Part shown: positions 1 to 64,000 of the stretch, one piece after another
How positions within the stretch are numbered: position 1 is the stretch's first letter
How the letters are laid out: every line of letters begins with the position of its first letter
From: Phoronis australis
Taxonomy: Eukaryota; Animalia; Phoronida
DNA length: 64,000 nt
NCBI GenBank assembly: GCA_002633005.1
Contig: NMRA01000105.1
Span: forward strand, 722,010-786,009
Reading direction: 5' to 3'
The notes under the pieces: generated by a model
Databases searched by the model: none
What the model was told of the DNA's origin: nothing
What the model saw: the letters and a program-made list of their open reading frames with translations, nothing else
Position numbers and translations under genes: made by a program

Positions 1-2135
1 ATTGATTTCAATCGAGGCCTCATTGTCAGGCAACTGCATAGTATTAACTGCCTCGACCCAATACATTGGTCAAAAAGCATTTGGTCAATGTAGCTGACTC
101 CGCATGCTATGTCAAATTAGGTTTGACATACAGCAGTGAAAACAAAAGTTCCTTGACTTGGCTTTCTCTTTATGGATCATTCAGGAACAGGGCACATGAT
201 TTCTAATATATTTGTAACACTGTGGAATGTGAGTACAGTAATCACAATGCCCGTAATATGAAGGACGGGGGTACTAGCTTCTAAAACATGGCGAATCCAA
301 CTTCAGTGAGGCAAAAGGGAATAACATGAATAACATTCTGACGGTTTCATTTATTATAATCATTATTATCATTATTTCAATTATTTGTACTTTATAGTTA
401 ATTTAGTCTAGGACAAATATGCATGTACTTTCACAATACGCCCTCGCCAAGACAGATCTGATTTACAAACTTAAACCCTGAGAATTTACATGAGAAAAAC
501 TGGCAGTGAGCTTGAAGCACACAAGGGAAAAGGTCTAACGCAGTTTTGAATTCCACACACAGAAACTAAGTTTTGCATGTGACTACTTTTTTCACAGCCT
601 CCAACTCCACTATTTGAGCAGCTCCACCTGTTATGCTAGCAGTGAACTAGAAAGAAAGGGGATGTCCAACATTGTTTTGGTATTTTAAAATTTGGGCAAG
701 AAACAACTAGAGCAAAGAACAAAGCATTATTTCTCATGTACGTGAAGGACATGGAATCTAGTCAACTCTAAACTACTTCTTGTTGATGTTTCTGCCTTCA
801 AGCATGTATTAGCTACTGAACAAGACTCTTATGCATGAACTCAATGGTCTATGCAATTGGTTCACCAATAACAAGTTAACACTACATGTTTGTAAATCGC
901 AATAAATTACAGAGTTTAGTGTAATGCAGTTGTATAACACTGTTATCATTTCACACTCACCAGAGTTATATTAGCTTCCAAATGGATAATAAGGTCACAT
1001 TTTAGGAGACAGTCAAGTCCATTGTTAAAATCATGGTTGCTTGAAATTTATGCACAGGCATAGATTGCCTAGATCTTAGATCACAATAACACTGCATATA
1101 TAATTTATCAATTATTCCATTGTTTGATTAGGCTAGTTTAAGTTGGTTTTCTAGCTTAAACGAGTGTCCCTGTTAAAAAATCAAGGGCCCGGGGTCGAAT
1201 CTTTGTACTCCAAAATATTTCTGACATTTTCTGTAGTACAGTAATTTTCAAGATATTTCACACAAAAAATATTGGCAAATTTATTTTTCTACTTTTCAAA
1301 GGCTGGTTACTCCAATGAAAATAACGGTAATTTACCAAGTACAAAACACTTTTAGAATTTTTGTGGAAATATTTTACATAATAGAATTTCACGTCTCCCA
1401 TACAGTGTGCAAAAAGTGAAGAATTATAATAAACTTTTCGCAAAACTTGAACAAAAATAATGGCCAAAATTGTAATTTTTTCCCAACACTCATTGTATTG
1501 TCAGAAATGTTCAAAATTTTGTGTTTGCTGATGACAGCTGTACTATTAAAAAATTCAAATAATGAAGTAAAAATGTCTTCTTGTTCATTCTCGTAGAAAA
1601 TTTTGATGAAATAAAGTTTCAGTGTCACACCATATTGCTTTAAGAAACTTTACCCTACCAAAATCAATGTCATGATGGGTGACAGAGACATTAGTCCAAA
1701 AGCTGAGCTGTTGTAATTATGCCCTTTGGGACCTTCTATGCATTGGCCAAGTAGGCAGAGCATAAAGTCATCTATGAAATTAATTGTGCAGTTTGCAATG
1801 AATTTTAAGATAATGTGACTGTCCGCTGAACCATGGCAAATGTCAATATTCTACAACATATTGTCTGGAGGTAGCTTTAAAGCTACCGAACTTGAACATG
1901 CAAAAGAGCTGAATTTAGTGCAATATGTCTCTTACAGAAAATTTGAAATTAATGCTACCATTACAGCATCCTCATTGATGAGAGTTTACTACAACGGAAA
2001 TATGGCACAGCTACCACTTATGATCTGCTAAGTAACGATACAGAACGAAAAACGAACCCACTCATTTGGGTAAGTGCCAAGGACGTTTAAAACCAAGAAA
2101 CTAAAAATTAAAGGGCAGTTGCAATACACACTTAC

Positions 2136-2150
2136 CTAGAATTGAATTTT
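2136..2150 (-). other. Candidate 15-nt microexon
   Basis: Minus strand reads ggcTACTAATcccagtttgttttttttAG|aaaattcaattctag|GTAAGT: branch-point-like motif, polypyrimidine tract, consensus donor. Length is a multiple of 3 and it is open in phases 1 and 2. Host transcript not established. Confidence 0.45.
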
Positions 2151-5100
2151 CTAAAAAAACAAACTGGGATTAGTAGCCAAATGTATGTACAAATCCTTAC
2201 AGATGACAGCAAGGTACAGTTCTTCATGCCTCATTTTATTAAAAATTCAGAAAGCAGCAAAACTGCAGAATTTTCGGCCAGCCGTTTCTTCATCAAACGG
2301 CAATCAGGGTTGCTACATTAAGTTTACAGTACAGTACGAGTCCAATTTTATTGCAATATTGGATATCAACAATTTTAATTTCCTACGAACGTGATCTGTA
2401 ATGATGGTCTTTGTTACACAGAAGCGCACTTAATTACAGTAATTCAAAGTCAATTTTAATAATGGCATAAGACAACTGAACAACCAGTGACACACGACAA
2501 AGAAAGTTTCTTTAAGTAGAATGCATTTGAATCAATTCTATAATTTTGAAATGAAATAGGATTCCAAGGTACCATGGTTTAAAACAAAACCACATCAACA
2601 CCACAGAAAGCTCAAATAACAGTGGTCGAATATTAAAAACATCTCTCCTTTAGTTTGACTCCAGCTGACTGTCAGATATCAGCCTAATTCTGGCAGTCTA
2701 TTGTACCACATCACAAGTCACACAGCAATTATCTTCCATGAAGTATATTAAACTGAACATATCAATCCCGCTTGATATTCTGGTAATAGAAACAAATCAA
2801 AGTACATCGTTTTTGGTTAATTTTTATTATAAGCACTAATCATGTCATGGTCACTTCTAAGATTACGCAACACTTTGCCAGATGTCGCATTACAAGCTCA
2901 GCTCATGATTACAATAGCTAACATCCTGCGTCTACGGAATGCAGCCCATGTCCTTAAGTTTTCAGTGACGTCACCAGATGTTAAGGAGCCGACCACCATC
3001 CAGAATACATTTCAAAAATGACAGCAGCACTGTAGACAAAATCCTTTGCATTAGTGGAGCTTGATCAAAGAATTATTTATAGTGTGATGTGTCAATGAAA
3101 ACACTTTGAAAGTGGGAATCAATGAGCAAGAGTTCAGCCATGAATACCATAGCTTCATTGACAGCGCAAAACAAACTTGTTGAAAATCAAAGTAAATTCA
3201 GTCCACAACAACCAAAAATCAATACAGAGACTGAACATCGCTGAAGCAGGCAAGCCGAAGACGAACATTCAAAACTGTCGCAGGTACTATCCTTTGAATC
3301 TCGGAACGTTGTTTATGGTATACACAAAATATTTTCACAGATTGAAAATGAACATTAAAAAGTTGTTTGAAAGGATGAAAGGGTTTCACGAAGGTTGACA
3401 ATTAACTAAGTCAGTCTCTTCCGCTTCGACATCGGTGGAGAGTAAACTGCGAAAATAACGAGCTGTCATGGTGATAAAGCATTGGAATATTTATAATGAA
3501 AATTTTGAACTGACATTTCATCCAAATCAACAGCAAGGAAAGCAGTCACATGCTGAATCTAGGCATTTGGTATGAGTGATATGAATTTGCAGCGACTCAT
3601 GTGACATGTTTATCATTCAAAGCAATTCATACCAAGCTGAGTTTCAACAGTAGCTAATTGATGGTGAACTCATCAATGAAAGCCTTCAACAAAGCATCAA
3701 AGGCCATCATTAACACTGAACAATTAGTTAAGTGGGACTGGTCCCTCAAAATGATACTATAGCTAACTGTTCAGTGGAGTGAACAACTAAATGTAAGCAA
3801 AATAAGTGCATGAAAGTTAAATGACCTTTATATCCATAAACCACCATAATAGCGATGGTCATTAACAGAGCTACATTGCAGATAAACACAGAAATTGATT
3901 GGTTACGGTATTAAACCACAGACATGTTATGGATTTCAAAATTTACCAAGCACTTAATTGGAACCACCTTCAAACAGTGCTGGAGGGAACAACACAGCAC
4001 TTAACCAAAATCATCACCCCTAGAATGTTTAAAACCAATGAGGCAAGGCAATATTTGCATTTTAAAACAAATCAATGCTGTCCTCATTAAAAAGAGAAAT
4101 ATAAGAATTCTTAAAAGCTATTGTTGATACTAGCACTTTTTGTGAAAAGGACGAAATCAAAACTAGACATCCCAGTTAACAAGCCTTTTGTAATATGTAG
4201 CAAAACAGCATTTTAAACCATTTAAAATAAACTAGCTGCAAAGTGAGGCTTGACAGAAAACCCAATACATACCTTTAGATGGCAAAACTTAAGTCATAAG
4301 TCATAAGGAAGATTCTCCTTCGCAGGAGTCCAAGAAAATGTGAATATACCCTACCCACAGTCATCCCAATGCCCACCATATTTCCCCAACAATACATTAT
4401 CCGCCCATCACCCCTCCCCAAGTGTGGCCGCCACTTAAGGTTTCATTGCCCTCATGGTAGATCTGCAACCCAGACTGCAAAGCGATTCAAAAGTCACACG
4501 AATTTGTCACTTAATCACCAAGCTGTACCCTGCCACCTTCAGATACATGGGGCATGTGCTGAAACAGACAAGTTCTGTGACCAAGCACTAGATGGAGCTA
4601 TTTGTTAATTCTTAGCGGTGTCTGTTTTTTGATTTATTGCAGGAATATCAACTTGCTATCAAGTCTTTAAACTGGGTCAAATTTCACTTTTGTGGTGTTA
4701 CTATAACAAGTTTCACTCATTCATCAAAAACCTTAGTCATAAATGCGGGGTTAAAATAAGGAATGTTTCCAAAGCTATTTTAAGTATGATGTTGTAGTCA
4801 CTTGATCACAGTGAGAGTAATTTTTCAAACGACCTAAGAGTTGATAGGATCAAATTGCAAGACCAAAAATGAATGCCAATCCGCAAAGACAAAGAAATCA
4901 TTTGATTAAGTACAAAAAGCATGCAAAAAGACCAAAACAAAGCAATTTTCAATGTGTCTTCTATAACCTGTACTAGTTTCTAAAAAGTTGGTGAGTTTTG
5001 ACAAAATTTAACCCGCTTTCTCAAAGTTATGGCTATGAACCAAGGAGATAAGAAATGACACCAAATCATTTGGAAATTTGCCAATAAAAAATTATGATTC

Positions 5101-6290
5101 AAAATTTCATGAGAAGATATTTTGTCAACTCCACATAACACTGGCTTTAAGGGCAGGATCATTGTTAACCATATAACAAAATTGTATTACAAAGGCGAAA
5201 ACTTTTGCTGTACTAGTTGAGGACTCAGTTAAATCAGCTTTACACAGGACTTTGATCATGCACAAGATTAATAGTATCTGTACCAGCGTTTGCCCCTTTC
5301 CATGTTTCACTTATTTACCTGATGTTGAACACATCTTTGGCACCTTTTACTATTTATATTTCGCACATATGCAACTCTGTCCTCAAAATTTATTTGTTTG
5401 TATTTTGATTGTTCAAATGAATTTCTTGGACAATTACTTTGAAATTTGCTGATACCTTGTGAGAAAATAAAATTTGACTCATTGGTCATATCATGTCCTA
5501 AATTTGTAACATTTTAATGCAGCACCCAACGTGCCGGGAAAGTGAAATTCCATTTTGTCAAATTTCTCAAAAAGTATATATAAAAACAATTTAGTATGGT
5601 TTCTACTGTGTAGGTGTCTTATAACAAAATTTGGTAAAGAATCCCTTGAAAATGGAAAATCACAATCTTGTGCAAATTTAAGTAAAGAACTACCATAGTC
5701 AAATGGTAGTCAAATGACATCACCTGGCACCACCAATGACAACATAACACCAACCACTGTTGACACAAGTTACATTTGCCGAGATGAGAAATTTGATAAC
5801 ACTTAAAATCATTCAGTATATTTGACAGGTCGACATGCAAGTGTCACCTAGCTCAGGTTATGCGAATTTGGATGAGTTTTAAAGTTTTAATTAAGATGAC
5901 ATTTTCACTGTTACACCCTCTAAATAACTAACATGACATAATTATTCCCACTCAGTTTGACTGGCTTCCAGGAACAAACAGCAGTAGATTTGTAAACAAT
6001 CATACAAAATGTGACCACTTTTGCATGTGAGCGCCACAGACGGAGGTTAATCATGAAGACTGGAAATAAATGTATGTTATGTAAACACACGTGGTGTTCA
6101 CTATAGGTTATTATACTGAGATTTGTGAAGTGTAAACTGATTTAAACTTGGTCAAAGCACAGTTTAAATGATAGCCTGTGCATCACAAATCGAGATATAA
6201 TAAACCCACAACCTTCACCACGCATGTTCTATAAAATATCTATTTGATAACTTTTTAAGAGGTGCATTTACCGAATGTGTTGCAAATGAC

Positions 6291-7070
6291 TTAACCCTTT
6301 CGAAACGAACCCGGCCAAACCCGGCCGCTGCCGTATGCAACCAACCCAGCTCAAACCGGCCGACCTTACCTTCATAAATACAGTTCCAGTCCATTCACGC
6401 ATATTCTCGAGTCTGAACGTTATTTCCGTTGTAAACATCCGTCTGTTTGTCCTACCACATTTCACGATGTCTGACAATTGAATCTGAAGTTTTTTGAGGT
6501 AATTTTCTGGTAATTTTTGAACTTGTTTCTGAAAATTTAAATGTCTCGTGGCTTCCGGTGAAAACAACACCTATAGCAGTGACAGTGACACTAGTTTTGG
6601 CGGTTTTACGAATGCGCAAGTAGCCGAATTTCTTCGAATTTGTGAAGGACTTGTTGTCAAAAATAAATCTGAAGCTAATATCTACGATGTTTCATCGACT
6701 GGGGATAAGGGCGATGATGAAATCGCCGATGTTGCTGATCCAGTATTAGCAGCACTTGGTGCCGATTGGTCTCGGGACTTGTGCAATAATAATTTAATGG
6801 GTTTTACTGAAATAACCGGTGTTAATCATGACTTATAACCTTCAGCCAAACCTGTTCACTGTTTCAAACTGCTTTGCCAGATAGAATTTTTGAAATGGTG
6901 TCTCAGGGAATGAATCTTTTTGGCCAGCAGAATTTTGCAACATCACCGGAAACAAAATGGCAGCCAACATGCCCTGATGAAATAAAGTTTTTTTTTCTTT
7001 ATTGGGATCATGATGGGTATGAAGTAGATACCAATCATAAAGTAACATTTTCTAAGACAGTAAAAGTTTA
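6291..7070 (+). mobile_element. piggyBac transposon relic (left end and decayed N-terminal transposase)
   Basis: TTAA|CCCTTT terminus at 6291 followed by repeated (a)acccggcc subterminal motifs. Acidic N-terminus (SSDSDTSFGGF), then broken frames TGVNHDL*PSAKPVHCFKLL, IFEMVSQGMNLFGQQ and WQPTCPDEIKFF, typical of PGBD transposases. No right end found. Confidence 0.7.
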
Positions 7071-8406
7071 TTTCATGCATTACATACAATTCGAAATGTC
7101 GTGAATTCGGAATATGACTTACCTATACTTACCTATACCTACTTATTTGTTGTGGCTCATTACCTTCAGGTAATGGTTAAATGGTAACCTGTGACTGTTG
7201 TTTAACATTTTGCTGAGTATGTTTTTGGTCTTAACTGTTATTGCAAGCCAAATTATCCTAAGATTTTGGGCTTGTACATTGTGTTCATCTTTCTGCCTGT
7301 TGACTTGGTTGTTACCTGCTTGTTGTTATCTAACATATTGTCTTGGTAATGCGGTGAATACTTACCTGACTTCTTAGAATGAATTGAAGAACATTGTGAA
7401 TTAATTATTTTATTGTCTAAGCAATAAAAACAGTAATATTTTGGATGGAAATGGCGTAATTTAATTGACAAGCACATTATTTGCTACCTTTACCTGCATT
7501 TACCTGATAATTTGATGAGTTTCGCTCATAAAGTCATCAGCTACATGAACACCATCATATGTCAGATATATGTTCCAAAAATCAAGTTAATATCTTGCCA
7601 AATAGTAAAGTTATGGTCATTTTTGTACATGCACTCAAAATAAGTGGAATTTCTCAATTTAATGTGGTCTTCACCATATGGTGATTTTGCTGTAAATAGA
7701 AACACGATAGGGTTAAGAGTAACTAAACAGGTAGAAGTTTCTCCCTGGCCCCATGCCTTTGTTACAATTTTCATTCGAGAAAATGTATCTAGTACAGGAA
7801 CAAGATTGAACAATTGAATACTCGACAGTCACAGGCCAAAGAGAATTAAAGTCATCTTGAAAAATAAATCAGCACAATCTATTTCAACTTCAAGACATGT
7901 TCATTTTTCATAGACTTGCATCAAGAATTTAAGAATTGTGGCTTGCCAGCAGCAGACGACAGTGGACATTACGTTTGTCAGAAATCTTGTCTGTAAAATT
8001 CAACGAAATAATAATAAGTAAACAAAACATTAACAGAATTCAAAGGTTTTCATTACAATAGATTTCTTTTGCTTTCAAGTGTAAAATCCAATTTTTGCAT
8101 GCTCGCAGAGGCGTGTTGTTTACCATAACAATGAGTCATTCGTCGGCCAAACGACATCAATGGTCATTTTTAAAACATTGCTTTTGTGTGACTTTCCACG
8201 TTTTGATCATAATTTTCATCAATTTGAAATTAGTACCAAAGCAAAAATTACCTTGGCGGCTATTAGGGTGCTGTTTGACTTCTTGGGTATAACTTTTTTT
8301 CAGTATTTCACTTTGCATTTTGTGACAGGTAACATTAGTGTAGAGATGACACTACTTAGGAGAGTATAGATGACCTTTAGGTTCACCATAGTGGAATAAC
8401 TATATT

Positions 8407-8567
8407 CAGTGGCGGATTTAGAGGGGGGCCAAGGGGACCATGCACCCCCTAAAATTCTCCCAGATTACATTTGGCAATTCAGTGGTGCAAATGTCTGATG
8501 AACAAAATCCTGGCTAATACTCTGCCCTGCCCCAGCCCCCCAACTCAAAATCCTGGATCTGCCCCAG
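8407..8567. mobile_element. CAGTGGCGGAT-ended MITE with 5-bp TSD (ATATT), copy 1
   Basis: Termini CAGTGGCGGATTTAG ... CTGGATCTGCCCCAG flanked by ATATT at 8402-8406 and 8568-8572. Homologous over its full length to 55619-55780. Confidence 0.8.
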
Positions 8568-8848
8568 ATATTCCCAGTCACAGTTGGATATACTATAGCA
8601 CATTCACATCATATATTAATGATGAAGCAGTTTAACTTGTACACTTTGAGCGGAAGAGTACACTGTACTTTGTAGATTATGAACAGCTCTTAAATTACAT
8701 TTACGATAAGTATTCAAATGGTTTTTACCAAAACTACTTTCAGTAATGGAAATGAAAAGCCAATCCAAACTAGTGCCACTGTTTTATTTCAACGCTTCCG
8801 GGTGCTGACTCAACAAATGCAATAATTGATGGCGAACCTATTCAGGTA

Positions 8849-8913
8849 CAACACACGCGCGCGCACACGCACACATACACACACACACACGCACACACAC
8901 ACACACACACACA
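8849..8913. repeat. (CA)n/(CG) microsatellite
   Basis: Direct inspection. Confidence 0.95.
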
Positions 8914-10986
8914 CGTGAATCTGAAAATTGTTCTTGAGCCCTATTGAAGTCACACAGGAACATCTAGCAGATGAATCAGCAGGACATTGTGGTGAAAAGA
9001 CGCACTAATCATTTTAAAATATAACGTGCACAGGCCACTCAAAAAGACCCATTGCACTGATCATCTAGAATCATTTTATGCTTTATTAATATATGGTTAA
9101 AACGGAGTTGAGGAGCTAGAGGCCTGAATAAAGGGTCTGACAGTGAGAGCCAGTGGGACATGAACCCACACTGCCTCCTACAAACCAATCGTTTTTGTTG
9201 AATTGAAAAATAATTGTACAACCAAAAATGTAGTTGTGGATGTAAGTTTTTAGTAAAAAATCACTAGTCATCACTGAGAGAAGTAGATAACCCAAGATTC
9301 TGACTGGAACTAGAAGTGGACTTGATGCAGACCAAGTGGATGAAAACATTTCACTATACTCAGTAATAACTACTTTCATCAAGGCTCAAGCTTAGAGTTG
9401 ATAAAAGTTCAAAATATGAAATTTGCCAGTTGACACAAAATTGCTTTTATCAATTCAAGGGCCCTTTGCACCAGTGTCAACAAATCCATGTTATGGGGAG
9501 TGTACGAACAATTAACTTTGATTTTTGATCAATGTCGAGAGCACAAAAATAACTTCAAATTAAATAGGTAAATTTTAACAGCACAGCGTCGATGCTTCGG
9601 TATGATACAAAGGCTCCATTGAAGGAAGAATGTCTGTCCATAATGGCATGTATTATGGTATGATTCATAGTTTTAAAAATTCACCACTCTAGCATTAAAA
9701 GTACTCTACAAAATTGTGTAGAAGTTATTAAATTAATTAATATACCATCTCTATGTTATTTCACTCATTACTTGCGCCTGCATGTTTTCAGGGAGCAACA
9801 ACCTCGACGACCCATGCATGAAACGGTTATATTTTCCTATAACAAAGCTTGTCGGAAATGTTCAACTAACTTCGAAGTTTGCATCGATGCTTTTTCTGCT
9901 GATGAAGATGTAACGGTGAGTAAAGCTTAATGATCGAAAACAAAACAACTTTCACATACCTGCTATTACACAGTAACAGCAAACATCACTTTTAACATCC
10001 ACACTAGAAAGGAAAACTTCACAGTCTACCTGTATAGCTCTCTCACGATGAAATAAATATTTATACCTTGGTAGGCACTTATAATCAACTGTCAACAAAG
10101 GTATTGATTTTTTGATGCGACATTTCACTTGAGTTAGCCAATGATATGGCATGTGTCTGCAAGACTCTCAATACTATTAGGATGTAACAGACAGATAGCT
10201 GCTTATAACGTCCCTACATATTGTGTACAGAGTGACCCAAACAAACCCAAACCAACAAAAATGTAATCTATCCTACATTTGGTGGACTCAACTGCAGTGT
10301 ATGTATGATAATTCTAAAAAAAGTTTAACCATAAATGTCAGTTTGCATTAGATTTTTTGTTCTTTCCAAAAGAATTTATAATTTTCTGGGTTCAATTTTT
10401 TGGTTCTTTGAGTTCATTTTATAGCTGTGAAAAATACCTTTTATCAAAGATAGTAACTTTTAATGAGAACTTTTTCATGCAGAACAGAATCTAGTCCAAG
10501 ACCTGTCTCGTGGCAAGAAAAATCTCGCCAAAATCATGTGCTCACACGACGGTATCTCATAGAATCTTGTGAGATCTTGCTTTTCTTGTGAAACACCAGC
10601 GTTATTGAACTTGATCCAGGTCTGAACGTGTTCCTTGTTCTTTAGAGAACTATTTCTTGGCTCAGAAAGAACTGGCAGTTTATAATTACTAGAGTAAATG
10701 GTAAGTGGGTGAAATAACCAGCCAAGACAAGCCAACTTATTGAGCCTGATCTCAAGAAGTTCTTCGTGACACTAGAAATCCCCAAAGGATTTTTTTATTG
10801 TGATTTTGTTGACTCTTCTAAATCATTTGATACAATTCTACATCAAGTGCTTTGGCTTAGGCTCTAAAAATGGAAATCATGTTACTCTTTGAGAATTTCA
10901 CAGCAAAACAAAGCAAATATCTGACGTACAACTATTATTAAAATCTCTTGGTCTATTTACACCGACCTCTAGTCTATATACACTGT

Positions 10987-11028
10987 CACGACGTTTCGTT
11001 CGGTCTGTTCTCCGGCCATCGTCAGGTG
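10987..11028 (-). ncRNA. Minimal type I hammerhead ribozyme motif (left arm)
   Basis: cac-CTGACGA-tggccggagaacagaccgaac-GAAA-c-GTC-gtg: conserved core, stem I cac/gtg, palindromic ACGT stem III. Stem II partly decayed. Confidence 0.65.
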
Positions 11029-11068
11029 TTCCCGCATGGATACGTGGTACACTCATGGTGTGATTTTT

Positions 11069-11151
11069 TGTGCGAGGCAGGATTTGAACCCACGACTTCC
11101 GAAACTACAGATAATTCGAGTCCACCAACTTAACCACTACAACACGTGCTC
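11069..11151 (-). pseudogene. tRNA-derived SINE head (Ser-CGA-like loop, long variable region); not a functional tRNA
   Basis: Minus strand GAGCACG-TGTTGTAGTGGTTAAG (A-box-like) ... GTGGA-CTCGAAT ... GTGGG-TTCAAAT-CCTGC (T arm/B box). Acceptor and anticodon stems pair poorly. Confidence 0.7.
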
Positions 11152-11172
11152 GTTCTTCTAAGAACGCGGGAA

Positions 11173-11214
11173 CACCTGACGATGGCCGCAGAAGAGACCA
11201 ACCGAAATGTCGTG
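11173..11214 (+). ncRNA. Minimal type I hammerhead ribozyme motif (right arm)
   Basis: cac-CTGACGA-tggccgcagaagagaccaacc-GAAA-t-GTC-gtg. Inverted copy of the left motif with independent substitutions. Confidence 0.6.
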
Positions 11215-13249
11215 ACAGTGTATATAGACTAGAGGTCGGTGTAAATAGACCAAGAGATTTTAACAATAGTTGTAATATGCCACCACCTCAGAGCGGTTTT
11301 AGGAAGTCATTAAATATCTGATGTGTGTGAGAAGACCTGATGGTATAATGTACTGTTAGTATTAGACAAGGATGTATTGCGCCCTCTTTTGTTTACTTTG
11401 TAACTGAATAAATTTGTCCATCCATGTCAAAATGTCACTGATATGAAAGTATTGTTATATGCCGATTATATGGCCCTTTACACCGACTCACCAGTTACAC
11501 TACCAACTGCAGACTTTCGTTCACTTCTGACAAACTTTGTCAGAAATTTGGTAGGTTAGTAGATTTTGTGAATATCCAAATTATGATGTTGAAAAATTAT
11601 CAAATGTGGAAAACTCAAAGTGGTTTCTAGTAATAAGTATCTTGGTGTTACGTTCAATATATTCAAAATCATTGTACACCACAGCTTAATCAGACCTTGT
11701 CAGCCCAAGCTACTAAGGTTGCCATTGCAGTCGATGAACTAGAGAATTATCAATGCTTTAAAATGGTTGGTACTAACAAAAATGGGCTTGTTCAAGAACA
11801 CGTATGGCCACAAGGGAACACTAGCGTGTACTCTTATGTGTATGGCATAATCGAGGAGTAATTAGGCTAGACCTGGTGAGACTTCAATCACTGTCCTCGA
11901 CACAGCGTAATTCCTACCATTAATGATGATTTCACAACTAGAATAATATGGATCATTGTTGATCAACTTTTGTAAGTAAATAGTGTTTTATCCTCATTAA
12001 CAACTTTATTTTTTAACTAGTTCAAATATCAGCAAACTATCTAAGTTATTTCCCCTGACATCAGATGTTGGGGAATCCCTTCATGGAATCTGATGTTCAT
12101 TACATTATCACCTTCATCTCGATGGAGACAATCACGAAAGTGTGTAAACTGTTGCAGCTAGGTTTTGGATTAAAACTCAAGCAGAAGGGTTGTATGTTAT
12201 CGGTATCTAAACAAAAAAGACGTTCCGGCCGTTCTGCCATACTGCCTAAAGACACCATGTTTACAAAAGCGCCATCTACCAAGCAAAATGACGGAAGTGA
12301 ACTATTTTCCTAAAGACTAATATACTCCATATAAGTAAGATAATACACGCAAGTGTTGGCTTACGTAGTAAATGGTTCAGATAGGCTTACATTGTCAAAT
12401 TATGGCTTCTACAAACTTGTATTGCATGTGAAGATTCATGCCTTCGAAATTTTAACAAAAGAATAACTGAGAAACACAAAGGTTCCATTATTACTACAAC
12501 CCTTTCAATGAAAACAATGCCATCAGACTACAATGCAACAAGCAAAAACCCTTTCTCTCTACTACACTTAGACCTTAACAACACGGATCTGTTTTTTGTT
12601 ACAATACTATTTCAAAACAAAGCCTTTCAAGACAACAGAGCAGTGTTCTAGTTCATGTGTCAACTAGTGCCAGTACCATCAGACATGGAAAGCTATGTAA
12701 AATACACTGTAACTTAATAAATTACAAAGACATCAGGAGAAACAGTGAGAGAGCCTCAAAAAGGATTTTTATTAAAAGCATAAGAAAAATTGTCTGGTTT
12801 TCATCGGCAATTCACCAAAACAAGGTGAACAAAACAAAGAAGCAGAAAGGAGTGACAATTAGGACATTTTACCTTTACATCTCTAAAAAGCAGATACGTG
12901 TGAATGCAAGGAGCAAAATTGAGTTTTGCTGTTGGCTTCATGAAAGTTAACATAAGATGGCAGTCAGAGAAGATAACTCTGCACTTAAGTTCACTAAACA
13001 TAAAAAATAATACGATAATGAAATAAAATGCCTTTGCAAGTAGGATGGAAAATATGAAGAAGAATGTGATAACAAATGTTACCATGATGTAGAGCATATA
13101 GTATTAAAATGTGCCCACGACTGCAGCGCAAACAGTATCCTTCCAGGCATGTTTATTCGTATAAAAATGGCCACCACATGAGCAGAATAAGCTGAACCAA
13201 TCAGAAAATGGGAAGGCCTCGTCCTCTCCCTAAAAAAACTTGTTAGCCA

Positions 13250-13570
13250 AATTTCATGAAAATCCGGAGATACAGAGGCCAATGTAAAAATAGAATTGAA
13301 CTATGAGACACAGTGGTAACTGCAAAACAAGTTGTCATGGGTTTGTCACAGCAACCTAGTTTCCAAATTTCTTAAAAAGCTGCCAAGGAACTCTGAAGAT
13401 ACTGAGGTAAACATAAAAAATATAATAGTCACTAGGGGGCACAGCAGCATCTGGATCGGTTCAAAACTGATCATCATCTGTCATCAGCTTCACATCTGTC
13501 AAATCCAATTAAGAACCTCCAAGGGGTTTAAGAATAATAGCAGCGGATGGCAGACGGCACGACAATGATG
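13250..13570 (+). mobile_element. Degenerate Helentron-associated (HINE-like) fragment
   Basis: Shares aaatttcatgaaaatcc...gatac and cactagggggc unit motifs and a cggatggcagacggcacgac-type end with the 36283-37327 element. Confidence 0.5.
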
Positions 13571-13749
13571 ATGACAATATGCACCCACATGTGTATAGTA
13601 TTATGTGGGCTCATAATAAAAACTAGCCATTGTTGACAACAAATACAGGTAAAAATACATGTATACTTTGAACCGGCATGGAAATGTAAAAAAAACTGCA
13701 GGTGGCCTGATGTCATTTGCGCTGCATCAGACGTGCGCAGGCCTCATGG

Positions 13750-14221
13750 CAGGCCTTATGCAGCATATGTCCTAGCACTAATATGGACGCTCTGGCAAGG
13801 ACGCCCAATGTATCATTTGGACGCCCACTGTCAATAGGAACCTTTCAAGTTTGGACACACAGTCACATTGTAAATATTACTAGGAAGCCTCTGAAGGCTC
13901 AGTGGGGGCTATTTTTCTCAAAGCAGGAAGAAATATACAATGTATATACAAATTATATACAATGTTGCTATGCTCACACTTGTTTGATAGCATTGTAAAA
14001 GTCTTGGTCTACACCAATTTTTTATTAAAAATGCTCACTACAGAAGGCTGTTTTGTAAACTTAGATATAAAAACCTTGGTCTATGCATTTTTTGTAAAAA
14101 AATCTGTGTGTTTGGGGGGATTGCTGGGGGTGGGGGGTTACACGCCGGAATTATGGATGCCCTGGAATATTGGGAACCCCATTTTGGACACCCTATTTTC
14201 GAAATCCTGGATAAAAGCCTG
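13750..14221. mobile_element. hAT-type MITE with 8-bp TSD
   Basis: Imperfect TIRs CAGGCCTTATGCAG / CTGGATAAAAGCCTG. Perfect TSD CCTCATGG at 13742-13749 and 14222-14229. Internal repeated ggacgccc motifs. Confidence 0.85.
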
Positions 14222-14714
14222 CCTCATGGCTGGGCCCACTGCACAAAACACCTGTAAAAAAGCACAAGAGCCCCATTACGGTTCTTTGTGAAGGAAATGT
14301 AGTGTGTGGAAATGTAAATGACAAACATTTTAAGTCTGGTCAGTGCATGCCACCTGTTGGCCACATCACATAATTAAGTCACATGTTTGTGAACTACTGC
14401 CAAAGTTACATGACTGTTCTCGGTATACTGACAAGCCTCCTGATTTTGGTAATTGGGTCAACTTTGTAAAGGCCGCTATGAACGATGTCTTGCATTAAAA
14501 ATATTGACTTTCTTCACAAGCGTATTTGCTCTTCCTCAGCCAGAAGTATGTTAATTAATTAAACAACTTTGCCATCAAAAACTTACCACAATTAATTATT
14601 AGTGCAATCGAGGCTTAATGTGAATGTAGTCACGTAGGTCTCAACATGCCATATTCACCGTCACAGAAATGACTGCAGTTATACAAATTTCTAAACTAAG
14701 CAAAATTGTATGCA

Positions 14715-14959
14715 GCATCTGAGCAAATGTAATGCAACAGGACCGTCTTGGACTTACACGGTGATAGAACTCTCCTTTGTACCAGAGATAAGAAAGCACG
14801 TGACCTCGTTTTGGGAATCAGGCACATTTTCATGTCTCTCATTCATGTCCGGAAGGCGAAGAATTTGAAATCATGCATCCATGGGTATTTGTCCAGTTTA
14901 TCGGAATTTCTTACGTTAGAGTTGCACCCCACAGCACAGCAGTAATACTTCGTTGGCAT
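14715..14959 (-). pseudogene. Decayed THAP-domain coding relic (probably from a DNA transposon)
   Basis: MPTKYYCCAVGCNSN...FKFFAF, then after a stop and frameshift RAFLSLVQRR...HYICS. Matches the THAP C-x2-4-C ... F-x-F-P ... ICS-x-HF layout, but the conserved W and H are lost. Confidence 0.6.
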
Positions 14960-17199
14960 TGGAAAGACGAATAAAGAAATGCAACCAAGAAAAATTGGCA
15001 AAGAATCAGACAACAACAAATAACATGTGAAACTCCAATGGCACAAAAACAAGGCAGCAAATATGCCAGACAGATGTTTACAGCATTATGGGTAGATACA
15101 TGAGTGTCTGTGTAACCTGGGACGTCCCTATTGCACATGAGTGATATTGTATGACATCAACCTGAGATTCTGTCAACTTCAAAATTTGAGTAGTTATAAG
15201 AACCTGACTTGGGATTCTGCTCAGGTAGAAGATGGCTCATCATTTTGCAAATACAATTTCCTTCTCTCACAAATCACAGATTTTGTCTCATTAACAGCAT
15301 TCTTACTACTCATAAGTACAAAATGCAGTGGGTTACAACAAAAATATTTGTATGGTTCATGAGTAAGGATGGCTGTCCTGAAAATGCCTTCTATGTCCAG
15401 ATTTCAAATTTCTTTTCTACTGTTTACCCCATTGGGTTCAAACAATGCGTTTTATTCTAGAATCGATAAAATAGTTAATAAATCAAAGTCCAATTTATTA
15501 CGTACGAAATGAGTCAATTTAGCTCACATAAAAGGGGATTAATGACCATTTGTTTTTTGATGCACCTGAAAATTGACGATAAGGGGATATATTCTCACTT
15601 AAGCATATCAAAAATTAAAACAGAGAGTCAACAAACGGAAGAAGACGAAGAACATTCCACGAGTGCTTTCACCAGGCAACTTTTCTGTTATGGCTAATTA
15701 AAGTGATTCTAATTCATTAATTATACAACATATGTACCGTGTAGCCAGAAAAAAGATTTGGCAGAACCACCTCTCTGTCCTTGTACCTTGTGGAAACTTG
15801 TTTACTTTGTATTCTAAGTCAAAGGTTACAGAGCAGTCACTCGAATTGATTCTCCGGCTTGGCTTATACGGCATCCCACAATTCATAGTCCTTTCATTCA
15901 CCGAGATGCCATAAGATTGAGTTAACGAGGTGTACATAGCATGGGAAGATGGCACAGAAAACAAAGGCAAAATATATCTTTGATTGTGACTTGAGTTTCA
16001 CATCTGCGTACATACGACCATTGATAACGTTATGACGAATGCAACGAGTCACTGCACGGAATCAGGCATACCACAAACACTGCAAGTTGTGAAAAAAGAT
16101 AAATCATCACCCAAAATCGTTCTCATTTCACTGCTGTTTCGATCTTGTGCTTACAGTATGCTTTAACCACAGATACTTGATATCTATTCTACATTTTGTG
16201 GTTGGTTTCGTGCAGACTCCTCAGCGCTTGCTTCGGTACATGTTGTGTACTTAGTACTGTTGCCAACCAACTTCACAAAAATAGAGATAATTAAGTAACT
16301 TAACTACGCATTGCCAATTCAGTTGACATCATGAGTGAATGAACATCAGTTTTTGAAAACGGCTCGGTAAATTTCACTGAAACTTTCCAGCTTTAAAGCC
16401 TAACTTCAACGTAATTTTGTTATTTTAGATGTATTGGTCTAACCAGATAGTCCCAGCAAAGCCTTAGTAAAATAAGAAAATGCGAGTTCAATCACGCACA
16501 TGTAAAACCGTCAAATGATAACTGATAAATGATAAGCTGCCTTTTCGTGCCATGTTGCGTCACCGTGAGATCCCACCACAAACGACAAAAGGCCGATAAC
16601 AGTTGTATTGAATAGGGAATAGGATTGAACACCATTGCGTGCAGGCGTTATTCGCAGCTGTTTGAATTAAAAGGTGATTCTCGAGATGAAGTAGACAAAA
16701 GCAAGCCAATATGCTTAACAGTTCATTACATTTGGCTATTTATGGCACTAGTGGGTTCAGAGCAATGCTCTTAACATACTGTAGGAAAAAAAGTTACAGG
16801 TTTTACCATTCAAGATAGGCTTTATTCATCAACCTCAAAAACACTGTTAGGACTGTGTGTACAGTAAGAGAGACGAATACAACTGCTATTTTTGTAAAAA
16901 ATACCTTATGTTTTGAGAGTTAATTTGGCATAGAAACAAAACTAAATGAATAACTGTAAATTCTTAACGTCATTTCTGAGGTAAATTGTGAAGTTATCAT
17001 TTAAAAGGGGTTTCATTAAAATCGATCACAGGGATATTCTGCTATCAATGCATCTTCCTTAAAAATGAACTTTTTACTTAAAAAGTTAAAAACATTAATA
17101 ATAATGGCACATAAATATAAAATATATTTTTATAATCTCTGATCTTTTTTTCTTTCAGAAGATGCATACTTTTATTGGTTGACATAGCCTGGTTTTTAT

Positions 17200-17371
17200 A
17201 CATATGGGTAAAAAAAATGACGGATTTAAACTGGCTTGACAGGTTTCGGTGTTTATTAAAGCATCATCATCAGAAGAAAAAAAGCAGTGGCCACCTTGTT
17301 AGGCCCAACAACTGGTAATGATACACAGACAGTCAGTTACAGAGGAGTAACAATAGACTAGACTAGACTAA
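17200..17371 (-). mobile_element. Penelope-like element 3' end (pLTR) with decayed hammerhead at 17235-17276
   Basis: Minus strand ctt-CTGATGA-tgatgctttaataaacacc-GAAA-cct-GTC-aag. Directly continues the GIY-YIG ORF once the Harbinger is removed. Confidence 0.7.
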
Positions 17372-17562
17372 AGGCCCTTTTATATTGGCTTAACTCCGGT
17401 CTGAACGGAGCGTCGACGTAAACATCGCAGTTAACTGGACCGTTCATACTGACTTCAGTAGCTAATGGGCATTGAAGTTAACGGCAGGTGACGCTGTCGT
17501 CATCGAAGTTATCACAAGGTAGCGCTCTTGTACATAAGATGACCTTCACCTTATCTCCTAGT

Positions 17563-19840
17563 ATGGACGTCAAGTCAATTTCCACTATTTGTAAGACATT
17601 GTTCACGTTATTAGTTCGTTATCTGACCCTCTTACGAAGACGCCAGCGTCGCCGATCACAGTGGTTGAATTTCAGTGAACATGAAAATAACTTCGAAGAT
17701 GTTACGTATCCGTTGCATCACTGAAGGTTAAACCGTCGCCGGCGTTTAGCTGCGGCTGCAGGCTTGGTCGAGCTACAGTACCAAGTGTCGTATGTGAGGT
17801 ACGTTTACTTAAAACATATTTTACTGTCCATTCATTAATCTTATTAACCGTCAGGTTAGAGTGCGCTTTTCAACAGATTCGTTAGATTGTCCATTGCAAA
17901 GAAATAAAACCATACCTTTACAGAATTACTATATCTTGTCACAAATGGCCTTATGTTCCGACTGATCTCTAAAAAATACTAGTAAACCCTCACTCAGAGA
18001 ACCTAAATATCGGACAGCATGTTCCCTACACGCCACACTGCAGTGACCATGCCATGGTTGCGGGCATCTGCTCGCCAAATTGTTGCTTGTGTAACACAGC
18101 TCTATTCGCAGTGAAATTATCCATAAAACGTAATCTGATGACAACATTTCGATGAACTAGTGCAGACGAGTAGAGGGCGTGCAATCTGACTACAGGTTTT
18201 AGCATCTTGTTGCCTTCTTGATATGACACATACATGCGTGCGGCTGGGGTTTGACTTGACTTAAAAAATGAATCTGGCTGATCAAGTGCTGTGTTGGTCT
18301 GGATTTTGAATATGTGGCAGTGTGGCACCTCCCTACACAATAGGTGGAAGAGAGCAACTGCTGGTACTTCTCGTTGTCATTTGGAATGACCTTAACATAA
18401 AGTTTTGTATTTCTTTTGCAGCATTAATGTTCGATAAGGAATATGTGAGACAAAGACAACGAAGTTCTCATTTTTGTAAAGAAAACATAATGATTTGCTG
18501 TTAGTGAATTAAATAAATAATGGCATAATGTCTTTTGTTGAACCATTAGGGCCACTCCTAGAAGACAGTCATGGTACAACGGTTTATGGCAAACTGCAGA
18601 TGATGATGAATGGAAGAGACATTTCAGAATGTCAAGTGCTACGTTTCTAAGCATCACTGAAGCCCTGCAACCTTATCTAGATAAACAGACAACCAATTTT
18701 CGTATTGTAAGTTTAATGGGACATTTTCTGAATTATGTGTTGAAATATCACAACAAAAAGTGACAGACTACTATGCTCGAAGGGTAGTGTTTCGTCGTCT
18801 GGTCACTCACTTTGGTTTCAAAACTATTGAATTTGTTCATAACATTATTTGAAAACATTTTGTCGGATTTGCAAAAGTTTTGAATCATGCATTGTTGGTT
18901 GCGCAACGATTTACACACCAAATTATATCAACCTTATTTCATACTAAGTAACTAACATTTGTCTTTCAGCCTATCAGTGTTGAAAAAAGGGTAGCTGTAG
19001 CTATCTTCAAGCTTGCTTCTGGGTGCTCATATTGGATAGGTCAAGAACTGTTTGGCGTTGGGTTGTCAACATCGTGCAACTTGTTGTACAGCTTGGCTGT
19101 TGCCTTAACGCAGGTACTGGGTCCTGTGTACCTGAGGCGTCCGAGTCATGAGATAGCCCAAGGATTCAGAGACTTGTGAGGTTTCCCACAGTGCATCGGC
19201 GCTATTGATGGGACCCAAATTCCTATTGTGGCACCACGTGAGAATCGTACGGATTATTACAATCGCAAATCATGTTATGCTGTTGTCATGCAGGCATTGT
19301 GATCATCGTTATCCGTTTTATGACATTGAAGCTGGATGGCCTGGAAAGGTGCATGACGCTAGAGTTCTGCGAAACTCGCGGATTTTTGAGGCTGAAGAAG
19401 CAGGTACCCTACTTCCTGTGCACATGGAAAGACTTAATGGAACACCAGTTGGTTTGTTTATCATTGGAAATCCTGCTTACCCACTCCTCCCATGGTTGAT
19501 GAAGGGCTACACTCGTCCTAACGATTGTGCTGGGAACAATTTCAACTTTCGGCTGAGCAGTGCAAGAATGTGCATTGAAAATGCTTTTGGCACATTAAAG
19601 ATGAGGTGGAGATGTCTTTACAAGACATTAGAACACGGTGTTAGTGCCGTGCCAACTGTTGTTCAAGGATGTGTGATATTACACAACATCTGTGAAACAC
19701 ATGGTGAGCAAGATGTTCCTCAGCAGCCGGACAACAACCAAGTCAATCCACCTGTCCATCCCCAATAAGTATTCAACAGAAATGGCATTGCCAAGCGTCA
19801 ACGTGATGCATTATGTGCTCATTTCTTCCAGCATCCATAA
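17563..19840 (+). pseudogene. Harbinger DDE transposase (HARBI1-like), spliced, inactivated
   Basis: Exon 18550-18706 (WKRHFRMSSATF), GT-AG intron, then exon from 18970: PISVEKRVAVAIFKLASG...GFPQCIGAIDGTQIPI...YYNRKS...AGWPGKVHDARVLRNS...GNPAYPL...ENAFGTLKMRWRCL...CVILHNIC. In-frame TGA before GFPQ, frameshift near 19298, and GD of the GD-x-AYPL motif changed to GN. The 5' exon from 17563 is tentative. Confidence 0.9.
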
Positions 19841-20106
19841 TTTTGGCCTTTCATATTAGTCTTGGGCACCAATCTTGATTTTTATGCACCCACATATACC
19901 TGTATAAGTGTGATTATTGATGTCATCTCAGTATGAGCATCCTACTTATTCTGCACTATATAATGGCCATTTGCGCAACGTTTGAACCTTGTATAATTTA
20001 TCTGAATGTTGTCTCGATAGTCAGTCAAGACTTACATGGTGAAACCATTGTCCGGCGCTTACTCTTTTTTTTAATCAAATTATTTTCGGTAATTTCTATT
20101 GAACTA

Positions 20107-20363
20107 CCGTAAACTCGCGGGTCAACACCCATCCCCGACTTTTGATCAATTTTCCGTTTAAGCGTTCACTGCTCGAGTAATCGCCCATCCTATATTCTGT
20201 GCAAATTTCCCCTAAGCGTCCATCTCTTGGGTAATCGTCAATACCCGACTTTTAGCCAATTGTTCATTTTAAGCACCCACTGCTTGGGTAATCGCCCAAC
20301 CACCTGCCGAATGTTTTCCCCAATTTAAGCGTCAAGGGCATTAACCGTCCCGCAAGTTTACAG
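20107..20363. mobile_element. TA-flanked CCGTA-ended MITE nested in the Harbinger
   Basis: TA|CCGTAAACTCGCGGG ... CCCGCAAGTTTACAG, with ~60-bp internal tandem units containing gggtaatcgccca/ttaagcg. Confidence 0.65.
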
Positions 20364-20869
20364 TTATTATTAGACAAACTCAATTGTCTATAATCCTATG
20401 CTGTGGTAATCAATGGCTAATGTAGTTTTTTAACCATAGTTTACACTTGAGTATTCCAACTTTAAGGCAAAAATTTCAGAGTCTGAACATGAAACATAGA
20501 GATTTTATGAGCTCAAATCTATCGAATCTAGGGGCCATCAAGTTCCAAACTGGTGCTATAAATTCACACAAAAACCATAACGTGGTCAAGCACAGAATAA
20601 AAGAGACTTGCCTTGAGTACAAAGATTAAACCCTGGCCTGTGGTCTTGAAACATTTAATGTTGAGTTGCTGTTGAAGTTGAATCATCCATACCTGCATTT
20701 CCCTGACAAGCCTGGATGCACTTGTGCTGGAGAGAGATCACAACAGTACAGCTTATACGGATTCAAAATATTATATATTAACAAATCTTATTACACATAT
20801 ACTGGTGGAAGAGATGTTGCGTAACAAACGTACATGTTAAAAGAATATTTATATAATGAGGAGCTATAA

Positions 20870-20873
<4 letters not shown>

Positions 20874-20905
<32 letters not shown>
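20874..20905. repeat. (TG)n microsatellite
   Basis: Direct inspection. Confidence 0.95.
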
Positions 20906-20907
<2 letters not shown>

Positions 20908-21098
20908 CTTAAAAGCAAAACATTTATATACAGACGAGTTATAAATACGTTAAAAACTATGACTGTTGCATGGATGGACTATAAATATACATGTTAACAA
21001 GCACTTACAGATGTTTCTTTACTACTTCACTACTATTATACTACTACACTACTTTTAAATATTCTGATGGACACTACTTTTATTTACATATGAAATTT

Positions 21099-22778
21099 CT
21101 ACCATTGGTATTTTGCATGAACTGTGGATATGACTGCGAATGAGTATGCTGGTATGAAGGTTGTGGCTGTTGTGGATGTTGATGTGGTTGTGGATGAGGA
21201 TGAATGACACTTTGCATGGTCTGGACCATTTATCCCATCACGGCCATGAGGCTGGTCATCTGGGCAGCCTCCTGCTGCTGTTGTTGCTGCAAGAGGGTGC
21301 TTTGTTCCCTCATGCAAGCTCGTTGTGCCTCATGCCACTCATCTTGAGCTTTCAGACTCTGTTGCATCGCCTCGCGTAGAGAGGCAGCCTCTCTGTCGTC
21401 TTGTTTCAAAATCTTCAACCATGCCGGAGCCTCGCTTGCATGCCGCTTCCGCTTGCTTGCGCCTGGCATGACAAGCCTGGAGGATGAAGCACATCCATGT
21501 GTGGTCAGACTGCTGCTTCTGCTGGTGGAAGCCTCACTTGGTGTGTCACACCTGGCATCTTCATCCTCTGCATTGTCCTCACCTAAAATAGAAATGTAAT
21601 TGTGATTAACATGATTAGCTACCAGTGTAATTGAACTTAAACGTCGCTTAGGGTATGTTTTATGTTTTGAAATAAAACAATTTAAAAACATGGCTCATAA
21701 CTTTAAGCATGGCTCAAAGCTTTTCAAAAATGGAACTGGGTATATTTTAATATCATGTCGAGGCAAACATTTGACAGCACCACAAAGGGGTGCAGCATTG
21801 TATTCAGCAAGTCACTTCTTAACCAGTAACCATTTTCACTTACCACCATCATCAAGGAGGCTGTCTTTCTCACTATCGCCATCTTCAGCTTAAATATCGG
21901 GGTCATTCCTTTGAGAATCTGAAAAATGGAATATGGATAACGAATCGAAGAAATAATTATAAATACAATAAAAATAGCTTTGCCGAATCATTAACCTCAG
22001 CCCTTGTGACATGCGTTGAAGGTTAATAATATACCATTTTTTCTTAATCTTTATTTTTTGAGAGCTTCAACACAAAGTCAATAAATAGAATTCCTCTGAT
22101 CAGCCATGCAAATTGTGGATAAGTGAGCTGAATAATACAGCTCTGACACAGACTATGCAGGGGTGGATTCAGGATTTTTTAAAAGCGAGTCGGATCAAGA
22201 ATTTTTTAAAAAGCGAGATCAAAGACAACACTGAAATCCAGTAAAGGGCGGGGAGGGGGGGTTGTGCGGACCCCCTTGACCACCCCTGGATTCGCCTACT
22301 GAAGTATGCTATAAATAGATAGTCTTTCATATAAAAATCAAATTTAATTAATGTTTTTACTCTAATAATGCTAGGTTGTTTGGAATCGAATATCACTTAC
22401 CGACAGACCTAACCAAGTTGTCTGGGTTAGACAGAGGTCTGGTCCCCAGAAAAGAATCTATGCCGTTGAAGTGGCAGCCGATTTGCTTCGCAACGTCTGC
22501 GGACGCACCACTCTTCTTTTTCGCGTCACTCGCCTTCATGTATAGTTGCCTCAGGCGTTTGCTTTTAACTCTGACTTGCTCAGTGGTTCGCCGGGGGAAC
22601 CCCATTTCAGCCATCTTATCCAAGATGATGTTATACGCTCTGCCGTTTTTTTCTTTGCCGTCCAGAATGGCGAGGATGGAACCTCATCCCAGGCTGCTAC
22701 TAGGACTTCTACTTCTTGCAGCAACCAACGACTGCCACATTGCATGGATGACGAACATGATTTCGAGAGTTTATTCAT
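21099..22778 (-). pseudogene. Harbinger Myb/SANT-like (trihelix, MSANTD-type) DNA-binding protein, 3 exons, frameshifted
   Basis: Exon 22401-22778 RWLLQEVEVLVAAWDE [frameshift] ILAILDGKEKNGRAYNIILDKMAEMGFPRRTTEQVRVKSKRLRQLY...FNGIDSFLGTRP. Acidic exon 21844-21918. Exon from 21582 down with KRKR and a Gln-rich coiled-coil-like tail. GT-AG junctions seen. Confidence 0.85.
22158..22301. mobile_element. Small CAGGGGTGGAT-ended MITE in intron 1 of the Myb gene
   Basis: TIR-like CAGGGGTGGATTCAGG / CCTGGATTCGCCTACTG. TSD not clearly preserved. Confidence 0.65.
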
Positions 22779-23213
22779 TTTAAAGAAGCCAATATCCAAT
22801 AAACACTCACACGTTGAATACTGAGAAATGGCGGTAAAATTTCGTTCCGTGTGCGTTATGATTTTTATTTTTTTTCTAGTGAAAACTTGAGTACTTCAAC
22901 AATTAGGCTATGTGTGATAATTGACATAAAACTTTCTTCTTACTTCACTAGTGATTACTTGACGAAATTATTAGGAAGTATTTACGACGACTGCCCTTTG
23001 CTAACGATTGCATTGCCGTCTCGCGATAACTTCGATTGGACCGGAATTAAGCGTTCACTCTGCACCGCAGCGTCGACACTGCGGTCTTAAATCCACCTGT
23101 TAACTGTGATGTTAATTAGAGCTGTTAACTGCAATCCAGGACCGGAGTTAAGCGTTCATACTGACCGCAACTCCCTAACCCATCGACTTGTCGACGTTAG
23201 TATGAAAGGCCCT

Positions 23214-23700
23214 TAACAATGACAACCGGTGGTGTGCCAGTTGCCTATTTAGACTGGGCTTGCACCAATTGATGTGTAGAGCCTCAGTAATTTTCAGCTC
23301 GTTTGTTGTTTCTGCTTGGTCTATTATAGTAAAGTCATTGAAAGAGCATTGCTCATAACAATGATTGGAACTCTGCAGAAGAATATTAATACGCGAACTT
23401 CTGTCAGAATTTAGATGTTCCCTGGTCCAGGTTTTCAAATGCCAAATAGTTTCGCCAATATAACTGGAACCACATCCAGCACACTAAATTTGTGCACTAC
23501 CCTGGACCATAGACCCATAGGAATTTTGTCCTTAGGTTTAAATAAATTAGACAGTTTTAGAGACTTGAATGTTAATACAACTCTTAAGTTAACACAGTTA
23601 ATGTAATAATTCACCAATTTGTTTAAATCCGTTGTTGTCTTTATTAACATAAGCTGCTACTTCCTATCATGGAGAACATATGAGTCAGAATATAAGTTAC
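23214..23700 (-). pseudogene. Penelope-like element, 5'-truncated GIY-YIG endonuclease region
   Basis: KLSNLFKPKDKIP...VVHKFS [frameshift] SSYIGET...LKTWTREHL...FTIIDQAETTNELKITEALHINWCKPSLNRQ, the characteristic PLE endonuclease C-terminus. Confidence 0.88.
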
Positions 23701-25139
23701 TAAATAAGGTTTGAGAAAATCTTAAGCTGATTACCCTTGATTGTACTTTAATCTGACAGTGTTAAATAAAGAGGTGCCTGAAGAATTAAGACGTTTGATT
23801 TCCGTTTTCACCCTTTTTGTGGACGGAAACAGAGCCAACATTTGGATTCCTCATAAAAATTTGAGAGTAGAGCTTTTGCATGACAAAATCGCCCAAGTTT
23901 TGTGGGAGTTAGCTGTAATTCATATCAGTTGATTTGATTGTCTATCCAACGATCAGACATTTGTTTTATTACTGACACCAGAAGACTGGTCAAAGGCCAA
24001 TTATGAACAGTGATAACAGCATGTCCATAGTCACCATACTCCCTGAAGTGCCTATGTTCACTTCAAAATCAAAATAGCGTCATCAGATAGGTATCTTCCG
24101 CTAAGTAACTGCATCTTTCAAAAAACTCAATGACGCACCATTTCAGTTAAAGTCGAGTGTCTTTTTTGAAACATACAATCAAAAAACTTGCATCACATCA
24201 ATTCTAAAAACAATCATAGACCTCAACTGCATTTTTGCTTTTTCTAACCGCCATGGGTGTTTTTTGGACTATTTTTAGACTAGATGCTGGCATATTCTAT
24301 GATTTTTCTATTTATCTAAAAGGTTTAGTGGAGTCTAATTTGCTAAGCGATATTTTTGCAAGCAATTGCAGCACATCACTGACTAAAGTAAGACTTGCAA
24401 TGACAAAGAGCTGTCCATGCTGTTTGTTTAATCGAACAATTATAGGGGATTTCCGCAAGAGCCCCACCGATATAAAGCCCACATGGGGGCTTTATTGGAA
24501 TCGTTTTGCATGCCTAGCAAAGGACAAATGTATTTGGAGAATGGGAATATGTCATTAGTTTCTCAATTAGGGTGATGAGGTTTCATACCACACCAAAGTT
24601 CGAAGAAGTAAAAATTGTTCGAGAAATTTTCGCGTAAAAGTAACACGATGTCTTGGAATTCGTAAGCCAAGGGTTACATGCAATTTACATTAAGTACTTG
24701 ATCTAAAAATAGTCATTTTTATTCTATAATCCATGATAAAAAAGTATACGAAAATTAAGAATTGGGTAGTAACAAATCACCAACAGACTTCCCTAATCTA
24801 ATATGTACACATTATCTTACAACACTTGCAAAGCTCCCTACTGAATGGGGCTGCTGTGGTCCGCTACGTAAGTTTTCGAAAGTGCCCCACCTTTTTTATG
24901 AAACAGTGCCCTAGGTCCTTTTTCTAGATGCAAAATCACTTCGATCTGAAAAAATGGGGGTTTCCTGGTATGTGTATGCATAACTAACACACACACGCAC
25001 GCACGCGCGGACACACACACACATGTATCAAATGATCACAGTAAAAAACTTAAATATATCTGCTTTTAATACAAACCACTCAGCACATACCATAATTTAA
25101 AGCAGCATTTTGACCTGCTGAGGAGTATCAAACTGAAAA

Positions 25140-25310
25140 CTGAATTGCGTATTTTACTCTCACGAAATTGGTCATGTAATTTTCCATACCTTGATAGTAT
25201 TCTATTTCCGTTACCGAATCCTTCAGAGTTTGGTAGCGGAAATAGAATCCAATCACAGTAAGGAATATTGTGAGACCAATTTAATGAGAACAAAAGGTCT
25301 AATTTAATTT
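25140..25310. repeat. Long imperfect palindrome (fold-back element)
   Basis: Core attctatttccgttaccgaa / ttggtagcggaaatagaat around 25225. Pairing extends to aaattggtc / gaccaattt. Confidence 0.7.
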
Positions 25311-26330
25311 TCGACTTCTAGCCAGCTAAACAGGGTGAAAAGCAGCTTAAATGACAGTTAGGAATGTTGGAAGTTTACCAAATATATTCTTTGGCCGGGC
25401 AGATATCCTGCATTTATAATCAAATCGTAATGACCGTTCCCTTAGTAAGACTTTATAGGGATGAAACATTCCCGAAGTGACAAGTTGAGTTTCTGATTCC
25501 CACACAATTATTTGCACATGGTTGCGATCATGTTTGTTATCGAGTCACTCGTTGTGTTTGCTCAGTGAAATACAATGCAGAAACAAGTAGCCGGAAATTG
25601 ACATTACAAACTACAATGCATTTACATAGGCATTTTAATCGCTATTTTGATCGCTGTTTCATTCATCATTAAAACATAATCCCCACCTTAGTCATTATAT
25701 TCTTACCCGCCAAGAATGGTGGATTTTTAACAGACAGATGCTGAGTAAAGCCATTGACAATCCACACGAGAACAAAATCATTAATTGCAAACAGAGTGAC
25801 TAAATAAAACTTACTAGAAGGTACTCAAGGATAGCATTACAATGGTAATTAAACTTGAACTTTTCCATTAATTACTAGTTATTGTCAGTTCCACAATGGT
25901 ACATGCATAATTTACCATGCGTCTGTGCATTCAGGTCCGAAATTATGCATTTTCAAAGAAAATTGTTAACTCCAGTGCGTGTGCCTCAGTTTTGCCTGTA
26001 GGCAAAACTAGATGTCCCCTGTACAACTAACCACTTTGCTGTGAATACAGGCAGTCACATGCATTGTTCTTGACAAAAGCATATAATTTTGCCAATGTGA
26101 AAGATTTTACTGCAAATCGATTTGTGAGTGTATTTCCTAGTTTATAACTTAGCGGTAAAGTTTTTATTAGGAATTACTGGCGACACTCTAGTTCCATGAC
26201 TTGTCAAAAATTTTGATCTGATGTTTTCATAAAAGTATGAAAAAACAAATATGTCTAACTTATTAATTTATCAGACCTCAATAGTGTATAATGTATGGAT
26301 GGAAACTAAAGAAATATATCATTTATAGGT

Positions 26331-26568
26331 AACATTTTTAAGTCCAGTCAACATGCCACCTATGGCCACATAGAGCTACCTAATGAATTATAGTCTGAAA
26401 AAGATTTCTGGCCAAACTAGGACTCAAACCCAGCACCTTCTGCTAACCATGCTGAAGGTCCCACTTAACAGAAGGTGCGAGGGTTCGAGTCTTGGTGGGG
26501 CAGAAATTTTTTCAGACTTAAATTCATTAAGTCACGTAGGTAGTGCGCTGACCAGACTTAAAAATTTT
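26331..26568. mobile_element. Two tRNA-SINE halves in inverted, tail-out arrangement (family B)
   Basis: B-box GGTTCGAGTC on + at 26482 and GGTTTGAGTCC on - at ~26420-26430. Both halves end outward in the (c)cagacttaaaaa(t)gtt-type tail. Confidence 0.7.
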
Positions 26569-29500
26569 CCACATCAGAATTTCACATTAAACCATTTAAT
26601 TGACCGTCCTAGTAAAACCAGTGATAATACCAAAGTTTTGAACTGAAAAACAATCGTTGCACAGTGAATACAAGTATTTGTAGTATGTCTAGGCATGTTA
26701 CGAGCACCTATATCCTTCACAAGATTCTTCAGAATCTCTACATTCCACAAGCCAAATAGCTGCAGAGTACTAAAAATAGGGTATACATGCCTACATCTCA
26801 AGCATCACTTTCAGGCACGGTTCACACAGGCACACGCTCCTAATTCCAGATATAAGCAGTTTTAGATACAGGCGCATGGGTCTAAATATCTGCATATAGA
26901 GTGATGGAGGGCTCAAAATTCACCAGGAGGCGCAACTGAAGAACACGTCCAGTTTTTATGACCTAAACAGAGTGGTAGCAGAAAGCTCTTTGACCAGTGT
27001 AAAGCAAACCTTGTCTAGATACCAAATGATTCTTGTGCCAGAAGATCACATAATTATATAATACACCATCTGTGGTCGACAGGTAGGTATTAACTAGCAG
27101 ATATCACTTACAAGCACTAGTATTTCCAATAAAATAAAGTTCAAGTGATTTATGGGTTTCTAGAATTCTAATTCCATTACAATAAGAATGAATAAGCACA
27201 GCATTTTTGTACCATACAGGTCGAGAGATCACAAGCCGAAATCAGCTTGGCATTATCACATTAAGATTAGAAGCCCTCAAACATCGATAACTTAAAGCGG
27301 TGATAAACCAGTCGACCAACAAAAAAAATCTTGATTCAGAATCACTTACCTTATGAAATTGGTCTCAAATTGTTTGTTTGTTAAATTGGATATATTTCAG
27401 GGCTGTAAAAGAACTGACGGTTCGTGACGCCTCGAGAACGGGCGCCTCGTCACGGCGCATCATTTTATGCGCCGGTCACGGTCTCAAGTAATAATCAACT
27501 TCTCTTCTTTGTAAACTCAGGAATCGCTCCTCGTCTTGAGTGAGGAACAATTTGAAACCAGTGTAAGATTAGTAAGTGATCTAAATTAAACGGTCGATTC
27601 TCGGACGGAACACCGGGTTCATAGCTGCTTTAAGACGAAAACAACAGATTTATATTGATTGAATGGTGAAAAGGATAAAGCCACATCGCAGAGTAAGTTT
27701 ACTAGCTAGTTAGAATGTTTGATTTCCATTTCCATCAGTGCTGAGACTGCATTAAACCAGCCCTGTGTCAAACAAATAAGTTTGGATTTGGGCCACTTAC
27801 CATGATTATAAAACTGAATCCTGTGGCATTGCAAGATACAAGGTAACCGGTAACATACAGATAACGATATAAGATGGCACATTTTCACCAATTTTTTTGC
27901 TTCCTTTAAACTTTATCCACCCTTCTATGAGGAATATTTTATCAAAAATGACCCGGACTACTTATAAATGAGTAGGGTAGGTAGTCTAATGCTGAACTCC
28001 GATGGTCTTTTTCAGGGCCATTTCATTCACAGCGTTCTTCACAAAACTTGGTATTTTTCCAAAATAACTGTTTACTTTTTAACCGAGGATGAAAACTTTT
28101 AATTAAGGTGTGTGCATCATTATCAACTAGAGTAACCCTTGGTTGCCATCCTTCCTCCTACCCCTATCAAGTAAGGCATCACGCCATGCCCATGAGATCT
28201 TTTAATTTGTGTGCACTCCCACACACACAAACAAGTAATTTGTCTTAGGTGGTTTCATTGCTCTGTTATTGACACTGCTATTTTCATTCACTTGCTCATG
28301 TATCAGCTTCACTATTTACTGTGGAGGATAGACATGCGCCCTCCCAGTAATTTGAAGTGATCTGTACAAGCAACAGTCACGAATAAGCCATAAACTCCAA
28401 GCAGGGCTGCAAACACACGCAACTATAATTGAAAATCATGACAAAACCAGTTCCCGTGAAGACAGCTACTCACCCCTGAGAAGTTCCCGAAACGCGCCTC
28501 AGTCTAAACTTGCATAACCTGAAAACCATAAATGATTAATATCAAAATTACAACACAAAAACAAGACCTGCGACAGGATCATTAACACTATGTGCAGAAC
28601 AAACATCAAATAATCGCGTATTTCACAGCTGTGACCAGTGATCGAGCAAATTAACATTTAGTGTTGATTACCAGATCGATAACAAGGAAATCAAATAAGC
28701 CAGACTTCACTTACCTTTGGAAGGCTTTGGTCTTTTACCTGTTCATTTCAACAGAGACAAATGTTTCCATCTTTATCTTGGACGGAAACCGCGGTCAATT
28801 GGTGATGATAAGCGCAGTTTAAAAATTTCTGAAAACTTGTCTCGCGGACACTAAAAGCAATACACCTCAAGATCGAGAGGAGCCAGTGAATTTAAATTTT
28901 GTTCGAGATGCATTAGGTCCAATCACACACACCATAAAGAGTACTTTCATGAAGTCAAATAATTCCCCTATGCCACCAACAGAATATTTCGACCATAAAT
29001 TCAAAAGCAATGTCAGGTGTTTGTTATCACATGGAAGGATCTCTTTTTTTTACAAAATCATCATTTTCCATTAAAATTGTCGTATTTCAAAAAGAAATTT
29101 TAGCACAAAACTTGGAAATTCTGTTTGCCTACTTCATTACCTAAAAAACGTTACTTTCTGAAATTTTTAAGGCCTTTTAGAACGAGAACTCTGTTGTCAA
29201 AAATGAAGATGCCAACATTCCTTGAAAAAACGGAGGTTTTAAGTTTTGAAAGCTGAGCTCTCGGATTAAAATACCTTAAAAGAAAATCTCAAACACGCCT
29301 CGTAGTTAAAAAATAACAAAACAGAATTTGTTGGTTTTGTGCAAAAAATGTTTTTTGAGTAAAATACAGTGATCTGCGTGTGATCAAGGCTTTTATTAAA
29401 AAGTTGCATGAATGTAGCTCTAACCCCCCTTCTGTCCAAAAAGCAAACTTCTGATTTATACCACTTATTAATATAAGAGATGAGAAGTGACTTTTGCAGG

Positions 29501-31115
29501 GCATGAAATGACCAATGACGAAAAAGAGGATAATTTTTCAGGTGGTGTATAGCTCCACTTCTGTGATAGGAATATTTTTTGTGTTGTAAACTTGAACTGA
29601 AATAAACGTTTTTGTATGAATAAAGTCAAGAAAATGATAAAAAAGAAAAAGAAAGAGGAAACTGGAAATCAAATAAAAGGAAATCAAAACCAAAAAAGAG
29701 AAAATCCTTTTAGAAGAGGAAAATTCCAAGCCCTGTTTTGGAAAGAACTGACAGTCTGCTTTTCCTTGAGACCACAATAAGTGCAAAAATGACATGCCAC
29801 GACAAGCCAACTTGTGGAGCCTAAACACCTACAGTTTGACAAAGGGAAAATTTGAGACCTATTTCACAATGATAGCTTAACTCAATCAAAAGTTGATTTG
29901 GTGATGAAAGGGGGGTTTATAACCACTTTGGAAATTCTATCCTTGGCAACACTGAGGTAACCTATTATGTCCGTTTTTGGGCATAACACGAGGATAAAAC
30001 TGATGATCAAGATTTTATAAAATCCATTGTATTACCTGTAACACGTCACATATTGGCATGACTTGACCGATTATTAACGACATTTCGATCTATAACAAAA
30101 ATTCATTTCAGAACAAATTTCATTCTGGGAAAATCTCTTAGGAATAGCCAGTGCATGCTTCAATATTTATTGATTTTGTATGGAAGATTACTTTCTCTGA
30201 GGCGAGTTTCGATCGAATCCTTCTGGGCAGTATTACTTAAGTAACTCGCACATTCATCTGGAAGCAATCAAATTTTTGTTGACAACACTTACATTTTAAT
30301 CAAAGTAGATTGTGCGTCTAATTCAGAAAAATAACTTTTTAAGCAACACACATGACTTATGATTCAATTCCCACTGTTGCGATACCCATGCTTCTATACA
30401 GTCACGCGTTATAGATACGCACAAGTCGATGGCGTGATTTCAACAGTTGTTCTCAAACCAACAAAATAGCGTAGCCGTGTTAAATACATAACCTGTTAAC
30501 ACCTGTTTAACGAGCTGTTACAAATGGCATTGGCACCTGCAAACCATGAAAACTCTGACACACACCTTACTGCGGGCATTTAAGTGCAGTACGTCTGCTC
30601 CATACACTGTCTCAAAAGTCAATGTAACCGGCAGGAACTGACCTTCCTCCAATAAGACACCAACAATTACAGGGCTGTCAACCCATCAACTGCATATCTT
30701 TTATTTCATGATAAAAATCTGTATTTTTCAAGTGAAAACTTGTATGATTACCAACATTTTCATAAAGTATAAACTTTAAGTGGAAGATGATGTGATACAC
30801 TACAAAAAACAATTTTCAATTTCAAATTGTGTCTAACCTAAAAAGCAACATTATGTATAATACTACCGAGGCCGTGTCAAATTTCGAGGTCTATGTGAAG
30901 TTAACTAACAGTGGTTCCTAGCTGTATTTTGACATCAGTCTTCACACAGCTAGCTGCCTGGCTAACTTTAGCCCAGCTCATCATTTTCTCAGATTATGCA
31001 GCAATATGGCCCAAGTAATACATACTATTAATTTAGAAAAACACTCATTAAAAATCTTCGAAAATTGTCAGAATTAGAAACTGAGAGACAACTATGTAAC
31101 ATACGACTGACTTAC

Positions 31116-31244
31116 TATAACCAACAGTAGCGACACCTGGATCATCAATGTCCACCTGATAGCTGTTACGGATTGACTGGAAATCTTCCTTCATCGGATC
31201 CCAGTCATTCAGAGAAGGGGCAACATCAGGACTCTTGGGTGATT
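31116..31244 (-). CDS. Multi-Tudor gene, coding exon 11 (WDPM motif)
   Basis: ttttgcAG|..ESPKSPDVAPSLNDWDPMKEDFQSIRNSYQVDIDDPGVATVGY..|GTAAGT. Phase 1-1, compatible with exon 38387-38517. Confidence 0.8.
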
Positions 31245-31286
31245 CTGCAAAACGAAAGGATGATCACATCACCAACACTGATTCTA

Positions 31287-31400
31287 TTAGTAATAACTAG
31301 TACTAACTAGTAATAGTTAGAACTACTAGTAATTTTAGAACTACTAGTAATTTTAGAACTACTAGTAATGGCTAGAAATAACTAGTAATAGCTAGAAATA
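31287..31400. repeat. Degenerate ~17-bp minisatellite (tagaactactagtaatt)
   Basis: Direct inspection. Confidence 0.85.
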
Positions 31401-34400
31401 AATACATTTATTGTCTCAACAATCATAGACAGTGATCTTGGCCAAGACAAAAATTTGAATACTCCAATGAGTGGTATTACACTGCTGATCAAACCAAATA
31501 TACTTGACTACCAAAATGTTTTGGCATGCCACATTGTTTATTATTACAGCTGACACGCCTGTTGCTCAGATGCTGAACGAAAATGCGTAACGTTGTACTC
31601 ATTTTCCGGGAAAACACAAGCCTTGGCATACACTCAAAGGTCATGCAGAGGGGATGAAGGTAGGCTTAAATGGCCGGAAACTTGATGATTAACATTTAAT
31701 ATGGATACCTCGTTATCTTGGAATTACATTGTTCTGTGTTGATTACTGCTCTAATGGCGTGAATCTACTATCCATGTGATAACAGAAAGTGATGTAAACT
31801 GGTCTGACAAGATCCCACGTCTTAGTTCTGCTTTCTCTTCCATTGAGCAAACACAATATCCCAATCCCAATTGAACAGTGGTGTGCAGGCCATTTTTGTT
31901 TGTTCAATGGAAGTAAATACAGAACCAATATGAAGGCTTTTTGTTGGACCGTTTGGTTTGCTTTTTATTGTTTCACCAATAGTACATACTCACCAAAGGA
32001 ACAATAGTTTACACCAAAATGTCTCTGCAAAATAACCGGAGATCTGCCTTTTTACTGGGCGGCATCAAAAATAATTGATTTCGCCTTTACAGAGTTTCAA
32101 AACACCACCCCTACCATAGTTACCATGATAACAAAGTCCTACAAGTGCAAAGAGAATATGGCAGAACTCCCATGCAAGTGTACAACAGTCAGGGCATATG
32201 GAGTCACGCAAATTACAAACGACCCTGGGGGGGAGAAATTAAATGTAAAATTAAATTATAATTTCACTTTAGACTTGTTTATTATGTGTATTGCGGGGAA
32301 TACTTCAGCTGATTGTGACCTCTGCCACATGATTTCATATCTGAGAAGCTCCATCCTTGTTCACTCACTGTAAATCACTGTAAATGTCCCAGTCTCATTG
32401 AAAATCTATATTATTTCTGCTTTTGATGGCAGCGAACGGAGGATAATCGGTGAGTTTGTTTTTACCCACATTCTGATAGGAAGGAAGTATAACTTAATTG
32501 GAGCTATAATCACATGCCGTCTGTATGACTTTACCATTGGTGGAGGTAATGTGCCATAACAGTGGTCCAACCACAATTTTCACAGGAAAAATGTCAATGG
32601 GCCTACCAAACAGTATGAAGGCGACGTTTTTTTATTATTGCCATAGGGAGGGGAAAGAGTCCCCTAGATTCCCCCTTCATCAGCCTATATCCATATACAC
32701 AAGCATAAAGTATTCCTACCATTTCAGAATTTTGTAACGAAGCAAAGGAAAGAACAAGAAGTACTCGCTATGCCGTAAATTTGGGCCAATCAGGGTCCCA
32801 AAACAAAACAGTACTGCAAATGTGTTGCCACACTTTTCTCATAATGCCATACACAGCTTAGGTTTCTTTTTAGCTAACCATTCATTATATTACGAAAGAA
32901 ATTCCTCAGTTCTAATCTAAAATTAAAATGATGAAATTGTTTAAATCATACTTTTTTATGTCTATTGCAGTAATTTTGCATGTGATTTCCCCTGGTGTTT
33001 CCAAGTGGCATAACAACAATTCTCCAATTAACAACGAGTTGTGCAAAACACCACATCACCCGGAGGGTAACTGTCAGTATGAACAATTTAACAAGTTCAA
33101 AAACATAAAGAAAAAAGTCCAACGGCATATCTTTTGCTCAGCAAAATTCAAAACAAGTACATTTTTTATCAATACTTGGAAAACTCATGAAGCTCATAAA
33201 GTTTTAATTGGCCTCCAATGTTTACATTTATCACCTCGTTTCTAGGAACTGATTGACGAGTTCCATGGTAGATCAGTAGAAGGCACAGTTAGGTGATCAC
33301 CCAAATCAGTTTCACTAAAATGTTTAATGCCTTTTATTTATAGCTGATAAAAATCAAATTAGTTGATAAAACCTCATGTCAGTAGTAATAAATGCGACAG
33401 ACACTCAATTTCCGATAAAAAATTGCTTGTGAAATTAAAAATTAAGTTATGTAATGCCATCAGAATGAGTATTATCTTTGCAAATTTTCCCTTCTAAAAG
33501 CTCAAAAAATGATCATTCCGCAGAAAAATCTCCAGTCACGCAATAGGAGCTAAATAAATGCTTCATAGCATACGCGAGGCCTAGCTGTGCACAGAGGTTG
33601 TTCTTCGTGTGTCACGTGTCACGCATTGGCTAATGTAGCATCTATGGAGCATGCACTGAGTAAACGAGCCTGTGTAACTAAAAGTAATGTTGACAAGAGT
33701 CACCTGGTGACCAATGGAGAGACCAATTTACGCATGTGGTGTTCTGCACAACATATAATGGACAAACTCTATTCAAAGTCACTAACTGTGGAATTTTAAC
33801 GTAAGGTAGAGATTTGAAAAGACAAGTATTTACTCACAACTTTATTCTTTCAAGTTCAGTTGGGAAGAACCTATTCAATTTTGTGGTGTGAAATTACAAA
33901 TTGTTCCTGCCTTGTGCTAAGTCATAAAACGAACACAATGTTGCGTGGTGCTGCTCAGCATCATATTGGAATCAGCGCCATATTGGGACATTCTAATACA
34001 GTCCAGAACCGTATTGGAATTTCGGTTTGGGCGGACTGTATCGGAATTAATGTAACTTTGTTGATTGATTTCTGAGCGTCTTAATAACTTCACGTAAATG
34101 ATTAGGATAAATATAGTTACCTAACGACTGTAACTTTGTGAAACTTTAAGACGCTTTAAATTGTGCTTATATTTGAATCTTTAATTTTTAGTCTCAGCAA
34201 CATGCAGCTGGATCTCATTCTAAAATGGCCGACGGATTCTTGTAAGGTCCAGACAACTGTTTTGTGTAGCTTATCAAAAACTGCAACAACATACAACTAA
34301 ATTAGTTTTCTAAATTTCAAAGTAATTTAATCAACCAGCATTAAAGTGACGTGTAAACTGCTTTGCATAGACGATTACTGTCATCAGCAACATGACTGTT

Positions 34401-34537
34401 AATTCCAATACGGCGCATGTGCACTGTGACATACTGGAATGACCTAATTATTCTAATACAGCGCAAAGTCAGATTCCATTTGGAGCAGTGCCTTCAACAA
34501 TGTTTAGGTAGCTTTTCTGAGATCACACTTGTATAAT

Positions 34538-34673
34538 GCCAGATATTGTTTGTATCACCACCACATTGATAGCCAGATATTGTTTGTATCACCACCACAT
34601 TGATAGCCAGATATTGTTTGTATCACCACCACATTGATAGCCAGATATTGTTTGTATCACCACCACATTGATA
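34538..34673. repeat. Perfect 34-bp tandem repeat x4
   Basis: gccagatattgtttgtatcaccaccacattgata at 34538, 34572, 34606 and 34640, with no spacers. Confidence 0.97.
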
Positions 34674-36282
34674 CACACAAGCAAAATGGCTGCCAGTAGA
34701 AGGTGATTGGACAACTACTCGTATCGTGAATTAATGATGGAGGGGAAAATCCCACCCCAATTACCAACTAAGTCTACGGCACCACCCGATCGCCCCCTCT
34801 ACATTATTGGTATCAGCAATCCCTCAGGTAGCCAAAACTGGCATTTTGCCAAAGTGAACCTAATCTTGAGAGAATTTTTTATCACGGATGGGAATTTTGG
34901 AGTTGATGGGGACTCCCGTGATTTTTAAAATTCTTCACAGATCAAGTTAACTGTATGTTAACACCCACAATGCTCTGTATAAACCATTGGGCATAGAAAA
35001 CGAAATGCAAAACCTCTCCCTTGCCAGCGACGTTTCCTTTGACCTCGCGCACATACTGACTTTCATCAATTATCCCCATTGCTAGTGAGAAGGTACAATA
35101 TTGAGCACGTTGAGTTTGTCGACACTGGTTACAAACCACACAGCTGCCCAGATGTACTGGAATATCGTTTCCGGGTTGTTGTTCTTTTCCGTGTTCAAAA
35201 GTTTGTGCGTATCTGTCTTAAATATGGAAAACTCTTACTTTAAAATTTAATTTTTGAAGCACAAAAATTGGCCCACGAATAATGAAGTTACAGCATTTCA
35301 ATGTGTCTGTGGAAAACAATTTCTGCAGAAAGACGCTGTTCTGAAACAGACAGCATTTTAAGGGCTACTGCTGATGTAATTGTTATAGCTTGAGCCCATC
35401 ATCAGATGGCGCTGTTACATAACCAGACTGACACGACAACTGTCTCATGTACATTTTGAGCTTCACTATCCTGCCTAATGCTTGTAAGCCTGGAAATTAT
35501 GAATTTATTTTTGCCACGGCGTTGCTATGCCAACGTGCCACTGTTAGTGCTGATATAGAATATACCTGGTTGAGGCAGGTGGTGGCACTTACAAGGAAAT
35601 ACTGATCAACAGCCTGATAGACCAAGCAAACGTTACCGGCTGAACATCCACACTGGCTTGCACTTGTATTAATTAATTAAGTGTGTAAGCAATCCCACTA
35701 TGCCTATATCAATCTCATTAAGTCAAATTATTTCCCAGGGAGTCTAGGCGATAAAACCCTACAGTCTGGATGATACAATTAAGCAAAGCAGCTTAAGAAC
35801 ATATATATTAAAAAAAAACAATTTCAATATTTTGTAATACTTCTACTATGGTGGTTTTAGAGTGATCATCAACAATGTTATGATCATTTATGAAGTCCTA
35901 ATTGATATTAAACTCAGGGGGAGAGTTCAGACGCATTTTGGCGCAGATGTTCTATGCTACTTTATGTTTGATCAAAAATTACTTTGAGCATGCAAGTTAT
36001 TCAAAACAAGAGCAACACAGAGCATTGAAATGCACCCACCTGAGCAACATCGACAGTGTGCTTCCAGGGTTGTGGTTTATTATAAGAGTCAAAAAATAAA
36101 CACTAAGTGGAACACATTTACCAATTTTTATAATAATTCTTAGGGTGGTTTGACCGATAGAGAGATGGCAACTAAAAACAGACTCAACAATAAAAGCGGC
36201 CACTAGTAAGAGTACACTATGTCAACTCCAAATGAGAAGGTGACATTGCCCTTCCAACAGAAATCTATTTGCCACATTTCAT

Positions 36283-37327
36283 AACAAGAGCAACGCAGAG
36301 CGTTGAAATGCGCCCACAATTGCACCGTATACGGTATCCTTCTAGGGTTGTTTATTGGTACCATAAAGTGGCCAGTAGAGGGCATATATGTAGTATGTTG
36401 TACTTTGCAAAATGGAAAGGCATGGTCATTATCTCCTCAATAGGCTAGGGGCAAAATGTGAGTGATCTTCATAATACAAGCACATCTCATACATCAGTTG
36501 CTTAAAGCACCACAGAAACATAGAATTAAAAACAAATTTACCAACATACGAGATTAGCACAGCATTAGAATGCCAGAAACAAATTTCTACTTGGAACTTT
36601 TCCTTCATAGTCACGAAGTAACACAAAGTATACACCTGAAGACCTATGAAAATACAGAGGTCAATGTAAAATACTTAAATTGCCACTAGAGGCATACCGG
36701 TAGTCAGAATCATCCTAAAGTCGTCATCGTCCGTTGTCAACATCACATAAATACACTTGTTAAATTTAGTAAAGATCCTGCAAACGGTTTGGGAGATACA
36801 GCCATGGGGCAAAAAAACTGCCACTAGGAGGCGCCACAGTAATCAAAGTCATGGGAAATTCGGCGTCAACCGTCCTCTTCATAGTAAGAACATACATGCC
36901 AATTTTCACAATCATACTTAGAGTGGTTTGGTTGATAGAGGGGTGGACGCCAAAAAACAGACTCAAAAACAGTAAAAATGGCCACTGGGTGTCGCAAACT
37001 AGGTCGAATCCATCCGAAAACGGGAGGATAGCGTCATCTCACTAATAGGTGCCTACATACCAAATTTCATGAAAATCCATTCAGGACTTTTGAAGATACA
37101 AAGGTAAGCGTAAAAAACTAAAATTGCCACTAGGGGGCACACCGGTAGTCAGATCTGTCCGAAAGTTCGCACATGCCGTCCCATTCATGAATGGAACATA
37201 TGTGCCAAATTTCATGAACGTATGTCAAAGGGTTTTGGAGATAGAGCAGCGGACGCCGCCCGGACGGACGGACGGACGGAGATGACGGCATAATGCGTCC
37301 ACATATAAATATGTGGGCGCATAAAAA
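36283..37327 (+). mobile_element. Non-autonomous Helentron-type element (HINE-like), nested in an older copy spanning ~36003-37850
   Basis: Starts aacaagagcaac. SubTIR ATGCGCCCACA vs TGTGGGCGCAT. Central degenerate tandem units, (GGAC)n microsatellite, terminal hairpin atgcgtccacatat-aa-atatgtgggcgcat, inserted in an A-run. Confidence 0.75.
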
Positions 37328-38386
37328 TCCATCAAGGAACTCGAAAGATACAGACTGAGGAAAACAGAAAAAAAAATGCTGATGCTTGATTGTCCCCACC
37401 AGAGGCCACAGCAGTAGTCGGATCCGTCTGTAGGTCCTTGTCATTCGTTTGCCGCCTTCATACAAGCACACTTGCCGTAATTTAACAAAAATTGTGAAGA
37501 GAATTTTAGGTGATACAGCCATGACCGAAAAGAATAAAACTGCCACTAAGAGGTGTCTAAGTAGTCAGCGCCTTTCAAGAGTCATCGTCAGCCATTATCT
37601 TCTCAATAGAAACACAATGCTTCATCCTTACAGTGGTTTGGCCAATACTGGGGCGGTAGGCAAAAAAATGGATGGAAAAACAGTAAAAATTCGCACTAGG
37701 TGGCGCAAAGTATGTTGAATTCATTCGAAAACTTTGAGGTGGCGCCATCTTCCTAATAGATACACGTTTTCCTAAATTCATGAAAATCCAAAGATACAGA
37801 GGCAAAGTTAATGTAAAAAACTAAGATAGCCACAAGGGGGCACAAATATCGAACACTGTGAACAAAACCACGCGAGGAAAACCGTCATTTTACCAGTCAC
37901 ACAAATGTGCATATTAGAGTAATCCACATTGGCAACAAACAATTCACTGCCAACTAGAAGCTCATGTCTGCATACAGGCTGAACAGGACAAGACCCATCA
38001 ACTGTCTCCCCACAATAAACATTATTACATCATGACACAAAAACGGAAAGGAATGAAACTGAATGCATTCTGAATTCCGTTTCTGCCCGTGACACAAGGG
38101 TTTTTCAAGTACACTCACTCGGTGCGTACCACTGGCAGTAAAACCTGTTGTTTTGGTTATTTTACAACAAATTGCCAATTCTTACCATTGTCAGACATTT
38201 GTCGAAATCAAAACTGCTTATCAGTTAAACACGCTTCAATACCATTTATCGAGTTGGATTTAGTTCAGCCAGCAGAGCATTTCAATACGACCACAAAGAT
38301 TCCAGATTCCATTCCTCACCAGGGGTTGATCTCAAAAACAGATTTTACATGCCAATAATTTCATTTTAATAACGCTCAAGACATAC

Positions 38387-38517
38387 CTTGTTTAGTGCCG
38401 ACATTGGCAAGTTTCGACCTGGCCAAGCCCAGTGCCACTAGTTCCCTGTTGACCCACACGTCTGCCTCTCCAGTAGTGTCAACCAGTATCACTTGCAACT
38501 GACTCTTTCCCGGTGTT
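38387..38517 (-). CDS. Multi-Tudor gene, coding exon 10 (end of second extended Tudor SN-like fold)
   Basis: TPGKSQLQVILVDTTGEADVWVNRELVALGLAR matches the eTudor L-x-DT...VN-x-x-LV-x-x-GLA signature. AG/GT junctions, phase 2-1. Confidence 0.9.
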
Positions 38518-38989
38518 CTAGACGAAAATGAAATTGCACCGTTACAAAACGATTGAGGCACTATGCACGTCGTATTTTCCTCCAGCACGGATGCAAATTA
38601 GTTCAATTCGAGAGGAATCGTACAGCGCAAGTCGTAAGTATTCAGACAAAATGACCTGGACTACCCCCATCATGACTGACGGGCAAAAGCTGAATTCATG
38701 GTCAGAGTAGTCTCCCCTGGTGACCGAGAATGAAGGGGAAGTAACAGAGAAGTTAATAAGGTGGGTAAGCTATTCTGTGATTCGAATTTTGATATCTCGA
38801 TAATTCATTTTTGCTGTTAACAGAATTGGCCATTGTGACAGTAAAAAAGCAGTTTGTCTGATTACTTTCGTCTTGTAATGTGGACATTCCTAAGTTACGG
38901 CATGTTAAAACTTGTTTCGATCAAAAGCTACTATTCATACCATACTTCTGGCAAAAGTAAACCAAAAATGCATGAAGGAAAAATAGGGC

Positions 38990-39125
38990 AGAGTAAATGT
39001 GAGAGAGTACCTCAACATTCCCTCTACTAATTCCACAGAGGACTTCCATTTCTGAAAAAATTCCGTCCTGACGGGATTCGAAACTGCAAGAAATTCAACT
39101 GCCTCAGTTAAAGTCAGCTCGCCAG
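38990..39125 (-). mobile_element. tRNA-derived SINE fragment
   Basis: Minus-strand B-box-like GTTTCGAATCCCG followed by gaattttttcagaa, as in the other SINE heads in the window. Confidence 0.45.
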
Positions 39126-39658
39126 AAATTGTGACAGCATACGACAAAATGCAGCTTTTATCAACAAATTGGTACTTATGGCGAGTGTATCTATTGAGGT
39201 GGTTCATCAAAATTAAAAGGTAACCTTGCGTAAGACTCAATTACAGTGTACTTGCTGTGTAACAAATTGTTATAGTTTGAAGACGTTTCCACAAACATTT
39301 TTAAGTCTGGTAAGCATGCCACCTGTTGGCCACATCACGTGGCCCAATAAGAATATTAATTTTGAAAAGATTTCTGCCCCGACCAGAACTTCTTCAGTAT
39401 GTTTAACAGAGGAGTATGTATCATTCCGCCTTTGCCATGAGAGGCTGGTATTGGTTAGGACTTCCAATGAAGTACATCAACGATTGCATTGGAGGTGGTA
39501 GGAAATAAAGTTATTGATCTGATTGGCCCTCATTTAATACATTAAACCTGATTATACAACATGACATTGAAATAATAGCACCTGCTGAATGTATCCAAGA
39601 CAACTTATCAGCCATCTCATAATTAGCCCAGAAATAAACTGGAAGATTTGTCTAAAAA

Positions 39659-40640
39659 AACAAGAGCAACGCAGAGCGTTGAAATGCACCCACAATTGCA
39701 CCGTATACGGTATCCTTCTAGGGTTGTTTATTGGTACCATAAAGTGGCCAGTAGAGGGCATATATGTAGTATGTTGTACTTTGCAAAATGGAAAGGCATG
39801 GTCATTGTCTCCTCAATAGGCTAGGGACAAAATGTGAGTGATCTTCATAATACAAGCACATCCTATAAATCAGTTGCTTAAAGCACCACAGAAACATAGA
39901 ATTAAAAACAAATTTACTAACATACGAGATTAGCACAGCATTAGAATGCCAGAAACAAATTTCTACTTGGAACTTTTCCTTCATAGTCACGAAGTAACAC
40001 AAAGTATANNNNNNNNNNNNNNNNNNNNNNNNNNNNNNNNNNNNNNNNNNNNNNNNNNNNNNNNNNNNNNNNNNNNNNNNNNNNNNNNNNNNNNNNNNNN
40101 NNNNNNNNNNNNNNNNNNNNNNNNNNNNNNNNNNNNNNNNNNNNNNNNNNNNNNNNNNNNNNNNNNNNNNNNNNNNNNNNNNNNNNNNNNNNNNNNNNNN
40201 NNNNNNNNNNNNNNNNNNNNNNNNNNNNNNNNNNNNNNNNNNNNNNNNNNNNNNNNNNNNNNNNNNNNNNNNNNNNNNNNNNNNNNNNNNNNNNNNNNNN
40301 NNNNNNNNNNNNNNNNNNNNNNNNNNNNNNNNNNNNNNNNNNNNNNNNNNNNNNNNNNNNNNNNNNNNNNNNNNNNNNNNNNNNNNNNNNNNNNNNNNNN
40401 NNNNNNNNNNNNNNNNNNNNNNNNNNNNNNNNNNNNNNNNNNNNNNNNNNNNNNNNNNNNNNNNNNNNNNNNNNNNNNNNNNNNNNNNNNNNNNNNNNNN
40501 NNNNNNNNNNNNNNNNNNNNNNNNNNNNNNNNNNNNNNNNNNNNNNNNNNNNNNNNNNNNNNNNNNNNNNNNNNNNNNNNNNNNNNNNNNNNNNGAGATG
40601 ACGGCATAATGCGTCCACATGTAAATATGCAGGCGCATAA
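39659..40640 (+). mobile_element. Second near-identical HINE-like copy spanning the assembly gap
   Basis: 39659-40008 is nearly identical to 36283-36632. Sequence after the gap (40595-) matches 37279-37323. Confidence 0.85.
40009..40594. other. Assembly gap (N run)
   Basis: 586 N bases. Confidence 1.
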
Positions 40641-40673
40641 TAAAGCAATTGAAATTAAGAGTCAGCTACCAAC

Positions 40674-42909
40674 CCTTCTTTGCACTGGAGAATGTACCCC
40701 AGTAGTGGCTTGTTGTAGCCCGTCAACTTCTCAAAGCCTTCCACGGACTGCTTGGACCAGCTGGTGCCAGAGGTTGGGTAGACATCCTTGAGACAGCAAT
40801 GATAAGCAAACGGAGGAAGCTTCCTGAACTCAGGGATCAGCGGGAGGACTTTGTCAGAACTGAGCCACTCTGAGTTACCGTAATCCATGTAGAACACCTT
40901 GAACTCACTGCCATCGCTGATGGCTTCTCCACTGCGTTTCTCGACAATCTCCGCACGGTAGAAAGAGTTGTCGTCTGAAAACTGAGCACAGCAGATGTCA
41001 CCAATGCTGAGACCGCCTAGAAATTTATTCAGCATGAAGTTGTTAAGGTTACCATAGTGTTTTGCTAACTGTTCCATAAGGGGATCTAACTGGGCCGCTT
41101 CAGGCGACACCAAGTGGACATAGAAGTCTGCCGGTGACTCGATATGGGACATCATCACTTTAATGGAGCCATCATCATTAATCGGAACATCTTGTTGGGT
41201 AAGGCCAAAACTTTCACAATCTGTAAGCTCATCAGTTACCTCTTCCATTCCACATGGAATGGTGTTAGAATTGGGTGAACTTTCTGGTTGGAGAGGTTGC
41301 TCTCGTTTCCCACTGGAAATATTTTCTTTGACTGTTGGTTTGCTGTCAGCCACACTGCAAGAATTTTCTCCTGTTGGCTGCAGAGCTCCATTAGAGCAGT
41401 TTTCTTCATTGTTTGGAACGGAGACACAACTATCATGAGACACCTGCTCCTGTTTTGTCTGCTCAGCACCACTCAAGCACTTCTCCTGAACAACTGCCTC
41501 ACACTTTTGCTCATCACTCTCGTGCACTGTATCAACCACAGGGTCTTTAACATCATTCTGGCAAGATTGCTCCACAACATTCTGTTGCGTATGCTTGACA
41601 TCAATCCGGCCGACCTGCTCCAAAACTTCCTGTTCAGCACCACTCTTGCACATCTGATCGGATGTTGATTGATCAGCTATCTTCTCAGCTCCATCTTCCA
41701 ACCACTTCTCAAATTCTTTATGCTTCTCATAGTTCTTAGGTAGTTTGGGAGGGAACCCCAGCTCAATGAGCTTCTGCTGTGGAGTCTTGGATCGGCTGTC
41801 GCTCGCCTCACTTAGACTACGACCACTGGCTTGTAATGTTGACTGCAGAATAGCCTCATTAAGGCACTCATCAAAAGTCTCATCTGCAAGCAAATCCTCC
41901 CACGTCTCCACAATGTTACTTCCAACCTGGGAAGATTGGTCTTCACTGCTGTGGACAGCATCCACGTTCTTCTCTTCACTGACAAGTGTCAGATCTTCTT
42001 CAGCCTTTTTCCCTGCAAGTGAATCTGTACTTTCCAACTTTAACTTTAAATCCGAAACTGCAGTTTCTCCTGATGGTGATTTTGCCATAGCAACTGGCTT
42101 ATGTTTGTCAGTTTTAGAGATGTTGTCAGCAGATGAGCTCTGGCATGCTTCAATGAATTCCGGCACAGCGAGTGATTTCTTCTTCTTTTTCTTTTGCTTC
42201 TTTTTTGAAGGTGTCAAATTCTGGCCCGAGCTGGCGGATACAATCGACCCAGAGACAATAGCGCCCTCACCGTTACTCGTATCCTTCCCAACAACATTGA
42301 TATCTTGTTGCTGGTCACATAGTGCTTCAACCTTGTCCTTTCGTTTTCCATCACAAAAACTCTGTTCAACTTTCTCTTCAGCCAACTTAACATCACTTAG
42401 AGCAAGCAACGGTTTGTTTCCAGTCAACTCTTTACCATCAACATGAAGTCCTCCTTCAGTGTTAACGTGAGAACCACCACCTTGTTCTGAAATACGTTCT
42501 GCTTTAGTCTGTTTGGCATCCTTAGATCTCTCAGGTATAACATCTTTTTGTTGGTTTTCTCCAGATTTCCACCAGGTGGTGTAAAAAGACGTGTCAGTCG
42601 ACTGCTTGACACTGCTGCCAATAACATGGTCAGAGACAGCTTTTCTCGGAGGAAGATTTGGAGAACTGGTTTTAACCGGTTTCTCAACGAGACAAATGTC
42701 AGATGTAGCACCGTGTACAGAAGATTCCGGTATTCCCTTGGCTTTGGGAATAGTCGAACTATTGTCCACCATCCGAGAGATTACAGGAAATCCAGCACCA
42801 TCTTGTTGGTTTTGTACTGAAGGAGTTGTTTTGGGATTACTTGATGTTTGATTGATTATCTTGGGTGCGACTGAAGCTATGACCTCCGTGAAGGTCATGC
42901 ACGTCCAAT
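40674..42909 (-). CDS. Multi-Tudor gene, coding exon 9 (2,236 nt: long low-complexity linker plus second extended Tudor domain)
   Basis: 772-aa ORF trimmed by ccttacAG| and GG|GTTGGT. Contains KVMMSHIESPADFYVHL...CCAQFSDDNSFYRAEIV...KVFYMDYGNSEWL...LPPFAYHCCL...WS. Basic run KKKQKKKKKK. Confidence 0.95.
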
Positions 42910-43760
42910 CTGTAAGGAAAATCAAATCAATATTACAATCACGATAAAAAACATTGAAAGGAATTTGTTGCAAAGATTGGTTTTTTGAATGGTATGCTAC
43001 AATCAGAGAATTGGCTGTGAAACATAATTTCTTGCCATTTTTGAGCAGCGAATTAAAGAGTCACTGTTTTATCAAGAATGGAACTTTGCGGTGGAGAATA
43101 GCTCAAAACTCGGTACATAAACCTCATTTAAAATGGACTTTGAAATCGAATCCTACTTGTTGCTTGCTATTTCGTATATTCTTATATCAGCTATGGCTAA
43201 ATTACATTGCTCTAATCAGAATTTAATTACAGAGAAAGGAAGCCATACTCTTGTAGAACGGAAGACCCTTGTGTGCTGCTTCACTATGAGACTAACTAAT
43301 GATGAATGAAAATCACTTTATTAGTGTTTGTAACAAGTACCACACTCCAAAAACTCCATTATGTGAGTAGTTCTGGCATGAACCAAATTAATAAATATAA
43401 ATTTGTAAAATTAATGAAAGCATAGCATTCTACAGCTCAAATTAACCTTTCCAAGTTTGGTTTTCATGCCACTGCCCTTGAGAAAAGGTGATTAGCACTC
43501 TTCTGTAACTACATGTTAAAAGTGGGCTAAGGCTCTAAATGTTGTCATTGTAAATAAACTGATTGATTAAAACATTAAGAGTCCATCATCACTAATTTCC
43601 ACGTTTTACTCACTACTACGCCATCTTTCAACTGTCCGTGCAACACTGAACACCGCAAATCATAACAATAGCAATGCAAAGAGGTGAAACGCATCTACGA
43701 CTGCGCCTCAAATGGCATGCTCCTAGGGGTGTTCATTGGTAATATAAAAACGGCACTTAG

Positions 43761-43833
43761 CACAGAATATGTCACACAGAATATGTCACACAGAATATGT
43801 CACACAGAATATGTCACACAGAATATGTCACAC
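43761..43833. repeat. 14-bp tandem repeat x5 (cacagaatatgtca)
   Basis: Direct inspection. Confidence 0.95.
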
Positions 43834-44125
43834 TCAATAATTGAACATGAGAAGCTACTGTAGTGTACTGGATAGGGAACTATTGGCCAAATTTCAAAAA
43901 AAGTCCATCAAGGAACCCCAAAGACACAGAGACAACGGCGAAAAAGCAAACTGGCTTTAGGAGGTTGAGTGGGAGCCGGATACATGCAGGTATATATGTG
44001 GCCGCATACAAAAGAATAACATTTCATTGGAAGATCTTGTAATTTGTCCCATGGTAATTAAAATTCTTGTTCTTCTTATGCCTGAAGATTTAGACTGTCA
44101 TGTTCACAGCTACCGAATCACCTAC

Positions 44126-44426
44126 CATGAACATTGGACTGGATAGCTAACAGAGAATTCAACATCTGCACCACGTGTTTCTGTTGAGCCTTACGAGCCT
44201 GTCGATGGATGATGAGATGATCGCCAATGTTCTGCATTATGTCAGCTGCGCACGGCGACCTGGATGGGTCTTGTTTTTCAGTGGGGAAATATAGGTCCGC
44301 AAAGCGTACAGGACAGTCGTCACTCTGCGGCATCAGAACTGCCTGCAGGGGGCGATCACGCACAAGTCGACTGAACTCAATCGCATGCTCCGGAGCCCAT
44401 TCTTTCAACGAATGAGGGGGTGCCAC
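44126..44426 (-). CDS. Multi-Tudor gene, coding exon 8
   Basis: VAPPHSLKEWAPEHAIEFSRLVRDRPLQA...NIGDHLIIHRQAR (eTudor C-terminal part). AG/GT, phase 0-1. Confidence 0.9.
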
Positions 44427-44880
44427 CTGTGACACGTTAAAATGTGCATTAACTTTTGTCCTTCATTTTGAAATGATAGTACAGTGATAAATTTCCAATT
44501 TCGGACAGTCTCTAGAGTTTGGGACATGGAAACTCCCGCAAAAATTGAATTTTCATCATTCTGGAATTTGGAGTGATTTTGACGATCACCACATTTCTCA
44601 AATTTCATACGATGTGTTTCAATCTACAGAGTGGGTAATTTAGCAATCTCTTTGGCGATTCTTGAATTTGGGACAGCCAATATTGCCCATTTCTAGAATG
44701 TGGGACAAACTCCGATCTTGAGCAAAATAGATAATTTTTCGCTGTCGAAAATTGGAGAATTTTTTACGTATTAAATAAATGCAGAAGATAATCTCTGGTT
44801 GAAAATGAGCAGATTAGAAGAGCAACAAATGCTTCTTCACTAAACACAATAAATTCACTTGCTCCAAATTATACTTTAGG

Positions 44881-45238
44881 TACTGTAAAGCTGGGGCGTT
44901 TTTTTAGGACATGCTCCAAACCCAGCCTCTATTAGAGGGAAGTGCTCATTGGAGACCCAGTGTTTATTTATTCCAGTCTTACGGCAGGCCAATTCACCGT
45001 ATTGTATGATGGCAAGTGAAAAAATGAGACTTTTCAAATTGTCCGCTGAGGTTGTATCATGCTATTTACGTGAGCAAAAGAATGACTCCTCCATGGTATC
45101 CAGACAAAATGGAGAAACAGCCTGTATTAGACGGAGGGCCTCTATTACAGTCCTGGCATTTACTTATTTCAACATACCTAGACTCTCGTTTTCTATTAGA
45201 GTATAAGAGATGTGGCTTCTACTAGAAGCTTTGCGGTA
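44881..45238. mobile_element. Degenerate TA-flanked MITE
   Basis: TACTGTAAAGCT ... AGCTTTGCGGTA ends, with a repeated ctattaga motif inside. Confidence 0.5.
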
Positions 45239-45740
45239 ATTTACAATTTCCACGAGTAACTGATACCAAAGATAGAATTCAGAGAACATGAAATCAAATA
45301 ATGGAAGACAATGGTTGACGTGTATTCATGCAATGTACCCGAATCATAATAAAATCACACCAGGAATAGCTGAAAACACTCTAAGAAAGTGGAATCAATT
45401 TTCAGGGCACCTGCATACAGTGTATGTTTAAAACAATAACTTGCATTGTCTTGGAGACTCCGTCAACATTTTCAGATCTAATTTGAAGCACTTAAATTAC
45501 ATTGAGGAACAACGTCATCAGCTTAACAGAGACCTGACAAACAATATAATTAAAGACTCTATTTATACCATTCACAGACGATGTGTTAAAAATTCTAAGC
45601 TTTTTTTAAGCATTTGTGCCAAAAGTAATCATAAACCAAATAATTAACAGGCCACTGACCACGTTGTTTATCACCACTCTGAACTAGTTTTCAGGAGTGT
45701 AACGTCACCACTTTCCAAGCGTATTACTTGAACACCTCAC

Positions 45741-45889
45741 CTCAGACAGAGCACAGCAGAAAGTCTGTGACGGGAGCTCAGCAAACTGTGGCTCTAGGTG
45801 TCGTATGCTGCTGAGAGGCAAACGTTCGCAGTTACCGTAGTCGAGGTAGAGCACCTCCACATCAGCACGACCAGTGTGTTGATGATGCG
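45741..45889 (-). CDS. Multi-Tudor gene, coding exon 7
   Basis: VEVLYLDYGNCERLPLSSIRHLEPQFAELPSQTFCCALSE. AG/GT, phase 1-0. Confidence 0.95.
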
Positions 45890-46733
45890 CTGAAAAAAGA
45901 TACACCACGTTGTGTCTAAAATGCTAGTAATAATCGTCCTTCTTACGTATAAATCACAGCATGTTGCAGGAATACTCACACTGTGAATGGACTCAGACAG
46001 GCTCATCCTGAAACGAGCTCTCTGACACTGGTGGACTGACCTACTTTTCAAAGTGTCAGTCACTTCCAAGTTCATTAGCAAGGGAAGCACACCCAGTACT
46101 TTTTTGCCAATTCCGTAGTGTCAGCATTGTATCTCAGAATGCACTAATACAAGTTTGCCAGCATCACAATGACAAATTACAATTAATTAGGATACGAGAT
46201 AGTACATTTGAGTGTGAAGAAGTAGAAGTGCTTGACACGCATTGCATTGTGAGTATAAGAATAAGAGTGGTGCAGTGCTATTTCAGGACGGGGTTGAGCA
46301 TGCATGCCAATTTCGATCTACCGCATGGCAATAAAAGTGTTTAGGCACTGTTATCGATAACTGCTGCCTCTGTTCCCAAGTCCACAACAAAAGAAGATGG
46401 CCACAGAAGTGATCACTCTGGTGATTTGTGCTTTCAACTTTTAACTAAATCATATAGAACGGAGTGTAACGTGGGATAACCGCACAATGCCACGCGCTCG
46501 TCTTAACAGCAACACGCATTTTTCGGGTAACATGTGTCACTCCTTCATGACACTCGGTTTTTAATTACCAAATCAAAGTATCCTTTGACTCTTGTCATAT
46601 AACAGAAGTTTTTAAGTGCTATCTGTGATACGCCAAAAGAGACAACACCTTGACCCAACGTCACGTCAGCACCAGATAAGTACGACCTCCTGCAAATAAG
46701 ATTTTATCCAGTACAGTCGGTGTGCATACTTAC

Positions 46734-46870
46734 ATGTGTTTGACTCTGATTGCAGAGCCACAATTCTGGCCCGGTACCAGGTCTTATCTTTGGTATACAA
46801 GGCGCAACACTCCATGCCAAGGTGAAGGTCACACGCACGAATGTAACGACCATTCTTGCCGTAGTAATGA
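46734..46870 (-). CDS. Multi-Tudor gene, coding exon 6 (not in ORF track)
   Basis: HYYGKNGRYIRACDLHLGMECCALYTKDKTWYRARIVALQSESNT. ttgcAG / GTAAGT, phase 2-1. Confidence 0.93.
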
Positions 46871-46904
46871 CTGCAAGCACAGGACTATGAATGTAGTACC
46901 GTAA

Positions 46905-47160
46905 ATAATGACAATAACAGTAACAGTAGCAGTTGCAGTAGCAGTAGTAGTATCAGGTAGTAGTAACAGCAGCTGCAGTAACAGTAGTAGTAGTAGTATC
47001 AGGTAGTAGTAACAGCAGCAGTAACAGTAGTAGTAGTAGTAGTATCAGGTAGTAGTAACAGCAGCAGTAACAGTAGTAGTAGTAGTAGCGGTAATGGTAG
47101 CAGTAGCGGTAACAGTAAAAGTAATAATAGTAACAACAATGACAATGACAACTGTTACAA
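46905..47160. repeat. Compound (TAG/CAG/TAA)n trinucleotide tract with higher-order duplications
   Basis: agtatcaggtagtagtaacagcagc recurs three times within the tract. Confidence 0.9.
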
Positions 47161-47220
47161 TAAATATTGATTGACCACAAATAATATTAATAAAAATAAT
47201 AAATACCATAACAACATATA

Positions 47221-48604
47221 CCGTATTCGCCCTAATAAGTGCCCATGTCCCTATAAGCGCCCCCCACGTGTTTTCAGACTTCGCTAAAATAAGCGCCCAG
47301 CCCATGAACGTGTACATGTAAAAAATGCCTTACGTGCAGTTATAAAATTTTGCAGTAAGGTATTCAACTTATCAAATAATATGATCCGACAGTTCTGAAA
47401 AAAATCATTGTGCACATAATTTGTAGACCACGAGCCTCGTCGCTATGTCAGTATTTAGCCGTGACTACACACTTCAAACTTCCGCCATGCTTCAAAAAGA
47501 ACGCAAGTTTTGCTGATCTTGCGAGGAACGAGTCCCAACAAAGTCTGGCCTTTCAGAAAAGATGCAGCATACTTGTCAACAGGATTGTGTTGTATCTTTC
47601 CCGTACAAATCTCACTCGACAGGAATCCAGTGCATGTGGCCAGGAAGTGCACGCTAAATGCATGTACCTGTCATCGAAGACATTAGTCTTCGGGAACTAT
47701 CTATTCAAGAAGCGGGTAGCATAGCATCGTCAAGAAATAAATATTGGCACTAATTTCCAAAAGTTTCTGATATCATAATTTAAGTCAGAATGACCCATTG
47801 ATGGTAAACACTTCCTCACCCTTACACCCCGAATCTCCCAGAAAATAACTCTTAGACTGTCATGCATCCAGTCACCCGGCAACTCAATGACGCAGGCCTT
47901 ACCGAGACAATTCTCGAACGTTTTTTAACAGATGAGACCACCAAGTGCTACATAAAACACGTTCTGCTTTACTGCTTGTGTTAATTTCTTTAGTTACAAT
48001 GCACACCTAGGTCGTTACATTGCGTTTTTTCTGGCAAATGAACTCTGATGACACGCACGTGCTCGCTCACTCACACGCAGATGAACTTCAAAACAAATGT
48101 CACGTGACAACAACATGAGAGTTCGTCCAGAGATTTTTCTTGTGTTGTGAGGTACGATCTAGCGCTGATTTGGACTTAATCTGCAGTTAATCACGACTTC
48201 ACAGGAACTTAAAAATCTTAGGGACGCTATTTGGAAAACTTGAGGATTTCAGGTAATTTGTCGAGTCGAAACTGTATTTTTATTCAAGAATTCAAGTTGC
48301 CCTATCGACGATCGCGAGGCAGCGATGCCTCAGTCAGCAACTCTTCGCCCAGGGATTTCAGCACAATTTTATGAAAAATGATCAAAATTTAACAACGAAG
48401 TTTGATAGCAATCCAGCACAATTTTGTAGAAAGCCTGTCATAGGTTACAGATATGTCACAGGGCGTAAATTTAATGAATCCTACCTTCCAATTTCACCCG
48501 TTTCAAAGACCACGTTTCAACCACCTTAGGCTACAATAAGCACCCAATCCCCCCCTAAAACGAATTTTTCTAAGCGCCCTGGGCACTTATTAGGGAGAAT
48601 ACGG
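47221..48604. mobile_element. Non-autonomous Tc1/mariner(pogo)-type element, TA TSD
   Basis: TA|CCGTATTCGCCCTAATAAGTGCCC ... GGGCACTTATTAGGGAGAATACGG|TA (23/24 TIR match). Repeated taagcgccc subterminal motifs. Confidence 0.85.
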
Positions 48605-49029
48605 TAATTCATGATAATAAATAGGAACAGTAATAAGTTATCATGGATGCCAACTTGACCATTATTGCCTTGGGTTGCAATATTAGACATTGCCCTCAAC
48701 TTTGGGAGAATGAACTTGCAAATAAATTTGAACTTCAACGTCATTTAAATTAACAACCAGGCACTTTCCCTGTGACACATACTAGTCATAACTTAAGAAT
48801 CTTTACTTTACATTCTGTGATTATCAGAATAGTCTAACTTCATGCAATATGACGGATGTCAGTACAAACTCTAACGGACTAGGGACACTTTGAGCAGAGA
48901 AAGTCACGTGGCCGGACCCACAAATACATAGCACGCACTTCTAAATCTCTCGACTGCACTCTGCAAAAGCTCAAGCTGCACACATAAAAATTGTCATTAG
49001 ATCAATCAAACTTCCTGTGTATTCGAACA

Positions 49030-49180
49030 TACTTTATCAGTGAAAGGCGGGAAACTCCTCACTCATCGATAAAGGTGTGGCGGACCAGGCCGAAACGTCT
49101 GCGTCCAACCTGAACCGTCTCTAAGTAAGTGATTATCTTCTATTGTAATGCCTCTAGAGACCAAGGACCAACCTATTCTC
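49030..49180 (+). mobile_element. Solo Penelope-like pLTR relic with degenerate hammerhead (49064-49101)
   Basis: ca-tcgataa-aggtgtgg-cgga-ccaggcc-GAAA-c-GTC-tg. Core CTGATGA is mutated; stem II and GAAACGTC are retained. Confidence 0.45.
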
Positions 49181-49342
49181 CATAATCAAAACACAGTCAG
49201 CTGAATCTTCAGTTTAGTAAATAGACTCCAGCAAAATGTCAACACTATGGTTGAGAATCACGTGTGATTGGTTTGAGAATGCACGAGTTCAGTCAAAGCA
49301 TTGTTTATCCCGTTAGTGTTCTGCCAACACATCACAACATAC

Positions 49343-49661
49343 CTAATCTCATCCATTACATCATCTAAGTAAGGACCCACTGGCTGAGCCCAGAACATAG
49401 ACGGGTTGACTACCTCCGTGACAATGACGTTCAGCATTTTACCCGACTCGTATGTCAACGTTGGTAGTCTGACATCCTGTTTGACAGCTGCCTGGTTAGT
49501 TGAGGTCGGCTTCAAGCGAGACCTTCTCGACAGGTCTTGGCTCTTGCCTGCAGGTACCGACATCGAACTACAATCTCCCACCTGAACTGAAGCACCTTTT
49601 GCACTTTGAGTACTGTCGTTGAGAAGGTACTGAACATTTGCAATGTCTCCGTCTGGTGAGC
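49343..49661 (-). CDS. Multi-Tudor gene, coding exon 5 (start of first extended Tudor)
   Basis: ...LNVIVTEVVNPSMFWAQPVGPYLDDVMDEI. AG/GT, phase 1-2. Confidence 0.92.
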
Positions 49662-50609
49662 CTAAAAAGTACATCTACATTACACAAATTAATAGAGACC
49701 CCTCGAGTGGTTAATTTTACATTGCTCTAATGGAGGAATCTCAAGCACTCCTTGCGTACTATGTTCTATGTCTGACACCAGCTGGAATCTGCCTTCTCCT
49801 GACAAAGAATACAGAAAAAATTGCCATATTTCTATTTTTCACAGGCTTACCACATTGTTGCACATGCTCAAGATCTTACCAAATTTTGTTTGGCAGTAGC
49901 TACATCTCACAAATCATCCTGAAAGCGACGTAAATTTTCCCGAAGCAATTTTTGTTGAGAAATTTTACAAAATGAAATTTCACCTGTTTGCCGTATTGTG
50001 TCCCAAACTGAATAATTTTTACCGTATCTTTTTTAATATTTAGACCACTCACTGTAGTTATAAAACTGGTCTGACTTGTTCCTTGCTAAGATTAGAAGTG
50101 ATTTCTGGGCGTACGAAAACCTGACCTGTCCAGTGGATTGTTAATACCTTTTAAAGGTACAAGCAATCTGTCACTTAAAATAAAAAAATTAAATTTCAAA
50201 AGCCCACACTCAGTGCATAAGATGACTTACTGAGTCCGGTATCAAGCAATAATGAACTCTAGAGTTCTTCCTAAGCCTGGGAATTTCCTCAGTAAGACAA
50301 CTTTTATAATAGTGAGTAGCACAAAACACCACCAAATCCCTTACTAGAAACTAAAAATGCTTTTTAGTAAGTGAGGGCCCCCATGGAAAGCAGTGTGAAC
50401 TGATCGTGCTACCCTCATTGTAAATATTACATTTAATAAATAATTTTAGCCATTTAACAACATATTGTCGAAGAGCACTGAAAAACCTTTTCCATTGTAG
50501 CACAAGACAACCAGCAGGTTTATAACACCTTTAATTGAACAAGTCACGTTTAGGTTGGCACCAGAAAGAAGAGATCAGCTGATCACTATCACGATGAGGT
50601 TAGACGTAC

Positions 50610-50751
50610 CTGAAACTTTTGTAGTATCAAGCTTCTGGGCTGTAGCTAGGCTGACCCCCTGGGTGACGGGGTCATCTGGCACCAAACGCAACGCATCAGG
50701 GCAACTCCTGAAACTTGTAACTGACGGAGAAGGGATGATGTCGTGGTCACG
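50610..50751 (-). CDS. Multi-Tudor gene, coding exon 4
   Basis: RDHDIIPSPSVTSFRSCPDALRLVPDDPVTQGVSLATAQKLDTTKVS. AG/GT, phase 0-1 fits neighbours. Confidence 0.75.
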
Positions 50752-50881
50752 CTGCAATGAGGAAGGAATGAAGAGTTTAACTACCATTTAAAAAAGCAGA
50801 TAAATACTGCACAAGCAATCTGGCTCTTTGGGCGAGTACAGGGATTCGATTTGCGTAGCACAGCATCCACTTGACAGCAGG

Positions 50882-51043
50882 TTAATTCACACACTAGATT
50901 TACAAGCCTGCTAAGGATAATATTTATTAATAGTGCTTAAAATCACCACATCAAAAACACCATTAATTCACACACTAGATTTACAAGCCTGCTAAGGATA
51001 ATATTTATTAATAGTGTTTAAAATCACCACATCAAAAACACCA
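50882..51043. repeat. 81-bp tandem duplication
   Basis: Units start at 50882 and 50963, with one substitution. Confidence 0.95.
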
Positions 51044-51726
51044 TAAAACAGCCCCACCAGTTGATCATGTGTCAAATCAGATCACACGCAAACACTATGT
51101 GATGATATGTTAATCAGCTGATATCCAGTTACGAGCACATACGATACAAGCTACGCAAAACTGGGACAACCAATCACAGCACTAGTCGTCCTCCATTATG
51201 TTTAGTGTGAAAACAATGCTGCTTGTTTTCTTGTGGTTTATGGTACAATAAGGAATGGTGATGTGTTGCGTTTGTGGTGGTTGTGACGACTTAGTATTCA
51301 ACCACACTGTGGCTCTTTTCAGTTTTCTGCGGGACATCGGAGACGAGCGGATACGATACAAGGTTCAACAAGAAACTCGCGTGTTGGTGGACATGACACA
51401 CTGGCACTGGTTACATTCATACATCACACTCATGTCTGTGGAAGGCTATAAAGCAATGTTCAATGATGCTGACAATGTCAAAGCGAGCTAAATAGTGGTT
51501 TTCAGCAATTAAAACGATATGAAACATTTTTTTTGTATTTCCTGGTCTCTTTTCTTTCCGAAAATATGTACTTCTACTAGTTGACAAAGCCTAGTCTTTT
51601 GATATACGAAATAGAATGGAGGCCACTAAATAAGGTTTGCGACAACCTCAAGTTCTAGTATCGGGTAGACTGGTGCAAAACTACGTCAATGTAGGATCAC
51701 ACTGCTTATCGAGTACCAATACTTAC

Positions 51727-51830
51727 ACGTGTGTTGTCAAGAGACTGCTGGTTAAAACTTTCATTGTAAACAGTTGAGCTGGTAGAGGGCAAAGTGAAGT
51801 CAGCCGAGATATTGTCTTCCGACATATTGT
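51727..51830 (-). CDS. Multi-Tudor gene, coding exon 3
   Basis: DNMSEDNISADFTLPSTSSTVYNESFNQQSLDNTR. ttacAG / GTAAGT, phase 1-0. Confidence 0.75.
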
Positions 51831-53207
51831 CTGTAAGCAACACCGACTCTTATTAATTTAACTGTAGTCATGAAGATTGAATAAAATAATCATAGATTTG
51901 TCACATGAGGGATTTATGATAGAAGCCAGCAAAACTACTGATCACTGTGAGGAAACATGCCAGAAGATGAAGTTAGTACTTTGGCCAACCAGCTTTCTGA
52001 AAAGTCGCACTTCCAAATAAGTGCCCATAGGCCAACTTTCAAAAATTCCTGGTAGATGCCAACCACCAGACTCAAAAAATAATATAAGTAGCCTCCAGGT
52101 GGTGTTCAAGAGGTCAAATGAAAAGGTGTTATAGTCCTTTTAGTGGAAACCTATTTACCAAATTGATTAAAAATCCATCAACAAACTCAAAGATACAAAA
52201 GGAAAACGCAAAAACTGAAATTGCCACTAGTGGACACAGTGGTAGTCAGACTTGAAAATAATAAAAATGGCCACTGGGTGCCAAACAGTAAGTCAAGAGG
52301 AGCAAAGTCTTAAAACAGCGTAAGAGCAAAACTCGACTTATCAGTTACCAGACAGCGGACATTGAGATGTTTTCAACTTAACATCAACTACTAAAAGAAA
52401 GGCAAAAAATCTAGACAATAAAACACATTCAGTTTAACACAAGCACAAGGCCCAGAATTTGTAACTTGTACAAGGCACATACTAAAAATCGGACAATACT
52501 ACTATTAGGCAATAGGGGTGCACAGTCGGCTGCGAAAATAATGAAGCAAAAACATGTCATCAGGCAAATCAAGAGTTCAAAAAAGTTTTTGACCACGTGA
52601 ATACAGACAATATTTGACTTGCACTTAATGGCAAGTTGATTTCTTGCGCTGTAGCTTTTAGTTGGGCATCTCGAATTTGGTGTCGGGAAAAAAAACATGC
52701 GGTCAACCGAGATGGAACAGCGAGACAAGTTGCTTGACACAATGGCCCATGTCTGCTTGTATTCAAAACAATGCAACAATTTTGTCTTTTAGTCTGCCAT
52801 ACATCGTTACCAACACTATAGACGTAACCGGGTACCATTTGTCTGTCAATTGTTAAAGTACGACATAAAGACTGACACCGAATACGATTCATATGTGCTT
52901 TCCGTCCAAAATAGTATGGCTATTTTACTGCCATAGTAAGGCAAGGCTCTGGTTCTGCTAAAACAGACTGACTGTCACATAATGGTAAGCGAGTTGTGCA
53001 CATTTTGGAATCTCAGTTTTGTGCGACAAACGCTCACAAAAGCACCGACACTTTTAAGGAAGTCTTGATCATGAAAAATTGAGGGTGGACATTAAGCCCA
53101 GCATGGGCGGCAACCCGGACGAGTATGATAATATTGCCCGAGGCCAAAGGCCAAGGCCCAAGGCAATGTTGTTCTCCCAAGAGTCTGGTTCATATATACC
53201 GCATTAC

Positions 53208-53337
53208 CAGGCAGAGAAGCACAGATGAGGAAGAGCATGTTGGCAGTCTTCTCCAGGTTCTGCATCACCGACATGTAGTGCAGAAGGAATTGTTTATTGT
53301 CCTGCTCAGCCAACAGATGGCGCGCTGACGTGGAAAC
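53208..53337 (-). CDS. Multi-Tudor gene, coding exon 2
   Basis: VSTSARHLLAEQDNKQFLLHYMSVMQNLEKTANMLFLICASLP. AG / GTAATG, phase 0-1. Confidence 0.75.
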
Positions 53338-53477
53338 CTATGGAGGGAACAAAACCAACATACATTACCAGAATATCAATAACCTAGTCTCCTGCACTCA
53401 TTTCATGTGTGCTATAGTTTGCAAAACAGCACTGTAAACTTATATGTAAATATTAAACCAGTGTGGAGAGATAGATA

Positions 53478-53579
53478 ACAAACATTTTAAGTCTCGTCTG
53501 CATGCCACCTGTTGGCCACATCATTAGGTCACGTGGTGTGCCCAATAGGTGGCGTGCAGACCAGACTTAAAATGTTTGT
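53478..53579. mobile_element. Hairpin made of two inverted SINE family-B tails
   Basis: acaaacattttaagtctcgtctgcatgccacctgttgg / ccaataggtggcgtgcagaccagacttaaaatgtttgt. Same tail occurs at ~14323, 26331, 39293 and 61449. Confidence 0.75.
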
Positions 53580-54471
53580 GAGCAGTGAGTGTAAACTAAG
53601 AATCCTCTTACTTCATTCTCAACTTCAATATTCCACTAGCTTTAACCAAAGCCACAATGTTTATACTATCAGGAGAATGAAGCAAATCATCATTCACTCA
53701 GACGGACAAGAAAAATTGGTCTCTCCTTTCGAATGGATTGTGTTCATCACCATGGGTTTTTTTCCGTGATAACCATTCCACATGACGACCTGCATACATG
53801 CATTTCTACAGGTACGACCATTGTTACACTAATGCCCCCTAATGAATATTGACTTGCTCATTAAATACAGGCACAATGGTCGGTGTTACTGAAATCACTC
53901 TACTCATAATCAAAGTGCCACCAATAAAGTGCCACATTGATCAAACCATTCTGCTGCCTAAAATACAGTTACAGAGCATAGTCCTAGGATTTGAACGAGA
54001 TTGATAATGAATTATTAGGAAAGAGGAGGTCTTATGAGTGGTAAAGATTCTTTGTCTAAAGGACATGACTGGCTCGTACTCAGCACCAAGTTTTCTCTCG
54101 AGACGAGTGACTGGAGTTTTGCTCATTATGGTCAGGAACGATCAACCTTGGCTGGTGTCAGCCCTTGTAATTTTGCGCCTGATACCTCAGCGGGAGACAG
54201 TTAATATGCATCTCAGATGTCCAATTTGGTTGCGGAAATATCTTTCAGCAACTTCGCATGGAAAAATTTGCTCAAATATGAGAGGAGTTACATTAATGTG
54301 AGGAGTGAAAGTCACAGAATTAGCACGAAGCCTTCTGCTAGTAAACTGCTTCACGGAGAAACTTGACATCCCAGAAACTGCTAACTCAAAAAAAATCTTT
54401 TGGCCTCAGGAGAAAACTTGGCTATAGAAAATCACTTCCACCTCCAAAGTGAAGGAGTGCATGTTGTTTAC

Positions 54472-54588
54472 CTCTTGAACAATGCCATCTATGGAGTCTG
54501 TAATGGATACTCTCTGTTCTTCAATAAACTGTAGTTTCTCTGCCAGGTGTCGCCGTCCCTGCTCCACGACATTAAGTCGCTTACTCAT
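54472..54588 (-). CDS. Multi-Tudor gene, probable first coding exon (coiled-coil-like N-terminus)
   Basis: Acceptor at 54599-54600, ATG at 54588, MSKRLNVVEQGRRHLAEKLQFIEEQRVSITDSIDGIVQE|GTAAAC. An upstream coding exon cannot be excluded. Confidence 0.7.
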
Positions 54589-55618
54589 GACTGTGAGTCT
54601 GTACAAAAATCACTGGAACATGAGATTTGAGGAAAACTATCTATTGTTGTCTAAACCAGCCAGCTTTAACTAGAACACATTTTGCTACAAACATGTTAGT
54701 CGCAGTGTGGTTCGTTTCGACAAGGGAAAACCATATGAATTCTGTAACTGTTTGTCGTAACATCAAATAAAAGAAAATGATAATTTTAGTGACCAAGAAC
54801 AACACTAAAGCAAAAACACCATTTTAAAGTCAAAAACAGCCTTGTGTTTTAAGTGCTCCAATGACAATCACTTTGGATTCAAGACTTTGGTCGGCCATTG
54901 GTACAAATGCAACCTAGGAAAGCATACATCCCAAAACTGAAATTTGCACAAACTGTTGGGAGTGGCAAGCTTCCAACAGGCCAGTAAGGTTGCCTGGATG
55001 GGCCTCTGCGGATTGTGAGAAATGTGCAATTTATCGGTCATTTAACCTATCAGCAAGGGGTACTACAGTAGTCTTTGATATCAGTTTCAAAAGTGCAATT
55101 TTGAACATTTTTCTAAGTCCCAAGAAATGCAGAAATGTGCCATTTATGGGCTATTTGTGGTGGTTTCTGGACATCTTCTGTAAAGTGCAGTGTTGCCAAA
55201 CCATAAGTAACGATCGCCAGAGCCGCGTAATAAGTCAACCAGGGGATATGACGTCATACTACCTGCTACGTGCAGTGTTATACTCGCCAGTTTCCGAATT
55301 TTGGAAACTGAGCGAAGGACTGCTCGAAGAAAAAGTTTGATAACGGGTACATTAGTTCGAGTTGGAAGGAATTAAAGACATCAACGGCTTCCTAAGGTGA
55401 CCGTCTATGTGCAAAGGGTACTTATAACAACGTGATTTTGATTTTTAATCAGTGTGAGACTGTGAGGCATAATTCACTGAAAAGCTTCCAGTGTATGAAG
55501 TGCTTAGAGGAGCTTCATCGTCTGTACTGCAGTTCAACAAGAGGCGGCGCTAAATGTAATGTAGCCCGACACAGACACAACACTGGGCAAATGAGGAGCC
55601 CAGTGTGTCCCAAGTATG

Positions 55619-55780
55619 CAGTGGCGGATTTAGAGGGCGGCCAAAAGGAGGCCATGGCCACCCCTAAAATTTGCCAAGATTCCATTGGGCAGTTCGGAGG
55701 TGCAAATGTCTGACAGGCAAAATCCTGGCTAATACACTGCCCTGCCCCCCCCCCAACTCAAAATTCTGGATCCACCCCTT
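55619..55780. mobile_element. CAGTGGCGGAT-ended MITE with 5-bp TSD (GTATG), copy 2
   Basis: Homologous to 8407-8567 and flanked by GTATG on both sides. Confidence 0.8.
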
Positions 55781-56505
55781 GTATGGTACTGATGTTGAGA
55801 CCCCTGAGCACCTGTTGGAGTCATGCCAGGCTAAGGAGCAACTTACGACGGGATAGCATTGCTACATGCCTACATATAATGGTGCATGAGCAACAAATGG
55901 AAAAGTCTACCTCTCTGTCAAGCATACTCGAAAACGTCCTTCACTTCACGAAGAACCTGTTGTCTTTTGCTGATCCATAATAACGGGGATCACGTGTTTT
56001 TAGCTCATGTGTTAAGTGCAACAGGCCCAACCATGAGGCCTGCTCACAGTCGATGCACATTAGTGATTAGACCACCTGCACTCTTTTTTATCTGTTTCCG
56101 CCGAGGTCTACAGGGACGAAAACAAAAAAAATGGCTATTCCCTTGGCCTTGGATTTTCTTCTTGCCTTGATTTAAGTGACCACACTCTCCAGAGTATTAT
56201 GACTATTATGTCATTGCATAACAATGAAGATCAACAAAAACGAGAACAACAGCTTTGCTTATTGCTTTGGTTAACATGGGGACCCGAAACTTGTGGATTT
56301 GCCAGTGCAGAATATTCGAATATTTCAAGTGAACAGTGCAACATTTACCAACCTGGCTTCATCTGTCCACAAGAACATGTGTACCTGTAAATAAACTGTT
56401 ATGCACATGCGCGATATTTGGATTTGTAAAACAGGACATCTATCGGGAAAACGAAGTAAAGCCATGAGGTTACAGCAAGGTAACTAATGTTTCCTACTAG
56501 AGCTG

Positions 56506-56747
56506 GGGCCCAGGCGTTCGAAGAAACCGAATTAAGTTCATTTCTTACTTAAGTTTAAGATTTTCTCAATTTCCAAACTTCTAAATCCGGGAAGATAGTC
56601 AAAAATTAAGATAAAACTTGAGTCAAAACTTAAGTCAAACTAAGATCTTTTTTTAAAACGCACTTGAGCGGACCGCTAGGCAATAACTAGAGACATCAGA
56701 CTAATCTTCTCTGGCTACGGAGCCCGCAGTTTTATTGGAACGGGTCC
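56506..56747. mobile_element. Harbinger-type MITE (cttaag-rich), degenerate copy
   Basis: Homologous to 60135-60382. Ends gggccc..cgttcgaa / ttggaacgggtcc, flanked by CTG/CAG. Confidence 0.65.
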
Positions 56748-56757
56748 CAGGACTCAC

Positions 56758-56890
56758 AATCTAGAGCACCCCGGCCAACCCGCGATCGAGAACACCCGGA
56801 AGGCGATCGAAAACGAGACCTTGCACCAAAATTTTAATGGCAGAGGACATTGACGTAGCCGGTGCTCCGAAAATCAGCCTGGTTGTGAGT
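56758..56890. promoter_or_regulatory. CpG-enriched candidate promoter / non-coding first exon of the Tudor gene
   Basis: Local CpG cluster ~2.2 kb upstream of the start codon. Minus-strand donor GTGAGT at 56752-56757 and plus-strand donor GTGAGT at 56885. Confidence 0.4.
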
Positions 56891-57139
56891 GAGGGCATAC
56901 CATTAGAGTATTTTAAGTTTTGTATATTGCTTTTCATCCACGTTTCGTCATTGTTCTTTAATACAATATTAGATACTAAGACGATCCGGAAAATTACTGT
57001 GAAATACTCTTCCGCAAATGGGGGGAGTATTTGCTAAGGTATTACATAACAGACTGAATGAATAGTCAAATACAAATGAGATTGCAACAGTTGACAATTA
57101 TGTTTATATCAAACACTCATTAATAAATACTAAATATAT

Positions 57140-57620
57140 TTTTAGACTGAGAGGCAGATTTTTTACTTTGTTTATAGATTTTAAATGATCTGCCACTGGC
57201 GTGAGGGTCTAAAGTACAAAATGATAAAGTATGGTTTTAAAGGCAAAATGCTCAGAGTCTTACAAAATATGCATGAAAATGTGAAATCCTGTGTACAAAT
57301 TATAAAGGTTATTCAACAGAGTATTCGAAATGTTCAATTGTCGCTGTTTTTCTTTTTACATCATCTAAATATTCTGGAGCCAGAATTGAAAACTCTGATG
57401 ATTCTCCCGTAAAGATGTTGGCCTATTAAATTTATACATGTTGTTCGCTTGCGATCTAGTCATGTTTCCTAAATATGCAATCTCGGTGCAGTTAGAAAGG
57501 TACTGCCAAAAAGGAAATTGACACTCATTATGAGCAAAATTAACTTAGATAATAATATTTAGAGAGCATGTTCATGCATCTGCAACCACACGAAAATTGC
57601 TTTCAAATGGAAACAAAGTA
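57140..57620 (+). pseudogene. Decayed CR1/L2-like reverse transcriptase fragment
   Basis: WREGLKYKMIKYGFKGKMLRVLQNMHENVKSCV matches the region after the KAFD motif of non-LTR RTs. Remainder heavily broken. Confidence 0.65.
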
Positions 57621-59060
57621 AAGGGAATATGATTAACCAATAGTTATTTATGTATACAGTTTACAATCACATGTATCAGTATGGCACGGTAGCAGCCCTT
57701 CGTTAACACAAACTTCGTTGAAACCTCGACTGGGCTTTTTGTTCGGCGGCTTAATACAGTCTCGCTCGTTGTGTCTAAACAATCTCCTTTCTCCAGGCGT
57801 GCAGCTGTGAAGCAAAACACCGAGAGACATAAACAAATACATTAAAACACTAGCTATAATATTTCAAGGCCACGTGTATCATCAGGCAATGAGTGAAATG
57901 CACATAGCGAAATAAACAGTGAAATACACATTGACTGAGGAAGAGGAGCATACAAGCGGACAGTGTGAATGTATCACGTGGTAGGAAGCCCAGGAACCTA
58001 ATCACAGGTATCTGGATAATTGCTGAAAAGAATTTAGCCGAAAAGCTTGCAAATCATTATTTGTGCTGAGACACACGAGAACCTCGTCCTTTGCGCCAGT
58101 TACACTTTGGTTGAAATAGTCCACGCTTAGACATCACCAATTCTCAAGAACACTTGTGAGACATGGGTTTTTCATGTAGGAAAGGAAATAGAATTGGAGC
58201 ACAACATATACTGTAAAAATTTGTCAGGTTTTCTTACACATACACCCAACTCAATGACCGCGACATCCAATATGGCCGCTACATCCATTATGGCCGCTGG
58301 TAGGGAATTAAGCAGATCGCAAATGTAAGTTAATTAGTACGGTAAAGTCGCGCGATTTTCGGACACTGAAAATTAATTCCAATTGAAAAATTCATTGTTG
58401 GACGAATCTCGCGAAACATCATTTTTGTGGTGTCCGAAATTGGCGGACTAATCGCAGAGAATGGCAGGGATAGCTTGGTTTAAAGACAAAATACTTGTTG
58501 TGCTCAATTTGGTTTGAGGTTGTATCCAAGGAGTAGCTGACGAGGACACTTTTAAATGAAATTAGAAATATATGTGTAAAGATATGGAATACCAACATGA
58601 GGAATATTGATTGTTGTCTCAGAGTAGTCTTGGTAAAAAAGTTGTTCAAAAACGACCTTGCCAGTATTGAAGTATTGTGTTAATCTCTTGTTCACATATC
58701 TAGCTCGTGAAGATTAAATACTTTTAAATATTTTTTCATCTAATTTCAACAACCGGTAGAAGAACATGCACTAAAATGTTTACAAATGATGTGTATTTGT
58801 TGTGACTTGAATGCTGAGGAAAAAATCGACTTTGACTTGCGTACCCTTTGTATAACGATCTCTGCCTGTGATTTTTGACACCTATTAGAAATATAGTAGA
58901 TGGTATATGACCAATTATGAACATTTCAGCTAGACGTACCAAGTTAAATTTTACATTGTGGAGAAAAACAACTGTCCCCATCTAGATGATCATTTACATG
59001 AAGCTGAGTGAATCACAGTCTTCGTCAATTAAAAGTCGATTGTAGTTTTGTAAATATAAT

Positions 59061-59207
59061 CACGGGCAGCGCAGCACTGAAATAAGCGGGGGGCTATAGC
59101 CCCCAGACCCCTGTGGTGCACCGCATATAGACCATGGGTGACGCAGCACTGAAAAACATTGGGGGGGTACAGCCCCCCTCCCGGCTCCCTATGGTGTGCC
59201 ACCCATG
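59061..59207. mobile_element. Head-to-tail dimeric mini-MITE with 5-bp TSD (ATAAT)
   Basis: Two related ~73-bp units (ca(c/t)ggg..cgcagcactgaaa..gggggg..cccc..tggtg). ATAAT at 59056-59060 and 59208-59212. Confidence 0.7.
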
Positions 59208-59939
59208 ATAATGAAAACGAACTGTATGAATAAGTTAAGAAACTTGTGTGAATTTTTATTAAAGATTTAAAAATGATGTAAATCTATTGACAATCTTTAA
59301 AATTTGTGCACATGAGTACATAATTGTTTATGTGTTTGTAGTGTTAGACAATGTCCTTACTATATTAAATATAATTGAATATAGGTTGTTACCGATTAGT
59401 AATCAAAGAATTCTGAGCGGCGTGTTGAGTCTGTGTCTTTGTATGTCATCCGGGCATAATGGGCTCAGTTCCGTAAATGCAATGACCTCGTGAAGGAAGC
59501 TGGTGCGATCACGGGCTTCGCTTACAATACATGGCGATATCTCGTGTCAAAAATCGTGCGTGATTGCGTTTTCGCAATGTTTTTGCGTCAACGGAATCCA
59601 CGCCTGGTCAACATATCCAGTGCTTTAGACATATCTTCGCATTTTTTGTTGCAGGGAAATAAGTGTTCGTTAAGTAGGTAAAAATGAAGACGGTTAGTAG
59701 CAAAGCATTGACAAATTAGACAAAAAAGTTCAATATGGTGCCAGCGCTTCGGTTGCTGCGTCATGGAAGTAACTTTAAAAAAATACCGTTTCCAACAAAA
59801 CAGTTTATTCGAACAAATTTGAAAATAAATGAAACAATAAAACAAAGCGAACAATGTTATAAAAGAACACATTAAAAGTATCCAGACAGACTCATCGTCC
59901 CTACAGCTCGTATTGGGTGATGTCCCTCACTGATGTGAG

Positions 59940-59981
59940 TCATTTATAATTCTTGTCGAAAAAGCGTTTCCCGAAATCACC
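59940..59981 (-). CDS. TOG/HEAT-repeat gene, probable terminal exon
   Basis: tttgtttcAG|GDFGKRFFDKNYK*. Phase 0 fits the previous exon. Confidence 0.6.
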   Translation of the reverse strand, partial: GDFGKRFFDKNYK

Positions 59982-60134
59982 CTGAAACAAAGAAAGGACG
60001 TGTAACTAAATGTAATTCCAACTGAATGACAATTTCGCTATAATTCCTATTAGCAGTTGCCAAGTCTAGAAATACAAGATTCGATTTGTTTAATTTGAAG
60101 TCAACAATTTTCAGCTGAAGAAGTTGAAGAAAAG

Positions 60135-60382
60135 GGGCCTGTTCCAAGAAACTGACTTAAGTTCATTTTTGACTTAAGTCTAAGATTTGTCTTAAATTCC
60201 AAACTTTGAAACTTCCACATTTGGTAAGTTAGTAAAAATTAAGACAAAACTTATGTCGAACACTTAAATCAAACTTAAAATCTCTATTTTGAATTGGTTT
60301 TCAGACAACTTTAACTTATATTTTAAAATTTACTAAAATGTAAGATTTGTCTTAGCTCAGTCAGTTTTGTTGGAACGGGCCC
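60135..60382. mobile_element. Harbinger-type MITE with 3-bp TSD (AAG)
   Basis: TIR GGGCCTGTTCCAA / TTGGAACGGGCCC, with AAG on both flanks. Confidence 0.8.
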
Positions 60383-61245
60383 AAGGTCTGCGCACGACTC
60401 CTTTTGAAAACTTCTGGCATCAGGTGGCGCTGGGTAAAGGCCGGTAATTTTCGCTAACAGGGGTCCAGACCGATTTCCAGTCACTAGGTGTCGAGACCGC
60501 CTCCCCACGAGTTGGCTCATCAAGAATTTCCAAACAATATTTTGTAGAAATGGGGACGAAAGTATTAGAATAGACAAATTTGATCTACTAAGTCACCAAA
60601 ATGATGCATTTCTTCAATTTTTGCTCAGATGCTTCAGAACTAGGTACGTACGCCTAATCGTCATAAATCAGTCACTTGATTTTTGTTCAAACGTTTCCCA
60701 CATGCTCAGCATCATACATCGGGCCTAAATGTACGCATGTATAAGGTGCACTACTGTATGCCCCCTGTTGGCGATCGGGGTGAAGCTTATGAAATGAGCC
60801 AATTTGGAGGCACTTTGTAATGGCGAAAATAGGGACCAAACGCGAAAATTGAAATGAGTTTCGACCATAGGGTGCGGGCATAGCTGGGTTCTGAAACACA
60901 TGGTTACGCTAGTGACTGTGACTTATGAGTACAATTCAGTGAGAGAGACAACAGAATGACCTAATTAAAGAGACGCGTCCCCTGTTTGATTTTTGAAACC
61001 GTGGCGTCATAATTTCTCAAGGCATCCACGTGAGGAAATCCCGTTCTTCAGTTATTCACAAGAGCAGGCACCTGTCCCTGTTCCGGTAGCTGATTTTTTT
61101 CTGGAAAAAATGTTATGTAATTCTCGGCACTTATCACATCACAAAAGTTGACGATACCCTGCCAGTTTTTCATTTATCGTATAACATCTCTCCTATACTA
61201 ACGGAATGTCCGATTTGATTAACCTCCCCAGGCGACTACTGTTAC

Positions 61246-61381
61246 CTCCAGCGTTGCCTTCTCAACATCCTCCACAGCGTTTTGCACGACAAGCAGGTCG
61301 GCTCCTCTGTATAAGGACTTTACAGTGTACTGAAACTCTTTCCGCTTAGTCAGCATTTGTATCAAAATCTTCCCATGATGC
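61246..61381 (-). CDS. TOG/HEAT-repeat (TOGARAM/crescerin-like) gene exon
   Basis: HHGKILIQMLTKRKEFQYTVKSLYRGADLLVVQNAVEDVEKATLE. AG/GT, phase 2-0. Confidence 0.8.
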
Positions 61382-61696
61382 CTGAAATAACTTTTCAGTT
61401 TCAAACTAGCATTCGTGGATCGCATTGCCGGGTGAGATAAGTTGTTCTCAAACATTTTTAAGTCTGGTCTGCTCACTGCTTGTTGGCCACATCATGTGAC
61501 CTTAAAAAGTCTGAAAAGATTTTTGCACCGACGACCGGCTGGACTCGAACTGGGACATGATTATAGAGATAAGTATTCACAACTACACAAATCGAGAAAA
61601 TTCATTAAATTAAATTCCTGTAAATAATAAACCAACATGTCATCACTTGAGAACGACTCAAAGACTCTTCCTTCTATGCGACTGCTGCATGATTAC

Positions 61697-61852
61697 CGTA
61701 TTTCACGCGAATCGTCTTGGACCGAGACCAGCACCAGGTCAAGAACTTTCTTTGCCATCTTTCTTGCGGCCAATACTTTTGACACTCCAATTGCATCCAC
61801 CATGTGAATGACTAGTTTAGCTGTCAGACACCGCACTCGGGGGCTCCAATGC
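61697..61852 (-). CDS. TOG/HEAT-repeat (TOGARAM/crescerin-like) gene exon
   Basis: HWSPRVRCLTAKLVIHMVDAIGVSKVLAARKMAKKVLDLVLVSVQDDSREIR: HEAT turns H-x-x-x-x-VR and D-x-x-x-E-x-R as in TOG/CLASP_N domains. Phase 2-2. Confidence 0.85.
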
Positions 61853-63364
61853 CTATAAAAATACCTATTTTTACACAAACGATGTCATTAACACCAATTT
61901 GTACAGTAGCAGGGCAGCAGCGCCTATGTTAAGGGGATCGGATGAAATTATTTTTTCCGTGACCCGTGCGGCATTTTGGGGTGCAACTCGCGTTTTTCAT
62001 ATCCCAGAACCGTGGATTGTGTACGCTTAGCCGCCAAATTAGTCCAAATCTGACAACATGAACTCAGGGTGAGCAGGGTGAGGGGACAACCAGGGGAGGA
62101 AAAGAAAAGAATCTGTCATGACCTATAAAGTTTGAAAAATGCGAATCATGAAATCAATTATGTTACATGAGTGAACCATGACGCGACCCATCGACCCTTC
62201 TCTACTCATGTAAAGCTCCAACGAAAAAACCCGACGATATGGAAAGAGAACCCATTAAAGGTCACCCCAGACGGGGACCTACGAGCTCTGTTCAAGTGAC
62301 AATTCAGTTGCCGAGCTGACGCCAAGGCGTAAAATACGAGGAGGAAAGGTAACCTTTGTTTAAAACGCACCAAGTCTAACGAACATACACAGCGGAAAGG
62401 TCTTTTCACTGTCAAAATGCCACAATGTGAAAATTGTTGCGAAAAAAGCACCTCCTCGTAGCGTCAGGTGGTCAGTCACATTACGACCCCTTATTGTTCT
62501 GACCTTGACGGGGGTGTCAGGTCAGCTGTCATTCATTTGAGGAAGACAACACATCTCGCAGCTTTCCGCCGTCTGCGGTGTCCATTGGCTCACATCCCTC
62601 GATTGGTATGAGGGTTTACACGCGTTCAAGTGGCATAGAACGTGAAAAACAGACTAAACTGCAATGTTCAAAGTGGTTGGCTCAGGCTGACATTGAAACA
62701 GAAATCAAACTGTTCACCACGTATATTATGGTTTCTTCGTAAAGACTCTGAATTTCTGTTGATGTCAAAGCATTCATCCTTCAAATCTCGAATAACGCCC
62801 TGTCGACTGCTCGTCATTTCGTCGATTTTTTCTCCCACACGGCAAAACATACCTCCTTAAATAGCACTTTTCCCTCATGTGACCTTTTGACCTTTGATGT
62901 AAGCTAACAATAGCGACTACAAGCCGCAGCCAGTCCAACTTGAGCACACTCCATATATATTATTAGAATTTGAAAAAATTGTATTGATTGGGATGAGAGG
63001 GGTTTTATTTCGTCTGTGTCACAAAAACAGCGCGTCTACCAATTGTTTCTGGAAAGTCTTGCAATATTCATGGTGAATAACGCTCATGTTAGCATCCCCC
63101 AAAAAGTAGATTCGCCACGATCTGTTTAAAAGCTATTTTTACGAGTTTTTACGTTCCATGCCTCTTCAAGAAAAAGAAATCGTAAAGAAAGCCTAAGTGA
63201 GCCATGAGTTGACCTCATTTGCATTCGAGACGCATAGATCGCTCCGTCAGCGGTGGCCATAACTTTGGCCATGAATATTCAATAGCAATTTTACTACAGA
63301 CGAAAATGATACTTACGCTGACATTTTCAACGAACAAATAAAAATGCCAGTACGAAATACGTAC

Positions 63365-63516
63365 GTGTTCCCACATGTTATTAACACAGTCAGAAACTGC
63401 TCCTTCGGCTTCACGTGTTTTGCCAAGGAATATAGAGCTACCTTGACGTCGAGGCTCATCGCGTCACTTTGCGTCACCAGTCTATTCATCAATGCACGAC
63501 ACAGCGTCTTGTAAGA
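63365..63516 (-). CDS. TOG/HEAT-repeat gene exon (upstream exons lie beyond the window)
   Basis: SYKTLCRALMNRLVTQSDAMSLDVKVALYSLAKHVKPKEQFLTVLITCGNT. ttccAG / GTACGT, phase 0-2 joins in frame to HWSPRVR. Confidence 0.8.
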
Positions 63517-63540
63517 CTGGAAATAATAAAACAAAGCCAG

Positions 63541-63678
63541 GCGTGTGTTCAGTAATGCTAGGACCTAGCTGAAATCTACCCAAAGTTACGTGTTCGCATT
63601 TAAAATACACGGCAATATCTCACGTAATCTCGTTAAGTCTTACTTTTTAGCCAGGTCCTAGCGTTACTGAACGGGAGC
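63541..63678. mobile_element. Palindromic Harbinger-type MITE with CAG TSD
   Basis: gttcagtaatgctaggacctagct / agccaggtcctagcgttactgaac arms. CAG at 63538-63540 and 63679-63681. Confidence 0.75.
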
Positions 63679-64000
63679 CAGGGTTACAAGTTGTCTGTTA
63701 GCTACGACTTTGCCCGGGATTTTCTCGACGAAGGACTTTTTTTCATTGTAGTGGCGCCGCAGTGGGCTATTTTGGTCGGTTAAGAAGAGGAACGATCAGA
63801 CTGGTGGGAGTACTGGCCGACCGGACTCACGCGCCTACTTGGGCTCGGAGATGCTAGTTAGATATTTAGGTGGCATGGTGCACATAAGAGATGAAGCTGA
63901 GCATATGAAAAGTTAGCATTTTTGTAGTACACCCTACGACTGAACCACCAGAAAGTCGTTTGGAATCATCATGTTCGTTAGATTGGTAAAATATATTTAG

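Follow-up and report, generated by a model that had tools for sequence, protein, structure and literature searches.

The window, the whole 64-kb stretch of DNA analyzed here, carries an insert made of two copies of one repeat unit, joined head-to-head at 11145-11146, and this unit belongs to a high-copy family of animal repeats found in public DNA and RNA runs from two organisms. With moderate confidence, we interpret the unit as the pseudo-LTR (pLTR) and tail of a longer Penelope-like element (PLE) with a tRNA-derived, likely Pol III 5' promoter, from which short copies are shed via internal reverse-transcription starts. The tRNA-like head would be an unusual Pol III promoter for PLEs, whose known promoters are of the Pol II type (PMC2377424, PMC3846280). 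A sequence-only reading had proposed a PLE-mobilised SINE. The PLE part of this proposal is borne out by a 13-bp target site duplication (TSD), by head-to-head pairs with differing junctions and by two kinds of 3' end, 37 bp from each other, while the notion of a plain monomeric SINE fits poorly with a shared leader, an ATG frame open to the tail and the downstream RNA required by the single PLE examined in vitro.

Anatomy of the insert and its target site

The following features were assigned in and around the insert:

10700-11760, plus strand: decayed RT-coding host element, split by the insert, limits approximate (RT motifs; Pfam RVT_1 on right flank)
10915-10927, plus: left TSD, 13 bp, host RT sequence (direct-repeat comparison)
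10928-11146, minus: long copy without tail, comprising head, ATG, hammerhead and arm (read/contig mapping, frame analysis)
10987-11028, minus: left copy of the minimal hammerhead motif of type I, core 11025->10990, with cleavage predicted after 10990 (pattern)
11054-11056, minus: ATG, 12 bases behind the head, opening a frame through hammerhead, arm and tail (same start in P0041-P0044)
11069-11146, minus: tRNA-like head with long variable arm, weak alone, present across the family
11080-11090 (11090->11080), minus: B box, exact match to the searched pattern
11128-11139, minus: A-box-like motif, family majority differing from the window at 11128 (sequence)
11145-11146, no strand: head-to-head junction, 2-base overlap common to both copies (loose ends before 11145 and behind 11146)
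11145-11311, plus: short, 5'-truncated, tailed copy, one frame open for 55 codons at 11145-11309 (mapping, translation)
11152-11165, plus: small hairpin, located in the spacer that separates ATG and hammerhead (folding; opposite-strand joints)
11173-11214, plus: right copy of the minimal hammerhead motif of type I, core 11176-11211, with cleavage predicted after 11211 (pattern)
11218-11259, plus: internal duplication, 21-base period, frame kept (sequence, translation)
11275-11311, plus: tail of PLE type, 37 bp, present on one side only (ends within the family: 11309-11312)
11312-11324, plus: right TSD, 12 of 13 bases identical to left TSD

The insert consists of two copies and is not a single 385-bp element. 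One copy spans 219 bp without the tail and the other 167 bp with it. The inverted arms (10927-11035 and 11166-11274; 109 bp, 94.5% identity) each contain a minimal hammerhead core as claimed, and the extra 37 bp attributed to one arm alone were found on a single side only. The long copy lacks about 5 bases of the head 5' end as well as 18 bases between 11038 and 11037 that are present in most other copies, and the hairpin at 11152-11165 is deleted from it. The head abuts the hammerhead in this copy because of the missing 18 bases, so that the earlier description of a head reading directly into the hammerhead applies to the left copy and not to most others. Similarly, the A and B boxes of the proposed head (11151->11069) were recovered, but its 5' limit lies at 11146, as 11147-11165 are part of the second copy.

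The flanking direct repeat of about 13 bp also proved real, a match expected by chance at about 1e-5 per random end pair with 4x4 bases of slack allowed. The TSD length was measured at one locus, the insert of the window, and no second insert was found in the 64 kb. As proposed, the insert lies within an old RT: RT motifs with many stops occur on both sides and Pfam detects RVT_1 on the right flank (E 0.0075), with no match for the left flank or a third piece of the host element. Based on its motifs, we take this host to be of the LINE type.

The repeat family in DNA and RNA runs

The normal unit has a direct order of tRNA-like head, spacer, hammerhead, arm and optional tail or, more fully, head, ATG, hairpin, hammerhead, arm and optional tail. 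Of the 15 joints listed out of 36, 5 lead from the spacer (11038-11053) to the opposite strand at 11145-11150. Four of these are common to DNA and RNA runs, and 4 further such joints appear in a second joint listing. In organism B, the direct order is seen in one contig (X6 record 10). The head is thus tied to the hammerhead in several runs and both organisms, supporting the link as a family trait and refuting chance nesting. Depth in X1, which does not equal true copy number, is about 19,600 at the head and 46-58 in the flank, a ratio pointing to hundreds of copies. Eight of the 10 'skip' joints listed cross the head-to-head junction at differing points. Two discrete 3' ends, 37 bp apart, could be identified: 53 X1 contigs of the tailed class stop at 11309-11312 with a flank agreement of 0.39-0.44 (random flanks in simulation: 0.39 for n=25, about 0.45 for n=9) and 14 tail-less contigs stop at 10929. 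No joint from tail end to leader or head, indicative of tandems, is found among the 15 of 36 joints listed, and the loose ends listed contain no continuation behind the tail common to several runs. The RNA runs, chosen by species label, come from standard RNA-seq libraries and contain reads of both strands; about 70-82% of RNA reads pass into dissimilar sequence, the pattern anticipated if copies sit within host transcripts.

The A/B-box head is common to the whole family, and its score at the window copy is weak (Rfam tRNA 14.5 bits, E 4.1, cut-off 29; no tRNA by ARAGORN). Family majority letters were determined for head positions 11125 and 11128; both boxes are kept in the family majority, with B-box variants making up at most about 1% of X1 depth. 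Two T4 runs are located within the unit (11258-61 and 11297-300) and copies extend beyond both, which sits poorly with Pol III. Upstream of the head, or tRNA +1, some copies in both organisms share at least 25 bp. All 30 leader letters displayed agree in RNA reads, with sequence variants (X7: 15 reads, 0.79; X9: 21 reads, 0.95), and the leader is also found in two X5 contigs and one organism-B contig. In most copies represented by DNA contigs it breaks off after some 10-15 letters (9 X1 contigs, agreement 0.66; 8 X2 contigs from the same sample, 0.60), an early loss that equally fits a SINE start. For most DNA contigs the start falls no more than about 15 bases from 11146, at tRNA +1 or slightly ahead of it, and one X5 contig contains a copy starting 2 bases before +1.

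The hammerhead core pattern matches exactly the two arms in 64 kb (0.17 matches expected); because the arms are copies of each other, this counts as one event. Rfam covariance models reported no hammerhead in the insert, placing support at the motif level. The right core carries a C-to-T change in stem III, where C is the family majority (72% of X1 DNA depth; 103 of 127 reads in X7 RNA). Stem I has 3 bp only and stem II is mismatched even in the family majority. Free folding of the insert copies did not yield the hammerhead fold, the left copy folding no better than shuffles (z 1.06), and no read-end pile-up occurs at the predicted cut in ordinary RNA-seq, which may not show such ends. Cleavage would be possible only for a hammerhead dimer formed in tandem RNA. 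In the window insert, the two arms form a long duplex with each other, and the hammerhead is therefore predicted to be silent there.

The ATG frame stays open to the tail end in six copies, namely both arms and four database copies, while in the right copy the two remaining sense frames contain 2 and 9 stops. Shuffling gives a probability of 0.068 for any frame and 0.019 for a given frame. The database copies (P0041-P0044) share the ATG start at 70-74% identity with in-frame indels, two of the four running through the tail and two stopping at the arm end; being gene calls, they are selected for open frames. Family differences in the ATG frame (7 of 23 silent) show no excess of silent changes. 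A frame from the stem II ATG, as used in Poseidon_Ac, closes early and was rejected. The peptide search returned 4 short matches among 1.84 billion, each then continuing into unrelated sequence, and none of 7 candidates was a long protein containing the unit peptide. Viral and genome contigs gave no usable peptide match, and L010 was discarded as a 19-residue bacterial chance match.

An autonomous PLE sharing arm and tail, as the sequence-only reading envisaged, did not emerge from pattern and peptide searches. Runs, protein, viral and genome-contig searches revealed no RT or GIY-YIG gene linked to the unit, and no partner with a common 3' end was found in metagenome, genome or viral contigs or among protein matches. 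No PLE protein domain was detected in 95 of the 108 stop-free window frames of 78 or more codons. Family-specific 22-base patterns had no matches in metagenome, genome or viral contigs. A general B-box plus hammerhead pattern had none in viral contigs and 9 in metagenomes, none belonging to the window family: 4 were rejected as prokaryote-like chance matches, 4 look like a hammerhead remnant next to a SINE, each in a single record, and 1 (L005) lies in a PLE-like RT record. No tRNA-headed PLE repeat came up in the literature searches made, and the family may already stand in Dfam/Repbase.

Origin and mobilisation of the unit

In a Penelope-type PLE, the pLTR and tail hold the ORF start (PMC3846280), the tail being the interval between two RT starts with RNA needed up to ORF base 172 (PMC11167929). 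In vitro, the one PLE studied in this respect requires RNA from downstream of the RT starts, a stretch absent from inserted copies (PMC11167929). Penelope/Poseidon pLTRs likewise have a frame that begins with an ATG and remains open as far as the tail end (PMC3846280, PMC11167929). In the mechanism we infer, an RNA would start near the head, pass the hammerhead and enter the ORF. The PLE protein would nick both strands about 13 bp apart and reverse transcription would be primed internally, once where the tail ends and once where the arm ends. Of the two cDNAs, one (219 bp) would have almost reached the RNA 5' end and the other stopped after 167 bp, with both joined through the 2-base overlap. 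The leader would be present in those copies for which priming took place on the downstream repeat of a tandem.

A self-standing SINE is a less probable, though still plausible, explanation. Here, a Pol III RNA of about 290 nt derived from a PLE 5' end would be copied in trans by PLE proteins, with the frame as a relic and tandem source copies supplying leader and downstream binding region, as in schistosome Sm-alpha. The hundreds of copies suggested by depth, the clustering of DNA contig starts near 11146, the X5 copy beginning 2 bases before +1 and the lack of a long protein or of continuation past the tail among the loose ends listed all favor it, and non-autonomous PLE derivatives are known (MRC1, PMC8557442; retrozymes, 10.64898/2026.07.22.740005). 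However, it has to accommodate a leader of at least 25 bases in several copies from two organisms, no tail-end-to-leader or head joint among the 15 of 36 joints listed, a frame kept in six copies and the majority of RNA reads continuing into unlike sequence. An ordinary Pol II PLE, whose head would be a passenger lacking promoter function, left from an old SINE and fixed in the repeat, appears improbable given that both boxes are conserved and 5' ends cluster near tRNA +1. Least likely by far is a MITE with 109-bp terminal inverted repeats or a tRNA-SINE piece nested by chance between PLE ends: the single locus does resemble a fold-back, but un-inverted units, variable junctions, asymmetric ends with a one-sided tail, the 13-bp TSD and the head-hammerhead joints in DNA and RNA runs refute both, in line with the earlier argument against a MITE.

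Extending the pLTR interpretation, we tentatively speculate that in one PLE lineage a Pol III promoter derived from a tRNA took the place of the Pol II promoter. A single repeat would then form the 5' end of an RNA that encodes protein and bears a ribozyme, and would also be the source of hundreds of SINE-like copies, a PLE counterpart of SINEs and TRIMp3 that possibly arose recurrently in unrelated lineages. PLE transcription and the origin of PLE repeats are poorly understood. With a recognisable promoter, an ATG, a ribozyme and two RT starts in about 290 bases, a single small construct would allow three questions to be addressed: the polymerase responsible for PLE RNA, the renewed mobility or dead-end fate of short copies, and the role of the minimal hammerhead. 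If the short unit indeed moves alone, SINEs would gain a third kind of helper beyond LINEs. Repeat finders would split the family or mislabel it as a MITE, tRNA pseudogene or SINE.

Comparison with known systems

EN+ Penelope/Poseidon PLEs (Adineta Pen2a, PMC3846280; anole Poseidon_Ac, PMC11167929; scheme, PMC8557442) share with the window insert a head-to-head inverted 5'-truncated copy, a one-sided tail (30-40 bp; 37 bp in the window), a TSD (8-10 bp in Adineta, 13 bp in the window) and a minimal hammerhead. In these PLEs the hammerhead lies near the ORF start, and repeat and tail contain the first ORF codons, as may be the case in the window unit. They differ in the Pol II-type promoters reported where the window unit has a tRNA-like A/B-box head at the repeat start, in an ATG at stem II rather than upstream of the hammerhead, and in their RT/EN gene, no such gene having been found linked to the window unit. 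Minimal PLE hammerheads (PMC4209133) likewise exhibit a palindromic loop-less stem III, one unpaired base before stem II, a short stem I and a G10.1-C11.1 pair, and opposite-strand pairs 100-700 bp apart have been reported in PLEs; the window family departs from them in its 3-bp stem I and stem II mismatch, and its motif is a candidate ribozyme.

Schistosome Sm-alpha/Sj-alpha are also high-copy, with a tRNA-derived Pol III-type promoter followed by a hammerhead. According to the accessible parts of the respective papers (PMC6765202, PMC2770079), they have canonical hammerheads and are arranged in tandem, with no PLE tail or head-to-head geometry described there, whereas the copies of the window family that were seen lie dispersed, bear PLE ends and contain an open frame. 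Non-LTR retrozymes, as far as the available portions of the sources go (PMC7229834; 10.64898/2026.07.22.740005), are similarly short hammerhead repeats of non-coding length tied to PLEs. They are defined by tandem units and circular RNAs and described there without a tRNA head (the word tRNA is absent from 10.64898/2026.07.22.740005), while the window family shows no tandem joint among the joints listed. Finally, TRIMp3 elements (Helenus, Ajax, Cassandra; PMC10886601) carry a tRNA- or 5S-derived Pol III promoter within the terminal repeat, as is proposed for the window unit. They belong to the non-autonomous LTR elements, having PBS/PPT and TSDs of 4-5 bp, and the window unit would represent their PLE analogue.

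Anatomy of the insert

The insert is real and was mobilised by a Penelope-like element (PLE). The positions that the sequence-only reading had given for its features were borne out on re-examination:

10915..11324, the insert together with its bracketing direct repeat of 13 bp (12 of 13 positions identical)
10927-11035 and 11166-11274, inverted arms of 109 bp, 94.5% complementary, each with a minimal hammerhead
11275-11311, 37-bp tail, on one side only

A direct repeat of this quality beside two given ends is expected in about 1 per 100,000 random pairs. The interrupted host was proposed to be an old LINE reverse transcriptase (RT). Broken RT motifs are present in translations of the flanks, with a Pfam RVT_1 match in the right flank only (E 0.0075); by its motifs the host is probably of LINE type.

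The head had been described as a tRNA-like A/B-box sequence. It has one exact B box (with one mismatch allowed, 3 matches against 1.64 expected), but taken alone the tRNA likeness is weak: ARAGORN found no tRNA and the Rfam tRNA score is 14.5 bits. With CGA in the anticodon position and a long variable arm, the head presumably resembles tRNA-Ser.

The minimal, dimer-type hammerhead held up at the motif level, with cleavage activity as a prediction. Its core pattern matches in the two arms only (0.17 matches expected in the window). Each arm combines the conserved core with a single unpaired U ahead of stem II, a stem I of 3 bp and a palindromic, loopless stem III that requires a dimer. Compared as sequence motifs, this matches the core, unpaired base and dimer-requiring stem III of PLE minimal hammerheads (PMC4209133). 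Stem II shows decay in each arm (4 and 3 of 6 pairs); the family majority letters at 10999, 11189, 11200 and 11208 repair all mismatches but one. Since RNA crossing the locus in either direction folds with the arms in a single long duplex, and since the near flanks have zero reads in the RNA runs X7 and X8, the copy at this locus is probably inert. Elsewhere in the family, some copies that are expressed have a deleted hammerhead core or stem II (loose ends at 11054 and 11165).

The family in public sequencing runs

Of nine public runs listed, seven different ones were mapped to the locus, in two sets of four with one run in both. In the DNA run X1, summed depth, which is not copy number, rises from 46-58 in the near flanks to 4,000-105,000 within the insert, and the change is abrupt both at 10927 and at 11309-11312. 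The X1 depth ratio over the B box, itself no true copy number, suggests hundreds of copies. At the tail end, 53 X1 contigs stop, and agreement among their flanks (0.39-0.44) is no better than random (0.39-0.45 by simulation).

Five of the 15 joints listed (of 36 found) connect the spacer that follows the head with the other strand at 11145-11150; the usual family unit is therefore direct and consists of head, spacer, small hairpin, hammerhead, arm and tail. One contig from a second organism, B (run X6, record 10), has this order. Skip joints cross the centre at differing points in 8 of the 10 listed, each in one contig, and represent further head-to-head pairs, each with its own junction. Because the usual unit is direct and such pairs have their own junctions, the insert is resolved as two copies sharing 2 bases:

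11146->10928, minus strand, 219-bp copy without tail
11145-11311, plus strand, 167-bp copy with tail

A further X1 contig (record 3; depth 21, 27 differences, 7 gaps) crosses the same head-to-head junction over window 11105-11302; this junction may have arisen more than once, or the pair itself may have been copied.

Other copies extend past 11146, first by 5 further bases of the head and then by a common, non-tRNA leader, in which all 30 letters listed agree across RNA reads, two contigs of run X5 and organism B, and whose variants mark several loci. Leader agreement in DNA contigs from one sample is 0.66 (9 X1 contigs) and 0.60 (8 contigs of run X2), and simulations fit these values if most copies end 10-15 letters out or a minority has the entire leader. 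Most copies thus start at tRNA +1 or slightly upstream of it, and some extend at least 25 bases further. RNA reads on the insert represent both strands and 70-82% pass into unlike sequence, so they reveal no discrete small RNA. Together with two T4 runs within the unit, both of which copies reach past, these reads argue against Pol III, which the sequence-only reading had proposed as the driver.

Pseudo-LTR or SINE

We lean, with modest confidence, towards the unit being the end repeat (pseudo-LTR) of a longer PLE, with a mechanism suggested by analogy with PMC11167929 and PMC8557442. The longer element would be transcribed from near the head, and its protein would nick both target strands 13 bp apart. 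The protein would also prime two cDNAs, one at the tail end and one at the arm end; reverse transcription starting in the first repeat would give short products reaching back to the 5' end of the RNA, while starts in the second would give products carrying the leader. Pairing of the two cDNAs at a short overlap would yield the head-to-head copy pair.

Three points argue for the pseudo-LTR reading: an ATG-started open frame, the shared leader and a downstream RNA requirement known from Poseidon_Ac. The ATG follows the head at a distance of 12 bases, and in both window copies the frame it starts runs without a stop across hammerhead, arm and tail; the two other sense frames of the right copy contain 2 and 9 stops. 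By shuffling, the chance of such a frame is 0.068 (any frame) or 0.019 (given frame), but only 7 of 23 family differences are silent in the ATG frame, which is no excess of silent changes. Searching 1.84 billion proteins with the peptide returned four matches, all short unnamed gene calls and hence pre-selected for open frames, which start at the same ATG (70-74% identity). Two of them cover the tail and the other two end with the arm; beyond that, all four go on as unrelated sequence. They confirm the two 3' ends of the unit. In the Adineta element Pen2a, the first 22 codons lie within repeat plus tail (PMC3846280). For Poseidon_Ac, PMC11167929 describes the tail as the stretch between two internal RT starts, an RNA that must reach ORF base 172, and hammerhead cleavage that is dispensable in vitro.

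Against the pseudo-LTR reading, no RT or GIY-YIG gene linked to the unit was found, the peptide searches returned no long protein with the unit peptide, and there is no shared continuation behind the tail among the loose ends listed (12 of X7 and X8, 6 of X1, 4 of X6; 320 more exist). A self-standing SINE mobilised by a PLE is the less probable reading, at roughly one chance in three by our judgement: if the Poseidon_Ac rule applies here, a solo copy, which has no downstream region, could not be its own source. It is improbable that the tRNA-like head is a passenger in the repeat. Chance nesting is ruled out by the same head-to-hammerhead unit elsewhere in the family, including the organism B contig, so that the tRNA part recurs in direct units of two organisms; a MITE, the label that the sequence-only reading expected repeat finders to give, is ruled out by direct units and head-to-head pairs with differing junctions.

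Surroundings, look-alikes and known systems

The window also contains the following:

19157-22895, remains of a PIF/Harbinger-type DNA transposon
19157-19765, DDE_Tnp_4 (E 1.4e-20)
22396-22683, Myb/SANT, on the strand opposite DDE_Tnp_4
25152-25295, 26378-26532, 29087-29358 and 53478-53579, short fold-back (MITE-like) repeats
about 14310, 39290, 53480 and 61450, recurrences of one fold-back repeat family
36283-36632 and 39659-40008, 350-bp direct repeat (98%), adjoining an assembly gap near 40000-40600; possibly a recent repeat or an assembly artefact
40655-49674, minus strand, exons of a gene with several Tudor domains, whose relatives at about 35% are TDRD1/TDRD15-like; one open frame among them has 801 codons; the best named relative of a Tudor exon is from a bivalve, at only 34% identity

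A general B-box-plus-hammerhead pattern gave 9 metagenome matches. One of them, L005, is a single record unrelated to the family. In it, the end of a PLE-like RT is followed by a stop, then by A-/B-box-like motifs and finally by a minimal hammerhead, and it is possibly an independent tRNA-like PLE repeat, judging from sequence. At L005:469-704, with a 1084-bp repeat unit, the RT portion is the C-terminal one (relatives with RVT_1 and PF26215); the A- and B-box-like motifs downstream of the stop are about 80 bases apart and are followed by a T6 run, and no Rfam tRNA was found in the record. Another, L006 (oriented 3765-4178), has a near-intact tRNA-Thr-like head (ARAGORN match), a T6 run, a minimal hammerhead and an arm whose final 27 bases are repeated inverted upstream in PLE-like geometry; its head and hammerhead may be chance neighbours. 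The eukaryote-like contigs L001, L002 and L003 have SINE-like B boxes 60-90 bases upstream of minimal hammerheads, L003 with two hammerhead motifs 140 bases apart.

The head-to-head PLE geometry and the minimal hammerhead are already known. Among the papers listed by searches of the freely available literature, none was on a tRNA-headed PLE repeat or a SINE with PLE ends. The Penelope promoter is of Pol II type (PMC2377424), Pol III heads occur within the terminal repeats of TRIMs (PMC10886601), and a connection between retrozymes and PLEs has been described (PMC7761336, PMC7229834, 10.64898/2026.07.22.740005). Schistosome Sm-alpha (PMC6765202, PMC2770079) already combines a tRNA head with a hammerhead.
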